From: Pirellulales bacterium | GTDB lineage: Bacteria > Planctomycetota > Planctomycetia > Pirellulales > JAICIG01 | Assembly: GCA_963786255.1 (NCBI GenBank) | Contig: CAWAYY010000013.1 | Span: 198,767-262,766, forward strand | Direction of reading: 5' to 3' | Length of the DNA stretch: 64,000 nt | Shown here: positions 1-64,000 of the stretch, piece by piece | Position numbering within the stretch: the stretch's first letter is position 1 | How the letters are laid out: each line of letters begins with the position of its first letter | Translations under genes and position numbers: made by a program | Notes under the pieces: generated by a model | Database searches by the model: none | Seen by the model: the letters and a program-made list of their open reading frames with translations, nothing else | Told to the model about the DNA's origin: nothing

Positions 1-394
1 AGCAGCGAAACGTGCAACATTGCCGAGAGAGTTAAGCTCATCATGGCTGACAGATTCTCCTTATCAGCAGGATCCTGGTCGAACAGGTAGCGTATCTGAC
101 CGGCCAGGGGGGCAAACGATCTCCGTACCGTGCGCGCCTTTCGGGGCGGCAGGCGAATGATCGAGGGCGGGAAAAAGGAGGTTGGAAACGCCCCAACGTG
201 CAAGGTCGCTTCGAAACTGATTTGAGCGGCGGTGCGCGATTCCTCCTTAACGCGTTCCATACGTGGCGGCCACGGGCAGCCTTCGTAGAGAGTGTCAGTC
301 TAACCGGGCAAAATGGAGATGCAATCACAAATTGGTCAAACTTTTCCGCTTCGGTCGCAAGTGCAAAATTTCTTTGGACTTCCACCGGAAGAAC

Positions 395-424
395 TTGAGA
401 CGCACCGCGTCGTAACGCTATAAT
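395..424 (+). promoter_or_regulatory. candidate sigma70-type promoter (TTGAGA-N18-TATAAT) upstream of the oxidoreductase gene
   Basis: TTGAGA at 395-400 and a perfect TATAAT at 419-424, 18-nt spacer, about 190 nt upstream of ATG 616. Motif match only. Confidence 0.3.
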
Positions 425-615
425 CCTGCCGCCGTCGCGGAGACCGCAGGGGCCAACTTTTCCGCCGGCGTTGGCCGGCCGTCGGTCGAGCCGCCTGTCA
501 CTCGCTTCGCCAAGCGCAGCCGCACGCCTGCCAATCCGGAAGGCTGTTTTCGTCCGTTTTGCCGCGTAACTAATCACCTCAACGCCGCTCAGGGCCTCGG
601 CTCGATCATTAGTCC

Positions 616-1624
616 ATGAAGCTTCGCGTCGGCCTTGTCGGCCTTGGTCAGAATTGGGAGCAACGCCATCGACCGGCGCTGCGCGCCTGGGAGACCGCTT
701 TGAGGTGACCGCCGTCTGCGACCAGATCGCCATGAGGGCGGAACACGCCGCGCGCGATTTCGGCGCTCAACCCGTCGAGGGCTTTCGGCGCTGGCCTGGC
801 GGCCTGACGTCGACGCTGTGCTGATGTTGGCGCCTCAGTGGTACGGTTACTTGCCGATTCTGGCCGCTTGCGACGCCGGCAAGGCCGTCTACTGCGCCAC
901 GAGTCTGGAAATCGACTTGGAAGAAGCGCGTCGCGTCCGGCAACGCGTTGAAGATGCGGGCATCGCTTTCATGAGCGAGTTTCCGCGGCGGCAATCGCCG
1001 GCCACGTTGCGTCTCAAGGAACTGATTGCGACTCGGCTGGGCGAGCCGAGATTGCTGTTCTGTCACATGCGGCGCCCGGCCGAGGAAACGCCCGGCAATG
1101 CGCCGCGGCCGAATCACACGTCGACGACCAGCGAATTGCTGGAGTTAATCGATTGGTGTTGCTATGTCGTTGGCCGCCGGCCGACCTCGGTCATGGGCTT
1201 GAAGCATTGCGGCGCCGACGGCTTGGACGATGACTACCACTGGATGAACCTCGATTTCTCCGAATCGGGGCCGCCGGGGAGCGGCTCGACCGCTCAGATC
1301 AGTTGCGGGCATTATATGCCCGCCAGTTGGCAGGAGGCCGTCGCGTTTCGCCCGCCCGCGGCGCTGCAAGTCGCATGTGAGCGTGGAATCGCTTTCGTCG
1401 ATCTGCCGGCTACCCTCGTCTGGTTTGATGAAGCGGGGCGCCATCAAGAGTCGCTGGAGAGCGAACGGCCGGTAGGCGAACAGTTGCTGAGTCAGTTTCA
1501 TCGCGCTGTTACGAGCTTGGTTCACAATCCCGCCGGGCTGGATGATTCTTACCGCGCCTTGACCATCGTGCTCGAAGCTCGCAACAGCCACAGCCAAGGC
1601 CGGCGAGTCAAACTCGACGTTTGA
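616..1624 (+). pseudogene. Gfo/Idh/MocA-family oxidoreductase, reading frame broken twice
   Basis: Rossmann-type start MKLRVGLVGLGQNW (ATG 616) hits TGA at 706-708. It continues in a second frame (LGDRFEVTAVCDQIAMRAEHAARDFGAQPVEGFR), then in ORF 818-1624 (PDVDAVLMLAPQWYGYLPILAACDAGKAVYCATSLE...). Breaks are near 686 and 787, both at short C/G runs. Confidence 0.7.
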
Positions 1625-1766
1625 ACTCGTTTCTCTGAAGCGGTTCCTCTGGAGCATCCGCGGTCTTGGCCACCCGTCCGCGGCGGGCTTGCGACTCGCC
1701 AAGAGGGGAGTTTTTGCGCGCTCGGCCGGACGCTCTAAATACGTCCCCTGAGCCAAGATACGAATA

Positions 1767-1808
1767 GTGTACAAACGCTATTGACTCTGTACACGCGTAT
1801 ATTATACT
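1767..1808 (+). promoter_or_regulatory. lexA promoter (TTGACT-N16-TATACT) overlapped by inverted repeat GTGTACA-N14-TGTACAC (candidate LexA operator)
   Basis: TTGACT at 1781-1786, TATACT at 1803-1808. GTGTACA at 1767-1773 is the exact reverse complement of TGTACAC at 1788-1794, which lies in the spacer. lexA ATG at 1859 is preceded by AAGGAAG. Confidence 0.4.
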
Positions 1809-1858
1809 TGGTGGGTAGGCAGATTTCCTGCGCGACCCCTTAGTAAGGAAGACCGGCC

Positions 1859-2462
1859 ATGGCCAACTTGGAACGACTCACAGAAAAGCAAAAGGCGGTC
1901 TACGAATTCATCCGCGAGAAGATTCGTCATCGCGGGTATGGGCCGACTGTGCGCGAGATCGGGTCGCACTTTGAGATCAGTTCGCCCAACGGCGTGATGT
2001 GCCATTTGAAAGCGCCTGGAAAAGAAGGGCCTGATCACGCGCGAGCCGAACATGTCTCGAGCCATCATGCTGGCCACGGAAAACCCGGATGGCAGCGGAG
2101 GCTTGCCGTTGGCCGGGCAGATTGCCGCAGGCGTGTTGCACGAGGCCGTCGAACAGGACGAGCGCATCGATTTTGGCGAAATGTTCCAGGCGGACGATCT
2201 GTTCGTATTGAAGGTCAAAGGCGACTCGATGATCGAAGACCAGATTGCCGACGGCGACTACGTGGTGATCCGCAAGCAGAATACGGCCCAGCGCGGCCAA
2301 ACCGTCGTGGCCTTGACCGACGAGAACGAGGCGACGCTCAAACGCTGGTATCCGGAGGGCAAACGCATTCGCCTGGAGCCGGCCAATTCCTCGATGGAGC
2401 CGATCTACGTGACCAATGCGAGCGTGTTAGGCGTCGTGGTGGGGGTGGTGCGGAAGATCTGA
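1859..2462 (+). CDS. lexA: LexA repressor (one frame break near 2015)
   Basis: ORF 1859 encodes the wHTH N-terminus (LTEKQKAVYEFIREKIRHRGYGPTVREIGSHFEISSPNGVMCHLKA). ORF 2052-2462 encodes the S24 domain with GDSM serine and TLKRW lysine motifs. The frames join as HLKA|LEKKGLITREPNMSRAI at GCGCCTGG (apparent extra C). Confidence 0.85.
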
Positions 2463-3218
2463 GTCGGGCAAAATCTCCAACTCGTACTCAGGCAGCCGTT
2501 GCGGAATGGGCAGCTCGACGACGAAGTGCGTGCCCCGCCCCGGTTTGCTTTGCACGGCGATGCGTCCGCCGTGCGCTTCGACGATCTTTCTGGCGGTCGG
2601 CAGGCCCAGGCCGGAACCCCCCGGCTTGGTTGAAAAAAAGGCGTCGAAAATATGCGCTCGCGTTTTCTCGTCCATGCCGCAGCCTTGATCGATCAAATGC
2701 AGCACGACGCTCCGCGCGGTGCTGTCGGTGGCGATCACCAACTGGCCCCCTTCCGGCATCGCCTGTTGGGCATTGAGCAGCAAGTTCAAAAGCACGCCCC
2801 GGAACGCTTCGCGGTCCAGCTTCACGCTGGGCAAGTCGGATCTCAGGTAAGGCAGCAACTCGATGCCCGACTCATCAGCCTTGGGCCGAAAGAATTCGAG
2901 TAGCTGCCGCAATTCTTCATTCAAATCGGCGGGTTCGAGCCGCAATTGGCGGACTTTGGCGAAGTTCAAAAATTCGTCCAGCAAATCCTGAAGGCGCTGG
3001 CACTCGCGCTGCACGACTTCGACCTTGGCCAGAGCGCGGCGCTGCCGCGGCGAGTCGTCCTGCTGCAGGTCTTCGGCCAGCAATTCCATGTTGAGGCGAA
3101 TCGTCGAGAGCGGGTTCTTGATCTCGTGCGCCAATCCGCCGGCCAGGCGGGCAATTTCCGTGTATTGGTCTACGAGTCGCTGGTTGACTTCGTCGGCGGA
3201 TGGTTGGTCGTCGTTCAT
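2427..3218 (-). CDS. sensor histidine kinase (HisKA + HATPase_c core, no obvious TM or sensor domain)
   Basis: Start taken at internal ATG 3218 (MNDDQPSADEV) of ORF 2427-3386. H-box LAHEIKNPLSTI, N-box LLNLLLNAQQAM, G-boxes DQGCGM and GGSGLGL. The 3' end overlaps lexA convergently by 36 bp. Confidence 0.8.
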   Translation of the reverse strand: MNDDQPSADEVNQRLVDQYTEIARLAGGLAHEIKNPLSTIRLNMELLAEDLQQDDSPRQRRALAKVEVVQRECQRLQDLLDEFLNFAKVRQLRLEPADLNEELRQLLEFFRPKADESGIELLPYLRSDLPSVKLDREAFRGVLLNLLLNAQQAMPEGGQLVIATDSTARSVVLHLIDQGCGMDEKTRAHIFDAFFSTKPGGSGLGLPTARKIVEAHGGRIAVQSKPGRGTHFVVELPIPQRLPEYELEILPDSDLPHHPHHDA

Positions 3219-3473
3219 TGCATTGAATCCTCGCGAATCTGAGCCCCGGCGTGCTCTCCGCGGGGCGAAATTTCTGCCAGCCCGGCGAGAGAACTCGCCG
3301 CTTGGCCGGCGTAACGGAAAACCCGGAGTCGTTCCTGACGCCAACGAAAATGCCCGGGGGACGGCGACTTTCCGCCCCTCGGGCAATTCTCGGTTTAATG
3401 TGCGTCTGGACCCTGCGCCGGACCATTATTGCATGGCGCCGGCTGAGCAGACCAGTCTTTCTGACGGAAGGGA

Positions 3474-5618
3474 TTAACCTTCCGAGCTGCTCTCAGCGGC
3501 CTCTGGACTACTGTCAGCGGACTCCGTTTCCGCCATTTCCCGCATGGCGACCTTGCGGCTCAGCTTGACCCGGTCCTGGTCGTCGATGGCGATCACCTTG
3601 ACCAGCATTTCGTCGCCGACCTTGCAAACGTCTGCGACGCTGTTGACGTAGCCGTCCGACAGTTCGCTGATGTGGCACAGGCCGTCCTTGCCGGGCAGGA
3701 TTTCGATGAACGCGCCGAAATCCTTGATGCTGGTGACGCGGCCTTCGTAGATCTTGCCGACTTTCACGCTTTCGGTCAGTGCTTCCACCTTGCGCATGGC
3801 CGCCTGCGCCGAAGCCGCGTCGTGGCTGGCCACCGTTACGGTGCCGTCGTCCTCGACCTCGATCACCGCCCCGGTCGACTCCTGGATGCCGCGAATCGTC
3901 TTGCCGCCCGGGCCGATCAGCAGGCCGATCTTCTCCGGGTTGATCTTGGTTCGCAGCAGCCGCGGCGCCCAGGCCGAAATTTCGCCGCGCGGACAGGGGA
4001 TGGCCGTCAGCATGGAGCGGAGGATTTGAATTCGCGCCTCGCGCGACTGGGTGAGCGTGGCGGAAATGATTTCCGGACTGATGCCGTTGATCTTCAGATC
4101 GAGTTGGATGCCCGTGATGCCGTTTTGAGTTCCGGCGATCTTGAAATCCATATCGCCGTAGTGGTCCTCGTCTCCGAGGATGTCAGTGAGCAAGGTCCAT
4201 TGGTCGTCGGCTTCTTTCACCAGACCGACCGAGATGCCGGCCACCGGGTTGCTGATCGGCACGCCGGCCGCCATCAGCCCGAGCGTGGCTCCGCAGACGC
4301 TGGCCATTGAACTGGAGCCGTTTGATTCCAGAATGTCGGAGATCACGCGGATCGTGTAGGGAAAGTCTTCGGGATCCGGCAGCACCGGCTTGACGCTGCG
4401 TTCGGCCAGGGCGCCATGGCCGATTTCTCGGCGTCCCGGGCCGCGAATTGGCCTGACTTCGCCGACGGAGAACGACGGGAAGTAGTAGTCGAGCATGAAC
4501 TTTTTCGAATATTCGTCAATCAGGCCGTCGACCCGTTGCTCGTCGCGGTTGGTGCCCAGCGTGATGGTGACCAAGGCTTGCGTCTCGCCGCGCTGAAACA
4601 CCGCCGAGCCATGGACGCGGGGCAGTACGTCTACCTCGCACTCGATCGGCCGCAGCGTTTTCCCGTCCCGCCCGTCGGGACGCGTGCCGCTGAGAATCAG
4701 GTCGCGGACGACCTTCTGCACCAAGTCATGCCACGCCTTGCCAAGCACGTTGGCGTCGAGGGCGCCTTCAGCCGCCGGGTCGGGGATCATTTCGCTCACG
4801 ACCCGCTCCTTCAACGCGGCTACCGCTTCGGCCCGCGCCTGCTTGCCCGCCGTCTGCTTGGCGGCTTTCAGCTCCGCGTAGTATTTGGAGGAGAGGGCGT
4901 CGTATGTTCCGTCCGCCGGCGGAATCTCGTACTCCTTTTTCTGCACGCCCACCTTCTCGAACAGTTCGAGCTGCAAGTCGCACAGTTCTTTAATCACGCG
5001 GTGGGCTTCTTCAATCGCCTCGAGCATGCGATCTTCGGGGATTTCGCGAGCGAAACCCTCGATCATCAGCACTGCGTCTTTGCTGCCGGAGACGATCAGG
5101 TCCAGGTCGCTCTCTTCCAGGTCGTCCTGGGTGGGGAACGGAACGAATTCGCCGTCGATCTGGCCCAGACGCACCGAAGCGATCGGACCGAGAAACGGCA
5201 AAGGCGAAAGGCCCAGGGCGGCCGAGGCCCCGTTCATGGCGAGCACATCGGCGTCGTTCTGCCGGTCGCTGGCCATCACGAAGGCCTGGATCTGCACTTC
5301 GTCGCGGAACCAGTCGGGAAACAACGGGCGGATCGGGCGGTCCATCAACCGCGCGGTCAGCGTTTCCTTCATCGTCGGGCGGCCTTCTCGCTTGAGAAAA
5401 CCGCCGGGAAACTTGCCGGCCGCCGCCGTTCGCTCGCGATAATCACAGGTGAGCGGAAAGAAGTCGATGCCGGCACGCGGGGCGCCGGAGGCGACCGCGT
5501 TGAGCACCACGGTTTCGCCATATTGGACCAAACAACTGCCAGCGGCTTGTTTGGCGAAGAATCCTGTTTCGATGGAAAGAGTGCTGGCTCCGATCTGCTT
5601 CTCGACACGTACTTTCAA
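3474..5618 (-). CDS. pnp: polyribonucleotide nucleotidyltransferase (PNPase)
   Basis: Intact 714-aa ORF with two RNase PH-like domains, KH (GPGGKTIRGI) and S1 (GRVTSIKDFGAFIEILPGKDGLCHISEL). TTG start at 5618. Downstream of rpsO as in most bacteria. Confidence 0.97.
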   Translation of the reverse strand: MKVRVEKQIGASTLSIETGFFAKQAAGSCLVQYGETVVLNAVASGAPRAGIDFFPLTCDYRERTAAAGKFPGGFLKREGRPTMKETLTARLMDRPIRPLFPDWFRDEVQIQAFVMASDRQNDADVLAMNGASAALGLSPLPFLGPIASVRLGQIDGEFVPFPTQDDLEESDLDLIVSGSKDAVLMIEGFAREIPEDRMLEAIEEAHRVIKELCDLQLELFEKVGVQKKEYEIPPADGTYDALSSKYYAELKAAKQTAGKQARAEAVAALKERVVSEMIPDPAAEGALDANVLGKAWHDLVQKVVRDLILSGTRPDGRDGKTLRPIECEVDVLPRVHGSAVFQRGETQALVTITLGTNRDEQRVDGLIDEYSKKFMLDYYFPSFSVGEVRPIRGPGRREIGHGALAERSVKPVLPDPEDFPYTIRVISDILESNGSSSMASVCGATLGLMAAGVPISNPVAGISVGLVKEADDQWTLLTDILGDEDHYGDMDFKIAGTQNGITGIQLDLKINGISPEIISATLTQSREARIQILRSMLTAIPCPRGEISAWAPRLLRTKINPEKIGLLIGPGGKTIRGIQESTGAVIEVEDDGTVTVASHDAASAQAAMRKVEALTESVKVGKIYEGRVTSIKDFGAFIEILPGKDGLCHISELSDGYVNSVADVCKVGDEMLVKVIAIDDQDRVKLSRKVAMREMAETESADSSPEAAESSSEG

Positions 5619-5848
5619 GGCTGGTTCCTACCTTTTTTCGCGTCCCAGCCAAGCTAGTCTTCAAGAGCGAAGGAAGAGCGCCATGTCGGCACTGTCGCGG
5701 CAACGGCATAGGCGCTGCCACGTTGTTCGCCGTAGCGTCAGGTTGCACCGACTGAGATTGCGCTGATCCAGGCGCTGATCTTCCCTGCCCGCTCCACGCC
5801 GATCTGGGTTCAGGAGCAGCGGCTCGGGCGTACCGGCGCCGAGAGAGA

Positions 5849-6118
5849 CTACTTGCGGATTTCAAGTCGCCGGATGATGTCGAGATACCGCTGCGGATTG
5901 ACCTTTTTCAGGTAATCGAGCAGGCGGCGACGCCGGCTGACCATCATCAACAGACCACGCCGACTGGCGAAATCCTTCTTGTGCGTCCGCAGGTGCTCGG
6001 TCAGCTCCCCGATCCTGGTAGTCAGGATCGCGATTTGGATTTCCGGCGACCCGGTGTCATTGTCACCGCGACGGAAGTCCCCGATAAGTTCCTGTTTTCG
6101 CGCTTTGGTAATAGTCAT
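5849..6118 (-). CDS. rpsO: 30S ribosomal protein S15
   Basis: 89-aa product from internal ATG 6118: [70 protein letters not shown]. The ORF track extends to 6151. Confidence 0.95.
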
Positions 6119-6341
6119 CTGCGACCGCAATTCCCTCACGTCGGTCGGCAACCCCGAGACGGGCGATGCAGCGACCTCTTGACTAGCTTGCTGAGAGTCT
6201 ACCTACATATATGGTTTACAACGACTTAAGAAACAGAATGTAGCATTCCTTCAGTTATTTGCAACTACCAAACGGATCCTTTTTCCACTGCTTTGGCTTA
6301 TGCGCACGTTAAGCTGGCGAAGATCTGTCAGGAGGGAAAGC

Positions 6342-6380
6342 GAAAACCCCGGCATGGTTGAGACGCCGTGCCGGGGTCTT
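6342..6380 (-). terminator. hairpin terminator downstream of the desaturase gene
   Basis: CCCCGGCA (6347-6354) pairs with TGCCGGGG (6369-6376). On the minus strand the stem is followed by TTTTCGCTTT. Lies 30 nt past the stop at 6409. Confidence 0.45.
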
Positions 6381-6408
6381 TGGACGGAAGGCATGCAGAG
6401 ACGGCGGC

Positions 6409-7539
6409 TTAGGGCGACGTCTTGGCTGACGCGCGGCGTCGCGCCGGGACGTCGTGAACCACATCCCAGGCCAGGCCAACCTTCTCCATCAGCAGGATGG
6501 TGAGGTAAGTGATGTCGAATTCCCACCAGCTTATGCCCATGGCGGGCCATGCGTGGATACGCGTGGTGGTTGTTGTGCCAGCCTTCGCCGTAGGCCAGCA
6601 GCGCCGACCCACCAGATGTTGCGGCTGTCGTCGGTCGTCTCGTAATTGCGGTATCCCCATATGTGGCTGGCCGAGTTGACAAACCAGGTGACGTGCAGCA
6701 CGAAGACCAGACGCACGAACATGCCCCAAGCCACGAACGACGCTCCGGTGTACGCGTCCCAGCCCAGATAGCCGACGCTGAACAATGCGGCGGTCATCAG
6801 CAAGTGACTGGGCAGGAACATCTTGTCCAGCCACTGCATGGCTCGGTCTTTGGCCAGGTCGGGAGCGTATCGCCGATGCAGCTCGACGGCGTATTTGCCG
6901 CCGAAATTCGGCATGAACCACAGCATGTGGCTCCAGATGGCGCCGTCGCGCGGCGAGTGCGGGTCGCCCTCCTGGTCGCTGAATGCGTGGTGCTTGCGAT
7001 GGTTCGCTACCCAGTTGATCGCCGAGCCTTCCCCGGACAGCCCGCCGAGCAGGGCCAGCAGGAAACGAACCGGCCCGATAGGTCGGAAAACTGCCGTGAG
7101 TCAGATGTCGGTGGTAGCCCATGCAGACCCCAATGCCGCCGGTCAGCCAGTGCAGTACGGCCATCACCGCCACCGCTTTCCAGGTGAAAAAGAACGGCGC
7201 GGCGATCAATCCCAGGTGTGCGACGGCGATCCAGATGACGACCGGCCAGTCGAGCCCGTTCGCCCAAGGATCTTTCTGCGCGTCTTCCCAGGTCTGCTCG
7301 CTGTGAGCCGTGGCGTTGCCAGGGCTGACACTGCGGGAATCGGCGCCGCGGGAATCGGCGCCGCGGGAATCGGCACTGCCAGGCTGTTTGCTGCACAGAT
7401 CTTGATCACCCTCAGGGGACAAATCTTGATCGCCCTCAGGGGACAAAGTGCACGGTTCGTCTAAAACGGTAGCAGCCAAGGAATTTGCCTCGGCTGAGGT
7501 GGAATCAAGGTTCGCTAGATCGGAAGCCACGCGATTCAT
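6409..7539 (-). pseudogene. acyl-CoA (delta-9-type) fatty-acid desaturase, three frame breaks
   Basis: Histidine boxes lie in three frames: GYHRHLTH (ORF 6409-7539), HRKHHAFSDQEGDPHSP and [11 protein letters not shown] (ORF 6531-6926 frame), [12 protein letters not shown] (ORF 6251-6682 frame). It then returns to [23 protein letters not shown]. Breaks near 7078, 6610 and 6535. Confidence 0.8.
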
Positions 7540-7791
7540 CCTGCAGTTAGAGTTTCAGCTTTTCTGTTCGCTCCCCGTCTTGGGAGCGACCCGCCGGCGC
7601 CTTCACGTCGAAGGCTGCCGCGGAACACCCATGAGATTGTAAAGACGCGGCTGGTTTTAAGTGTCACTGGCGGGTCGAAGGCGTGTAAAAGATTCGTAAA
7701 ACTCCCTCGACGGGGTTTCGGCCGCCAAGGTCGCTGACCTGGCGGAACGCCCTGCTGAAACACGCGGCGGTCCGCCTGCAGAAGAGCGGCT

Positions 7792-8469
7792 TCACAGATG
7801 CAGCTCAAAGCACAGCGGCAGCAAACTCAGAATGGCCATCAATGCGAAAGCCGCGGGGCCAAGCCGGAAGGCGCTCAACAGGGTAAGCGTTGCCAGGCTC
7901 CACAGATAGTAGCCGACCAACAGCGACTCGGTATTGCCGATTGCCAGCGACCAGACGCCGACGGCGCAAACGCCCAAGACGGCTGCATAGTGCTGCCCTG
8001 CCCTTTCGCCCTGCTTCGTCCGCCACGCGGCCAACGGCGAGAGGGCCAGCAACAGGTTGCCTAGGTTCAGCACGGAGCAGTAAGCATAGGCCGACCAACT
8101 GGCATCCTGCGGTTGCTCGAGCATCTCGACCTGGGCGGCAGCGCAGGCGGCGGCGGATTCCCAGCCGACGAGCGAGTGGTTGGAACACCCTCGCATGGCA
8201 GGCAGGCATAAGCTCAGCCCAAGTAGCAGCCAGGCGCAGCGGGCAAGCCCCAGGCCGCGACGTTGAGGAAGCTGCCAGCGGCTGAGCGTTCCGCAAGCGT
8301 TGAGCGCGGAAACAGCTAGCCCGAAACACAACACCCCAACGCCAACTCCGCGCCAAGCCGCCAGGGCCGCGGTGCACGCCGCCCAGGTGGTCAGCGCAAA
8401 TACGGCTTGCAGGCTGAATTGCACGCCCGGATCATCCGGCCGTTTCTGTTGCCAGGCTTCGCGCATCAA
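7792..8469 (-). CDS. hypothetical multi-pass membrane protein
   Basis: 225-aa ORF with about 6 hydrophobic segments. No motif recognised. Overlapping alternative-frame ORFs look like GC shadows. Confidence 0.45.
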   Translation of the reverse strand: MMREAWQQKRPDDPGVQFSLQAVFALTTWAACTAALAAWRGVGVGVLCFGLAVSALNACGTLSRWQLPQRRGLGLARCAWLLLGLSLCLPAMRGCSNHSLVGWESAAACAAAQVEMLEQPQDASWSAYAYCSVLNLGNLLLALSPLAAWRTKQGERAGQHYAAVLGVCAVGVWSLAIGNTESLLVGYYLWSLATLTLLSAFRLGPAAFALMAILSLLPLCFELHL

Positions 8470-8714
8470 ACGGCGTCTCTCGCGTTGCGTATTGCGGCGT
8501 TCGGGCTCCGTGCGGACTGCTGCTTATGCCATTGGGCCGGCGCGAGACGCCGAATGCTGCACTCGGCCTCGCCGACGGACTTGTCCCTGAGAGCCGCCTG
8601 GTCGAGCGTTTATTCCCCAAGTGCGAAAAACCGTAGCCGAGGACGTGCGGGCCGAGTAGAGTAATGCCCCGGCGGCAAGTCCTTCCCTCCCAAGCCGTTT
8701 TGAGGCGCCCCGCA

Positions 8715-10433
8715 ATGAAATCCTTCGCCCCCTTTTTCGTTTGGGTGATCTGCATGGGAATCGTGTCATCGAGAACCGTGTTGGCCGCTGGCTACGACCG
8801 GCCGGCAGATAACCCGCATCAGAGTCGCTCCGCCGTCGTGGCGGCGCACGGCATCGTGGCGACCAGCCAGCCGCTGGCGGTGCAGGCGGGCTTGGACGTG
8901 CTGAAGCGAGGCGGAAACGCCGCCGATGCGGCCATTGCGGCCAACGCCATGATCGGTCTGGTCGAGCCGATGAGCTGCGGCATCGGCGGCGACCTGTTCG
9001 TCATCTATTGGGACGCCGCGACCAAAAAACTGTACGGCCTGAACGCCAGTGGCCGCAGCCCGTATGAGCTGTCTCGAGCGGTCTTCGCCGAGAAGGGGCT
9101 AAAGGAGATTCCCAACGACGGCCCTCTCTCCTGGTCCGTGCCCGGTTGCGTGGCGGGCTGGCACGATCTGCGGGAACGATTCGGCACGCTGCCGCTGGCC
9201 GAGTTGCTCGCACCCGCCATTCAAACGGCCGAGGACGGCTTTCCAGTCAGCGAGGTGATTGCCCACGATTGGAAGGCGTCGCAAGGGCGCCTGGCTCGCT
9301 GGGCCGACTCGGCTGCCACGTACTTGCCCGATGGGCGGGCGCCGGCCGAAGGAGAGGTATTCCGCAATCCGCGTTTGGCCGCCAGCTATCGGGCGATTGC
9401 CGTCGGCGGGCGCGACGCGTTCTATCGCGGCGAGATTGCCGAGAAGATCGTGGCCTTCAGCGAGAAGAACGGCGGCTACTTTTCGCTGCGAGACTTCGCG
9501 GATCATACAAACGACTGGGTCGAGCCGGTCGGCGTGAACTATCGCGGCTACGACGTTTGGGAACTGCCGCCCAACGGCCAAGGCATTGCCGCTCTGGAAA
9601 TGTTCAACCTGCTGGAAGGCTACGATCTGGCGGCCTTAGGGCCCGGCAATCCCGAGTATCTTCACTTGTTCGTCGAAGCCAAGAAGCTCGCCTTCGCCGA
9701 TCGGGCCAAGTTCTATAGCGACCCAGCCTTCAACCGTTTGCCGGTCGCCGAGTTGATCTCGAAGCCCTACGCCGAGCGGCGCCGCAAATTGATTGATCCA
9801 TTGCACGCCGCAACCGACATCCCGGCGGGCGATCCGAAGCTGCAGCGCGGCGACACGATCTACCTGGTCGTGGTCGACAAGGACCGCAATTGCTGCTCGT
9901 TCATTCAGAGCAACTATGCCGGGTTCGGTTCGCAGGTCGTGCCGGGCGACGTCGGCTTCGTGCTGCAGAATCGCGGAGCGTTGTTCGCGCTCGAGGCAGA
10001 TCATCTCAACCGACTCGAACCGCACAAGCGGCCGTTCCACACGATCATTCCGGCGATGGTCACCAAGGACGGCGAGCCTTGGCTGGCGTTTGGCGTGATG
10101 GGAGGCGACATGCAGCCTCAAGGGCACGTGCAAATGCTCGTCAACATGATCGACTTCGGCATGAACGTGCAGGCGGCCGGCGACGCCGCCCGCGTGCGTC
10201 ATTCCGGCAGCGCCACGCCGACCGGCTTGCCCGGCGATCCGGACGGCGGAACCGTGCTGGTCGAGTCGGGCATTTCCGACGAAGCAATCGCCGCGCTACG
10301 AGCCAAGGGGCATCGGGTCACGCGCGCCCGAGGCGGCTTTGGCGGCTACCAGGCGATCCGCATCGACCGCGAGCACGGCACGCTTGCCGGCGGCAGCGAT
10401 CCCCGCAAGGACGGCTGCGCGGCGGGGTATTGA
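8715..10433 (+). CDS. ggt: gamma-glutamyltransferase
   Basis: Intact ORF. Signal-like N-terminus MKSFAPFFVWVICMGIVSSRTVLA from ATG 8715 (alternative ATG 8664). GGT motifs: VATSQPLAVQAGLDVLKRGGNAADAAIA, autoprocessing-site context GDTIYLVVVD, GVMGGDMQPQGHVQ. Confidence 0.9.
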   Translation: MKSFAPFFVWVICMGIVSSRTVLAAGYDRPADNPHQSRSAVVAAHGIVATSQPLAVQAGLDVLKRGGNAADAAIAANAMIGLVEPMSCGIGGDLFVIYWDAATKKLYGLNASGRSPYELSRAVFAEKGLKEIPNDGPLSWSVPGCVAGWHDLRERFGTLPLAELLAPAIQTAEDGFPVSEVIAHDWKASQGRLARWADSAATYLPDGRAPAEGEVFRNPRLAASYRAIAVGGRDAFYRGEIAEKIVAFSEKNGGYFSLRDFADHTNDWVEPVGVNYRGYDVWELPPNGQGIAALEMFNLLEGYDLAALGPGNPEYLHLFVEAKKLAFADRAKFYSDPAFNRLPVAELISKPYAERRRKLIDPLHAATDIPAGDPKLQRGDTIYLVVVDKDRNCCSFIQSNYAGFGSQVVPGDVGFVLQNRGALFALEADHLNRLEPHKRPFHTIIPAMVTKDGEPWLAFGVMGGDMQPQGHVQMLVNMIDFGMNVQAAGDAARVRHSGSATPTGLPGDPDGGTVLVESGISDEAIAALRAKGHRVTRARGGFGGYQAIRIDREHGTLAGGSDPRKDGCAAGY

Positions 10434-10606
10434 ACGCGCAGGTTGCGATTCGTTGAACTTGCGAACTCGCCCGTTTTCTAAGATGATGGTATCAGCTTGT
10501 CGGTGCGCCAAGGCGGCTTTCCGCAGTTGCTCCTGCCGCTCGATATCTTCTAATTGCCCGCCGGCGCCAGGGGATTCCGGAGCGGGCTTGTCGAGTTGGA
10601 TCCAGA

Positions 10607-12229
10607 ATGTCGGAAGTTGGCGGAGGAAATATGTCCCGGGACGAGCCCCAGGGGGCGGAGCACGAAGAAGGGGAGTGGCTGCGCGTCACGCTGTCCAGCA
10701 TTGGCGACGCGGTGATCACCACCGATACGCAGGGCGCCATTACGTTCATGAATCCCGTGGCGGAGGCAGTGACCGGCTGGCCGTTGGGCGAGGCCGCAGG
10801 CGCCGCTCTGGAAACCGTGTTCCGGATTGTCAATGAGGAGACTCGGCGGACGGTTGAAAGCCCGGCCGTCAAAGCCTTGCGAGAAGGAGTGGTCGTCGGC
10901 CTGGCGAACCACACGCTGCTGATCTCGCGAGACGGGACGGAGCGACCGATTGACGACGGCGCTGCGCCGATCCGCAACGCCCGCGGAGAGGTGGCCGGCG
11001 TCGTGTTGGTGTTCCGCGACGTAACGGAACGGCGCAACGCGGAGCGGGCCCTGCAGGAGAGCGAGGAGCGGTTCCGGCTGCTGGTGGAAGGCACTCACGA
11101 TTACGCCATTTTCATGCTCGACCCGGACGGCAACGTCGCCACCTGGAACACCGGCGCGGAACGGATCAAGGGTTATCGGGCCGAGGAAATCATCGGCAAG
11201 CACTTTTCCAGCTTCTACCCGGCGGAAGCCCTCGAAAGCGGCTGGCCTCAGGAAGAGTTGCGAAGAGCGATGGCACAAGGCCGCTTCGAAGACGAGGGCT
11301 GGCGAGTCCGCAGGGACGGTTCGCAGTTCTGGGCCAACGTGATCATCACGGCGCTGAAAGACGAAAACGGAAACATCCGAGGGTTCTCCAAGATCACTCG
11401 CGATCTGACCGAACGGCGGCAACTGGAACGAGCCAAGCTGCACGCCGAGGTGATGTCGGATCTCAGCCGCCGCAAGGACGAGTTTCTGGCAATGCTGTCG
11501 CACGAGTTGCGCAATCCCCTGTCTCCGATCCTGAATGCCGTTGAGATGCTGCGCCTGCAGCAGAGCGACGACCCGATCCAGGAGCAGGCCCGAGCCATCA
11601 TCAAACGCCAGGCGGTAAAGTTGACGCGACTGGTCGACGATCTGCTGGAAGTGTCGCGCATCACGACGGGAAGAATCCGGCTTCAGCGGGAGCCTGTCGA
11701 TCTGCGAAGCGTCGTCGAACGGTCCGTGGAAAGCCAGCACGCGCTGATATCGCAGCGCAAGCACGAACTGTCCGTGTCGCTTCCTGAGGAACCCGTGTGG
11801 GTCTTTGCCGACTCGACTCGTATGGAGCAGGTCGTCGTCAACATGCTTGCCAATTCGATCAAGTATACGGACGAAGGGGGCCGCATCTGGGCGACGGTCG
11901 AGTGCGACGGTTCGGAGGCATTGCTGCGCGTGCGAGACACGGGCGTAGGGATTGCTTCCGACTTGCTGCCCGGCATCTTCGATCTTTTCACTCAGGCCGC
12001 TCGCTCCTTGGACCGCTCGCAAGGAGGTTTGGGGGTCGGCCTGACCGTGGTGCATCGCGTCGTGACCCTGCATGGCGGGACGGTCGAGGCGTTCAGCGAA
12101 GGGCTGGGACGCGGGAGCGAGTTCACCGTCAAACTGCCCATGACGTCGCCGCCCACGACGGCCTCTGACCAGCGGGACCGGCCGGCGAGCGCTGCCGGCG
12201 CGCTCGCTGCGCGTGCTCGTGGTGGATGA
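10607..12229 (+). CDS. PAS-domain sensor histidine kinase
   Basis: 540-aa ORF with two PAS-like segments (SIGDAVITTD..., ERFRLLVEGTHDYAIFMLDPDGNVATWN). H-box LSHELRNPLSPI, HATPase (RVRDTGVGI, GGLGVGLTVV). Confidence 0.85.
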   Translation: MSEVGGGNMSRDEPQGAEHEEGEWLRVTLSSIGDAVITTDTQGAITFMNPVAEAVTGWPLGEAAGAALETVFRIVNEETRRTVESPAVKALREGVVVGLANHTLLISRDGTERPIDDGAAPIRNARGEVAGVVLVFRDVTERRNAERALQESEERFRLLVEGTHDYAIFMLDPDGNVATWNTGAERIKGYRAEEIIGKHFSSFYPAEALESGWPQEELRRAMAQGRFEDEGWRVRRDGSQFWANVIITALKDENGNIRGFSKITRDLTERRQLERAKLHAEVMSDLSRRKDEFLAMLSHELRNPLSPILNAVEMLRLQQSDDPIQEQARAIIKRQAVKLTRLVDDLLEVSRITTGRIRLQREPVDLRSVVERSVESQHALISQRKHELSVSLPEEPVWVFADSTRMEQVVVNMLANSIKYTDEGGRIWATVECDGSEALLRVRDTGVGIASDLLPGIFDLFTQAARSLDRSQGGLGVGLTVVHRVVTLHGGTVEAFSEGLGRGSEFTVKLPMTSPPTTASDQRDRPASAAGALAARARGG

Positions 12230-12578
12230 CAATCAGGATACGGCCGACAGCGCCGCATTGCTGTTGCGCCGCTCCGGGCACGACGTGCGAACGGCGTATT
12301 CCGGCGACGTGGTTTTGGCTGAGGCCTTGACTTTTCGCCCCGATGCAGTCTTGCTCGATCTCGGCTTGCCGGAGGCGGACGGATACGAGGTCGCCCGGCG
12401 GCTGCGAAACGACCCCGACTGCAAGCACGTGGCGTTGATTGCCGTCAGCGGCTATGGGCAAGAACGCGACCGGCAACGTTCTCGAGAGGCGGGATTCGAC
12501 GCACACCTGACCAAGCCGGTCGACATTCAGAAAGTAGAAGAAATGCTGGCGGCCCTGACGAAGCAACAGCGCCGATAG
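12213..12578 (+). CDS. response-regulator receiver domain (stand-alone or C-terminal REC of the preceding kinase)
   Basis: VLVVDDNQDTAD...LLDLGLPEADGYEV...AVSGYGQERDRQRSREAGFDAHLTKP. The first codon is GTG (12213). This frame stays open upstream (..RSLRV..), overlapping the kinase stop at 12227-12229. Confidence 0.8.
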   Translation: MLVVDDNQDTADSAALLLRRSGHDVRTAYSGDVVLAEALTFRPDAVLLDLGLPEADGYEVARRLRNDPDCKHVALIAVSGYGQERDRQRSREAGFDAHLTKPVDIQKVEEMLAALTKQQRR

Positions 12579-12610
12579 TTCTGCGGCCTCGCACGCGTTG
12601 AGCGCCGCTT

Positions 12611-12632
12611 GCGCCTCGGGACGGCGAGGCGC
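12611..12632. terminator. GC-rich hairpin between convergent genes
   Basis: GCGCCTCG (12611-12618) pairs with CGAGGCGC (12625-12632). It lies between the receiver stop (12578) and the DUF1501 stop (12736). No T-tract. Confidence 0.25.
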
Positions 12633-12735
12633 CGGCAATCGTAGAGCGAGCCTCTCGATTGCCCGCGAAGCAGTAGCGGTTGGGAGCCGCGCAAGCGGGG
12701 ACGCCTGGCTACGGTGCTTGCGAGAGACCGCCGAC

Positions 12736-14232
12736 TCAGGCGAAGATTTCCCTGATCGGCTCGCCGAAGTCGATTTCCAGCCGTTTGCGGCCAGGGATTT
12801 CCAGACGCCGGTTATCGAGGCCGAGCAGGTGCAATACGGTGGCGTGCAGGTCGGTGACGTAGTGGCCTTCGTCCAGCGCGTGATAACCCAGCTCGTCGGT
12901 GGCGCCGTGGACGCACCCTCGTTTCAAGCCGGCGCCCGCCATCCAGATGGTGAAGCCGTTGGGATGATGATCGCGCCCGTCTTTGCCGCCGCCGCGCAGT
13001 TCCAGTCCGGGCGTGCGGCCGAATTCCGTGCAGAAGACCACCACCACTTCGTCCAGCAGTCCGCGCTGCTTCAAGTCGCGAATCAAGCCGGCGATCGGCA
13101 GATCGATCGTGTTGCAAAGCCGGGCGTGATTCTCCTGCAGCTTGCGATGCGAATCCCAAACGCCGTATGCCGACGGGAAAACCTGCACGAACCGCACTCC
13201 CCGTTCGACCAACCGGCGGGCGGCCAGCAAGCGTTGGCCGGCGAGCTTCGTGGCTTCGTTGTCCAAACCGTAGAGTTGCCGCGTGGCGGAAGTCTCTTGG
13301 GCGAAATCGATCGCCTCCGGAACGGCCGCCTGCATGCGGTAGGCAAGTTCGTACGCGCGAATCCGGGCTCGCAGTTCCTGATCTTCCGGATACTCCGCCG
13401 CCGCCAGGCCGTTTAGCTTGCCGATCAACTCGAACTCGCGCTGTTGCTCCTCTGCCGTCTGTTTGGCCGGCCGCCGGCCGAAGGGGAGCGGATTCGCCGG
13501 ATCGAGCGCGAACGGCACGCCCGCGTACTGCGGCCCCAGGTAGTACGAGTCGATCGACTGCCGCGTGTCGGAACGCGTCGGGCCGCCCAGCACCACGAAC
13601 TTGGGCAGGTTGTCGTTGAACGAACCGAGCCCGTAGTTCGCCCACGACCCGATGCTGGGCTGCGGCTCGTCCAGGCGGTGCCGGCCGGTGTGAATCTGGT
13701 TCTCGGCGGCGTGGTCGTTGTCGGTCGTCCACATGTTGCGGACGAAACACAGATCGTCGACGCATCCGGCAAGATGCGGCCACCAGTCGGTGATCTCGAC
13801 GCCGGTCTCGCCATACTGCTTCCAGCCGACCTGGATCGGATAGATCGTCGGATAGACGTCGCGAATGTTGATTTCCTCGGCGGCCACCGAACGAAATCGC
13901 TTCTTGTGCAGCGGCGAATGGATCGGATTCTCGAACGGGGTCTTGTCAAAGGTCATGCCCTGATATTTATTCAGGGCCGGCTTCGGATCGAACGTTTCGA
14001 GGTGGCTGTACCCGCCGGACAGGAAGACCCAGATCACTGATTTCGCGCGGGGAGGAACGTGCATTCTCCCCGCCGGCGCTTGCAACGTGGGTTCTGCGGC
14101 GCGAACGATGCCGTCGTCGGCCAGCATGGCGCCGAGAGCCAATCCGGTGAAACCCAGGCCGAAATCCGAGAGGAACGCGCGGCGCGGAAGACGCCCGCAG
14201 CATTCGTCGCGGTCGTGGATTCGTTCGGTCAT
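12736..14232 (-). CDS. DUF1501 domain protein (sulfatase-fold, Tat-like signal)
   Basis: Intact. Start at internal ATG 14232 (MTERIHDRDECCGRLPRRAFLSDFGLGFTGLALGAML). Typical DUF1501 blocks: VIWVFLSGGYSHLETFDPKP, FCTEFGRTPG, GRDHHPNGFTIWMAGAG. 17 nt downstream of the DUF1553 gene stop, the usual planctomycete pairing. Confidence 0.9.
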   Translation of the reverse strand: MTERIHDRDECCGRLPRRAFLSDFGLGFTGLALGAMLADDGIVRAAEPTLQAPAGRMHVPPRAKSVIWVFLSGGYSHLETFDPKPALNKYQGMTFDKTPFENPIHSPLHKKRFRSVAAEEINIRDVYPTIYPIQVGWKQYGETGVEITDWWPHLAGCVDDLCFVRNMWTTDNDHAAENQIHTGRHRLDEPQPSIGSWANYGLGSFNDNLPKFVVLGGPTRSDTRQSIDSYYLGPQYAGVPFALDPANPLPFGRRPAKQTAEEQQREFELIGKLNGLAAAEYPEDQELRARIRAYELAYRMQAAVPEAIDFAQETSATRQLYGLDNEATKLAGQRLLAARRLVERGVRFVQVFPSAYGVWDSHRKLQENHARLCNTIDLPIAGLIRDLKQRGLLDEVVVVFCTEFGRTPGLELRGGGKDGRDHHPNGFTIWMAGAGLKRGCVHGATDELGYHALDEGHYVTDLHATVLHLLGLDNRRLEIPGRKRLEIDFGEPIREIFA

Positions 14233-14248
14233 GGCGCGTCTCCGACGG

Positions 14249-17200
14249 TCAGCGGATGGAAACGAAGTCATTATGGTTGAGCAGTGCGCGGACCAGCCCC
14301 TCGCGGCGTCGGGCTGCATCTTGACCATTCGAGCCGTTTGCCGGCGCTTCAAGAAACGCCGCACACGCCCGGGATTCCGCCGCGCTGCGGCGCACGCGCG
14401 AGAATCTGCTCGAACGCGGCCATGATGAAGATCTGCCGATCAGCTTGTTGTTCGGGCGGCAGTTGTCGCTGCAAAAGCTCAGCCAAGTGGCCGCTCATCT
14501 CGTGGACCAAGTCGCTGTTGGTCAGCGCCAGGGCCTGTTGCGGCACGACGCTGCGCGTGCGGCGATAACAATCGGCCGGTTCGGGAGCATCGAACAAGGC
14601 GCCGAGCGGATTCTTGCCGTCGATCTTCGGGTTGGCAACTGTAATACAGCGTGCGGCGGTACGTGGTCAGCGCTTCGCTGTTCTCGAGTTCCTGGCCGCC
14701 CATCGCAAAGTCGAGCTTGCCGGCCACGTAGAGCACGCTGTCTCGTACGGCCTCGGCTTCCATGCGGCCGACATTCATCCGCCACACAGCTTGTTTTCCG
14801 GATCGCTCGCGTAACGGGCCGCGTCTCCGATCGAAGAGACGCGCCGGTACGCCTGGCTGGTCGTCAGCAGGCGGTGGATGTGCTTCATGCTCCAGCCCGA
14901 TTCCATGAACTCGACCGCCAGCCAATCCAGCAGTTCCGGATGCGTCAGGCCGGGCGCCATTGCGGCCAAAATCGAAGACGCTCGAGACCAGCGGCGAATG
15001 GAAGTGCCGCAGCCAGATATGATTGACGGCCACCCGGGCCGCGAGCGGGTTTTCGCGGCTCGTCATCCACAGTGCCAACGCTCGGCGCCGGCCCGTGCTG
15101 GTCGTCGGGTAGGTGGGGCCGACGCTCGGATACGTCGTCGCCAAGGCCGGATCGGCGAACGCCGCCTGGGCGATTGTCAAAGCCTCGCGGGCGGCCGCAA
15201 GCTGCTTACTGGCCGCGGCCATTTCTTTGGCCCGATTGGCGTCGCTTGCTGGCTTTGTTTCGGCGGCCGCCAGTGCCTGGTCGTGCGTCAATACGTCCGC
15301 CTCGGCGCGTTTGACGGCCGCTTCGCGATGCCGCTGGCTAGCGACGCGGGAGAGCGCATCGGAGTCGGTATTCGGCGCGGCGTCCATTTCGCTCGGTCTG
15401 CGGCGACGCGGGCTTCGATGCCCGCCATCTCTGCCGCGGCCGCGGCGAGCTTGGCTTCAGCCGCGGCGAGGCGGAGTTCTTGTGCGGCGACCGCACGTTG
15501 TGCTGCGCGGCGTTTTTCCGCAGCAGCGGTCGAGGCGTCGTCGCCAAAAGCGGTTGCAACGACCGACGTGGCGCCCGCCTGGCTGAATGGCGAGATCTCC
15601 CAGCCTTCGATCCCCGCAAGGTCTTGTTGCTCCGCGTAGGCAGGCGGTTCGAAGGTGAACTGTGCGAGGCAATCGGCCTGACCGTCTGCGCTGTCGGGGC
15701 CGAGAATTCTTACAACGTCGATGGCCGCGACGACGCCCGTGCGAGCATCGAAGGAGATCCCTTTCTCCGCATCGCCGACCGGGTTCCAGCCGTTCAGAGC
15801 CACCGGCGTCTTGTCGACCAATAACTTGTCGTCGTTGAGCGAACGGACCGTCAGCAAACAGCGATCAGCCTCGGCTTCCAGCTTCAGCGTCGCCTCGAAA
15901 TGCGCTTGCCCGCCCGCGAAGTCGTAGGCGCCGGCTTGAAACTCCGCATGGCCGCCGGGGCGGTACGCCAGGATGCGTCCCTGGTCGAAAGCGACGAATG
16001 CCGCCGTGAGTCCCTGAACCAAGTCCCGGGCGAGTTGGAAATTGACGTGCGCAGTCTTTCAGGATTCGCAATTGAAACGAGAGCGTGGCGCCGGACTCAA
16101 GCGACTTGAGCATCGCCAGCGGGTTCTGGACCGCGCGTCGCCCGGTCGTCGCGTTCAACAAGAGCGACTGCTTGCCCTCGATTGCTCCGGAACGGCCGCT
16201 TGCCATGGCGGCTCGCGTTGCCTGCGCGAACGCTTGTTCGGCTGCGGTCCAATGCTCGCGCAGCGGAGGCAGCGCCTTCTCGACTTCGCCGCGCGCGGCC
16301 GCCAGTTGTTTTTCGGCGGCGGCAATCTCGGCCCGTTGATCGGAAAGATAGGCGTCCAGAATCTCGGACCGCAGCGCGGGATAGAACGCTTGCCATGAGA
16401 GCGAGACGGGCTCGATCTTGACCGAGTCGCCGCCCAGGAAGGCGGGCAGCGCGGGCGTCATCGTGCCGCGGCTTGTCACCCGGTTCCGCTCGTCGCCGCC
16501 GGTATAGAACCACGTGGGCGCCTCCGGATTCTTGTCGTAGACCTGGACGGCGCCGAGGCGCTGGATCTTGCGGAGCACGCCGCTTTCGTATTGCTGGAAA
16601 GGGCCGGGATCGGCTTCACCCGCAACGCGGTCCTGCCGAATGTTGATCGGCTCGAAAAAGGCTCGCAAACGGAAGTAGTCGTCTTGCGTGATCGGGTCGT
16701 ACTTGTGATCGTGGCAGTGCGCGCAATGGAATGTCAGACCCAGGAACGCCTTGCTCGCATGCTCCACGTTGGCTCGCATCCAGTCGTTCGGATTGAGCGC
16801 GTACCAGTTGCGAATCAGATAGCCGGTCGCGACGGCGGCGCGCCGGATCGTCGGGCGCCAGTCTCGTCGGCGGCCAGCATTGCTCGCACCATCTGGTCGT
16901 AGCCGTGATCTTCGTTGAGCGAACGCACGATCCAGTCCCGCCAGCGCCAAATTTGCGGAGCGCTGTTCCACACGTCTGGCACATGGCGTCGCCCGTACCA
17001 GTCGGAGTAGCGCCATACGTCCATCCAATGCCGCCCCCAGCGCTCGCCATAGCGCGGATCGGTCAGCAAGCGGTCGACAATGGATTCGTATGCATCGGGA
17101 GAACTGTCGGCGAGAAACGCGTGCAGTTCCGCTCGCGTGGGCGGCAGCCCGATCAGGTCGAGATAAACTCGCCGCAGCAACGTCGCTTTGTCGGCTTGCG

Positions 17201-17750
17201 GGCGGGGCGCGAGACCGGCAGCTTTGAGTCTTGCCGCGAGGAACGCATCGACGGGATGCGCGGACGATGCGCCGCCGGCATTGCGGGGAAGCGGCGGACG
17301 CAGGGGCGGTTTGAAAGCCCAGTGCTCTCGCGGGTCAGCTTCAGGCGGCTCGTCCGGAGCGGCCTGCGCTCCTTGTTCAATCCAGCGCCGTATGCGCTCC
17401 GCCTCATCCGGCGTCAAAGGCTCGCCTTCGGGCGGCATGCGCGTCGCTGCGTCGGGCGCCGTGATCCGCTCAATCAGCGGGCTTTCGTCGGGCCGACCTG
17501 CGACGATCGCCGGTCCGCCGTCGCCCCCCTGCCGCATCATTGCCGCCGTATCGAGCCTTAAATTGCCTTCTTGTTTCAGCGCCCCATGGCAGGCGAAACA
17601 ACGCTGTTTGAAGATCGGCTTGACGTCTCGCAGATATTCCGCGCGTTTTGCAGGCGTCACGTCTTGCGCCTCGAGCGGAGCGGTTGCGACGGCGGCCGCC
17701 GCAAAAGCCGCGAGGAACTTGAAACGCCGCAATAGAAGGCTGCCATTCAT
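14249..17750 (-). pseudogene. PSCyt1/DUF1549/DUF1553 (planctomycete cytochrome-C-domain) protein, at least 7 frame breaks
   Basis: Signal peptide plus CFACHG heme motif, then DUF1549 (YLDLIGLPPTRAEL, RYGERWGRHWMDVWRYSD) in ORF 16815-17792. CAHCHDHKYDPITQDDYF in ORF 15865-17028. Coiled-coil middle in ORFs 15288-16022 and 14479-15387. DUF1553 blocks ([23 protein letters not shown]) in further frames. Typical terminus LVRALLNHNDFVSIR* ends at 14249. Confidence 0.85.
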
Positions 17751-17840
17751 ATCGCCATGCAATACACAAGAAATAGCGCGGAATGTCAACAAAATTGCTC
17801 GCTGCGCGAACGGCCCGGATTGTTAATGATCCGGGAGTAA

Positions 17841-18118
17841 AAACCGCTAATCGACGCTGATCTGCACTCATAGGCGACGGGGGACCGCTGATTAGCGAAG
17901 ATCAGCGGAGATAAGCGGTTTAATAGTTGCTTGGCCGAGCGTGCTCGCTCCCTGAATTCATTTTTTTCAGGGAAGCTTATTCGCGGCCCCAGGCTTGTCG
18001 GCTGGCCGGACAAACGCGTAGGCTATGACGCCAGAAGACGAACCGCTGATCAAGCGCGATCTCTCCTGATTGGCGAACATCAGCGAAGATTAGTGGTTCT
18101 CTCCAGATGAGCGGAGAG
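17841..18118. repeat. divergent intergenic region with repeated CTGAT-N8-ATCAG palindromes and GATTAGCGG words
   Basis: TGATTAGCGAAGATCAGCG (17889-17907) versus TGATTGGCGAACATCAGCG (18067-18085), 17/19 identical. 8-bp arms CCGCTGAT/ATCAGCGG at 17885-17908. CCGCTAATC, CCGCTGATC and GATTAGTGG variants at 17845, 18043 and 18088. Extra hairpins at 17950-17972 and 18099-18118. Confidence 0.4.
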
Positions 18119-18138
18119 GGCGAATATCGAGGTGCTGT

Positions 18139-18828
18139 ATGAATCCTGAAAAAGCGTTGGATTACGAACCGGGCGTGCTGCGCTCATTGCAAACCAAGGA
18201 GCAGACCAAGGCGTTCTACAACAAGATCGCCAAAGTCTACGATTTGCTGTCGGAAGAGTCCGAAAAGCCGATGCGGGAGTCCGGGCTGAAGAAGTTGGCC
18301 CCTCAACCGGGCGAACGCATGCTGGAGATCGGGTTCGGCACCGGGCATAGCCTTGCCGAGATTGCCAGGGCCGTCGGCCCTGACGGGAAGGTCTTGGGCA
18401 TCGATCTCTCCGATCAAATGGTCGAGCACGCCCAAAAGCTGTTCGAACAAGAGGGGCTGGCCGACCGCGCGGAGCTGACGTGCGGAGATGCGACGCGTCT
18501 GCCGTACGAGTCGGACAGCCTCGACGGCATCTTCTTCAGCTTTACCCTGGAGTTGTTCGACACGCCGGAGATTCCGCAGGTACTGGCCGAGTGCAAACGC
18601 ACGCTGAAGTCGGGCGGCCGGATCGTGGTGGTCGCCGTATCAAAACAAGGCAAGGAAGGCATGATGCGCCGGGCGTTCGAGTGGATGCATCAGCACTTTC
18701 CCAACCTGATGGACTGCCGACCGATTTACGTGCGCGCAGCCCTCGAGGCCGCCGGCTTCAACGTCAAGGAAGCCGAAGTCGAAAGCATGTGGGTTCCGGT
18801 GGAGATTGTGCTGGCCGTGAAGCCGTGA
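18139..18828 (+). CDS. class I SAM-dependent methyltransferase
   Basis: Intact 229-aa ORF, ATG start. Motif I LEIGFGTGHSL, post-I LGIDLS, motif II-like CGDATRLPYESDSLDGIF, LKSGGRIVVV. Confidence 0.85.
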   Translation: MNPEKALDYEPGVLRSLQTKEQTKAFYNKIAKVYDLLSEESEKPMRESGLKKLAPQPGERMLEIGFGTGHSLAEIARAVGPDGKVLGIDLSDQMVEHAQKLFEQEGLADRAELTCGDATRLPYESDSLDGIFFSFTLELFDTPEIPQVLAECKRTLKSGGRIVVVAVSKQGKEGMMRRAFEWMHQHFPNLMDCRPIYVRAALEAAGFNVKEAEVESMWVPVEIVLAVKP

Positions 18829-18842
18829 CCGCGGCCTACGGC

Positions 18843-21800
18843 TCAGCTCGTGTGCTGCTTGTAGTACTCGGCCGAGCCGGTGAAGCCGGCGATCAGGTCT
18901 TCGTTCGTCTTGCCGGCGGCAAACTGCTTGAGCCAATAGTTCAGGCCGTCGGGATCGGCCGCTCGGTGCAGGTAGTGCATGAAGTCGTCGTTGATCCGGG
19001 CCTGTTCGCGCTCGGGGCTGGTCGTAAAGCCGGCGGCCACGTGGCTCCGCGGATCGCCCGCTGCGAGCTTCGCCGTCCAATAGTCCTCGCCGCTGCTGTC
19101 CGCCGTACGTCCTAAGAGCTGGAGATAGACGGCGTCGATCCACTCGACGTCGGTTCCGCCTGCCTGGGCGTAGAATTCATCGGAGGCGATCAGGTCGGCT
19201 TCGAGCCTTTCATCGGTCAACCCGGCGTGCATCTTGGCGGTCCAGTAGGCTACGCCCGCATCGTCGGCGGCCCGCCCCAGGTACTTCAGATACGCGGGAC
19301 GGATGACGAAGTTGGCGTAATACTCGTCGCTGTGCGCGATCGACTTCGCCACGCCGCTGATCGGCGCCGCCGTTATCAAGTTGCTGCACCCAGTGGGCCA
19401 GGCCGGCGAAATCCGGAGCGCGGCCCAACACGTCGAGATAGACCGCCTGCACGTATCGCTCGTGCGCCGAAGGCGCCGTCGCGATCGTTGCGCTGCCGGT
19501 CAGCGTTATCGTTTGGGTTTCGTCAGAAACGTCGACCTGAAAGGCGAACATTCGGCTTTCGGCATACGCATGGCTGCCGACGACGCTGAACGTGCCGTCG
19601 GCGCCCGTAATCGTACCGGCCGATTTGACGCCGTCGCCCCAGTCGATCGTGGCGGTAAAGTCGCCGGCGACGGCGGCCGGGTTGGCGTCGGAGAACGTGG
19701 CGACGGCGCCGCTGAAGGTCTGCCCCACCACCGCTGAGATGGTCGTGGCCGTTGCGGTCAGCGGCGCGTCGGCGACTTCGGCCGAACTGTGTGCCGTGGC
19801 CGTGCTGCCGCCCGTGTCGGCAATCGCCACGTCAACTTTCAGTTGAGCGGCTTCTGCGGCGTACACGTGCATCCCGCTGACAGTAAACGTGCCGTCGCCC
19901 ACGGTCGTTACGGTTCCGGCGCTCTGCTTGCCGTCCCCCCAGTCGATCGCGGCGGTGAAGTCGCCGGCGACTGCGGCCTGGTTGGCGTCGGAGAACGTCG
20001 CGACCGTCCCGCTGAAGGTCTGTCCTTCCACCGCCGAGATGGTCATGGCGGTTGCGGTCAGCGGCGCGTCGCCGACTTCAGCCGTGCTGTGCGTCGTGGC
20101 CGTGCTGCCGCCCGTATCGGCAATCGCCACGTCAACAGTCAGATGAGAGGCTTCTTCCGCATACAGATGCGATCCGCTGACGGTAAACGTGCCGTCGCCC
20201 GCCGTCGCTACGGCCCCGGCGCTCTGGTTGCCGTCGCCCCAGTCGATCGTGGCGGTAAAGTCCCCGGCGACGGCTGCCGGGTTGGCGTCGGAGAACGTGG
20301 CGACGGCGCCGCTGAAGGTCTGCCCCTCCACGGCATTGATGGTCATGGCCGTTGCGGTCAGCGGCGCATCGGCGACTTCGGCCGAACTGTGCACCGTTAC
20401 GCTGTTGTTAGCGCTGTCGGTAATCGTCACGTCGACTGCCAGATGGGCGGCTTCTTCGGCGTATAGATGCATCCCGCTGATAGTGAACGTGCCGTCGCTC
20501 CCGGCGGTTACGGTCCCGGCGTCCTGCTGGCCGTCGCCCCAATCGATCGTGGCCGTAAAGTCGCTGGACTGGGCGCCCGCGTCGGAGTCAGTGAACGTCG
20601 CCACGGCGCCGCTGAATGAAGCGCCTTCGACCGCCGAAACGGTCGCGGAGACGCCCGACAGCGTTACGCTGGCCGGAACGGCAAAGCTCGGTAGGTTGTG
20701 CACGGCGACGTTCGCCCCGCCGAAGGCGCCGGCGAACAGGTCGGCGCTGGCGCCGAGTTGCGAGATATCCGATGCGCTGAGCTGCGGCGTTGCGGTCGGG
20801 ATTGGTCTGAAACGTCAGTTGCAGCGTGGGCGAGCCGGAGGGATTGAACGGGTCGTAGAGCATCGACGAAGCCGTATCCCACAAATTCGTACCCAGCAGA
20901 CCGTCGATGCCCGGCGCGATATCCAGCACGTAGACCGGCACGTTCGTGAACGCTACTTGGCCGCCGTCGCTGGTCGGCAAATCGAGTTCGTCCAACGTGT
21001 AGCCCGGCACGGTCGTAGTTCCGCCCACGCCCTGCACGTCGATGGTGGTCGTGGGCGTCTGTTGATCGAGCCCCAAGGCGTGCGCGGCCGCGGTGGAGAT
21101 CACCGTGAGCTGGCTGCCGGTGTCCAGCAGGAAGTGCTGCTGGCCGACGCTCAGGCTCTGATCGACCAACTGCACGTCCGGCTGCATCGGGCTGGGCGAA
21201 TTGGTGATGGAATCGCCCGGCGCCGCGTGGTTGTCTTCGCCGAACAGTTGCAGCGGAATGGTGACCGGGTCGGTGGTGACTCCGCTCACGCCCTGCAACG
21301 ACGTGCCCGGCGAGACGAAGTGCAGATCCGGTACCGACAGCGTCAGTCCGGGGATCAGGTCGGAGAAGTCGAGCGTGGCGCCTTGAAAATCGATCTTCGC
21401 CGCCGCGCCATTGGGATCGGCCTGCGAGGGATTCAAGATCGGCGTGCCGGTGATGGTGGGCAGGCTCGGGCTGCCCGAATCGGTTCCGACCATGGCCTGC
21501 ACGTTATCGGCTGCGGCGCCGCCGTCCAGGGAGATGGTGAAGACGGGAAAGCCCTGCGCGTCAAACGACAGTCCGGCGGCATGTATGCCGTCAGCCAGGA
21601 TTTGACCTGGGTCGGAGACATCGCCCGTAATATCGCCGCCAATGCCCGATGCCTGGGCGCCGCCGGCGTTTTTGATCGGAATGCCGGAGGCGAGAAACTG
21701 GAAGAGCGTCTGATCGTCCGGCGAGAAAGTGACCGCCGAGGCGCCGGTATCAAAAATACCGAACGTCGTCCGTGATGCATCGCCGTAGGCTTGCACCGTC

Positions 21801-21937
21801 AGGACCTGATCGCCGAATTGATCCAACGTCGCATCGAGCGGAATGGTTAGCGACGTAGGGCTGGTCAACACGCAACGCAGTTCGAGCCATTCGAACCGTC
21901 TCGCCAATCGCCCCTTGCGACGCAAGTCGAAACGCAT
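18843..21937 (-). pseudogene. large secreted protein: two retropepsin-like DTG lobes + 4 Ig/PKD-like repeats + DUF4214 tail (two frame breaks)
   Basis: ORF 20588-21997 has IFDTGASAVTF (D at 21749-21751) and FLLDTGSQLTVIS (D at 21122-21124), 209 aa apart. ORF 19210-20703 has 4 repeats of about 100 aa with ATIDWGDG. ORF 18843-19379 has DUF4214-type YLxxLGRxAD repeats. Joins near 20810 and 19375. Start 21937 or 21997. Confidence 0.7.
19473..20670 (-). repeat. four tandem ~297-300-bp coding repeats
   Basis: Period shown by shadow ORFs starting at 19592, 19889 and 20189. Protein repeats read PLTATAMTI(N/S)AVEGQTFSGAVATFSDANPAAVAGDFTATIDWGDG...TFTVSG.H.YAEEA..L.VDVAIADTGGSTAT.HS.AEV.DA. The central copies are nearly identical. 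Confidence 0.8.
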
Positions 21938-22300
21938 GCCTGGGCCTCCCGGTAAGCGAACTTCGCCCAGAGGAAATGAACACCCGCCATGCGGCAAGCG
22001 AACCGGGCGAAAGCAGACGAGCGATATCCTAACGGCTCTCTATGCGGCAATCCAGTCTTTGATGAAGATCCGCGGCGTGAGCCGACGCCAGGCTGTCGTG
22101 CTGGGTGGTTCGGCGCATCGGACAGACGCGACGTTCCGCCTGGCCGTTACACTGCGCAAAGTTTGACGGGCGTGCCGGGAAAAACACGATCTGCACAGGC
22201 GAAAATAATGACATTGGGGCCCGATTTCAGTACATTGGGCTGCATGCGTTGGCGGCGTCGTCGTTCAATTCCGTCATTCAAGTTGTTTTTCTCTTGCGTC

Positions 22301-23478
22301 ATGACGGAGCTTGTTTTCACCCGAGTCGACGCCGCCTTGATGCTGCTCGACCGGCATCGCGTGCGACGGCGTCAACAGATTCCCGCGCTGAGCGTGGTTG
22401 TCGGCGATCGGGGTGCGCCAGCGAGGCTGGTTCATCGCTGGGCCCGGCTTGCGGACGTGCACGTCTGTGAAAGCACGAACGTCGCTCTCGCTGAGCAGGT
22501 TTCCGACTGGTTCGCTGCGCTGGTTCGCGTGCGCAACTTGCCGGGCCTGGCGTGCGCTTGGCTGGCCCGACGCGCAGGCGTCAGCGGCGGGGAGCTCTGG
22601 CGCCGGTTATGTCATCGTTCTGCACACGAACGTGACTTGTTTCTCAATCGCCTGCTCGGCGAGGCGGACCCCTCGCCGAGCGAGACAGTCTGCCGGGCGA
22701 TCCTCGAGCACAGTTTCGAGCAGGGCTCGACCGTCGTGGGGATGTGGGGTCGCCTGCTCGCCGCCTGTCGCGACGACGTCGGCGCCTTGTTCACAGGCGT
22801 GTCTGCGATCGTCGGCCGAGACGGCGGTCCGGCTCTGTTCGTCAACTTGCCGGCAGAGGCCGGGCTTGATGCTTTCGACGCCGCGTGCACGAATTTAACC
22901 TCATTGACGTCCGTTTCGCCTCGGCTGGCCGCGCTCGTTTCAGTTTCCCCCAAGTTGTTGCAGTGGTATCTTGCACGGGCGCCCAGTCGCACGCATTGGC
23001 GCTGGTGCGCCGAAGGCGTAGTTTCCGCCGCCTGGAACGACGAAGCCTCGGAAGTTTCCACGGGCGAAGGCGCGTCGTCGACGTCGCCGGAAGTATCGGT
23101 AGGGGAACGTGCGGACGCCGACGACGATCCGGCGCCAGCCGGGCGGAACGATATTTGTTCGAGCGGCTGCAAACGCACGTAGAAACGGCCGACCTGTTTG
23201 AACTCAACGGCCGGCTTGCCGCGGCGGACGCTTGGGGCGGCAGCTTGGAGGTCGATTTGCTGTCGCGCGACGTGCAAGTCGCCGTCGAGATCGACGGCTA
23301 CTTTCACTTCAACGACCTGGACGCATACCGGCGAGATCGCCGCAAGGACGTGCTGTTGCAGCAGGCGGGCTATTTCGTGGTGCGCTGCCTGGCCGACGAC
23401 GTCGTGGCGGGATTAGAAGAGATTGTTGAGACCATCGTCGCCGCCGTCCGCCTGCAGCGGGCGCGGCGACCGCAATAG
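22301..23478 (+). CDS. candidate system gene A: unknown N-terminal domain fused to DUF559/Vsr-like (PD-(D/E)xK) endonuclease domain; one frame break near 23140
   Basis: ATG 22301 (MTELVFTRVD; alternatives 22208, 21989). About 280 aa without a recognisable motif, then a switch into the ORF 22885-23478 frame: SRAERYLFERLQ...EVDLLSRDVQVAVEIDGYFHFNDLDAYRRDRRKDVLLQQAGYFVVRCLADDV. EIDG at 23287-23298. This fits the DUF559 pattern. Confidence 0.6.
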
Positions 23479-23492
23479 CAGGAGCAGCCGTT

Positions 23493-24499
23493 ATGATTTT
23501 CGGCGTCGCCGCCGTCGACCTGGAGACGAGCGACCAGTTGATTCTGGCGAGAATGCTTTTTTCCGCCACACCGTCGAAGGCGCGAGATGACGTGGGCAAG
23601 ATCGCCGCGGCCCGGCTCAGTTCCGGCGAATGGGCCGACGCCTTCGACTCGCATTGGCGCCGGCTTGTCGAGGCAGGCATGCTCCGCCCCAAGTCGAGCG
23701 GCAAGTCCGGCAAACCTGGCAAGACCTTCGAGCTGACCGAGGAGGGGCGGCGCCGGGTTTGCGAGTTTCTGCAACTGGATGAAATTCCCCCTCGGCTCAC
23801 CTGGGCGAAGCTGCAGACCGATTTCTTGTTGCCGCTGGCGATGAACGTGCGGCCGGGAACCCGCGAGGCCGAGCAACTCAAGAGGGCCGCGTCGCTGCAG
23901 CGTGCGGTGATCGTCAGATCGAAGGGGCTGGCGCCGCCCGCCGGCGGCACGATCAAGCAGGTTCTCGGCGCCTTGGCGTGGAAGCTGATCGGCGTGGAGT
24001 GCGACGCCGATTTCACGGCCGAGAACGTGATTCAGCAGTTTGTCTTCCGTCAGAAGCCGGCCAGAAAGCTCACGACCGCACGCGTCGCAGCCGCCGTGGC
24101 GGCGGCGGCGGCGGGCGCGCGGACCCATTCGGCGCCCGAGCTGCGGTTGTCGGTCATTCGCCAATGGCTGCTTCAAGCGGGAGGCGGCGAAGCGGCAGCC
24201 GGCGCGCCGACCTGGCCGCGTTCGCCGAGCACGTCTTGAACGCGGCGCGCCGGTTGCCCGCTGCGAGCCGATTCGGCGATAACAAGGTTTTTATCTCGCG
24301 CGTCTGGCGGAAGCTGGCGGAAGAGAGGATGCTCGGCGGGCTTGCACTTGAGCCGTTCAAACAGCGGCTGGTAGAGGCGAATCGCGAAGGGCTGCTACGC
24401 CTGAGCCGCGCCGATCTGGTGGAAGCCATGCCGCCGGCAGACGTCGAGGAATCGGGAACCGCGTACGAAAACGCCACGTTTCATTTCATTCGTCTTTGA
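23493..24499 (+). CDS. candidate system gene B: hypothetical ~335-aa protein, possible winged-helix; one frame break near 24190
   Basis: ATG 23493 with AGGAGC upstream, 14 nt after the gene A stop. Frames join as ...QWLLQAGGGEAA|ADLAAFAEHVLNAARRL. Possible wHTH segment KTFELTEEGRRRVCEFL. C-terminus FGDNKVFISRVWRKL...ENATFHFIRL. No family recognised. Confidence 0.5.
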
Positions 24500-24516
24500 G
24501 GCAGGAGCTGTTAGAG

Positions 24517-25695
24517 ATGGCATCGGCTGCAATGGCGGCGCCTCGGCGCTCTTCGGACTCGACGGATCCTCGCGTGCGCACGTTCAGCTCGCCGCTGGGA
24601 CGAGAGGTGTTCCATTCAATCTGCCATGCAAAGGAGATTGGCACTCCCGACCCGTTCGACGTGTGCTCCATTCACGCCGAAGCCCGCGACGTTTTCGAGG
24701 CCATGATCGATCGCAGCACCACCCCGCCCGGCACGCCCTCGGGACGTACGTTGCTGCTGCTCGGCGAGTCGGGTAGCGGCAAGACGCACTTGATGCGCGC
24801 CTTTCGCAACTACGTCCACGGCCGCGGTTTGGGTTACTGCGGCTACTTGCAGATGACGACGCCCACGCACAACTACGGGCGGTATATCCTCTCCAAGCTG
24901 CTCGCGTCGCTCGATGAGCGTTACGACGAGCCAACCAACCAGCTCTCGGCCCTGATGTGTCTCTCCAACGCCTTGGTCGACACGCTGGGGCCTGACTATG
25001 CGTCGGTCGTCGACTGCATGCGCGAGGAGCGATTCGGCCAGGAAGAACTGAACGAGCAGGTCCGTCGCCTGGCCAACGACATCCTGGAAGATTGGGGGCA
25101 AAGAGGGGCGGCGCTGCGTGACGTCGTGCGCGCCATGCTCTATTTGCAGAAGCAAGATCCGGCGCCGTGCGCCGCCGTTCACAGCTACCTGCGGTGCGAA
25201 GACCTGGGCCGGCACGACCGCGCGGCGCTGGGAGACATGGCGCCGCGGAACGACGACTCGCACCCGATGGAGATGATCGAGTCCTTGGGCTACTTGATGT
25301 GGGCCGCACACAGGCGTCCGCTGGTGCTGTTCGTGGACCAGTTGGAAGATATGTATAACCTTCAAAACGCCGCGGAACTGTTCCGCCGCGCGATCGGCGC
25401 GGTCAACACGGTGGCGGAGAACGTGCCGTCGTCGGTCATCGTCGTGGCGTGCCTCGAGGACTATTACGAAAAACTGAAGTCGTCGTTGGCGCAGTCGCTG
25501 GTCGACAAGATCGAGCGTGGTCCCGACAGGTTGCGTCTAGAGAGCCAGCGTAACGAGCAAGAAGTGCTCGATCTGGCGGCGACCCGGCTGGCCGTGCTGT
25601 ACGAAGACGCCGGCGTGAAGGTCTCGCCCGACGATCCGACGTTTCCGATTCCGACCGAACAGTTGCGCCAGCTTCGAAATCTTCGCCACCCGTGA
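24517..25695 (+). CDS. candidate system gene C: P-loop NTPase (AAA_16/AAA_22/ORC-like style)
   Basis: ATG 24517. TTG 24496 would overlap the gene B stop. Walker A LLLLGESGSGKTHLMRAF (GESGSGKT = 24763-24786). Walker B LVLFVDQLED (25321-25350). Family cannot be fixed by eye. Confidence 0.65.
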   Translation: MASAAMAAPRRSSDSTDPRVRTFSSPLGREVFHSICHAKEIGTPDPFDVCSIHAEARDVFEAMIDRSTTPPGTPSGRTLLLLGESGSGKTHLMRAFRNYVHGRGLGYCGYLQMTTPTHNYGRYILSKLLASLDERYDEPTNQLSALMCLSNALVDTLGPDYASVVDCMREERFGQEELNEQVRRLANDILEDWGQRGAALRDVVRAMLYLQKQDPAPCAAVHSYLRCEDLGRHDRAALGDMAPRNDDSHPMEMIESLGYLMWAAHRRPLVLFVDQLEDMYNLQNAAELFRRAIGAVNTVAENVPSSVIVVACLEDYYEKLKSSLAQSLVDKIERGPDRLRLESQRNEQEVLDLAATRLAVLYEDAGVKVSPDDPTFPIPTEQLRQLRNLRHP

Positions 25696-25696
25696 C

Positions 25697-27675
25697 GTGC
25701 TCGACTGGTGTCGCCGGTTCCAGGAGCAGTTTCGGACGCAAGGAACCGCTTCTCTGCCGCCCCGGCCCGCGAGGCTTCAGGCCGCGTCGTTCGAAGCCGC
25801 CGAGTTGGAAGAAGCGTGGCAGACGTTCCTTGCCGAGGGACAGTGGCAGACGCCGGTTGACGAGGCTCATTTCGCGCAAACGTTGGCCGCGGCGATTGTG
25901 CGATGCAACGACGAAGCGCCGCCCGCAGGCTTCGCCTTCGAGGCGACGTGCGACGATCGCTTCGTGGCACTGGAGATCCATGGTCCGGACAACGAGGTCG
26001 AGAAGATCCTCGCCGCCGTTTGCAACAAGCGACCGCAAGGAAACGGCTTGGCCAAACAGATCGACGAGTTGGAGCAACGGGCGGGCGAGCACGGCAGGTT
26101 TATCGTTCGATCGGTCGAGTTTCCGTCGAACCCGGCAGCGAAAATCTCCGCGCAGTTGGGCGATTTTATCATGCGCGGCGGACGCCGGGCGGTGATCGAA
26201 GATTCTCAGTGGCGCGCGATGCTGGCCTTTGAGGATTTTCGCCGCGATCGCCAAGAGCATCCTGCCTTCGCCGCGTGGCTGCGGGAGGAAAAGCCGCTGA
26301 CGCGGCTTGCGCCGCTGCGCGAACTATTGCAATCGGATCGCCGCCGCACGGCGGCGCCCCCGGAGAGCGACGAACCCTCGGCTGGCGGCAATGACGGAAA
26401 GGGCGGGCCGATCGCTGCGCCCGCCGAGGAACGCGCCGCCGCCGTTGCGTCGCCCCTGCGGCTCGGCTGGACGATGGGATTGAGCCCCTTGCCCGTCGAA
26501 ATAGGCGCCGACGAGCTGACGCGGCACGCGGCGTTTCTCGGCGGTTCGGGCAGTGGCAAGACGACCGTGGCATTAAACCTGATCGAGCAACTCCTGGAAC
26601 GCGGCGTGCCGTGCGTGCTGGTCGATCGCAAGGGAGATCTCTGCGGCTATGCCGATCCCGACTGGTGGAACGCGCCGGCCGCCGGCGAAAGCGACTCGGC
26701 GCGCAAACGCGCACTGCGCCGGCGAGCGGAAGTCTCTCTCTATACTCCCGGCAACGCGGGCGGCAGGCCGGTCAGGTTGACAATCGTGCCGGCGGGTATG
26801 AGCGAAGCCAAGGAGTTCGATCAGTTGGCGAGTTCTTCCGCGGCGGCGCTGGGGAGCATGATCGGATTGAAGGCCGAAACGAGGCACGCCCCGCTGCACG
26901 CGATCTTGCTGCATGCCATCCGGCAACTCGCCATCTTGCGGCCGCACCACGAATCGGGCGTCGAACATCTGGTCGAGTTGATCGACTCGTCCGATCCCCG
27001 GCTGGTCAATGCCCTCGGCAAGCTCGACAAGAAGCATTTCAAGAAAATCGTCGAGGGGCTGGAAACTTTGCGGCTGACACGCGGCGAGTTGTTCTCCCCG
27101 ACGGCCGAGACGCTCGATTTCGACTGCTTGCTGCACCGACCAGCGACGGAAAGACGCGGCTCAGCATCATCAGCACCAAATTCCTCGGCGAAATGCTCGA
27201 CGTGCAGTTCTGGGTTGCGCAGTTCCTGAACGAACTGCGGCGCTGGGCCAGCCGCAACCCGTCGAGCGCGCTACAAGCGGTCGTGCTGTTCGACGAGGCC
27301 GATATTTACCTGCCGGCCCGCTCGCAGCCGGCCTCGAAGGCGGCGATGGAAGATCTGTTGAAGCGAGCCCGCTCCGCCGGCATCGGCTTGTTGTTGGCCA
27401 CCCAAAGCCCTGGCGATCTTGACTACAAGTGCCGCGAGAACATTCGCTCCTGGTTCCTCGGTCGCATCAAGGAAAATACGGCCATTGCCAAGTTGAAGCC
27501 GATGCTGGATGGCGCCCGCTACGACGCCGGCGCCAAGCTGCCGGCGCAGGCGCCGGGCGAGTTCCAACTGGTGCGCGATGGCGAACTGGCGCCGTTGAAG
27601 GCCGATCGCTCGCTGATGCAGACCGAGCAACGCGCTGAAGATGTCATCTTGCGATTGGCGGAACGGGGAGCGTGA
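25697..27675 (+). CDS. candidate system gene D: HerA/DUF87/DUF853-like ATPase with ~280-aa N-terminal extension; frame break near 27133; possibly fused to gene C
   Basis: First codon is GTG, 1 nt after the gene C stop. RHAAFLGGSGSGKTTVALNLIEQLLERGVPCVLVDRKGDL (Walker A 26540-26566). After the join LDFDCLL|APTSDGKTRLSIISTKFLGE: Walker B VVLFDEAD (27280-27303), LLLATQSPGDLD, FLGRIKEN. Confidence 0.7.
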
Positions 27676-27681
27676 TGTCGC

Positions 27682-27737
27682 CCCGGCTTCACGGTGACGA
27701 TTGCAATGCCTAAGAATTTAGGTATGCTGAAGCCGGG
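27682..27737 (+). terminator. nested hairpin after gene D
   Basis: CCCGGCTTCA (27682-27691) pairs with TGAAGCCGGG (27728-27737). Inner CCTAA-GAAT-TTAGG. Starts 7 nt after the stop at 27675. No clear T-tract. Confidence 0.3.
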
Positions 27738-27777
27738 CGTCTGAACGACATGAGGCATTTCATCGCGGAGCACGAAG

Positions 27778-28791
27778 ATGAGTCGCAAAGGCTTCACGCT
27801 AGTCGAACTGCTGGTGGTGATTGCAATCATCGGCATATTGATTGCCCTTCTGCTGCCTGCCGTGCAAGCAGCCCGCGAGGCGGCGCGGCGCTCGCAGTGC
27901 TCCAACAACATGCGGCAGATGGGCATCGGGCTGATGAACTACGAATCGTCGGTGAAGAGGCTGCCGCCGTCGATCGTGCTCAATGGTTCGGGAAGCACGG
28001 TCACTTGGAACGGCGGCTGGAGCGTGCTAGCACGCATCTTGCCGTACATGGAGCAGTCGAACTTGTTCGCCCGCTGCGATTTCAGCGTCAATAAGGAAGA
28101 GCCCGCCAATCAGCCGGCGATTAGCCTGAACCTGCCGGTCTATATCTGCCCCAGCATGATCAATACTGAAGTTTCAACGCACGATTACGGCCGCTCGGGC
28201 GTCACGGGTTATGGCGTGTGCATGGGCGATTGGTTCATCTGGGGCGGCTTTGGGGGACAGAACAACCGCAGCGCATTCGGTCCCAACCGGAGCCGCGGAC
28301 TGAACGAGCTGACAGACGGTTTGAGCCAATCGCTGGCCATCTCCGAAGTCAAGAGCTACCAGCCGACCTACATTTGCGATAATGCTCAGCTTTCGCAGGT
28401 CAACAACCCCAACAGCATTCCGCCCCCGTCGGCCGATTATCTTTCCGTCGCGCCGGAGTATCTGGGCGGATGTCGGTTGTATGCCTTGGGGCACACGGAA
28501 TGGTCGGACGGCAATTGCCATGCGACCGGTTTTACGACCGCCTGGCCGCCCAACTCCGTCACGCTCGGCACGCCCGACTTGAGCATGGACATGGATTTGC
28601 AAGGGGCGAACGAGGAACAAGGCGGACCGACGTTCGGCGCCATCAGCGCCCGCAGCTATCATCCGCAAGGCGTGAACGTCATGATGGTCGACGGCAGCGT
28701 CCGGTTCGTCAACAATGGCGTCAATGGCATCATCTGGCGAGCGCTGGGCACCGTGAGCGGCGGCGAAGCGGCGCAACTCAGCGACCTGTGA
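27778..28791 (+). CDS. DUF1559 protein with prepilin-type N-terminal cleavage/methylation motif
   Basis: [53 protein letters not shown]-terminal H-x9-DG-type motif region ([19 protein letters not shown]). Confidence 0.9.
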
Positions 28792-28858
28792 GTCTCGGGG
28801 GCGTCGAACGCCCGGCATCGGGGAGCCGTTTGGATCTTCGCAAAGGAAAGATGGCCCC

Positions 28859-29926
28859 ATGTTCGCCCACAAGCTCTTCCTTCCAAAACGTGCGCTGTCC
28901 CAGGATGGCTTGCCGCGGGCGGGTTTGCTGGCCGCGGCAATGATCGCGCTCGCCGGTTGCACGCCGCGATACGAGCGCGAAGTGATCGTCTATGCCGCGC
29001 TCGACGCCGAGTTCTCCCGGCCGATATTGGAGCAGTTCGAACGGCAAACGGGCATTGTCGCTCTGCCCAAGTTCGACGTCGAATCGACCAAGACGGTCGG
29101 CCTGACGCAGGCGATCATCGCCGAAGCGAACGAACCTCGCTGCGATGTTTTCTGGAACAATGAGATTCTGAACACCTTGCGGTTGGAGCAGCGAGGCTTG
29201 CTCGAGTCCTATCGTCCGAAAAACGCCGACGATTATCCCGAGATGTTCCGCTCTGCGGACGAAACCTGGCACGGTTTCGCCGCTCGAGCCCGCGTGCTGC
29301 TGGTCAATACCGAGGCGATGTCCGAAGACGAGCGGCCTGACTCGATCAAGGATCTGGCCGACGAGAAGTGGCGAGGCCGTTGTGGGTTGGCCAAGCCGCT
29401 GTTCGGCACGACGGCCACGCACGTCGCCTGCCTGTTTGCCGAGCTCGGGCAGGAGGAAGCCGCTGGGCTGTTTCGCGACATGAAGGCCAATGACGTGCAG
29501 GTCTTTCCCGGCAACAAGCAAGTGGCGCAGGCGGTTTCGGCCGGCAGCATTGCCTTCGGCCTGACCGACACCGACGACGCCATTATCGAAGTCGAGGCGG
29601 GCAAACCTGTGGCGATTGTCTACCCGGATCAAGGGCCCGAGGGCCTGGGGACGCTCTTCATTCCCAACACGTTGGCGATCATCAAAGGCTCGGCCAACGC
29701 GGCCGCGGCCCGGCGGCTGGTTGATCATCTGTTGACGCCGGAGACCGAGATCCAGCTTTCCAGAGGCGCGAGCGCGCAGATTCCGCTGAACTCGAAAGTG
29801 GACGTGCCGCTGCGCGTCGAAACGCCCCGCACGGTGAAATCGATGGACGTCGATTTTGCCGCCGCCGCTCAACAGTGGGACGCCGCGGCGCGGTTCGTGC
29901 GGGATACGTTCGCGCGCGTCGATTGA
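28859..29926 (+). CDS. extracellular solute-binding lipoprotein (Fe3+/AfuA-like ABC substrate-binding family)
   Basis: Lipobox LAGC after a hydrophobic signal. VIVYAALDAEFSRPILEQFERQTGI...CDVFWNNEIL...HGFAARARVLLVN. No permease or ATPase genes adjacent. Confidence 0.75.
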   Translation: MFAHKLFLPKRALSQDGLPRAGLLAAAMIALAGCTPRYEREVIVYAALDAEFSRPILEQFERQTGIVALPKFDVESTKTVGLTQAIIAEANEPRCDVFWNNEILNTLRLEQRGLLESYRPKNADDYPEMFRSADETWHGFAARARVLLVNTEAMSEDERPDSIKDLADEKWRGRCGLAKPLFGTTATHVACLFAELGQEEAAGLFRDMKANDVQVFPGNKQVAQAVSAGSIAFGLTDTDDAIIEVEAGKPVAIVYPDQGPEGLGTLFIPNTLAIIKGSANAAAARRLVDHLLTPETEIQLSRGASAQIPLNSKVDVPLRVETPRTVKSMDVDFAAAAQQWDAAARFVRDTFARVD

Positions 29927-30106
29927 CAATTGGAAGCGGAGTGGTAGTTTTTATGGATTGCGTCTCTGACGCGTACCGAGCTGAAGCCAGCCTCTGCCGC
30001 CTTCTTGCGGCGCCAGCAATGCTCGGATGTTTGCATCGCTCGTGCAGGTGGCGGAAGCACGCCTCGCCTTGGGCCCTGAACTTTGACCTCAACCTTGGGT
30101 CGTACC

Positions 30107-31384
30107 ATGATGCGTTCTGGAGATTCTTGTTCCGCGCACTTTGTGGGCAATTGCAGTCTGCTGCGCACCGGCGGCCTGGTCCTCGTGATGATTGGCTGTT
30201 GTCTCGCGGCTCCGCTGCGGGCAGAAGCGAGCGACTGGCCCGGCTTTCGCGGCCGAGGAGACAGCAGCGCCCAGGCGGAGTTGCCGCTAACGTGGAGCGA
30301 CGAGGCGAACGTGGGCTGGACGTGCGACTTGAAAGGCTACGGCCAATCGTCGCCGGTCGTCTGGGCAAAGCGCATCTTCGTCACGTCGGCCGAGGGCGAG
30401 AACAAGGAAACGCTGGTTGTCGCCTGCATTGCGGCCGACTCGGGCAAGACGTTGTGGCAAAAAGAAACGCCTTCATCGTTGCCGGCGAGAGCCACGGACT
30501 ACATTAGCCGCGGCGCTCCCACGCCCGTGGTCGACGCCCGCGGCGTTTATGCGTTTTTCGAAAGCGGCGATTTGCTCGCGTTCACGCATGCGGGCGAGCC
30601 GCTCTGGTCGCGCGACCTGGCCAAGGACTATGGACCGATCGAAGGCAATCACGGACTGGGCGGTTCGCCGGCCCAAACCGAGGATACGGTGATCCTGCTG
30701 GTTGCCAACTCAGGCCCGTCGTACCTGGCGGCTTTCGACAAACGCACGGGCGAAACCGTTTGGAAGCAGGACCGTGAGGCCCGCGTTTCCTGGAGTTCGC
30801 CGATCATTTCGCCAGGACCGAACGGCCTGCATGTTTTTGTCAGCTCCAACGGCCTTGTGCAAAGCTTCAACGCGAAAACGGGCGCCCTGCGCTGGGAGGT
30901 TCGCGGGCTCGAGGGCAACACGGTCGCTTCCCCCAGCGTCACGGCGGAGACCGTGCTGGTCGGTTCGAGCCAGGCGGGTAACAATTTGTTGATCCGCCGC
31001 GGCGGCGAGGGAGACGTTACCGAAACGCACGTCGCCTGGCGAGTGGACGAGGTGTCGTCGTCGTTCGGTTCGCCCTTGGTGCATCAAGGCCGCGCTTATT
31101 TCGTCAACAAGACGGGCGTGGCGTTCGCCGTCGACCTGCAGCAGCAGAAGCTGCTGTGGAAACAGCGGCTTCCGGATTCGACCTGGGCCTCGCCGATCGC
31201 CAGCGGCGATCGGATCTATTTCTTCTGCAAGAACGGAGAAGCGGTCGTCGTCCGGGCTGCGGATTCGTTTGAAAAGTTGGCCGAAAATAGCCTGGAAATC
31301 GACGACCGCGTCTACGGGGTTGCCGCGGCCCGCGGCGGATTTGTGATTCGCAGCGGCAGCCGGCTGACCTTCATTCGCCCTTGA
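30107..31384 (+). CDS. PQQ-like beta-propeller repeat protein (BamB-like fold)
   Basis: ATG 30107 (the track start 30083 is TTG). Signal peptide, then repeated W-containing blades: DWPGFRG, TLWQKE, PLWSRDL, TVWKQD, ALRWEV, LLWKQRL. Confidence 0.8.
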   Translation: MMRSGDSCSAHFVGNCSLLRTGGLVLVMIGCCLAAPLRAEASDWPGFRGRGDSSAQAELPLTWSDEANVGWTCDLKGYGQSSPVVWAKRIFVTSAEGENKETLVVACIAADSGKTLWQKETPSSLPARATDYISRGAPTPVVDARGVYAFFESGDLLAFTHAGEPLWSRDLAKDYGPIEGNHGLGGSPAQTEDTVILLVANSGPSYLAAFDKRTGETVWKQDREARVSWSSPIISPGPNGLHVFVSSNGLVQSFNAKTGALRWEVRGLEGNTVASPSVTAETVLVGSSQAGNNLLIRRGGEGDVTETHVAWRVDEVSSSFGSPLVHQGRAYFVNKTGVAFAVDLQQQKLLWKQRLPDSTWASPIASGDRIYFFCKNGEAVVVRAADSFEKLAENSLEIDDRVYGVAAARGGFVIRSGSRLTFIRP

Positions 31385-31524
31385 CTAGCTTGTCTTCCTT
31401 ATCCAGTCTTGCCGGGCGTTCTTCGCCAGCACGACGTATTTGCGCTCCCCGCACTTTCCTGAAGCGAGAAGCGGCAAAAAACTGACCTGCGTATCTGCTT
31501 GCGGCCGAAATAGAAGGGCGACCG

Positions 31525-32310
31525 TTGACGCCCGTTCTCTCGCTTCAGTTGAATGCTGGCGCCCAAGGCGCCTCCGAGGAGACTGATCTCGTGGCTGTTT
31601 CAAGCGTTGTTTCCACGCAAGCGTATCCGTCCACTAGCAGCGCTCAGACCGCTACGTCAGCCGACGGGAGCGACTTTGCTGCAATCCTTGCCGCGGCGCA
31701 AGCCAGCGGCGAAACGGCCGCGCAGCCTTCGCGGTCCGCTGCCTCACAACCGAGCGCAGCAGCGGACCCAAACGCGTGGCTCGATATGTCGGACGGCAAG
31801 GGTCTTGTCAACCTGGATGATTACTTCACGCCGAAAACAGGGTTCAACTTCGACGATCCCCATTCATTGCCGCCCTTGCTGCTTCCATCGCCCGGCAACA
31901 TCGAAGCATTGTCGACCCATGCTGCGGCGAATTTCCGCCAGTTGCTGGCGGACAGCGGAATTCCGGCGGCGCCGTCAAAGATTACGTACGGGGCGGACGG
32001 GAAGGCGCAGTTCCCAAGCGATTACGCATACGCCGATCAACTCAAGCAGGCGCTAGCAGGCGATCCGGCTATGGCACGCGAGCTCAGCACCGTCAACGCG
32101 CTGACGAGTCATTTTGTGGAAATGAAGAAGAGCCTGCCCTTCCTGCAGGCCTACGAAGCGGCCGGTTCGCAGCAGGAAGCCGACGCCGTCGTTGCAAAAT
32201 TCAGCTACCTGTTCAACAACCAGCGCCCCACGTCTCAAATCGCCTTGCAGTTCTCCGCCGATGGCTCTTTGACCGTCACCGCCGACGGCAAACCCTACGA
32301 CGAGGCCTGA
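31525..32310 (+). CDS. hypothetical protein (Ala/Ser-rich N-terminus)
   Basis: 261-aa ORF with TTG start. No recognisable motif. Called on coding-like composition and length only. Confidence 0.35.
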   Translation: MTPVLSLQLNAGAQGASEETDLVAVSSVVSTQAYPSTSSAQTATSADGSDFAAILAAAQASGETAAQPSRSAASQPSAAADPNAWLDMSDGKGLVNLDDYFTPKTGFNFDDPHSLPPLLLPSPGNIEALSTHAAANFRQLLADSGIPAAPSKITYGADGKAQFPSDYAYADQLKQALAGDPAMARELSTVNALTSHFVEMKKSLPFLQAYEAAGSQQEADAVVAKFSYLFNNQRPTSQIALQFSADGSLTVTADGKPYDEA

Positions 32311-32479
32311 TCGAACGGCGGCGGGTTGCTACGTAACGTCCTGTCAGCGAATGCGACGCCAGAACGCAGCTCGGCGTCGTACACGCCGGAATGGTATCCC
32401 ACATTTACGGCCTCTCGATTAAGATCCATCGGGGGCATGGGCTGGGCGGCGTGCGTTGAGGCACGGTCAAGGTGCATGG

Positions 32480-33707
32480 ATGGCGTCTACAATCATGGTG
32501 GATGTTGCGATCTTTGGCGGCGGAGTCGCCGGGTTGTGGCTGCTTGATGAATTGCGACGTCACGGGTTTTCCGCCGTGCTGCTGGAAGCCGGTGAGCTGG
32601 GCGGTGGTCAGACCATTGCTTCCCAAGGCATTTTGCATGGCGGCGCCAAGTATGCCGCTGTCGGGCATCGTCAGTCGCTCAGCGCAGGAAGTGCGCGATA
32701 TGCCCGGGCTGTGGCGCGACTGCCTGGCGGGAAGGCGCGAGCCGGATTTGTCGCAAACCCGAGTCCGGTCGCCGCATTGTTATCTTTGGCGCACTGGATC
32801 GCTCGCTTCGCGGCTCGGCATGCTGGGCGCTCGTGTCGGCTTGCGCGTGGCGCCGCAGCGTGTCGATCAAGCGGACAGGCCCGCGCTGCTGGCGGGCTGT
32901 CCAGGCATGGTCGCCCGGCTCGACGAGCAAGTCATCTCCCCAGCGGATCTCCTCGCGAACTTTCTCCAGCGCAACCGAGAACGGATTCTGCAGATCGACG
33001 CCGAATGCGGCCTCGAGTTCGAACTCTCCGCCGTCCGAGTCGATGCGATTCGACTGCGGCATCCGGCAACCGGAGAGCCGCTCGTTGTGCGGCCGCGGCG
33101 CGTCGTGCTGACGGCCGGCGCCGGGAACGCGCGCCTACGCGAACGCTTGAGTCTGTCAACGACCGTCATGCAGCGACGACCGTTGCACGTGGCGCTGGCA
33201 AGAGGAAAGCTGCCGCTCTTCTCCGGGCACTGCGTCGACGGAGCGGAAACTCGCATCACGATCACCGCCGACGCTGATTCGGCGGGGCGCGTGGTTTGGC
33301 AGATCGGCGGGCGGCTTGCCGAACGGGGCGTCTCGCTCGACGGCGCCGAGTTAATGCGATTTGCCAGGACCGAGTTGCTCGCGGTGCTGTCGGGGCTCGA
33401 CTTGAGCGAAGTCGAGTGGGCGACTTACCGGATCGATCGGGCGGAACTGGCCCGCGTCGGCGGCCGCCGTCCGGATACGGCGCAGATCATCCAGGAGGGG
33501 AACGTCATCACCGCCTGGCCGACCAAGCTCGTACTGGCGCCGAAACTGGCAGAGCGCATCGTCGCGCAATTGCCGCCCCCGAACCTGGCGACGGATGCGC
33601 GGGCGTGGGGCGACTGGCCCCGCCCCAAGGTCGCCCTTGCTCCTTGGGAAGCATGCACAAGCTGGCAACGACTTGGGGAAGATTCCTTACAAAGCGAGGC
33701 GGCGTGA
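32480..33707 (+). CDS. FAD-dependent oxidoreductase (one frame break near 32655)
   Basis: N-terminal dinucleotide-binding motif [52 protein letters not shown] in the ORF 32456 frame. The remainder is in ORF 32472-33707 (VVLTAGAGN..., [14 protein letters not shown]). Confidence 0.7.
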
Positions 33708-34501
33708 TGGCGATCTGCAATCGCAGTTTCGGCGTTTCGGGATTGACTGTCAGCCCAATTGGGTTCGGGGCGTTCAAGGTCGGCCGGAACCAGAAGACCA
33801 AATATCCGTCGGCGTACGACCTGCCGGGCGCCGACGCGAGCGGGCGCCTCTGAACGCCATGCTGGATCTGGGCGTGACCTATTTCGATACGGCGCCGGCT
33901 TACGGTGTGAGCGAAGAGCGGGTCGGCGCGGCACTGGCCAGGCGTCGTCACGAGTTTGTGCTGTCGACCAAGGCCGGCGAGACGTTCGTCGACGGCGTCT
34001 CGACGTACGATTTTTCGCGCCTGCCATCCATGCCAGCGCGCGTTGCAGCTTGGCGCGGGTGAAGACCGACGCCGTCGACCTGTTATTCCTGCACGCGCCG
34101 CGGACGACCTGCAGGTATTGAACGAAACCGACGCCGTGGAAGCGCTGCAGGAATTGAAAACACAGGGGCTGGCGCGAGCGATTGGGTTTTCGGCGAAGAC
34201 GCCGGCGGCCGCGCTGCAGGCCTTGGACTGGGCCGATGCGTTGATGGTGGAATACCATCTTCACGACCAGACGATGGCCGGCGCGATCCAGCAGGCCGCC
34301 CAGCGCGGCGTCGCGATCGTCGTGAAAAAGGCGCTGGCCTCCGGGACGTTGCCGGCGGCCGAGGCGCTCGAATTCGTACTGCAGAACCCGGCGGTCGCGA
34401 GCATCGTGATCGGAACGCTCAATCTCGATCACATGCGAGCCAATCTTGCGATTGCTGGGAAAACGAGACGCGGCGTCACGGATAGCTCATGTCGAGCTTG
34501 A
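33707..34501 (+). pseudogene. aldo/keto reductase, at least 3 frame breaks
   Basis: ATG 33707 overlaps the upstream stop (GTGATGG). Pieces in different frames: [14 protein letters not shown]; [25 protein letters not shown]...VLSTKAG; [14 protein letters not shown]; AVEALQELKTQGLARAIGFS...IVIGTLNLDHMRANL. Confidence 0.75.
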
Positions 34502-35279
34502 ACGCGTTTTTGTCGGGATACATGTCGCGCACTGCGGCATCCCAACTCAGCGTGTTGGCGTGGCCGTCGAGATACAGGTAGTTCGCGGCGGCGTTGTGCC
34601 GTTCGTAGGCGATCCACGGCTGAATGATGTTCGTGCCGAGCCAGATATCGTAATCGTCCTGTCGTGGATCTTCGCCGCCGGCCACCGTGAAAACGTCGGC
34701 GTTGCGTTCAGAAAAGGCCACGAACTGCGACGTGCCGATTTCCATGCTGAACCTTTTGAGCGACCAGAAGCCATAACGCCGCGTCTTGTGGCTCAACAGC
34801 GAGTTCATCAAGTAACTGGTGCGGTGTTCGATGCCGTCAACCTGCCCGGTATCCGGATCGACGAACGGCTCGCGCATTGAAGGATCGTCGCTGCAGCGGT
34901 AGACCTCTTCGGTGGCGACCCAAATGCCTTGCCTGGCCAGTTGTTCGTTTGCCTCCTGACTGCCGCCGATATACGGCATCAGCTTGTCTTCCCAGTAGAT
35001 CTCCGCGAAAGAGTTGCTCAGCCCCACGTTGGAGATGACGTCGGCGTCGAACGGATGGTGCAGGAAGAAGTATTCTCGCCAGGCGTTGTAATACTGGTGC
35101 ACCCCGATGCCGATCTGACGCTGGTGCGACAGGCAATCCATCCGCCGCGCCGCTTCGCGCGCCATTTGCACGGCCGGCAGCAAAAGCGCGATCAGCACGC
35201 CGATTACCGCGATGACGACCAGCAGTTCGACGATCGTGAAGCCGGTGCGTGCGGGCCTGCTGTTCCGAATTGAATTCAT
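34476..35279 (-). CDS. DUF1559 protein with prepilin-type N-terminus
   Basis: [52 protein letters not shown]-terminal [15 protein letters not shown] motif. Intact 267 aa. Confidence 0.9.
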
Positions 35280-35902
35280 CGTGGGCGCCAGTCAAGGTAA
35301 AACGGACGGAAAGTCTTCGGTCTGCAATGCTTGAAATTGTAGTTGCGGCACTATGGGCTGCAAGATGCTCGGCGACACGCGGCGGAACGCAGCATGGAAG
35401 TGCGCCCGGGATCCCTAGGGAAAGCGACGCCCCGGCGCCGTTGCCTCGAACCGGTTTTGTCTGCCCGTCCGGCCCGACGGGCGGGGTTTTGATTCAACCC
35501 GATCTTGACCGCCGAGCGGCGGCGCTCTACTCTTGCCATGATGACTCCACCCTAGCGACCCTTTGGATTTTTCGCGGAGTGCGGCGCCCGCCGTTCAATC
35601 GGCCTCTTCTGCGCTTGCCGAAGCTGCTTTTCTGGCTTGGCTCCTTCTCTCCGCAATCCCGCGCATTCTCGCATCCGGCCGCCCTGACGTTTCGGCTGGC
35701 ATGGGCGTACACCGCGGCGTAACGCTCGGCATTCCCCTCGCGGCTTCTCGCAGCGCTCGTCCCGGCTGAACCTGGATCGGCTCAAGTGCAGCAATTCGCC
35801 GGCAAGTCGCTGGTTCAGAAAGTCGGGCGCCGACCAATTGGAGCGGGCGGATGGGAAATCACAGGCATTCCTGCAACTGAGAAAGTACGCGACCTAAGAG
35901 CA

Positions 35903-38051
35903 ATGACCGACGATCGCGGATCGAGCAACGAGCTATCGCACCAATCGAACCTGACGGAAGACCAGGAGCGAGCCCACCACGCGGTCTTGACGCGCAAGAT
36001 TGCGGCCGCGCTGAAGGCGGTCCATGACCGTGTCGTCTCGCGCCACGAAGAGATGATGGAGATCAAACGGCAAATCCAGGAGCACGCCCGCGACCTGGAT
36101 CATGTTGATAAAGCGAATTTGCGCCAGGCGGCCGACATGGCGTCGCGCATGGGCGAGCATTCCATCGAACAGCGCAGAAAGCTCGCTCGGTTGCTGGAAT
36201 CTCCCTATTTCGGACGCATCGACGTGAGCGGCGAGGGGAGCTTCGGCAACCGCGAAGCGATGCCGGTCTATATCGGCGTACATTCCTTCACGGATGAGGT
36301 CAGCCCGCACCCGCTGGTCCACGATTGGCGAGCCCCAATCTCCAGCATGTTCTACGACTTCGAGCTGGGCGAGGCTTGTTACGAGGCGCCGGAAGGCCGC
36401 ATCGACTGTAAAATCTCCCTCAAGCGGCAGTATAAGATCGAGCAGCAGCAGTTTCGCTTCATGCTTGAGTCGGCCCTCAATATCCAGGACAACATCCTGC
36501 AGGAGGAGCTGAGCCGGGCTTCGGACGATAAGCTCAAGAACATCGTCGCCACGATTCAGCGCGACCAAAACGCGATCATCCGCAACGAACGGTCTCAGAC
36601 TCTGGTCATTCAGGGCGCCGCCGGATCGGGCAAGACGTCGATCGCGTTGCACCGCATCGCTTACCTGCTTTACAAACACAAGGACGTGATTCGCTCCGAC
36701 AATATCCTGATCATTTCGCCGAACAAAGTCTTCGCCCACTACATCTCGCAGATTCTGCCGGAACTCGGCGAAGAGATGATTCGCGAAACGACGATGGAGC
36801 AACTGGCGGAGGAACTCCTGGACGGCGGATATAAGTTCCAGACGTTCGCCGAGCAGGTCGCCAAACTGCTCGACGGGAGCGATGAAGCTTTTGCCGAACG
36901 CGTTCGCTTCAAAGCCACGGCGGAGTTTCTCGACCAGTTGGACCGTTACAGCGAGTACGTCCGGGCCACGAATTTGCGGACCGACGGAGTCCGCATCGGC
37001 ATGATTGTGCTTGAGTCCAACTGGATCTCGAACCTGTTCCGCAAGCGGGCCGGACGCGCGTTCAGCGAACAGCTTAACGGCGTGGTCAACGAGATTGTGG
37101 AACACATGAAGTACCAGCACCTGAAGGAAGTCGTCGGCGCGGAGCGGGCTCGGGTCGCAAGGAACTTCGGCAAATGTTCGCCGACACGAAGCTGAAGACC
37201 ATCTACAAGAAGTTCTACGCCTGGATCGAGCGGCCGGAGATGTTCAAGCAAGGCGCCAAAGGGTCGCTCGAGTATTCCGACGTGTTCCCGCTTGTTTATC
37301 TGATGGTGATGCTCGAGGGGACGAATTCCCGAACCGACGTCAAGCACGTGGTGATCGACGAGATGCAAGACTATACGCCCGTCCAATATCGAGTGCTCGC
37401 GACGCTCTATCCCGCCAACATGACGATCCTTGGCGATCGCAACCAGTCCGTCAACCCGTTCAGCTCCTCGAGCGCGGAATCGATTCGCGAAGTGCTGCTG
37501 GACGCCGAATGCGTGTACATGCGGAAGAGCTATCGGTCGACGGTGGAAATCACGAACGTCGCTCAGGCGATTATTCACAATCCGGACCTGATTCCGATTG
37601 AGCGTCACGGGGCGCCGCCGAGTTTCCATTCGTTTCCGACGCAGGCGCGGGAAATGGAGTTCTTGCTCGAACGCGTGCGGACGTTCGTTGAGAATGGCCA
37701 CAACTCGCTGGGCATTATCTGCAAGACGCAGAAGCAAGCGGAGGCGGTGTATAGGCGCCTGTGCGGCGAGGCGGACGTGCGGCTGATCGACGCGGAGAGC
37801 AAAATCTTCAGTGGCGGCGTCCTGATTGCAACCGCTTATCTGGCAAAGGGACTCGAATTCGACGAGATCATCGTTCCCTTCTGCCGTGAAAGCGTGTACA
37901 GCACCGGGATCGATCGGCACATGCTGTACGTGGCGGTGACCCCGCGATGCATGCCTTGGCCATCACGTATACCGGGCAGATCACTCCGTTTCTCGCCGAC
38001 GTCGTCGAGGGCCGCCTTGATTCGGTCGCGCTTAACGCTCGCCATTTTTGA
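35903..38051 (+). pseudogene. HelD-like UvrD/REP superfamily-1 helicase (two frame breaks)
   Basis: ATG 35903. HelD-type N-terminal region YFGRIDV...PVYIGVHSF...LVHDWRAPISSMFYDFE. Walker A VIQGAAGSGKTSIALHRIAYLLY. After the break near 37160: VVIDEMQDYTPVQY, SYRSTVEI, AKGLEFDEIIV. After the break near 37940: YVAVTRAMHALAITY..., stop at 38049-38051. Confidence 0.8.
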
Positions 38052-38274
38052 GACATTTGTGAAGTAGACAAGCAGAGTACGAATGCAGATTTTTCGGGAC
38101 TCGTCATTTCGCCACATCAGCCATCAGGGCATGACGGTTGAAGGTCGTTCGCCCTGAGGCGGATATCATTCGCGTCCGCATCGTCATTGACTGCGGGAGC
38201 GGTTGAACGCGTGGGTGTGATCGCGCGACGACGGGCCCGGACGACGCCAAGCCAGGACAAGGGAAATCCGCCAC

Positions 38275-39039
38275 ATGACCAGCAGCCAGAAGACGACGGG
38301 CAGCCCGTTTCGCCTTTCCATCCTTCACGATTCCGACACCGACTTGGGGCGAGTAATGCTCCGGAAGCGTTGGTCCTTGGCGCTGGAACGCGACGTGTTC
38401 GAAATGACGATGGACGGCAAGCTGATGATGTCCAATGCAGTCGTCGAGTCGGAACTCGCTTTGGCCGAGCGGGCGCTGGCGCTGGTTCCTGGCGAAGAAC
38501 TGAATGTTCTCATCGGAGGCTTGGGTTTTGGATTCACCGCACGGGCGACCCTGACCAATTCGCGGGTCCGTAAACTAACGGTGGTCGAACGTCTTGGGTT
38601 GGTGATCGAGTGGCATCGCGCGGGGTTGTTGCCCTGGTCCGTCGAATTCATTTCCGATCCGCGACTGACGATTTTGCACGATGACTTTTTCGGTCATGCC
38701 GCCGGACGCGTGGATTCGCCCTATCACGCCATCCTGATCGATATCGACGATTCGCCGAGCCTGCTGTGGCACGACAGCCACGCGGGGTTTTACCAGTCAA
38801 CCGGACTCGAGACGGTCCGAGAGCGTCTCGCCCCGGGAGGCGTGCTTGCGCTATGGTGCGCTACGCATCCAGGAGAAGCATTCGTCGCGACGGCGGAAGC
38901 TGCCTTCGCCACAGCAAATGTGATCGAGATTCATTTTGAGAACCCGTGCCTGCGGCAGCCGGAAACCAATTACATCCTACTGGCGACGGCGCATAATCGT
39001 GAAAAGCCGCGAAATGGCGAAAATCATTCGGTTTCGTGA
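38275..39039 (+). CDS. spermidine/spermine-synthase-like methyltransferase-fold protein
   Basis: 254-aa ORF with ATG start. VLIGGLGFGFTARATL...VVERL...AILIDIDDSP...LAPGGVLALW. Confidence 0.65.
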   Translation: MTSSQKTTGSPFRLSILHDSDTDLGRVMLRKRWSLALERDVFEMTMDGKLMMSNAVVESELALAERALALVPGEELNVLIGGLGFGFTARATLTNSRVRKLTVVERLGLVIEWHRAGLLPWSVEFISDPRLTILHDDFFGHAAGRVDSPYHAILIDIDDSPSLLWHDSHAGFYQSTGLETVRERLAPGGVLALWCATHPGEAFVATAEAAFATANVIEIHFENPCLRQPETNYILLATAHNREKPRNGENHSVS

Positions 39040-39378
39040 CGACGCTCCGGAATCGATTCGTTGCGATATGCAGGGAGCAAGGAATATGAAACAAACGCAA
39101 CTACTGGCCATCGAAGCGGTCGGAAGCTTTCACTGCGCCTTGGGCTTCATCCAGGGTCTGCTGGTAGCACCGGGCGCGTCGAGTTACCATGCGCAGATGG
39201 CCCTGGTCGACATCCACAAGGTCGACATCGTCAAGGTTGCCTTCCCGGAGGATGCAGACGAGGAGTTATCCGAACACTGGGATCCAAGATCGCCGTTTCG
39301 TCTCGATCTGGGAGGGCAAGGTTAGAATCGCCTCGAGTTGGTCGCGGCGAGCGTGCGCTGAGTCGCCTGGAGAACCCT

Positions 39379-39715
39379 ATGTCCGACCTTGATCCGATCA
39401 AGGATGCCGAGCGGCTCCTCAGAGATCTTCGAGCGCGAAGCGCTCGAACGCCTCGAAGCTGCAAACGCAGCGGCGGAGGCGCCGCAAATGAACGCCGCAG
39501 TTGGGCGTTTGACCTACATGGATGCGTATCAACAGCAGCAAATGGCGCTGCACGGGAAGCGAATGTTGGATTCGCAACTCGCAGCGATCCGGACCGCACT
39601 GCAGCGCGTGCACAAGGGAAGCTACGGAATCTGCGAAGCGTGCGGCGGGCCTATCCCGCCGGAACGCCTCGAATACATGCCTGAAACGGCTTACTGCGTG
39701 AACTGCCAACGCTGA
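39379..39715 (+). CDS. DksA/TraR-family C4 zinc-finger protein (one frame break near 39420)
   Basis: ATG 39379 (MSDLDPIKDAERLL), then the ORF 39389-39715 frame: ...LHGKRMLDSQLAAIRTALQRVHKGSYGICEACGGPIPPERLEYMPETAYCVNCQ. Confidence 0.7.
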
Positions 39716-39785
39716 ATGAGTCCTATTCGTTCGGGCGAATCCGCAACCGTTGCCGCCGCCGCTCTTCGGCTCTCGCCAGGCTTGC

Positions 39786-40491
39786 TTATTCATCCGCCAA
39801 ACGATATCCGACGCCCTGTTCCGTGAGCAGATAACGCGGCTGGGAAGGGGTTGCTTCGAGCTTTCGCCGTAGGCCCGCCATGAAGACCCGCAAGTAGTGG
39901 ACTTCCTCGGCATTGCCCGGCCCCCAGACCTCCTTGAGCAGTTGGCGGTGCGTGAGCACCTTGCCCGCGTGCTGGGCGAGCACGCTCAGCATGCGATACT
40001 CGATCGGCGTGAGGCGGATTTCCTTCTCTCCCAGGAAGACTGCGCCGCGCGGCAAAATCGACGGTCAAATCACCCACCGCGAAACGGGGCTCGCTCTTGC
40101 CGGCGGCTCGGCTGGCATGGCGGAGCGCGACGCGGACGCGGGCCAGCAGTTCGCCCATGCCGAAAGGCTTGGTCAGGTAGTCGTCGGCGCCGGAGTCGAG
40201 CGCGGCGATCTTGTCTTTCTCCTGCCCGCGAGCCGAGAGCACGATCACCGGCGCCGCCAGCCATTCGCGCAAGGTTCGCAGCACGTCCAGGCCGTCCTGG
40301 TCCGGCAGGCCCAGATCGAGGATGACGAGATCGGGCGGTTGTGAAGCGGCCAGAGTCAGGGCTTTCTGGCCCGTCTCCGCCTCGATCAGTCGATAGCCTT
40401 CTCCTTCCAGCGAAGCGCGCACGAATTTGCGGATCGGGCTTTCGTCTTCAATCAGCAAAATCTGCGTGGGAACGGGCATCGTGGGAATCAT
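39786..40491 (-). CDS. kdpE: KdpE response regulator (one frame break near 40050)
   Basis: REC domain QILLIEDESPIRKF...DLVILDLGLPDQDGLDV...DDYLTKPF in ORF 39790-40491. OmpR-type wHTH IRLTPIEYRMLSVLAQHAGKVLTHRQLLKEVWGP...LRVFMAGLRRKLE...GVGYRL in ORF 39786-40055. Confidence 0.85.
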
Positions 40492-40560
40492 GATAGCAAG
40501 AAGACCGCTGCCGCGGCGACGCGATCACGCGGCAAGGGTTCTCGCTCGGCGCTGCGGGAC

Positions 40561-43285
40561 TCATTCGGCGATCGCCTTGCGGATCAGCTCCTTTTCATTG
40601 GCGAGGGACGGCGGTTTCGTTCCCAAGGGTAAGCTGAAGGAAAAGCGGGCGCCGCCGCCCGAGCGGTTCTCGGCCCAGATCCGCCCGCCGTGCGCGGCGA
40701 CGATCGCCTTGCAGATCGCCAGGCCCAAGCCGGCGCCGGCTCGGCCGTCGGATGCCGACGCTGCGCCGCGAAAGAACTTTTCGAAGACGCGGTCTTCTTC
40801 GCCCGGCGGCAGCCCCGGACCGCGATCGTCGACGTCGACGATAATTTTACCCTCGTCTTGCCGCGCGTGGACTTCAATCGGCGTGCCGGGCGGCGAGTAT
40901 TTGGCTGCGTTTTCCAGCAGGTTGATCAGCGTCTGTTCGATCAGCACTTCGTCGAGCGGCACGAGCGTCAGTTCGCTCGGCACGCTGGTCGCGACGCTGC
41001 GCCCGGCCAGTTGGGCGCGCACCTGATGCAAGGCGGAACCGATGACCTCTTCGATCAGTTGCCATTCGCGGCGGACCTTGACGCTGCCGGACTCGATGCG
41101 CGTCATGTCGAGCAGGTTGTCCACCAGCCGGCTGAGTCGCCGGCCGTCGTCGTAGATCGTCTGGTACAGCTCGCGCCGCGTCGCCTCGTCCAGCGCATCG
41201 CCGGCCTGCAGCAAGCTGCTGCTGGCGCCGGTGATCACCGCCAGCGGAGTGCGCAGGTCGTGCGAGACCGAGCTCAGCAGCGAGCTGCGCAGCCTCTCGG
41301 CCTCGGCCTGGACCAGCACCGCCTGCACCTGCGCGGCCAGTTGGTCGCGCTCGATCGCGCCGGCAATCTGGCTGGCGAACGTCTCGAGCAACTGTCGCTG
41401 CTCGTGCATTTCGAACTGTTCCCGGCCCAGCGGCTTAATCCCCAGCACGCCAATCGGTCCCTGTGAGCCGACGAGCGGGATATAGAAGGCTTGCGCGCTG
41501 GGCAACGTGTTCGTGCCGATGCCGGCTTGCTGTTGATGGGCGAAGACCCACTGCGCGACGGCCAGTTCATTTTCCTGGGCGGCGAAACTCGTGGTAGCGC
41601 CGCCGGCCGATTTCAGCTTTTGCGCGTCGTCTGGCAGCAGCACGGCGGCCTCGCCGCCGAACAACGCGGCCAGTTGTCGGGACGCTACGTCGGCCAGTTG
41701 GTGGCTGCCTACTTGCCCGGCCAGTTGGCGGCTCATGTTGTACAAGGCCTCGGTCCGCCGCGCACGCTGTCGAGAGAATTCCGCCTGCTCGCGGACTCTG
41801 GCCGTCAACGTGCTCGTCGATAGCGCGATGCCGAACAACACCGCGAACGTAATCAGGTACTGCGTGGTATCGGCGACGGCGAAGGTGTGATAGGGAGGCA
41901 CGAAGAAAAAATCGAACAACAACACGCTGGCCAGCGACGCCAACGCTCCGGGGCCGCGCCCGTATCTCGCCGCGGCAAAGACGACGCCGAGCAACAGCAC
42001 CATCGCCAGGTTCGCTTCGGCCAGCCCGGCTTGGAAGATTGCCGCGTCGATCAGGCCGCAGGCGGCGACGATCAGCAGCCCGCCGGCGTAGTTCCGCCAC
42101 GAGCGCGCGTGTAGGGCGCGGAGCGGGAGCGGCGGCCAGCGGCTCTTCAATTCCGTGAATGACGTGGACGTCGATCTCGCGGCTATTGCGCAGCAGTTCG
42201 TCAACCAGGCTGCGGCGGAAGCGGCGATACCAGGGAAGCTGGCCCGTCTTGCCGACCACAATCCGGGTGACGTTGCGCACTCTCGCGTAACTGAGCAATT
42301 CCTCGGCCGGATTGGCGCCGGCGAGCGTGACGATCTCGGCGCCGAGTTGTTCCGCCAGTCGGACGTTGTGTACCAGCCGCTGCCGCGCCTTGGCGTCCAG
42401 CTCTTCGGCGCCCGGCCGCTCGACGTAGACGGCGATCCAGTCAGCCCGCATCAGGCTTGCCATGCGCTTGGCAGTACGGATCACGCGCGGCGACATCGGG
42501 CTGGGGCTGACGCAGACCAGCAGCCGTTCCGTGGTGGCCCAGGTCTGTTTAGCCGCGCCGGTCAGCCTGGCCGACTGTATCTCGGCGTTGACCCACTCGG
42601 CCATTCGCCGCAGTGCCAATTCTCGCAGGGCGGTCAGATTGGCTTTGCGGAAGAAGTTCTGTACGGCGTGCTCGGCCTGGGCGGACATGTAGATCCGACC
42701 GGTGCGGAACCGCTCCAGCAGGCTTTCGGGCGGCAGATCGACCAGCTCGACCTCGTCGGCCCGCTCCAGCAGCAAGTCCGGCACCGTTTCCTGCACGACC
42801 ACCCCGGTGATCTGGGCGACGACGTCGTTGAGGCTTTCCAGGTGCTGGACGTTCAGCGTCGTATAAACGTCGATACCGGCGTTGAGCAGCTCATCCACGT
42901 CCTGCCAGCGTTTGGCGTGCCGGCTGCCCGGCGCGTTTGTATGCGCCAGCTCGTCGACGACGACCAACGCCGGATGCTGCGCCAGCGCCGCGTCGAGATC
43001 GAATTCTTTGAGCTTGATGCCGCGATACTCGACTTCACGCAGCGGCACGATGTCCATGCCCAGCAGCATGGCCGCCGTTTCGCTGCGGCCGTGCGTCTCA
43101 ACGACGCCGACCAACACGTTCCGCCCGGCAGAGACGTCGCGGCGGGCCGTTTCGAGCATCGAATACGTCTTGCCGACGCCGGCCGCGAAGCCGAAGAACA
43201 GCTTCAACCGGCCTCGCTTGGCGCGTTCCTCCTCCGCCTGGACCTGGGCCAGCATCGCATCGGGATTGGGCCGCTCGTCGCTCAT
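40561..43285 (-). CDS. kdpD: KdpD sensor kinase (one frame break near 42110)
   Basis: KdpD N-terminal domain GFAAGVGKTYSML plus a Usp-like domain in ORF 41567-43285. TM cluster, GAF-like region, H-box SHDLRTPLAVI and HATPase ([17 protein letters not shown]) in ORF 40561-42261. Confidence 0.9.
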
Positions 43286-43364
43286 GGAATCGCTACGCCG
43301 GAAGGGACGGCGCCGTTGTAAGTCGGGAGCCTTGATCTTTTAACTTGGGGACGAGCACGGGCTG

Positions 43365-43416
43365 TAGGGTGGGCATTGCCCACCATGATTCGCTGGTGGG
43401 CAATGCCCACCCTACA
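43365..43416. repeat. nested perfect palindrome between kdpC and kdpD (REP-like element or bidirectional hairpin)
   Basis: GTAGGGTGGGCATTGCCCACC (43365-43385) is the exact reverse complement of GGTGGGCAATGCCCACCCTAC (43396-43416). Each arm is itself near-palindromic (GGTGGGCA/TGCCCACC). Confidence 0.7.
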
Positions 43417-43452
43417 AGATTCGATTCCTTGCGGAGGCGCACAGCTTGGATC

Positions 43453-44046
43453 CTATCGTTTTAGCTTGTCCAGCGCAAGATTCAGTTTCAGCACGTTGAC
43501 CCGCGGTTCTCCCAGCAGGCCGAGCTGACGCCCTTCGACGTGCTCTTCGATCAGCTTTCGTACGGAGCCTTCGTCGAGTTTTCTCGCCGCGGCTACCCGG
43601 CGCGCCTGGTAGAAGGCGCCCGCGGGGCTGACGTGCGGATCCAAGCCGCTGCCGGAGGCGGTCATCAAGTCGACGGGAATCGGCGCGTCGTTGTCGGGAT
43701 CGGCCTGGCGCAGCGCGTCGATCCGCGCCTTCGCGGCGGCGATCAAGGCCGGATTCAGCGGACCGAAATTGGAGCCGGACGAGCCGGTCAATTTCTCGGC
43801 ATTGAACGCCGTATACGGAACGGGCGAAGTGGCCGATAAGCGGCCCCAGAAGTAGCCCGGCTCGTCGAACGACTGACCGATCAGCTCCGAGCCGACGATC
43901 TGCGAGTCTTCCACGATCAGGCTGCCGCGGGCCTGCCGCGGGAAGAGCGTCTGTGCGACGCCTGTCACCAGCAACGGATAGGCGACGCCCGTCAGCAGCG
44001 TCAGCACGAGCAAACACATTACAGCGGAACGAATTTGGCGGATCAT
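43453..44046 (-). CDS. kdpC: K+-transporting ATPase subunit KdpC
   Basis: Start at internal ATG 44046 ([29 protein letters not shown]); the track start is 44121. [18 protein letters not shown] and [11 protein letters not shown] motifs. Confidence 0.85.
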
Positions 44047-44117
44047 GAGAGTTGCGAGTGGTGAGTTGGGAGTTGGCATTAGGGAGTGCAGCATTGCGGA
44101 ACTCGCAATGCAATTCT

Positions 44118-46190
44118 TCAAACCAGGTGAAACAACGCGAGGACAAGGTCGATCGCCTTGATGCCGACGAACGGCACGATCAACCCGCCCAGGCCGTAAA
44201 TCAGCAGGTTTTCCCGCAGCAGTTGTGCGGCGGGCACGGGCCGATAGCGCACGCCTTTCAACGCCAGCGGAATCAGGGCGATGATGATCAAGGCATTGAA
44301 GATCACGGCCGACATGATGGCGCTTTGCGGCGTGGCGAGCCGCATCACGTCGAGCGCTTTGAGTTCCGGGTAAATCGTGGCGAAGGCGGCGGGAATGATG
44401 GCAAAGTACTTGGCGACGTCGTTGGCGATGCTGAACGTGGTCAGCGCGCCGCGCGTCATCAGCAACTGCTTGCCGATCTGGACGATCTCCAACAGCTTGG
44501 TCGGGTTCGAGTCGAGATCGACCATATTGCCCGCTTCCTTGGCGGCCTGCGTGCCGCTGTTCATCGCCACCGCCACGTCGGCCTGGGCCAGCGCCGGCGC
44601 GTCGTTCGTGCCGTCGCCCGTCATCGCCACCAGCCGCCCGCCCGCCTGGTATTCGCGGATCAGGTTGAGCTTAGTCTCCGGCGTGGCCTCGGCCAGGAAG
44701 TCGTCGACTCCCGCTTCGGCCGCGATGGCGGCGGCGGTGAGCGGGTTGTCGCCGGTGATCATGATGGTCTTGATGCCGCCGCGGCGCAGTTCGGCGAACC
44801 GCTCCTTGATGCCCCCTTTGACAATGTCTTTGAGCTGCACCACGCCGAGCACGCGCGGCCCTTCGGCCACGACCAGCGGCGTGCCGCCCGAGCGGCTCAC
44901 GTTTTCGACGATCGCCTTCATGCCGGCCGGAAACTCGCCCCCCTGCGATGCGACGTAGCGCTGCACCGCATCGGCGGCGCCTTTGCGGATCTCGCGGTGG
45001 TCCAAGTCCACGCCGCTCATTCGCGTCTGCGCCGAGAACGGCACGAACGTGGCCCCGAGCGTATGGATGTCGCGGCCGCGGAGAGAAAACTCGCGCTTGG
45101 CCAGCACCACGATGCTGCGGCCTTCCGGCGTTTCATCCGCCAGCGAAGACAATTGCGCCGCGTCGGCCAGTTCCCGGGGCTCGACGCCTTCGGCGGGCAG
45201 GAAGGCGGCCGCTTGCCGATTACCGAGCGTGATGGTGCCCGTCTTGTCCAGCAGCACCACGTCCACGTCTCCCGCGGCTTCGACGGCCCGGCCCGACATG
45301 GCGATCACGTTGGCCGCACTCAGGCGGTGCATGCCGGCGATGCCGATCGCCGAAAGCAGGGCCCCGATGGTGGTGGGGATCAAACAGACCAGCAGCGCCG
45401 CCAGCACGGTTACGGTAATGGGACTTCCCTGTCCCGCCGCCTCGACGCCGAACATGGAAAAAGGCAGCAGCGTGGCCGTGGCCAGCAGAAAGATGATCGA
45501 CAACCCCGCGAGCAGAATGCTCAGGGCAATCTCGTTGGGCGTCCGCTGCCGCTTGGCGCTTTCGACCATGGCGATCATGCGATCCAGAAAGCTTTCGCCG
45601 GGCATCGTGGTAACGCGAACGAGCAGCCAGTCGGAGAGCACCTTGGTGCCTCCGGTGACCGAAGAGCGGTCGCCGCCGCTTTCGCGGATGACCGGCGCAC
45701 TTTCGCCCGTGATGGCGCTCTCGTTGACCGAGGCCACGCCCTCGATCACCTCGCCGTCGGCGGGAATCAGATCGCCCGCCTCGACCAGCACGACGTCGTT
45801 GAGCTTGAGTGCAGACGCCGGCGCTTCTTCATAAGCCGAATCGCGGCGAGGCTCGACAAGCAGCTTGGCGATGGTTTCCGTACGGCTCTGGCGCAGCGAT
45901 TCCGCCTGCGCCTTGCCGTGCCCCTCGGCCAGCGCTTCGGCAAAGTTGGCGAACAGCACCGTGAACCAGAGCCAGACCGAAACGGCCAGGGTGAACCCGG
46001 CCGGCGCCTCGCCTGATCCGCCGAGAGAGTGCAGCCACAGCACCAACGTCACGAGCCCGCCGACGAAGACGGTGAACATAACCGGGTTGCGCACCTGGAC
46101 GCGCGGAGAAAGCTTGCGAAACGATTCGATCACTGCGCGGCGGAAAATGGCCGCGTCGAACAGGGACGCTTGTTTGGAAGAAACCGTCAT
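44118..46190 (-). CDS. kdpB: K+-transporting P-type ATPase subunit KdpB
   Basis: Intact 690 aa with [27 protein letters not shown] and [12 protein letters not shown] motifs. Confidence 0.97.
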
Positions 46191-46221
46191 GTTTGTCGTG
46201 CCTTTTATTCGAAAGCGGCCG

Positions 46222-48022
46222 CTACTGAGCCGTCATGATGAGTTGTTCCGCGATCGGTCCCAGCGCCAAGGCCGGAATGAACGTCAAGGCGCCGACGAGA
46301 ATCACGACCGCGATCAGCAACGTGACGAACAGCGGCGTATGCGTCGGCATTGTGCCGGCGCCGACCGGCACGATCTTCTTTTTGGCCAGCGAGCCGGCAA
46401 TGGCCAAGGCGGGAACCATCACCCAGAACCGGGCGAACAGCATGGCCAGGCCCAGCATAGTGTTGTAGAAGGGCGTGTTGGCGCCCAAACCCGCAAAGGC
46501 ACTGCCGTTGTTGTTGCCGGCAGACGAGAAAGCGTACAGCACCTCGCTGAAGCCGTGCGTGCTCGGATTGAAGATCGTCGCCTTGCCTTGCGGAGTTACG
46601 ACCGCCACGGCCGTGCCGATCAGCACGGCGGCACAGGGAACCAGGATTCCGATCGCAGCCATCTTCATCTCGTAGGCTTCGATCTTCTTGCCCAGATATT
46701 CCGGCGTACGGCCGACCATCAGTCCGGCGATGAACACCGCCACAATCGCGAACAACAGCATGCCGTACAATCCGGAGCCGACTCCGCCAAAGATCACCTC
46801 GCCCAATTGCATCAGCCACATCGGCGCCGCGCCGGCCAGCGGCGTGTACGAATCGTGCATGGAGTTCACCGAGCCGTTGGAGGCGGCCGTGGTGGCCGTC
46901 GCCCAGAGCGCGGAATTGACCACGCCGAAGCGGGCTTCTTTGCCTTCCATGTTGCCGCCGGCTTGTTGACCGCTGGCGGCGAGATCGGCGCCGAGCTCGG
47001 CAAGCTGCGGCGTTCCACGCTGCTCCAGCAACATGCACGGGATGGTTAGCGCGACAAAGACGATCGTCATCGCGGCCAGCAGGGCCCAGCCTTGCCGCGT
47101 GTCGCCGACCATCGCGCCGAACGTGTGGCACAGCGCCGCCGAGATCAGCAAAATCGAAAGCATCTCCAGCAAGTTGGAAACCGGCGTGGGGTTCTCCAAC
47201 GGATGGGAGGAATTGACGTTGAAAAAACCGCCGCCGTTCGTGCCTAATTGCTTGATGGCAATCTGCGAAGCCGCGGGGCCCATCGGCAGCGTCTGCTCGG
47301 CGACCGACACGGTTTCCATGATCGGATTGTCGTCGGCGTCTTTGCGCCCGCCCGTCTTCGTCCAACTCAGGTTGCTCGTAGCTGGTCGCTTGCAGCAACG
47401 GAACGTTTTGATAGGGTGCGAACGTCTGCACGACCCCCTGCGAGACAAGTAGTAACGACAGCACGACCGAGAGCGGCAGCAGGATGTAAATCGTGGAGCG
47501 CACGAGGTCGACCCAGAAGTTGCCGATCGTGTCGATCGACGCCGGCTGAGGCCGCGAATAAGGGCTACAAGCACCGCCATGCCCGCGGCCGCCGAGACGA
47601 AGTTCTGCACGTTCAGGCCGAGCATCTGGGTGAGATCGCTCATCGTCGTTTCGCCGCCGTAGCCTTGCCAGTTCGTGTTGGTGGCGAAACTGACGGCCGT
47701 ATTGAAGGATGAATCGGGCGTGACCGGACCCAGCGCTTGCGGATTCAAAGGCAGCAAGGTCTGAAACCGTTGCAGCAAGTAGACGGCGACGAACCCAGCG
47801 GCGCTGAACCAGAGCATGGCGGCGGCGTAGCTCGTCCAGCGCATCTCTGCCAGCGGATCGATGCCGCAGAGGCGATAAATCAGCCGCTCGAACGGCGCAG
47901 CAGGCGCCGAGCCAGGTCGGGCGGCCTTCGTAGACGGCGGCCATGTAGGCGCCCAGCGGTTTGGCCAGCAGCATCAGCAGCACCAGGTACAAACCGAGTT
48001 GAAGCCAGCCGTTGGCGGTCAT
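46222..48022 (-). pseudogene. kdpA: KdpA, three frame breaks
   Basis: [33 protein letters not shown] (ATG 48022 overlaps the kdpF stop, ATGA). The body alternates between ORFs 46205-48040 and 46222-47844. Motifs [47 protein letters not shown]. Breaks near 47880, 47520 and 47330. Confidence 0.9.
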
Positions 48023-48111
48023 GAAAACTTCTCCGGCCAAAGCAAGGCCACGGTGAGATAAACGAACAGGGCGAGCGAAACGATCGTCGCCATCACGTGA
48101 ATCCAGTGCAT
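48019..48111 (-). CDS. kdpF: KdpF small subunit (30 aa)
   Basis: [30 protein letters not shown]. Single TM plus a PEKF tail. GGAGG sits 6 nt upstream. Stop overlaps the kdpA ATG. Confidence 0.75.
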
Positions 48112-48122
48112 TGCCGACCTCC

Positions 48123-48203
48123 TTAGAGTCGATCGAACAAGTAGACGATTCCGCCTGTCGCCAGGAAGAATCCCAAGCCGAGCATTAAATACCATGCGTC
48201 CAT
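48123..48203 (-). CDS. unannotated 26-aa hydrophobic micro-ORF immediately upstream of kdpF
   Basis: [32 protein letters not shown] lies about 10 nt upstream. Stop is 11 nt before the kdpF ATG. A same-length homolog holds the same position in the second kdp operon (53608-53688). Confidence 0.4.
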
Positions 48204-48376
48204 GAACGACGTGCTCCTGATCTGTTAACCGGCTCTTAATCGGGCCACACGGCCTGCGTTTTGTGCGACGCAAGCAGATTGGCAGCAGCGCACGGGCACA
48301 AACACCCATAGAGATTATGCGACTAGGTTCCCAATGCGTCACGAATTTGAGCGACTTGGGCATCAAGGTGGCGCTA

Positions 48377-48409
48377 ATTTTAGCTCTTGCCGCATTAAGA
48401 AAACATAAA
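48377..48409 (-). promoter_or_regulatory. candidate kdp promoter: direct repeat TTTATG-N5-TTAATG (OmpR/KdpE-type spacing) plus TAAAAT -10 box
   Basis: Minus strand reads TTTATGttttcTTAATGcggcaagagcTAAAAT. Half-sites at 48404-48409 and 48393-48398 (11-bp period), -10 at 48377-48382. About 170 nt upstream of the micro-ORF. Confidence 0.3.
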
Positions 48410-48961
48410 GAGCGGCCAAAACGACCTGCTAAATGTGGACAAAAACGTTGTCGTTAAGGTCGCTCGGCAACAATCGAGAAATCTTCGTCGCCCGTAAGCT
48501 GCGAGCTCGACTTGCGAAGGTGTGGGCTGCGCGCGGTTGCGTCTGTGGCCCGCATGCTTTCATCGCAATTCTCGTGCCGCCTGGCGCTGGCGGCGAGTCG
48601 GGGTTTCTCGTGCAGCCGCCCTCGGCACGAAGCGTTTCCTGTTGCCAAAGCCCGATGTTCTCGGCGCGCCGACATGCCCGATTGGGAGGCTCAGGCGCGA
48701 ACGAGTCGCATTCTTGGCGGCCTGCGCATCGCACGGGCGCCGCTTGCCGGCGCCGCCAGCTCCGGCTTCTCCCTTGGCGGCTGGGTTGGCCGAGCGGCGG
48801 GCCGCAAGCAGCATCGGGCAAGAAATAGAGTCGCACGAAAGCTCGGCCGCGCAGGGTGCGGAGCGTAGTTCAAGCATGGGACGCGCGGCATTTTTGGAAG
48901 ATGACGAGCTTATCGGCATTTGCGATTGCGCGGTTTACTTCATCCTTGTCGTCCACGACGA

Positions 48962-49616
48962 TTAAGCGAATGGCTGCCATTCTGCGTGTGAACTGAGGGG
49001 AGTTATCCCGCACGTACTCGAAAACGAGTGCGCGACCAGGCGGTCAGAGGCCTGGGGCGGGCTGCTCGACCGAATCATCGAGGCCACGTTAAGTTCGAGC
49101 ACGTTGATCAGGGGCTCTCCGCCGAAGGCGATGAGCGTGGGAGCGTCGGCGTGCTCGTGGACGAGCGCTTTCACGGTTTCCGCCGACAAGTTACGAGCGT
49201 CCGCTACGCGAGCGACTTGAAACATCGCAGCCGCTAGCGAAATGTGGGGGTCCATCCCGCAGCCGGAGGCCGAGACAAGATCGGCCGGAACGAGTTGGCC
49301 CGTCGGGCTTTAGGCGCCGATGATTTGCTGCGCCCGATCGGTAATCTGGGATTCGCGGGCGACAAATTGCTGCCGCCCGTGGCACTTGCATTGTAGTCGC
49401 AGGCCGAGGGCCGCGGCCAGAAGTAGTCCGGCCGCGTAAAGTTCTGCGCGAGCAGCCGCGAGCCGACGATCGTTCCGTCTTCCGCCGGATCAGGCTTCCC
49501 TGTCGCGACTGCGGCGCGGCCACGGCGGCGAAACCCAGAATGACGGCCGAATAGGCCGCCGAGCAGACCAGCAGGCTCAATAAGAACAGTCGCAATGAAG
49601 TGATGATGTCACTCAT
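48962..49616 (-). pseudogene. kdpC: second-copy KdpC, at least 2 frame breaks
   Basis: MSDIITSLRLFLLSLLVCSAAYSAVILG (ATG 49616). C-terminal DPHISLAAAMFQVARVADARNLSAETVKALVHEH...GEPLINVLELNVA in ORF 48962-49255. The middle is in other frames. Confidence 0.75.
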
Positions 49617-51758
49617 GTTCAATTCTTTTTCTCACCCCGGGGCCAAAGGCTATGCCAATCCGAGGCCCGATCAGGATCAGGTCGATCAGCTTGATTCCGA
49701 CAAACGGCACGACCAGATCCGCCCAAGCCGTAGATCAGCAGGTTCCGCCGCAGCAAAGCGTCGGCTCCCGACGGCCCGGTAGCGCACGCCCCGGATGGCG
49801 ATCGGAATCAGGCAGGGGATCACGATGGCATTGAAGATCACGGCCGACAGGATGGCGACTCTGCGGCGTGGCCAGCCGCATGATGTTCAGCACCGCCAGC
49901 TGCGGCAGCGCGACCATGAAGATCGCCGGGATGATCGCGAAGTACTTGGCGACGTCGTTGGCGATGCTGAACGTGGTCAGCGCGCCGCGCGTCATCAGCA
50001 TCTGCTTGCCGACCGAGACGACGTCGATGAGCTTGGTGGGATTCGAATCGAGGTCGACCATGTTGCCGGCTTCCTTGGCGGCCTGCGTCCCGGTGTTCAT
50101 CGCCACGGCCACGTCGGCTTGGGCCAGCGCGGGGGCGTCGTTCGTGCCGTCGCCGGTCATGGCCACCAGGTGCCCGTCTTTCTGGTACTTGCCGGATCAG
50201 TTCGAGCTTCGCCTCGGGCGTGGCCTCGGCCAGGAAGTCATCGACGCCGGCCTCCGCGGCGATCGCGGCGGCGGTCTTGGGGTTGTCGCCGGTGATCATC
50301 ACCGTCTTGATCCCCATGCGTCGCAGCTCGGCGAAGCGTTCCTTGATGCCGCCCTTGACGATGTCTTTCAGGTACACCGTCCCCAGCACGCGCTTGTTCT
50401 CGGCCACGACCAGCGGCGTGCCGCCTGCGCGGGCGATCGCGTCCACGTCGCGTGCGACTTGCTCGGGAAACTCGCCGCCCTGCTCGTCGACGAACTGCTC
50501 GGATCGCGTCGGCCGCCCCTTTGCGGATCTGGCGGCCGTCGAGGTTGATCCCGCTCATTCGCGTGCGGGCGGTGAAGTGGACAAACTCGGCCTGCGTTGC
50601 TTCCAGCTCCCGGCCGCGGATGTTGAACTGCTCTTTGGCCAGCACGACGATGCTGCGGCCCTCGGGCGTTTCGTCGGCCAGCGAGGCGAGTTGGGCCGCA
50701 TCGGCCAGTTGCCGTTCCTCGACGCCCGGCGCGGGCCGGAATTCGGCTCGCCTGGCGATTCCCGAGCGTGATCGTGCCGGTCTTGTCCAGCAGCAGCACG
50801 TCCACGTCGCCGGCCGCCTCGACCGCCCGGCCGGACATGGCCATCACGTTGGCCTGGCTCGAGCCGCGCCATGCCGGCGATGCCGATCGCGGCCAGCAAG
50901 GCGCCGATCGTCGTCGGAATCAGGCAGACCAGCAGCGCCACCAGCGTCGGCACGTCGATCGTCACATCGAAGTACTGCGGCGATGGGATAAAGCGTCGAC
51001 GCAGACCATCAGGAAGACGAGCGTGAAGCCGGCCAGCACGATCGTCAGCGCGATTTCGTTGGGCGTCTTTTGCCGCTCGGCTCCTTCGACCATGGCGATC
51101 ATGCGATCCAGGAAGCTCTCGCCGGGTCTGGCCGTGACGCGAATCACCAGATGATCGGAGAGCACGCGCGTGCCGCCCGTGACGGCCGTGCGGTCGCCGC
51201 CGCTTTCGCGAATCACCGGGGCGCTCTCGCCGGTGATCGGCTGATTCGTCGACCGAGGCGACGCCCTCGATGACTTCGCCATCGGCCGGGATGATTTCTC
51301 GCCGGCTTCCACGCGCACGACGTCGCCGTCTTGCAACTCGCGACGCCGGCACGTCTTCGCCACTGGCTCTGCTCTTGGTCGACGAACCGATGGGCCGTCA
51401 CGTCCTGCCGGGCCTTGCGCAGGCTGGCCGCCTGGCGCGCCCCGCGCCTCGGCCACGGCCTCGGCGAAGTTCGCAAACCAGACCGTCAGCCACAGCCAGC
51501 ACGGAGACGGCGAGGAAGTAGCCGGTGCCTTCGCTGCCGGAGACGGCCGCCGAGAGCGTGACCAACGTGGTCAGCATGGCTCCCAGCTCGGCGACGAACA
51601 TCACCGGGTTGCGGGCCATCGATCCGCGGGTTCGAGCATCTTGACGGCCTGCGCCGATCGACGGCAGCAGCATGTCCGGCGGTGAAAAGCGACTTCTCGC
51701 TTGCGAGAGCGATCGCGCCACTCCGGAGATCGGATCTGAACACGCCGTGTCGAGTCAT
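49609..51758 (-). pseudogene. kdpB: second-copy KdpB, at least 8 frame breaks
   Basis: Motifs are scattered over 8 or more overlapping ORF fragments: NPVMFVAELG (51398-51721), [13 protein letters not shown] (50368-50847), [28 protein letters not shown] (49838-50446), [44 protein letters not shown] (49735-50166). Confidence 0.85.
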
Positions 51759-51807
51759 TGGCATTGACGTCCTTACTGATGCATTCGTTGAGATTTGACC
51801 CCTCGAA

Positions 51808-53489
51808 TCACCGCATGCTGAGGTGTTCGGCGATCGGACCCAGCATCGCCAGCGGCAGGAACAGCAGCGCGCCGACGATCAGGACCGTTCCCAGCAGGAC
51901 GACGCCGAACAGCAGCGTGTCGGTGCGGAACGTGCCGGCCGGTCTCCGGCGTGGCCCGCTTGGCGGCCAACGAGCCGGCAATGGCCAGCGGCGCGATGAT
52001 GGGAATGAACCGAGCCAGCAACATGATCGACGCCCGTGGCGATGTTCCACGGCACGGTGTTGTCTCCCAGACCCTCGAAGCCCGAGCCGTTGTTGGCCGC
52101 CGCCGAGCTGAACTCGTAGACGATTTCGCTCAAGCCGTGGCTGCCCGGGTTGTGGAGCGTGTCCAGGCCCCACGCCGTGACTGCGAACAGGGCCGTCCCG
52201 CCCAGGATGAACAGCGGATGCGCCAGCAGCGCGATCAGCGCCAGCTTCATTTCCTTGGTTTCGACCTTGCGCGTCGAGATATTCCGGCGTGCGGCCGACC
52301 ATCATGCCCGCCAGGAACACGGCGGTAATCGATGAACAGGAACATGTTGATCAGCCCGACGCCGACGCCGCCGAAGACGACGTTCAGCCACATGCCGGCC
52401 ATCGGCACGAGGCCGGTGAGCGGATTGAGGCTGTCGTGCATGGCGTTCGACGGTGCCGTTGCTGGTCGAAGTCGTCGAACGGCCCAGGTGGCGCCGGCGG
52501 TCGGGCCGAATCGCAGCTCCTTGCCTTCGAGGTTCATCGATTGCTCGACCGGCAGCTCGGCCAAGGCGGCCGTCGGCTGCGTTTCAAGCAAACAAGCCGG
52601 CGACGACGAAACCCAGGTAGAGCGCCAGCATCACGCCGAAGACGACCGCGGCGTGCCTGAGCCGACCGGTGATGCGGCCGAACATCCAGACCGTGGCCAT
52701 CGGAATGAGCAGGATCGCCATGTTGCGAGAGCACATTCGACCAGAACGTCGGATTCTCGAACGGATGCGTGCAGTTGGGCCCGAAGAAGCCGCCGCCGTT
52801 GGTGCCCAATTGCTTGATCGCGACGAAGGCCGCCACCGGGCCGCGGGCGATCGTCTGCGTCGCGCCTTCCAGCGTCGTGGCGACCGCCGCGCCGTCGAGC
52901 GTCATCGGCACGCCGCAAAAGACCAGCAGCGACGGCCCAGACGAGCGCCAGCGGCAGCAGGATCAAGCCCGGTCGCCCGCCACACGTCTTGATAGAAGTT
53001 GCCCAAGTTTGTGCGGCCGGCCAGTCCGCGGCACAGTCGCCGTGACGGCCGCGATGCCCGGTCGCCGCGCTGACGAATTGCAGCCACATCAGTGCAAACA
53101 GCTGCGAGAAGTAGCTCAGCGACACTTCGCCCGAGTAGTGCTGCAAGTTCGTGTTGCTGGTGAAGCTGGCCGCGGTATTGAAGGCCAGACTCGGTTCGAG
53201 CGGCCCTTTGCCATCCGGATTGAGCGGCAGCCACTGCTGGGTCGTCAGGACCGCGATACACGAAGACGAACATCAGCACATTGAATGCGCAACATCGAGA
53301 CGCAGTACTGTTTCCAGTCTTGCCCGCTCGCCGCCCGCTGTCCTAGGATTCTGGTGATGATCGACTCATATCGCTGTCGATTCGGCCCCGCCGATCGGGA
53401 TCCATTGCCCACTTCATGTAACGACCTAGCGGCCACGACAGCGCGACCGTCGCTCCGATAGTGATCGCAGGAATCAGAAAGCCGACCAT
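51808..53489 (-). pseudogene. kdpA: second-copy KdpA (divergent paralog), at least 8 frame breaks
   Basis: MVGFLIPAITIGATVALSWPLGRYMKW (ATG 53489). [24 protein letters not shown] (ORF 52534-52911), [14 protein letters not shown] (51879-52250), MVGRTPEYL. Terminus [11 protein letters not shown] at 51808. Confidence 0.8.
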
Positions 53490-53504
53490 TGAAATAATCC
53501 TTGC

Positions 53505-53597
53505 TTAAAATCGCTCTGGTCTCGCCATCACGTAGCCCAAGTACGCGAAGGCGAAGACGGTCGTCAAAATCACGCACGCATTCACAACGATGTCCAT
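53505..53597 (-). CDS. kdpF: second-copy KdpF (30 aa)
   Basis: MDIVVNACVILTTVFAFAYLGYVMARPERF*. GGAGAG upstream. 15 nt before the kdpA' ATG, with AAGGA between them. Confidence 0.65.
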   Translation of the reverse strand: MDIVVNACVILTTVFAFAYLGYVMARPERF

Positions 53598-53607
53598 CGA
53601 TCTCTCC

Positions 53608-53688
53608 TTACAGCCAGTCGCAGGCGAAGACGAAACCATACATCGCCGCAAACGCGGCTAAGCCGAGTAATAACATCAAAAGCCACAT
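53608..53688 (-). CDS. 26-aa hydrophobic micro-ORF upstream of second-copy kdpF (homolog of 48123-48203)
   Basis: MWLLMLLLGLAAFAAMYGFVFACDWL*. GGGAGA lies 8 nt upstream. Stop is 10 nt before the kdpF' ATG. 11/26 identical to the operon-1 peptide, same length and position. Confidence 0.4.
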   Translation of the reverse strand: MWLLMLLLGLAAFAAMYGFVFACDWL

Positions 53689-54034
53689 TATGGAGTCTCC
53701 CAAAAATTCAAGAGCGGTCAGCTTACTGCGCCGATCTCCCAGTGAAACAAATCCCGCGTCAAGACGACGTCAAGTTCGCCTCGCGACGGATCAATAAAGC
53801 GTTAAGATGCAAATCCTGGCTTTCGGAGGCTGCGAGCGATCAGATTAGCCGCAATCGGTCGAGTCGGCAGACGCACCACCGTCAGCAATAGGCATGCCAA
53901 TGATTGCGACTCAGACCTCGACCTGGCTTTCCGGGGCGGCGTTACCCGAGTTCCAGCCTCTCTCGTGACGAATCGTGTCTTGGCGGGCGGCCCACGGTCA
54001 CGAGACCATTGGACGTGACCGGCGAGTTCTCACA

Positions 54035-54163
54035 TCAGCGTACGCCCAATCGCTCGCTTTGTGCGTCGTCGATGCATCGAGCCACTGCCGACCTATAGGG
54101 TCCAGGCAGGATGGCGAGCAGCGCGAGATGTTGACTGAGTCGAGACCGGCCAGTGGCAGTCAT
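54035..54163 (-). pseudogene. kdpA: 5' relic of a third kdpA
   Basis: ATG overlaps the orphan kdpF stop (ATGA), as in operon 1. MTATGRSRLSQHLALLAILPGP versus operon-1 [22 protein letters not shown] (10/22 identical). Homology is lost after about 25 codons. Confidence 0.5.
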
Positions 54164-54252
54164 GGAGATTTCTCCGGCCGAAGCAACGCGACCGTTACAT
54201 AAACAAGCAGGCTGACGGAAACGATCGTCGCCAGCAGGTGAATCCAACTCAT
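54160..54252 (-). CDS. kdpF: orphan third KdpF-like ORF (30 aa)
   Basis: MSWIHLLATIVSVSLLVYVTVALLRPEKSP*, 20/30 identical to operon-1 KdpF. AAGGAGA lies 6 nt upstream. The surrounding ~115 nt are about three-quarters identical to 48013-48130 by eye. Confidence 0.55.
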   Translation of the reverse strand: MSWIHLLATIVSVSLLVYVTVALLRPEKSP

Positions 54253-54843
54253 ACAAGTCTCCTTAGACGTTAATCGACCCGCTTGCGGGGCCGCTTGCCC
54301 GGCCTTTACCCTGGCATAGGCGATTTCGAAGCGGCGGACCGCAAACGGCGTCGATTCCTTGGCTTGCTTATCCGTGTCTTTCTGACCGATTGTCAGTCTG
54401 CCACGTAGATGCTCGAGGCCAGCATCCAACTGAAATAGGCGACAAATATTGCGATGCCTAAAACTTTGGGTAAGTCTTCAGACGAGCCCGCCGCCACGTC
54501 GAAACGAGGTCGGCGAGACGCTGGCTAAATGCTCTCAGGTCAAGTGCAACTCGCATTGCTCGACTTTTTCCTCCGTCTGCAAAATCGTCGGGCCATTGCC
54601 AAGCAGGCTTGGCGAAAGCATTGCCAAACGCACAATGTTCATTGCTGCATTTCAGCCGTCGGAAATCCGAATGGCATCGGCGACCGATCAGCTCCTCCAA
54701 GATACGTTGTTAGCATCGAGTTCTCATTGACGCTCAATGAATCCTATCGCTCGGTGCGTCAAAATGGCGTTAAACCAACGATGTGAGAAATCAAAAATGC
54801 ATTAAGACGGCATCAAAGGAGCTAGCGCCTGATCATTTCGTGA

Positions 54844-57049
54844 TCAAGACTTCGGCATCGCCCTCTCGCGCAAAACATTGACTCCCACGTCATATTCGTG
54901 CCGCTGCAAGAGCATGTCGAAGGTCGTTCCCGCCACTTCCAAGTTGTAGATGCGGAGTTCGTTCAGCGATTCGGGGAGCCGCGGGCGATAGAAACAGACG
55001 GATGCTTCAGGTGCGCGATGTGAAGCCCCAGGCAGGCTTGGAAGAGCAGGAAGACTGACGCCGCGGACCAGGCCTGCGCGGCGCAGGCTACAGGATAGGG
55101 AATGGGCCCTTCTCCCGAGGCCGAAGAAAAGCCGCAAAACAGCTCCGGCATGCGATGCAGGGGAAAGCGAAGCCCAGCCTCCAACATGCCCGACCAGAGC
55201 TGCGACGCCATGCCTTCGAGTCCATAACGGGCAAAGCCCTGCGCAATGAGGGCGTTGTCGTGAGGCCAGACCGCGCCATTGTGATACGACAGGGGATTGT
55301 AGCGTTTCTCGCTGGCAGTGACCGTCCGGACGCCAAAGCCGGAGAACGAATCACCGTCCATCAGGCGGCGGGCAAGCGGCCACGCTCGCTCCGAGTTCGC
55401 GATGCCGGTGAACAGGCATTGGCCGGCGTTCGACGTCCGCACCCGGCAAGGCCGCTTGTCGCCGTCGAGCGCCAAAGCGTACGTCGAAAGCTCTTCGCAC
55501 CAGAATGCTTGATCGAATGCCTCCTTCAAGGTCAACGCCTGGTTGCGCAAGGTTGCCGCTCGATCGGCATGGCCCAGCAACTCGGCCAAAGTCGCCGCGC
55601 CCACGCGGCGTAGACGTAGCCTTGCACCTCGCACAGCGCGATCGCTCCTTGCGCCAGCGAGCCGTCGGCGTGAAACACGGCGTCATCGGAGTCCTTCCAT
55701 CCTTGGTGAATCAGGCCGCAGGGCGATTTGCGATGGTATTCGACGAATCCATCTCCGTCCCGATCGCCGTACTCATCGATCCAGTTCAGCGCCGCTTCGA
55801 TATTCGGCCAGATCGTTTCGATGAATGCGCGGTCGCCGGTGCGCTCATAGTAGGCGCCTGCCAAAAGCACAAACAGCGGCGTGGCGTCGACGCTCCCGTA
55901 GTAACGGCCAAACGGCATTTCTTTCAGAATCGCCATTTCTCCGTTCCGAGTCTCGTGCAGGATCTTTCCCGGTTCGGCGTCTTCTTCCGGAAAATCTTCT
56001 TGAGTTTGCGTAGCAGCCAGGTAGTTCAGCACGCCACGCGCAAGGCCGGGCCGAATCCAGAGCGAGGCGAGCGCGGTAATGATGCCATCGCGGCCGAAGG
56101 GCGTATTGAACCACGGGACGCCCGCATAGGGGTAAGGCCCTGTGGGAAGTTCCGTCGTCATCATGTGCAGGTCGGACACAGCGCGGTTGACCCACGCATT
56201 CACCTGCCCATTTGAGGTCGACAGGCGACACGACCAGGACTTGTATCGCTCGACGTCTTTGATCGCCGCCATTCGCGCTTTGCTGTAGGAGGCGAGGCAC
56301 GCGCTGCGCGGCTCGCCATCGCAGCCGACGCTCCATTCCAGGCAAATCTCTTCTTTAGGCGCCAACAGCAAGTCGTACCGAGCGCTCGAAACGCTGAGCT
56401 GCGAAGGGAACGGCGAAAAGCGAATTCGCGTTCGGCGCACGAGGCCATCCAGCCCTCGATACGAGAGCGTCACTTCGCTGCCGCTCACGGACGGCGCCAG
56501 ATCCTGGCCGCGAGCCTCGCGGCGCATGCCGCGAACCTCAAAAATGTCGGCAAAGTCGGCGCTAAAATGGAGGGCGAGCGAAAAGCTCGCCGGTTCCAGG
56601 CCGTAGTTGACGATCGAACACCGCTGGTAGCAGCAGGCGCCCCACAGGAATTTCCAAAGCGCCAGGTGCAAGGTTCCGAGCGGCGTGCACACGCGGCCTG
56701 CTTCGATCAGATCGGGATTGGTCAAGGCGACGGAAAGCTGATCGTTCGCGTTGCCGATCGTCGAACTGAGGAAAAAGGGACGATTGCCTGCCAATTCCAG
56801 CGACAGCGATGAGAGATGGCGGGTGCCGTCGTGGTACAGCCCCTCCTCGCCAAGGCCGCCGGGATTGATATCGCCGAAGTGATCGAAGACGGCGAAGGTA
56901 TCGCCGTGCTTGAGCACGCGCGTCTCATCGTCCATCAGGCTCGATAGCGCGAGAATCGGGCGAGAGCGGGATCCATCGCCCGCAATCGAGCGTGTTGCGG
57001 CGACATCCTGGTCCTCGCCCTCGGCGCATCCGGAAATAGCGTCGGTCAT
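54844..57049 (-). pseudogene. amylo-alpha-1,6-glucosidase / glycogen-debranching-enzyme-like protein (two frame breaks)
   Basis: ATG 57049 (MTDAISG). GDE N-terminal region plus (alpha/alpha)6 domain blocks AGVPWFNTPFGRDGIITAL, GKILHE, DATPLFVLL, GFVEY...GLIHQGWKDS in ORF 55532-57310. YHNGAVWPHDNALIAQG in ORF 54963-55634. Tail in ORF 54844-55137. Confidence 0.85.
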
Positions 57050-57065
57050 GGTTAGGTTCCTGCTG

Positions 57066-58243
57066 TCATTTCGGGTGACGCGCGGCGGGCGGCGATATGC
57101 GCCCGGCGACATTCGCGCGGTCCGCCGGCGCTCGCTGGCGAGCCGCGGCTTGCGCCTTGACTCGGGAGCCGGAGAGCAACGGGAGCGTGCGGCGAAGTTT
57201 CGCGATCGGATCCGGATCAAGGTCGATGAGGCGCGAATAGACTTCGAAATAGTCTTGCGCCATCCGGCCGACGTCGAATCGCTGCTCGAACGCCTGGCGG
57301 CAGCGTCCACGCTTCAGACGCGGTATGTGTCCCAGAACCTCGAGGGCCTCCTCCTCGCACTCCACGAGGAACCCGGTGACGCCGTCCTGAATGATTTCGG
57401 GTACGGAGCCGTTGGGCCAAGCGATGACAGGCGTGCCGCACGCCAGCGATTCGATCATGACCAGGCCAAAGGGTTCAGGCCAGTCGATCGGGAACAGCAA
57501 AGCCGCGGCGTTGCCGAGGAATTCGTCCTTTTGACGACCGCCCACCTCTCCGATGAATTCGACCCACGGCTGCGACTCTCGCAGCAGGGGCTGGATGACT
57601 TGACGAAAGTAGCCTTCTTCTTCCGGATAAACCTTGGCGGCGACCTTGAGTCGCATTCCTGCTCGCTTCGCGATGCGGATGGCTCGGTCGAGTCCTTTTT
57701 CCGGGCACACGCGCCCAGAAAGGCCAGATACTCGCCCTGCCGAGGCTGGTAGGTCAGTAAATCGCTCGGCAGGCCATGATAGACGGTCGCTTCCCAGCGC
57801 CCTCGGGAGCCGGTCGACGCTGATCATTGGAGATGGAAACCAGCGGCGCCTCCGGGTACTGATCGAAAAACGGCTTTAAGTCGGGCGCATGAACGCGTCC
57901 GTGCAAGGTCGTGACGCTCCGGCAAGGCGATCGCCGCAAAAGCGGGAAGTGCATGTAGTCGCAGTGGAAATGCACGATGTCGAACCGCGACACGTTTTCG
58001 AACACTAGTTCCAGCATCCGGACGTGGTGCGGGAGGGTCTCGCGGCAGTTCTCTTCTCGCCACAATGCGCGGGCATGCCGGAATGAGTTTGGCGGCGGTC
58101 TGAGAATCGCCGCTGGCGAACAGGGTGACTTCATGCCCTTGATGCACCAGTTCTTCGGTCAGGTAGGACACGGCTCGCTCCGTGCCGCCATAAAGCTGAG
58201 GCGGTACGCTTTCATAGAGCGGCGCCACTTGTGCAATTCGCAT
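57066..58243 (-). pseudogene. GT4-family glycosyltransferase (glycogen-synthase-like), at least 3 frame breaks
   Basis: MRIAQVAPLYESVPPQLYGGTERAVSYLTEELVHQGHEVTLFASGDS (ATG 58243). DIVHFHCDY...PLVSISNDQRR. C-terminal GRVCPEKGLDRAIRIAK...EPFGLVMIESLACGTPVIA in ORF 57066-57827. Confidence 0.8.
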
Positions 58244-58303
58244 CGGGAGTTCCTTATGCATCGAGTCCGCGATACCGACGCTGGACGCCGGTTCGCTGAC
58301 CCA

Positions 58304-59731
58304 TTACTTGTTCTTGTTCTTGACTCGAATTTGCGGCAGACCTTGGCGGTTCTTCTGGAAATAGGCGATTTCGACGAGTGTCGGCCAGAGTTCGATCGAG
58401 CCCTTGATCGCGCCGATGACGTCGTCGACGATCCTGAGCAGGTTCTGCTGGAAAAAATCGGGCTCGAAGCCATAGAAGGCGCGCTCGAGATTGGCGGCAA
58501 ACATGCGTAGAGACTCGGCTCGTTGTGGGTTTGCCATGCCTCCCGCGGCGGCCTGCGCACGCCGGTGCAGCGAAACGATCTTGTCCAGGATTTCCTGGGC
58601 GTCCTGCGCGGAGATGTGCCCGTCGTAATCGAACTCAATGCTCAATGGATCGAGCCGGCTGACGGTCGACTTGATCTTGCGCTTCAAGAGGTTGGCCAAC
58701 TCCTCGTTGAAGATCTCCGCGGCGGGCAGATTCCGCATGTAATTGTTTTTTGTATGGTGTTGAGCCGCATTGACGTGCGCGGCGACGATCCCGTCCTGTT
58801 GAATCCAGAGCCGGTAGATGTAGTCTTCGAACCGCAACCGCGTCGGAAAAAAAGGCGGCAGCCCGAAAGTGTTGTCGTAGCCCGCCACGCCGCAGTCCAT
58901 CCGCCAATTCTTGTTCGTGATTACGGGGCGGAAGTTCACGAGCACGTACAGCTCGTTCAGGTCGTCCAGGCTGGTTTGCTGATCGTCGTCGAGAAACATG
59001 TCGACGAAGTCGATGGCGTCGATGTCGTGGGTTCCTGAGCGGAACGTCTGCGCGATCTTTACGATCGAGTCGTCGGCCACCTCTCCTCGCCGGAGGATCA
59101 GTGAATTTTCTCGCGACAATCCTTTGGTTGTATTGGTCTCCAGGTCCATCGATGTATCGACGAGCAGCTCCCCGCGCTGGTAGTTTTCCGGCGCCGCGTT
59201 GGTCGGCAGGCCCAGGACCTCGACAAACGACGCCAGGATGTCGAACGACTTGCGTGCGAAGCCGTTTCGCCCCGCCTTCTGCAGCATGCCGCGGCTGACT
59301 TCATTTTCGGCAAGCGATTCAGCGTGGTCGGCCATCAAGGTGTAAGGCCGCATATCGTCGTCGGAACTGACCATCAAGGCGCCGAGCGTGTACATCAGCG
59401 TGTAATTGCGGTTGCCGCCATAACTGGGCCGGAACAGGTTCTTCACCAGTGGTTCCAGCTTTCTGTCGCGGAGTCGCCGGAAAAGATGCGCCAGAAACTG
59501 GTCCTTCTCCGTCGGGCCGACATAAAAGAGATCGTTGTGCGTGGCCGTCTGCTCGAGGAGCGAGAAGTATTTTTCCTGGTTGGCCGGGCTCGAATCATCG
59601 AAGACGATCATTCGGACCGAATGGCCATTGCGCCAGAAGTGTTCGTCGTATTGTTCGACGGTTTCCCCGACGTCGCGCAAGCGGTACGTGGGAATGACGA
59701 AAAGAAGCTCTTTCTCTTGCATGTTTCTCAT
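58304..59731 (-). CDS. hypothetical 475-aa protein, possibly GT-A-like glycosyltransferase
   Basis: Intact ORF with ATG start. N-terminus LLFVIPTYRL...RMIVFDDSS and later SSDDDM resemble GT-A beta-strand/DxD patterns. RFEDYIYRLW block. No family recognised with confidence. Confidence 0.6.
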   Translation of the reverse strand: MRNMQEKELLFVIPTYRLRDVGETVEQYDEHFWRNGHSVRMIVFDDSSPANQEKYFSLLEQTATHNDLFYVGPTEKDQFLAHLFRRLRDRKLEPLVKNLFRPSYGGNRNYTLMYTLGALMVSSDDDMRPYTLMADHAESLAENEVSRGMLQKAGRNGFARKSFDILASFVEVLGLPTNAAPENYQRGELLVDTSMDLETNTTKGLSRENSLILRRGEVADDSIVKIAQTFRSGTHDIDAIDFVDMFLDDDQQTSLDDLNELYVLVNFRPVITNKNWRMDCGVAGYDNTFGLPPFFPTRLRFEDYIYRLWIQQDGIVAAHVNAAQHHTKNNYMRNLPAAEIFNEELANLLKRKIKSTVSRLDPLSIEFDYDGHISAQDAQEILDKIVSLHRRAQAAAGGMANPQRAESLRMFAANLERAFYGFEPDFFQQNLLRIVDDVIGAIKGSIELWPTLVEIAYFQKNRQGLPQIRVKNKNK

Positions 59732-59803
59732 CCATGACGCCCTGCGGCGGTTCGACCTGGCTGAAGCTTCGGGACCGCGGACGACGGAATTGTCAATCGA
59801 TGT

Positions 59804-60731
59804 CTAGCGGAAGGCGGCGCTCACGCTAAAAACGTTCCGCGTCGGCTTCGACCCGGTCAAAGGTCGCCGCCATTGCCGCTCCAGATCGGCGACGCCGTCC
59901 AGGGCGTAGCAATTGCGCAGCGCGGCGTCGTATCCGACTTCTCGGCACGGCGCAGAAAGCTCACGAAGTCGGCCGGCGTTTTACGGTCGACGAGAAACTT
60001 CACCAGCGATAAGCTCTGCCCGTAGAAAACAGGGATTTGTTCGCGGCTGGGCGCAGATTCGTCGGAAGGAAATCGGCCAGCCGCCAGCTCGAACCGCGCC
60101 GCAGGCCGTGGTGGAAATCGCGCAGGTGCAGTGCTTGTTTCGTGGCGGGATCAGCCAGTACTGCCATGCCCTCGTCGGCCCACAGCGGTAATTCCTCGCG
60201 CGGGCCAAATTCATCGGCCAGGATGGCATGCGTCAATTCGTGGGCCAAGGCTCCGTTGAGCCAGCCGGCACGATCCGCGCGAATGTCGATTCGCCGCAGG
60301 ATAATTCTATCCCCTGCCCAGTCGATGAGTGAGGCGCCGATGGTCGCCGCCTGATCGGCGCCCACGGCGCGAAGGTACTCGGCGAGCGTCGCGTGCAAGA
60401 CGATGTCGCACTTGGGAGACCAGTCGCGAGGTTGCTTCGCGCCGAGCCACTGTTTACAAAGCGTACTGCGTAAGCGTTCGCATTGGTTCGCCCAGCCCGC
60501 GGCGTCGGCCTGTTTCCCGATGCCGTGAATACGCAGGTTCTGCGTCTCGACCGTGAGTCTGCCGCTGCGTCGGATCACTCGAGCTTGCTCCGCGACTTGC
60601 GCGGAAGTCGTAACGGCTGTCGCGACGCCGTCGCCGGCGGGCGACGCTGCTTGCACGGAAGCCTCGCACGCAGAGCACAAAGCGATTGCGCAGGCAACGT
60701 TGTAGCGAAGTCGTTTCAAAAAGCGAGACAT
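59804..60731 (-). pseudogene. MA-clan (HExxH) peptidase-like secreted protein (two frame breaks)
   Basis: Signal peptide MSRFLKRLRYNVACAIALCSACEASVQA. Zinc motif ALAHELTHAIL plus WADEGMAV in ORF 60000-60731. Continues as FYGQSLSLVKFLVDRKTPADFVSFLRRAEK, then YDAALRNCYALDGVADLERQWRR in other frames. Stop at 59804. Confidence 0.6.
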
Positions 60732-61016
60732 TGTTCATCACCCGATTTGATTCAAAGGCGGTCCAGCGCCGCCCGGAAATGCGGCCGAGCGCCTGGCGGG
60801 AGCCGTTTCCCAAGCCTGCTGCGCTGACCATGTTGGAATCCTAAAAGGAACCGCATTAAACGGGGGTCAAATCGGAGGCGCGCGCATCAAGAAAGCGTCA
60901 AGGCCGCGGCATCCGTAGCGGAATCTGTGAAGATTCCGTGGGAGCGGCAGTAGCGTCGCACGCCGTATTGGCGTTTGCGGAATTGTGCGGAATGCCCAAG
61001 ACGTCAGCTTGAGCCG

Positions 61017-61733
61017 TTACGTGCGCCGAGTTGCACTGCCGAAGGAATCGGAATCGTCGCGCAATTCGCCCAGAAGGATGTTTCCCGAACGAGGATGATC
61101 GCTGGCTGCACGAGCAAGGTTCTTCTTCGCAGGCTCGTAGGTGGGGTCGAAGTTCCACGCGGCGCGGTAGTAGCTCAGCGCCTCGGGCAAGTCGCCGCGC
61201 ATTTCGTGAATGGCGCCAAGCATGGTGAACGCCTCGGGCCGCTCGGGGGCGATCGCAATCGCATTGTGCAAGTGTTCGACGGCCGCATCGCTGTGGTGCT
61301 GGCTGAGGCAGCGTTTGGCAAGCTCGAAGCGGGAAGCGTAATCGAGCGACTTATCTTCGCACAGCTCGGAACGCGCGAGCACCCGCCGAACCTGGTTTCT
61401 GATCTCCTCGGGCGTAAACGGCTTTTGCAAAAAGTCAACTGCGCCGAGCCGGATAGCGTCCACGGCCGTATCGATCGTTCCGTGAGCGGTAATAATGACT
61501 ACCGGGATTTCTGGACGCGAATCGCGAAGCCAGCGCAGGACCTCCATCCCATCCATGCCGGGCATCCGCAAATCGAGCAGGACCAGCGAGTACGGCTGTT
61601 GTTCGATTTTCTGTTGCGCCTCTTTGCCGGTCGATGCAGTCTCGATCGATGCTGGCAGTTCCGCCAGCGCCTCGGATATCGTGAAACGGATGTTTTGTTC
61701 ATCGTCGACGACGAGGATCGATTCGGGTTTCAT
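61017..61733 (-). CDS. response regulator: receiver domain fused to TPR-like C-terminus
   Basis: ILVVDDEQNIRF...LVLLDLRMPGMDGMEVL...IITAHGTIDTAVDAIRLGAVDFLQKPF. Then TPR-like AVEHLHNAIAIAPERPEAFTMLGAIHEMRGDLPEALSYYRAAWNFDP. Confidence 0.85.
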   Translation of the reverse strand: MKPESILVVDDEQNIRFTISEALAELPASIETASTGKEAQQKIEQQPYSLVLLDLRMPGMDGMEVLRWLRDSRPEIPVVIITAHGTIDTAVDAIRLGAVDFLQKPFTPEEIRNQVRRVLARSELCEDKSLDYASRFELAKRCLSQHHSDAAVEHLHNAIAIAPERPEAFTMLGAIHEMRGDLPEALSYYRAAWNFDPTYEPAKKNLARAASDHPRSGNILLGELRDDSDSFGSATRRT

Positions 61734-61832
61734 CGCTGCTTAACTCCGCGCGTGAGGGTTTCGTCAAGCAGTGTATCATTTGAGGTCGGCCGTGGGTATT
61801 CTGATGCGGACGTTTTCCGAGGTAGCAGAAAC

Positions 61833-63694
61833 TTGTGGACCCTTCGTCAAAAAATCCTGCTCGGCTATTTGGTGGCGCTCGGTTTCGCGGCCGCGGCGCT
61901 CGGTTTCGCAGTTGCGAACCTCGTCAGGCTGGGCGATGCCAGTGATGCCATCCTGCGAGAAAACTACCGCAGCATTTTGGCTGCGGGAGAGATGCTCAGC
62001 GCGCTGGATCAGCAGGAAAACGCCAGCCTTCTGCGGATGCTTGAGATTGGTCCGGAAGCGACCGCGCAATTGATCAAGGCCGATCAGAGTTTCTCGAAAT
62101 GGCTGGAGCGGGCCAAGGACAACATCACGATCGAAGGCGAATCGGAAATTCTGCGCCAGATCGAACGGACCTACGCAGATTTCCTGCATAAATGCGCCCG
62201 TCTCGACCAGATTGGCCGGAAAGATCGCGATCGGGGAGCGGAGTACTATCGCGAGGAGCTCGCACCGCAGGCTGGGGCCGTACGTCGCGCTTGTCGGGAG
62301 CTGCACGACCTGAACCGTTTGACGATGGAGGCCAGCAGCCGACGTGCGCAGAGCGTCGGCCAGGCCGCGGTCTGGTCGGCGATATGCGGGGGCGTGCTCT
62401 CGTTTGCGGGCATCATCGCGTTCAGCGTCTGGTCCGCAAATCGCCTCGTGCGGCCGATCGATCGCCTCGCGCGGCTCACGGAGCGGGTCGCCGCAGGCGA
62501 TTACTGGGTAAACGTCGACGTAGCCTCGCGCGATGAGATCGGCCGCCTTGCCGAAAAATTCAACGCGATGGTCGTCCAACTGAGGGCGTATCACGAGCTC
62601 AATCTGCGACGGATCGTGGGCGAGCAGCGAAAGGCGGAAGCCATTCTCGAAGCGATTGACGACGGGGTGGCGGTCGTCGCGGCCGATGGCGCCTTAGCCA
62701 GCCTCAACCCCGCGGCGGCTCGCATCTTGGGTATCTCCCGGGGCGCCGCCGTGGGCCGCGACCAGACGGAAGTGATTCCTGACGAAGAGCTGCGCGACCA
62801 AATCGCTCGCACGCTAACCGCCGACGACGCGACGAAGACGCCGCCCGGCGGAAACTTGCTAACCATCGCAGGTCCGGGAAGTGCGCCTCGTTATTACGAA
62901 TGGGCGCTCACTCCTATTTCGAATTCAGAGCATGGCGCTTCGGGCGTGATTGTGCTGTTGCGCGACGTGACCACGCTCAAAACGCTCGATCAGCTGAAGA
63001 CGGAGTTCGTGATGATCGCTTCGCACGAACTGCGTAGTCCCTTGACCAGCATCTCCATGAGCATCGGCCTGCTGGACGAACGCGTCAAAGACCAGCTTGC
63101 CGAGGACGACCGGCAACTGCTGGACGTGGTGCAAGAAGAACTCGAGCGTCTGCGGAAGCTGGTGAACGAGCTACTCGATCTCTCAAAGATCGAGTCGGGC
63201 AAGCTGGAGATCGAAATGGCTCCGACGCCGGTGACGTCCTTCTTGGAAGCGGTAGTTGCTCCCTTTCGCCCGCAAGCCCAGAAGCAAGGGATCGCATTGA
63301 CCGTCAAGATCGAAGACGGCCTTCCGCCGGTCAAGGCCGACTCAAATAAGATCGCCTGGGTGGTTGCGAATCTGCTGGGCAATGCGCTTCGATACGCCCG
63401 GCACGAGATCTCGGTATCTGCCGAGTGCGCGGGCGCTGGGTGAATCTGTACGTGCGTGACGACGGTCCGGGCATTCCCCACGAGCAGCAAGCGAGGATTT
63501 TCGATAAATTCGTACAAGTTGAGGGGGACGCCAGGGGCGGCGCAGGCCTGGGCCTGGCAATTTGCAAAGAAATCGTCCGCGCCCACCGAGGAAATATTTG
63601 GATCGAGTCCGAGCCCGGGCATGGCAGCCTGGTTATCGTCGCCTTGCCCATCTGCGACGTCAACGCGCCTCTCTCTTCCCAGGTAGATGCATGA
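61833..63694 (+). CDS. HAMP/PAS sensor histidine kinase (one frame break near 63435)
   Basis: TTG 61833 ([24 protein letters not shown]) with GAGG upstream. The earlier part of track ORF 60975-63443 is antisense to the regulator gene. Second TM, HAMP ([18 protein letters not shown]...[12 protein letters not shown]), PAS, H-box [12 protein letters not shown]. HATPase completed in ORF 63425-63694 ([23 protein letters not shown]). Confidence 0.85.
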
Positions 63695-63923
63695 GCTTTC
63701 AGGCGATTCTCCTGTTAGAAGACGAAAAAATCGGTCAGCGTCACCCGCGCCAAGCTTAGTCCAGGGGCCGGAGATTGCTGGAATGTTTCACGGCAGGGGC
63801 GAATTCATGATCGCGTTTGTGAACCTTTATCTGTGCTTCGCTGTCGTAAAGGTGCTCCGTAGTTCATGAATTCGCTTACGTCCTTTCAGCACCCTCTTTC
63901 GCCGTTTAGCTCGCTTCCGCACC

Positions 63924-64000
63924 ATGTCTGCTCCCTCAAAGCCGCGAACGTCGCACCCGTTTTTCATGTACGAGCACCTGCAGGTCCAGCCGGCTGCGTT
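63924..64000 (+). CDS. 5' end of a probable SIS-domain (GlmS-C-like sugar isomerase) protein, truncated by the window edge
   Basis: ATG 63924: MSAPSKPRTSHPFFMYEHLQVQPAA resembles the HPxxMxxEIxxQP start of SIS-domain aminotransferase/isomerase proteins. Only 25 codons are visible. Confidence 0.35.
   Translation, partial: MSAPSKPRTSHPFFMYEHLQVQPAA

Follow-up and report, generated by a model that had tools for sequence, protein, structure and literature searches.

The described systems closest to the ATPase analysed here are the HerA-partner complexes HerA-NurA, the anti-phage SIR2-HerA and DUF4297-HerA, and TdpAB, which share the HerA/FtsK-type P-loop core of its C-terminal module (Foldseek E-values of 2e-12 to 1e-8) and have, as this ATPase does, a nuclease-type partner encoded alongside. 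In contrast to these complexes, the HerA-like part of the present protein accounts for the last ~400 of 1050 aa, after a STAND-like P-loop module and a middle domain, and its partners are a DUF559 protein and a 330-aa protein; NurA, SIR2 and DUF4297 partners were not found. Scores against the NCBIfam equivalogs of HerA sensu stricto fell far below the cut-offs (HerA_Thermprot 21.7 bits against 800, HerA_antiphage 18.4 against 800 and helicase_HerA 12.7 against 970), placing the protein outside them. DndH/DptH of the phosphorothioate-dependent restriction system DndFGH is likewise a large multi-domain protein with a C-terminal HerA/FtsK-like ATPase, encoded in a three-gene operon, and the DndH C-terminal domain (7es4) gave the best target-normalised fold match to the ATPase (TMt 0.66). 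Sequence similarity to DndH was, however, negligible (PADLOC DndH E = 0.04), and the locus does not belong to DndFGH/DptFGH, the two accompanying genes (A and B) being without a match to DndF or DndG.

The best solved-structure sequence match to the second P-loop region was E. coli YjgR (11kk; PDB profile, 9.7e-9), a DUF853 protein (Pfam HerA_C), and some database copies of the ATPase carry the label 'DUF853 family protein'. This match is nevertheless limited to ~50 residues around Walker A, and YjgR, at ~500 aa, contains a single ATPase module, with no counterpart of the N-terminal 640 residues. The mad8 component of the MADS defence system was the strongest PADLOC match (2.5e-21, 230 of 314 profile positions, in the HerA-like module), whereas the match to mad3 was confined to the P-loop (1e-3); the locus is not a MADS system, as other mad genes are not adjacent, genes A and B have no mad match and no methyltransferase motif was seen in the window (the whole 64,000-nt stretch of Pirellulales DNA that was analysed). 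The N-terminal module resembles the STAND and AAA_16 (ORC-Cdc6-like) switch NTPases, including nSTAND1, and passes the AAA_16, AAA_22 and, marginally, nSTAND1 profiles, but the TPR and WD40 repeat sensors of STAND NTPases are absent here and a fused motor ATPase is present instead.

Reading frames across the ATPase locus

The dual P-loop ATPase gene (~1052 aa) occupies positions 24517-27675 of the window, on the forward strand like all features described below; two 1-nt indels cause it to be called in three pieces, gene C (392 aa), gene D (510 aa) and a 160-aa tail. The window's C, D and a truncated gene B are present in databases as exact, separate entries from an 821,911-bp contig. The frame-1 ORF starts at ATG 24517 and extends for 392 aa, ending ...LRQLRNLRHP at the TGA at 25693-25695, and GTG 25697 opens a frame-2 ORF one nucleotide later, coordinates that the first-pass annotation had given correctly; its statement that the gene D frame stays open for at least 25 codons upstream also agrees with the sequence, where this frame is open from 25619 (26 codons). 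At 25680-25700 the window reads TCTTCGCCACCCGTGACGTGC, and one surplus C (CGC[C]ACC) within 25685-25688 (25683-25690, CGCCACCC) leads to the gene C stop. Dropping one C at 25686 gives ...LRQLRNLRTRDVLDWCRRFQEQFR, so that the smooth join earlier proposed near 25685 is recovered, and it is identical to the homologue sequence.

The second break, located to the 27125-27140 region, proved real: within 27133-27138 the window lacks a base at 27135/27136 (CTGC-ACCGACC; 27132-27139, CTGCACCG), a deletion private to it. Two sister assemblies, L085 and L086, read CTGCGCCCGACC and CTCCGCCCGACC at this site and lack the 27136 break, and in L085 the product across it, ...DCLLRPTSDGKTRL, is intact at 659 aa. 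In the window, frame 2 runs to 27229 and the conserved C-terminus lies in frame 1, ending with TGA 27673-27675. Repair of both sites, by removal of one C at 25686 and addition of one base at 27136, yields a 1052-aa ORF with zero internal stops.

A homologue search with the fused model returned 617 matches, with up to 77% identity in full-length ones, and the best 120 of these 617, barring fragments on short contigs, were 1035-1100 aa long and covered 98-100% of the model. A single ORF of >900 aa was present in 80 of 84 fetched loci, and the only other internal interruption among the 84 was in one locus (L007), where a stop occurs in frame at aa ~670. Homologues read ...NLRTRDVLDWC... straight across the junction, R392 is invariant, and a weak NCBIfam Sll1717-family alignment (aa 75-428) spans the site. 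The structural model places residue 392 at the start of a confidently predicted helix (391-408) that belongs to the N-terminal module rather than to a linker. The proposal that C and D form one ~1050-aa protein with two P-loop modules is therefore supported both by homologues that are consistently single polypeptides and by the repaired 1052-aa ORF. Very probably, C and D are one three-part gene of ~1052 aa, the last in an A-B-ATPase cassette, and both breaks are consensus errors of a long-read metagenome assembly; the deposited 392-, 510- and 160-aa 'proteins' would then be pieces of this single gene.

Architecture of the repaired ATPase

The N-terminal AAA_16/AAA_22/nSTAND1-like P-loop module with its helical arm (aa ~15-410, 24559-25748; Pfam and model) contains an invariant Walker A motif, GESGSGKT (aa 83-90, 24763-24786), and a Walker B motif, VLFVDQLE (25324-25347), in which D274 and E277 are invariant. 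It was modelled with a pLDDT of ~85-95 and scored 45.7 bits against Pfam AAA_22 (cut-off 27), 45.4 against AAA_16 (32.6) and, marginally, 30.3 against nSTAND1 (27.1); profiles above their gathering scores and conserved Walker A and B motifs identify it as an AAA_16/STAND-type module. The Sll1717 family (NCBIfam NF047389) does not include it, the score being 25 bits where the cut-off is 75.

A middle alpha/beta domain (aa ~424-609, 25787-26344), confident in the model and flanked by low-confidence linkers at aa 411-423 and 610-641, carries the conserved motifs CNK..QGG, VRS..FP and GGRR.V.EDSDWR; Pfam and PDB sequence searches with aa 421-612 gave no match. Its alpha-beta-beta-beta-alpha-beta order led us to consider an inactive restriction-endonuclease-like core, which we do not claim because a conserved catalytic D/ExK set is absent.

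The C-terminal HerA/FtsK-superfamily ATPase module (aa ~645-1052, 26450-27672) was recognized by Pfam, PADLOC, PDB profile and Foldseek comparisons. Its Walker A (GGSGSGKT, aa 675-682, 26540-26563) and Walker B (VVLFDEAD, aa 922-929, 27280-27303) motifs conform to GxxGxGK[ST] and hhhhDE and, together with profile and fold, assign it to the FtsK-HerA superfamily; residues G675, G678-T683 and D926-D929 do not vary among 26 sequences. Pfam scores were 41.7 bits for HerA_C (cut-off 22) and 40.9 for DUF87 (23.2), each match covering part of the profile. Fold comparisons, made from a monomer model of the ATPase, matched HerA, DndH-C, SIR2-HerA, DUF4297-HerA and TdpAB, with a best E-value of 2e-12 and with HerA (4d2i/9x1m) aligned at ~1e-12 over 405-480 columns.

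Origin of the frame breaks

L085 and L086, the sister assemblies, carry Flye-style 'contig_N' record names (ENA ERZ25039495 and ERZ25039500). Within 5.4 kb, the window, L085 and L086 each contained 4-5 private frame-breaking indels of 1-2 nt, and the short-read contigs L003 and L001 contained zero in the compared 5.4 kb. Fourteen of 15 frame-breaking indels were located at GCGC. Of all indels between the window and L085, 58% fell within ~5 nt of this motif against a background of 15% (P = 8e-15), and 34% of GCGC sites were discrepant between the two assemblies. Within the ATPase gene, all 12 substitutions between the window and L085 adjoin GCGC and the remaining 842 codons are identical; the repaired gene has no in-frame stops and a dN/dS of 0.10-0.20, equal to that between intact orthologues. 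The repaired gene is a member of a large, conserved family under purifying selection with two different P-loop engines.

Single-base breaks had also been described as occurring all over the window, and we located more at 20785, 22985, 23010, 23136 and 24205, a UvrD-like helicase split at ~37.1 kb, a KdpD split at ~42.1 kb and an internal out-of-frame stretch in KdpA, such that genes A and B, kdpD, kdpA and the helicase are broken in the same manner as the ATPase gene. The intervals containing the breaks of the UvrD-like gene, kdpD and kdpA do include GCGC; these intervals are long, so its presence there is expected by chance and counts only as consistent with the pattern.

The most likely cause of the GCGC errors is methylation-linked basecalling error, with both the sequencing platform and GCGC methylation inferred from contig naming and error pattern. 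This points to modification of the GCGC motif in the source Pirellulales organism; a C5-methyltransferase motif was not found within the window. The correct letters would be CTGCGCACCCGTGAC at the 25686 site and CTGCGCCCGACC at the 27136 site, and the GCGC-linked pattern provides a concrete repair rule for the window's assembly and its sister assemblies.

The extra C and the ...NLRHP stop are common to the window and the independently assembled L085, and the +1 insertion at 25686 could therefore be a true mutation of the strain rather than a recurrent systematic error, producing either a recent pseudogene or two polypeptides (C of 392 aa and D from GTG 25697), for which a stop and a GTG 1 nt apart would resemble translational coupling. 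We consider this unlikely. The site lies in a GCGC context in L085, which reads CTGCGCCACCC where the window has CTTCGCC, so that the assemblies disagree (CTT/CTG) at the very site, as they do at many others of its kind; L086, L003 and L001 read CT(T/G)CGCACCCGCGAC, in frame, in a five-way alignment. A shared indel in gene A (22985) similarly adjoins private ones, and every other difference between the window and L085 in the ATPase gene is GCGC-adjacent. Furthermore, gene D is broken in the window but unbroken in L085, nonsense codons are absent, dN/dS is unchanged, the junction falls in a conserved helix rather than a linker, and GTG 25697 is a conserved Val codon of the fused gene. The breaks are thus best explained as reflecting neither a pseudogene nor a two-subunit variant, and because motif-linked sequencing error is the best explanation, no biological question of split versus fused arises in the source organism.

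Programmed +1 ribosomal frameshifting at ...CCG UGA C..., joining C to D in vivo, would share the prfB-type recoding geometry of a zero-frame stop followed by an open +1 frame, but is exceedingly improbable: no shift is required at this position in any fetched homologue, and L086, L003 and L001, which are close relatives, keep the frame; a CUU-U-like slippery motif is absent, shifting at the stop would give RHPD against the conserved RTRD, and neither the 27136 break nor the window's dozen further breaks would be explained. Finally, although gene callers have deposited C (AAA_16 ATPase) and D (HerA-like ATPase) as separate proteins, the notion of two naturally separate, abutting genes is refuted by the homologue survey, in which no two-gene variant meeting at residue ~392 was found (0 of 84 loci split there), the D frame 5' of the GTG encoding conserved residues that continue C and D otherwise starting mid-helix in the N-terminal module.

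Cassette composition and putative function

The ATPase gene closes a conserved cassette, A-B-ATPase. Gene B (23493-24499), a conserved partner of ~330-335 aa, is broken in the window by a 1-nt deletion at 24205 that was repaired for analysis; it is intact (335 aa) in L085, and in 76 of 84 loci it immediately precedes the ATPase gene. No Pfam match was obtained for it, and its model (pLDDT 88) gave weak winged-helix-like fold matches (E about 0.1). Gene A (22301-23478, ~392 aa), repaired at indels 22985, 23010 and 23136, has a C-terminal DUF559 (restriction-endonuclease-fold) domain, which was matched at 2e-7 to 1.7e-12 in intact orthologues. About 35 loci, belonging to Planctomycetota, Myxococcota, Cyanobacteria, Nitrosomonas and Thiorhodospira, have this gene upstream of B. 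Planctopirus has, in place of gene A, a GIY-YIG gene immediately downstream, and in Hyphomicrobiaceae loci B and the ATPase are present with no nuclease gene detected. Neither partners nor flanks matched a named defence system, and defence-island enrichment was not clear, 100 flanking ORFs giving generic kinase/AAA matches only (PADLOC). Cassette GC content equals that of the host; a Nodosilinea locus considered as a GC-anomalous island was rejected, since cassette GC there agrees with that of the left flank and, in general, of the host.

Invariant Walker A/B pairs, HerA-type fold matches, the adjacent gene B and DUF559-bearing gene A, and the Planctopirus GIY-YIG swap lead us to propose, tentatively but as a serious candidate, that the cassette acts as a nuclease-coupled motor system of the HerA-partner type in defence or DNA processing. 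The HerA-like module is predicted to form a ring that works as a nucleic-acid motor, and assembly might be gated by the STAND-like ATPase fused to it, serving as a nucleotide-dependent switch or sensor; the effector would be gene A, or a nuclease swapped in for it such as GIY-YIG, and gene B could supply a DNA-binding or adaptor subunit. The proposal is weakened by the lack of a named-system match or clear island signal, by the host-like GC and by the nuclease-free Hyphomicrobiaceae loci. More doubtfully, the cassette might represent an undescribed cross-phylum, nucleotide-driven nuclease system of defence or DNA processing in which a STAND-like switch is fused to a HerA/FtsK ring motor and the nucleases are exchangeable; if so, a single polypeptide would both sense or gate and translocate.

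The family is conserved, yet no experimental study, system name or description of this dual-ATPase architecture was found in the literature, which makes it a reasonable candidate for characterisation as a HerA-partner variant, and one not unique to the window. The first-pass annotation had called an N-terminal ORC/AAA_16-style NTPase fused to a HerA-like ATPase unusual, and in type it is; it is neither rare nor new to databases, where full-length copies number in the hundreds (species-representative genomes alone account for at least 248) and are deposited, uncharacterised, under generic names, and the architecture is present in at least six phyla.

One ATPase polypeptide across the C/D junction

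In the window sequence, gene C runs in frame 1 from ATG 24517 to TGA 25693-25695 (392 aa), gene D runs in frame 2 from GTG 25697 to 27229, and a tail ORF in frame 1 ends at TGA 27673-27675. The first-pass annotation had described this stop, the GTG and the open upstream gene D frame accurately in every detail; frame 2 is already open from 25619, 26 codons 5' of GTG 25697. Two edits, removal of one C at 25686 (CGC[C]ACC; site 1) and insertion of one base at 27135/27136 (site 2), yield a stop-free ORF of 1052 aa (24517-27675, +), in which GTG 25697 is a conserved Val codon within RDVLDW. The proposed join by loss of one C matches the homologue junction exactly, and the base added at site 2 restores the frame at the second suspected break (27125-27140).

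The repaired model drew 617 matches in a protein search; the best 120 were nearly all single polypeptides of 1035-1100 aa (98-100% query cover, identity up to 77%), with the few shorter ones located on short contigs; the best matches read ...LRQLRNLRTRDVLDWCRRFQEQYR... over the junction. R392 was invariant and L395 almost invariant in a 26-sequence alignment, and a scan of species-representative genomes found relatives encoded by at least 248 genomes. Among 84 loci examined, 80 held a single ORF of >900 residues and none was split at residue 392, confirming the suggestion that C and D form a single protein of ~1050 aa. In an AlphaFold model (mean pLDDT 85), residue 392 lies at the beginning of helix 391-408, which is modelled with confidence and completes the N-terminal module, whilst flexible linkers lie elsewhere, at 411-423 and 610-641. 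Three of the other four loci were cut by contig ends, and in the fourth, from a Verrucomicrobia MAG (L007:9974-13144), an in-frame stop codon falls at about residue 670, shortly ahead of the second Walker A; this was the only other interrupted copy, and its interruption falls elsewhere than that of the window.

Frame-breaking indels and the GCGC motif

The protein collection contains exact entries for C (392 aa), for D (510 aa) and for a 248-aa product that is encoded upstream and truncated, all from one 821,911-bp contig. Through 90%-identity clusters of the window's deposited proteins, two sister assemblies were reached, L085 (ENA ERZ25039495, contig_52131; 98.4% identity to the window over 17 kb) and L086 (ENA ERZ25039500, contig_38646; ~88-91% identity). 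Frame-breaking 1-2-nt indels were tabulated from a five-way alignment of the window, both sister assemblies and two short-read contigs (L003, L001). Such indels were found at 23010, 23136, 24205 and 27136 in the window only, at 22535, 23074, 24576 and 25114 in L085 only, at 22515, 24113, 24667, 26720 and 27046 in L086 only, at 22985 and 25686 in both the window and L085, and nowhere in the short-read contigs. Each of the three assemblies therefore has its own break pattern. In L085, gene B is unbroken (335 aa) and the frame continues past site 2 (659-aa product, ...DCLLRPTSDGKTRL); in L086 the frame continues past site 1 (690-aa product, ...NLRTRDVLDWC...).

Fourteen of these 15 indels lie at GCGC. 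Across the 17-kb window-L085 alignment, 58% of 62 indel events fell within ~5 nt of GCGC, a proximity shared by 15% of random positions (P = 8e-15). The two assemblies disagreed at ~34% of GCGC sites in window 18709-35677, including site 1 (L085 CTGCGCCACCC, window CTTCGCCACCC). All 12 window-L085 substitutions in the ATPase gene were GCGC-adjacent and the remaining 842 codons were identical; both contigs therefore carry the same genotype, with GCGC as error hot spots. This suggests that the GCGC motif is modified and gives rise to systematic errors in the consensus. A C5-methyltransferase motif was not detected within the window.

From the naming of the contigs in Flye style, the length of the 821,911-bp contig and the systematic errors of nanopore data, we infer that the window breaks are long-read consensus errors linked to a modified GCGC motif. 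Inflation of CDS counts by indels is documented for Flye assemblies of nanopore data (e.g. PMC11649196). A real mutation at 25686, common to the window and L085, is improbable; the repaired gene has no nonsense codons, and its dN/dS against relatives (0.10-0.20) is similar to that between intact orthologues. The C/D split is an assembly artefact, and the GCGC-linked signature can guide repair of this assembly.

As the first-pass annotation had held, single-base breaks recur window-wide. They also hit unrelated genes. A UvrD-like helicase (35723-38064, +) is frameshifted at ~37.1 kb, its domain divided between ORFs 35723-37192 (Pfam UvrD-helicase positions 3-110) and 37078-38064 (positions 209-264). 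Within the kdp operon (40564-43339, 44121-46232 and 46225-47973, all -), KdpD is split over two frames near 42.1 kb (43339-41570 and 42450-40564) and KdpA contains an out-of-frame stretch (~47344-47500) with GCGC near each end; the KdpA N-terminus is garbled and KdpB appears intact. A large gene with aspartyl-protease and DUF4214 domains (19213-22039, -) is frameshifted at 20785 and carries ~300-nt internal tandem repeats (19.6-20.6 kb) that align ambiguously between assemblies. A PAS-HisKA-HATPase ORF (10487-12226, +) overlaps a response-regulator ORF in a different frame (12144-12575, +), and together they may represent one interrupted hybrid kinase. Upstream of an intact gene for a DUF1501 protein (12739-14439) there is a solitary C-terminal PSD1/DUF1553 fragment (14352-14666, -).

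Domain architecture of the ATPase

The model comprises three confidently folded parts joined by low-confidence linkers, with both nucleotide-binding sites conserved. The N-terminal module (aa ~15-410) exceeds Pfam gathering scores for AAA_16, AAA_22 and, marginally, nSTAND1, with GESGSGKT and D274/E277 invariant. The middle domain (aa ~424-609) has conserved motifs and no sequence match in Pfam or PDB. The C-terminal module (aa ~645-1052), with GGSGSGKT and VVLFDEAD invariant, belongs to the FtsK-HerA superfamily and is above threshold for Pfam DUF87 and HerA_C. Its fold is HerA-like: Foldseek matched HerA (4d2i, 9x1m), DndH-C (7es4, TMt 0.66), SIR2-HerA, DUF4297-HerA and TdpAB, whilst PADLOC matched MADS mad8 (2.5e-21) and a PDB profile search matched YjgR (9.7e-9). 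It is not a HerA orthologue, as NCBIfam equivalog scores were far below cut-off, and membership of MADS, DndFGH, HerA-NurA, SIR2-HerA or DUF4297-HerA is not claimed because a partner or threshold test failed for each. The two-P-loop architecture is real and, although unusual in kind, is not rare; public databases already contain numerous entries of the fused family under generic names ("helicase HerA-like domain-containing protein", "DUF853 family protein", "AAA family ATPase").

Cassette partners and a tentative functional model

Genes A and B are conserved operon partners of the ATPase; its linkage to gene B is tight, and linkage to a nuclease-fold protein is frequent. Gene B (~330 aa; window 23493-24499, frameshift at 24205) lies directly 5' of the ATPase in 76 of the 84 loci; it has no Pfam match, its database names are all "hypothetical", and its confident model resembles, weakly, winged-helix domains alone. 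Gene A (~400 aa; window 22301-23478, frameshifts at 22985/23010/23136) carries at its C-terminus a DUF559 domain with the restriction-endonuclease fold (2e-7 to 1.7e-12) and is 5' of B in ~35 loci spanning Planctomycetota, Myxococcota, Cyanobacteria, Nitrosomonas and Thiorhodospira. Hyphomicrobiaceae loci have B and the ATPase only. In Planctopirus hydrillae no DUF559 gene lies upstream of the ATPase, and a 315-aa GIY-YIG nuclease-domain protein (L064:13121-14065) is encoded 4 nt 3' of it, suggesting that the nuclease module has been exchanged.

STAND proteins act as switches. By analogy with these and with the solved HerA-nuclease complexes from the fold search, the C-terminal module may assemble on nucleic acid as a ring-shaped oligomeric motor, which the N-terminal module would gate in a nucleotide-dependent manner, with gene A or a substitute nuclease as the putative effector and gene B as a candidate adaptor or DNA-binding subunit; as a whole, this model is somewhat doubtful. 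What remains of interest is the cassette itself, widely conserved and as yet uncharacterised, together with the GCGC-linked pattern of errors.

Cassette GC content matches that of the host, flanking genes differ from lineage to lineage, and known defence genes are not clearly enriched among them. In Chondromyces apiculatus DSM 436 the B-ATPase pair occurs twice, on separate contigs (L022, L028). Three Polyangiaceae loci (L011, L027, L032) have flanking ORFs alike in size and position; the products of those in L011 are kinase-AAA_16, YcaO and WD40 proteins.

Follow-up and report, generated by a model that had tools for sequence, protein, structure and literature searches.

The two kdp operons in a 64,000-nucleotide stretch of Pirellulales DNA (hereafter the window) each begin with a micro-ORF of 26 codons, and our analyses strongly support the view that each is a genuine translated gene for a conserved single-transmembrane (TM) peptide linked to the Kdp pump. 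This assignment, which is in agreement with the translated single-TM peptide proposed in the initial annotation, follows from conservation across phyla, from the position specificity of the profile hidden Markov model (HMM) matches, from frame-specific purifying selection (dN/dS 0.24), and from the ATG, Shine-Dalgarno (SD), and ATGA signals that accompany the ORFs. Judged by sequence, the two peptides belong to a large, cross-phylum, apparently unnamed family specific to kdp operons. Among P-type ATPases, Kdp, the textbook pump for high-affinity K+ uptake, is alone in using a channel-like partner, and the definition of its subunits (KdpFABC) comes almost wholly from E. coli.

Two micro-ORFs ahead of kdpF

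Both micro-ORFs, like the kdp genes that follow them, lie on the minus strand. Micro-ORF 1 (uORF1, 48123..48203) consists of 26 codons plus a stop, with the ATG at 48203..48201 and a TAA at 48125..48123, and micro-ORF 2 (uORF2, MWLLMLLLGLAAFAAMYGFVFACDWL, 53608..53688) has the same length, with the ATG at 53688..53686 and the stop at 53610..53608; the coordinates are exactly those first annotated. Each has its own SD-like motif, AGGAG at 48214..48218 (10 nt 5' of the ATG) for uORF1 and GGGAG at 53697..53701 (8 nt 5' of the ATG) for uORF2. The spacer from the micro-ORF stop to the kdpF ATG is 11 nt in operon 1 (ATG at 48111), with GGAGG inside, and 10 nt in operon 2 (ATG at 53597), with GGAGA inside, so that both the separate ribosome-binding sites and the 10-11 nt gap with a GGAG-type motif noted earlier were found as described. 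The earlier count of 11 identities over 26 residues was also correct for the ungapped comparison, composition-matched shuffles of which gave a mean of 4.1 (P=1.7e-4). At the C terminus, one of the two peptides ends in FDRL and the other in CDWL.

Operon 1 runs in the order micro-ORF, kdpF, kdpA, kdpB, kdpC, kdpD, kdpE (48203 down to 39790) and operon 2 in the order micro-ORF, kdpF, kdpA, kdpB, kdpC (53688 down to ~49080). The assignment of the peptides downstream of the micro-ORFs to KdpF held for both operons. The 30-aa KdpF1 (48019..48111), the stop codon of which overlaps the kdpA ATG (ATGA), matches PF09604 at E=1.6e-7 and scores above the curated cut-offs of PF09604 (31.5 bits, cut-off 21.2) and TIGR02115 (36.2 bits, cut-off 26.85). 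The KdpF of operon 2, also of 30 aa (53505..53597) and ending in MARPERF, matches PF09604 at E=0.003 and with 18 bits is below the Pfam cut-off, yet the PERF end is present and homologous KdpFs occur in the clade-2 loci described below. The organism assignment given for this DNA is reasonable: the closest relative is a Pirellulales metagenome-assembled genome (MAG), L001, to which kdpA of operon 1 (46205..48022) is 93% identical at the nucleotide level. This gene carries several small deletions or frameshifts, with four deletions of 1-2 nt relative to L001. It is followed by an intact kdpB (44118..46190; 690 aa, 97% aa identity to L001 KdpB) and by kdpC (43453..44046), 3' of which frameshifted kdpD (40561-43285) and kdpE (39790-40491) were located from ORF translations. 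In operon 2, kdpA (~51814-53489), kdpB (~49672-51613), and kdpC (~49082-49485) are each split over several reading frames. Elsewhere in the window, a glycogen-debranching-like gene is apparently split likewise, as seen from ORF translations only.

Micro-ORF 1 differs from its L001 counterpart by 8 nt, which correspond to 6.5 synonymous and 1.5 non-synonymous changes. When the window, L001, and a further relative, L002, are aligned at the nucleotide level, the sequences become alignable exactly from the micro-ORF 1 ATG, and L002 retains the ORF despite a 54-nt insertion ahead of kdpF. The promoter and terminator scan at the micro-ORFs stayed at chance level: one weak sigma-70-like match (GTGACG-17-CATAAT, 48314..48342, minus strand, ~110 nt 5' of micro-ORF 1) was obtained where 0.9 would be expected by chance, and no terminator or known RNA element was found between micro-ORF and kdpF. 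A reading of the region as a riboswitch or other RNA element was dropped, the sole Rfam match in 47000-55000 being sucA-II inside kdpB2, at chance level (E=0.16).

A family of small membrane peptides in kdp operons

Using KdpA1 as query, 80 related loci were collected, one genome per species, with phyla assigned from record titles. A hydrophobic ORF of 26-33 codons lies directly ahead of kdpF in most of them, and these clade-1 loci span at least eight phyla (Planctomycetota, Gamma- and Betaproteobacteria, Chloroflexota, Methylomirabilota, Nitrospirota, Bacteroidota, Verrucomicrobiota, and Binatia). An HMM was built from 52 members, leaving out the window, L001, and L002, and searched against the 80 loci and the window, translated from stop to stop in all six frames (1.36 M residues). 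All matches at E<1e-3 are on the kdp strand and immediately 5' of kdpF, off-target matches in these 1.36 M residues were never better than E~2.5, and uORF1 was recovered at E=4e-7 (29.7 bits). With this HMM, a family member was present in 66 of the 75 loci that had enough upstream sequence, so that the conservation upstream of kdpF in related genomes, on which the initial annotation depended, is borne out; among the 80 loci, four from Methylobacter clearly lack the peptide. The family consensus reads M-D-x-x-[YF]-L-x-L-x-x-x-F-F-A-x-[TS]-x-x-L-V-x-x-C-[ED]-[RK]-L, a single-pass membrane peptide of 25-33 aa in which D2, F12, and F13 are each found in at least 90% of sequences, in addition to the C-[ED]-[RK]-L end. 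The micro-ORF is special neither to this genome nor to Planctomycetota. The earlier argument from retention in two divergent operons was too narrow in scope, the peptides representing a large pan-bacterial family and no mere oddity of two retained paralogs.

Three further readings were set aside. An in-frame peptide-kdpF fusion at one locus (L066) was not counted as evidence, the source being, by our guess, a long-read MAG and the fusion therefore possibly an indel artefact. A CaaX-like or lipidation signal in the C-[ED]-[RK]-L end was rejected, the Cys being often replaced (by F in uORF1) and many members having extra C-terminal residues. The membrane topology expected from the positive-inside rule was likewise abandoned, the charges of the tails being inconsistent across clades.

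The clade-1 HMM matched uORF2 only at E=0.09, and KdpA2 falls in a separate KdpA clade (40-57% identity to the first set). The KdpA2 fragments were stitched together as query and gave 80 metagenomic relatives (clade-2 loci), in which uORF2 homologues, for example MWLGMLMLGVACFAVLAAFTWACDRL and MWLIMLMLGIGCFAVLAAFTWACDRL, occupy the same position and intermediate sequences such as MIVFYLILGLVAFGVLAGLTKLCERL also occur. When a clade-2 HMM was built without the window, uORF2 was its top match (E=6.5e-8, 32.5 bits), followed by clade-1 members at the right position. Profile-profile alignment of the two clades with hhalign gave a probability of 97.5% (E=7.8e-12), or 96.2% (E=2.6e-9) with the window sequences absent from both sides, while 20 column-shuffled controls never exceeded 6%; against KdpF, the probability was 9-19% for clade 1 and 34-59% for clade 2. 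Since the clades align with each other at 96-97.5%, with controls at or below 6%, and with KdpF at 9-59%, these profiles indicate that clades 1 and 2 form one family distinct from KdpF, though perhaps very remotely related to it. Neither the micro-ORFs nor six typical members matched the KdpF models (PF09604, TIGR02115, NF011342) at E up to 10, or any other relevant model in scans of Pfam and NCBIfam. In the KdpF alignment, Y18, L19, and F29 are invariant and P26 and E27 are present in at least 90% of sequences, and this Y-L...P-E-x-F signature is absent from the micro-ORFs.

To gauge breadth, the family alignment, headed by a natural 42-aa member, was compared as a profile with 5.8 billion proteins, which returned 350 clusters at E<=1e-3. 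Among the 120 matches listed, nearly all are 29-31 aa long and carry no Pfam domain, and those with a name are called 'hypothetical protein'; two independent look-ups of the neighbourhood of database matches again placed the gene before kdpF-kdpA-kdpB. An exhaustive search of 1.84 billion representatives raised the number at this threshold (E<=1e-3) to 2,687 clusters; in almost all cases it is the C-terminal part of the ORF, as called, that matches the family. Database matches of 55-191 aa, considered as fusions with KdpF, KdpA, or other domains, turned out to be over-extended starts, out-of-frame read-through, or a tandem duplicate, and none of the top matches was a natural fusion with KdpA, KdpB, KdpC, or KdpF. 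A profile search of the PDB gave no chain matching the family.

Members directly before kdpF were also detected on plasmids of Caballeronia (E=2e-9), Rhizobium leguminosarum WSM1325 (1.4e-7), Phenylobacterium (4e-4), and Ralstonia solanacearum (1e-3), and weaker, correctly placed candidates in Acetobacter, Streptomyces, Variovorax, and S. meliloti pSymA. No gene is listed at the peptide position in the tables, themselves incomplete, that are distributed with the plasmid records examined. On the other hand, no family match was obtained in E. coli K-12 (upstream of kdpF), Raoultella, L. plantarum, Enterococcus, Halobacterium, or two cyanobacterial plasmids. Because Methylobacter, enterobacteria, Lactobacillales, and Halobacterium have similar operons without it, the peptide cannot be a general requirement for Kdp function. 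Its absence from E. coli probably explains why the family was missed. Our search of the available literature found no description of an ORF upstream of kdpF, nor of kdpG or kdpZ/kdpY/kdpX.

Coding selection and translation signals

Selection was measured over an ungapped 25-codon core in 15 phylogenetically independent close pairs. The peptide ORF gave pS=0.507 and pN=0.177, that is dN/dS=0.239, whereas shifting the reading frame by +1 and +2 gave 1.21 and 2.18, and variability over the three codon positions was 0.50/0.38/0.65; both the frame-specific constraint and the codon-position bias expected of the coding sequence proposed in the initial annotation were thus observed. For kdpF, analysed as a control in 13 of the same 15 pairs, dN/dS was 0.233, so purifying selection on the peptide gene is as strong as on kdpF. 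Across the family, the modal length of which is 30 aa, ATG is the start codon in 64 of 67 members, and an SD-like motif is present in 56 of 67. In 33 of 59 loci the stop codon of the peptide gene and the kdpF start codon share an ATGA (-4 nt), and in 19 more the stop lies at -1 to +12 nt. The micro-ORFs of the window fit this family rule of 25-33 codons on the kdp strand, with an end that overlaps the start of kdpF (or kdpA) or is no more than about 12 nt away from it.

Published ribosome profiling provides modest support for translation of the family. The S. meliloti pSymA candidate forms the C-terminal 27 residues of SM2011_a2335, which is annotated as a 68-codon hypothetical protein (PMC10117765) and for which a translation efficiency of 0.83/1.99, Ribo-seq values of 22.7/48.7 RPKM, and RNA values of 27.4/24.5 RPKM have been reported (PMC10117765, Suppl. 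Table 6), all exceeding the numeric cut-offs of that study (PMC10117765). The support is modest because the footprint counts cover all 68 codons of the annotated ORF, which is over-extended, and because the family match is weak (E=0.48).

Gene order and the tie to kdpA

The peptide gene is not confined to the front of the operon. Many clade-2 loci are ordered kdpF-kdpB-[peptide]-kdpA-kdpC, with the peptide (e.g. MTILYLVLGLIIFALLFAMASALDRA) directly before kdpA. With a profile of these before-kdpA peptides, the peptides that precede kdpF are picked up at E=1e-7 to 1e-2, and the two sets align at a profile alignment probability of 97.4%; one locus (L136) carries two members, one ahead of kdpF and one ahead of kdpA. 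In Deinococcus radiodurans, the order published for MP1 is kdpB-kdpA-kdpC (PMC5716572). The 600-nt kdpB-kdpA gap, in which the PLSDB table lists no gene, holds a 26-aa member (MDILLPLLLVVFFALCAAYLRGMDNL, E=2e-4) and then kdpF, so that the order is kdpB-pep-kdpF-kdpA-kdpC. Because permuted operons keep the peptide gene directly before kdpA or kdpF-kdpA, its constant neighbour is kdpA, with or without kdpF between.

Discussion

Gene neighbourhood and translational coupling suggest that the peptide probably acts with the pump in the membrane, most likely as an accessory subunit or an assembly or stability factor contacting KdpA. It would be synthesised in step with KdpF and KdpA, insert next to them in the membrane, and serve the KdpFABC P-type K+ pump in one of these capacities, its action being analogous to that of KdpF and probably involving contact with KdpA. 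The initial annotation had left the choice between an extra subunit and a leader peptide; the subunit is now favoured over the leader because permuted operons carry the peptide gene internally, just ahead of kdpA or kdpF-kdpA. As for the window, the frameshifts in its kdp genes most likely reflect an error-prone assembly and no kdp-specific decay; because these genes are frameshifted, Kdp function in the window's own genome is uncertain.

Several other explanations of the family were weighed. That the ORFs arose by chance in GC-rich intergenic DNA or mark a conserved non-coding RNA element might be entertained, short ORFs being common and the large genes of the window being error-ridden, but this reading is already refuted by the position-specific family matches, the frame-specific purifying selection, the variability of third positions, the onset of conservation at the ATG, and the lack of an Rfam match. 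That the peptide gene can be operon-internal does not sit easily with a 5' leader or attenuator, and we consider it unlikely that translation itself is what matters, whether through ribosome loading for kdpF and kdpA, Rho protection, or targeting of the mRNA to the translocon. Such a cis-acting role would suit the common operon form, in which the peptide is the first ORF and the kdpF start is overlapped in most loci; in addition, work on Caulobacter reports Rho-dependent effects together with a 100-nt 5' region ahead of kdpF that is called 'structured' (PMC8552747), and a Caulobacterales relative carries a family member at that place. However, constraint at the amino acid level equals that of KdpF (dN/dS 0.24 versus 0.23), specific residues (D2, F12, F13, and the C-[ED]-[RK]-L end) are conserved beyond hydrophobicity, permuted operons have the ORF after kdpB, and the overlap with kdpF leaves no room for a terminator, none of which, nor any known RNA element, was found before kdpF.

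About equally improbable is a regulatory micro-protein that is no subunit and that would bind KdpD or a protease or chaperone and so tune Kdp expression or turnover. The peptide gene has kdpA or kdpF-kdpA, rather than kdpD, as its invariant neighbour, the peptide is present in Deinococcus, where no full-length kdpD is annotated beside the structural genes, and the tight coupling to kdpF through ATGA suggests that peptide and structural subunits are made together in stoichiometric amounts; on the other hand, a small single-TM peptide in a regulated operon is a typical feedback arrangement, kdpDE lie downstream of operon 1, and the absence of the peptide from several lineages fits a modulatory role. 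Precedents for such a role are MgrB acting on PhoQ, MgtR and MgtS on Mg2+ transporters, and mycobacterial KdpF as proposed for sensor kinases. Membrane peptides acting on kinases and transporters have been described (PMC3618439, PMC12648545). Less probable still is a very remote KdpF paralogue, an ancient kdpF duplicate that would take up another KdpF-like site or in part replace KdpF. The shared size class and single-TM character and the adjacent gene would accord with it, as would the alignment of the clade-2 profile to KdpF above its controls and the kdpF-kdpB-pep-kdpA-kdpC loci, in which the peptide takes the usual slot of kdpF before kdpA; yet no tested member matches a Pfam or NCBIfam KdpF model, the invariant KdpF signature is absent, clade 1 aligns to KdpF at 9-19% only, and nearly all operons also keep a canonical kdpF.

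If the accessory role proposed here is correct, a wider conclusion may be advanced more tentatively, namely that most non-enterobacterial Kdp pumps could be five-component systems in which an unannotated peptide of 25-33 aa, conserved in groups as far apart as Planctomycetota, Proteobacteria, Chloroflexota, and Deinococcus, binds KdpA beside KdpF and is needed for assembly, stability, or regulation, E. coli being a reduced special case. Many Kdp complexes outside enterobacteria would then have five components and not four, and structural and mechanistic models of these pumps would be incomplete; were the peptide only regulatory, it would be a new player in K+ homeostasis. A 2023 review describes P1A ATPases as KdpFABC heterotetramers, with solved structures of four subunits and a crystal structure from E. 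coli (PMC10654040). The peptide gene is as constrained as kdpF and is found in ~2,700 representative clusters and in model organisms such as Rhizobium leguminosarum, Ralstonia solanacearum, and Deinococcus radiodurans, yet is missing from Pfam and NCBIfam. The HMM combined with the positional rule (directly before kdpF or kdpA) allows the immediate annotation of thousands of genes.

Among known systems, the micro-protein invites comparison with KdpF (PF09604/TIGR02115), the fourth subunit of KdpFABC. KdpF is itself a tiny single-TM peptide (26-30 aa) that is encoded at the start of the kdp operon with translational coupling to the gene that follows, is under equal purifying selection, and was long overlooked by annotation. 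The micro-protein differs in having M-D...F-F...C-[ED]-[RK]-L in place of the Y-L...P-E-[KR]-F end, and it co-exists with KdpF without replacing it. The same kind of small TM helix that stabilises or tunes a large membrane machine is represented by sarcolipin/phospholamban and FXYD proteins on P2 ATPases, and the same logic applies to CydX (cytochrome bd), AcrZ (AcrB), and MgtS/MgtR (Mg2+ transporters). None of these putative counterparts has a sequence relationship to the Kdp micro-protein. Single-TM accessory or regulatory peptides of pumps and complexes have been described more generally (PMC10654040, PMC12648545).

Extra small Kdp products may have precedents in two bacterial groups. C. 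acetobutylicum reportedly has two genes for small hydrophobic peptides, orfZ/kdpZ and orfY/kdpY, upstream of kdpA, in work of 1997 attributed to Treuner-Lange et al. and of 2001 to Behrens et al., and the kdpZ and kdpY products are said to be parts of a six-subunit Kdp complex. The order there is reportedly orfZ/kdpZ, orfY (KdpF-like), kdpA, which is the same arrangement as in the window; by this arrangement, kdpZ may be the closest precedent for an extra Kdp subunit, and the earlier statement that no Kdp component had been described at this position may be incomplete. In the two Bacillota operons examined, both from Lactobacillales (L. plantarum and Enterococcus), no family member was found. 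Should kdpZ be homologous, a name would exist for the family in one organism while it would still be absent from Pfam, NCBIfam, and the examined gene tables. The name 'kdpG' was reportedly given in 2005, in work attributed to Ballal and Apte, to a cyanobacterial gene between kdpB and kdpC, which resembles the micro-protein as a further small hydrophobic kdp product beyond the E. coli set but differs in its position between kdpB and kdpC and in its length of 66-90 aa, with an extra N-terminal TM helix and a KdpF domain. This extra helix was considered as a natural fusion partner and rejected, there being no family HMM match at E<1 and the flanking charges suggesting the opposite orientation. 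The cyanobacterial kdpG product is annotated by PGAP as 'subunit F'.

Gene order and annotation of kdp operons

Among metagenomic relatives of operon 2, the permuted gene order kdpF-kdpB-(micro-protein)-kdpA-kdpC is common, being found at loci L089, L096, L118, L136-L138, L144, L146, L147, L152, and L154, and two further loci with the same permuted order (L149 and L162) have no hydrophobic small ORF ahead of kdpA. On D. radiodurans MP1 (NC_000958.1; locus L169), a 26-aa family member lies together with a canonical kdpF in the gap between kdpB and kdpA (18923-19530). The incomplete PLSDB table lists no gene in this gap, and the published "kdpBAC" operon of this organism leaves out both the family member and kdpF. 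In S. meliloti 2011, pSymA carries SM2011_a2335 (CP004138.1:1302686-1302889; locus L174, 698-1048), a gene of 68 codons annotated as encoding a hypothetical protein, the Ribo-seq signal of which exceeds published cut-offs. This annotation is probably an over-extended call, the real product being a 27-aa peptide directly before kdpF. A Caulobacterales kdp operon, from Phenylobacterium (L172, 1018-1211), likewise includes a family member together with a kdpF that is missing from the listed gene table. Because Phenylobacterium has this family member, the "100-nt highly structured 5' UTR" that has been described in Caulobacter crescentus ahead of kdpF (PMC8552747) could be such an ORF. A Methylobacter lineage (L055, L058, L070, and L073) has kdpF-kdpA and no micro-ORF; its sister Methylococcaceae do have the micro-ORF. 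The lineage appears to have lost it recently, and this loss could serve comparative tests.

Variation in the micro-protein and its neighbors

One operon, at L136, has two family members, a clade-1-type peptide (clade 1 being the operon 1 branch) before kdpF and a second one before kdpA (regions 3-212 and 2401-2484), and the 68-aa protein P0121, from the exhaustive profile search, is an in-frame tandem duplication in which the first copy is degenerate and the second intact. In a Planctomycetota MAG (L066, 3636-3824), the micro-ORF is fused in frame to kdpF as a single ORF of 62-65 aa. This fusion may be natural or else an indel artefact; as the MFD isolate naming of L066 is shared with Mb-scale contigs, our guess is that it comes from a long-read assembly.

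At lower-GC loci (L133, L140, L153, L157, L158, L161, and L164; approximately 2061-2163), a different peptide of 30-32 aa (MNVYHQLYLGILIFLILTGVAGLIGFIIHIGG) fills the slot before kdpF. Its alignment with clade 2, the operon 2 branch, has 84% probability and is restricted to the N-terminal 21 columns; the family C-terminal motif is missing from this peptide. Other divergent hydrophobic peptides occupy this slot at L014, L021, and L074. In cyanobacteria, the classical "kdpG" position, which lies between kdpB and kdpC, is occupied by a gene annotated as "subunit F" (L170, 5275-5547; L171, 4355-4555), yet the product of this gene is 66-90 aa long, with an extra N-terminal transmembrane helix followed by a KdpF domain.

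Frameshifts and a weak RNA match in the window

Frameshifts break many large genes between 39790 and 57310 of the window. Compared with a 93%-identical relative, kdpA1 has four deletions of 1-2 nt each; kdpD and kdpE each switch frame; kdpA2, kdpB2, and kdpC2 lie in 2-8 pieces apiece; and a glycogen-debranching-like gene is split at approximately 55532-55634, as read from ORF translations only. This looks like the product of an indel-prone assembly, and pseudogenisation is a possible alternative source. A weak sucA-II RNA match (50975-51149, + strand) falls within kdpB2 on the opposite strand; it scores 21 bits, where the gathering score is 70 (E = 0.16), and is almost certainly due to chance.
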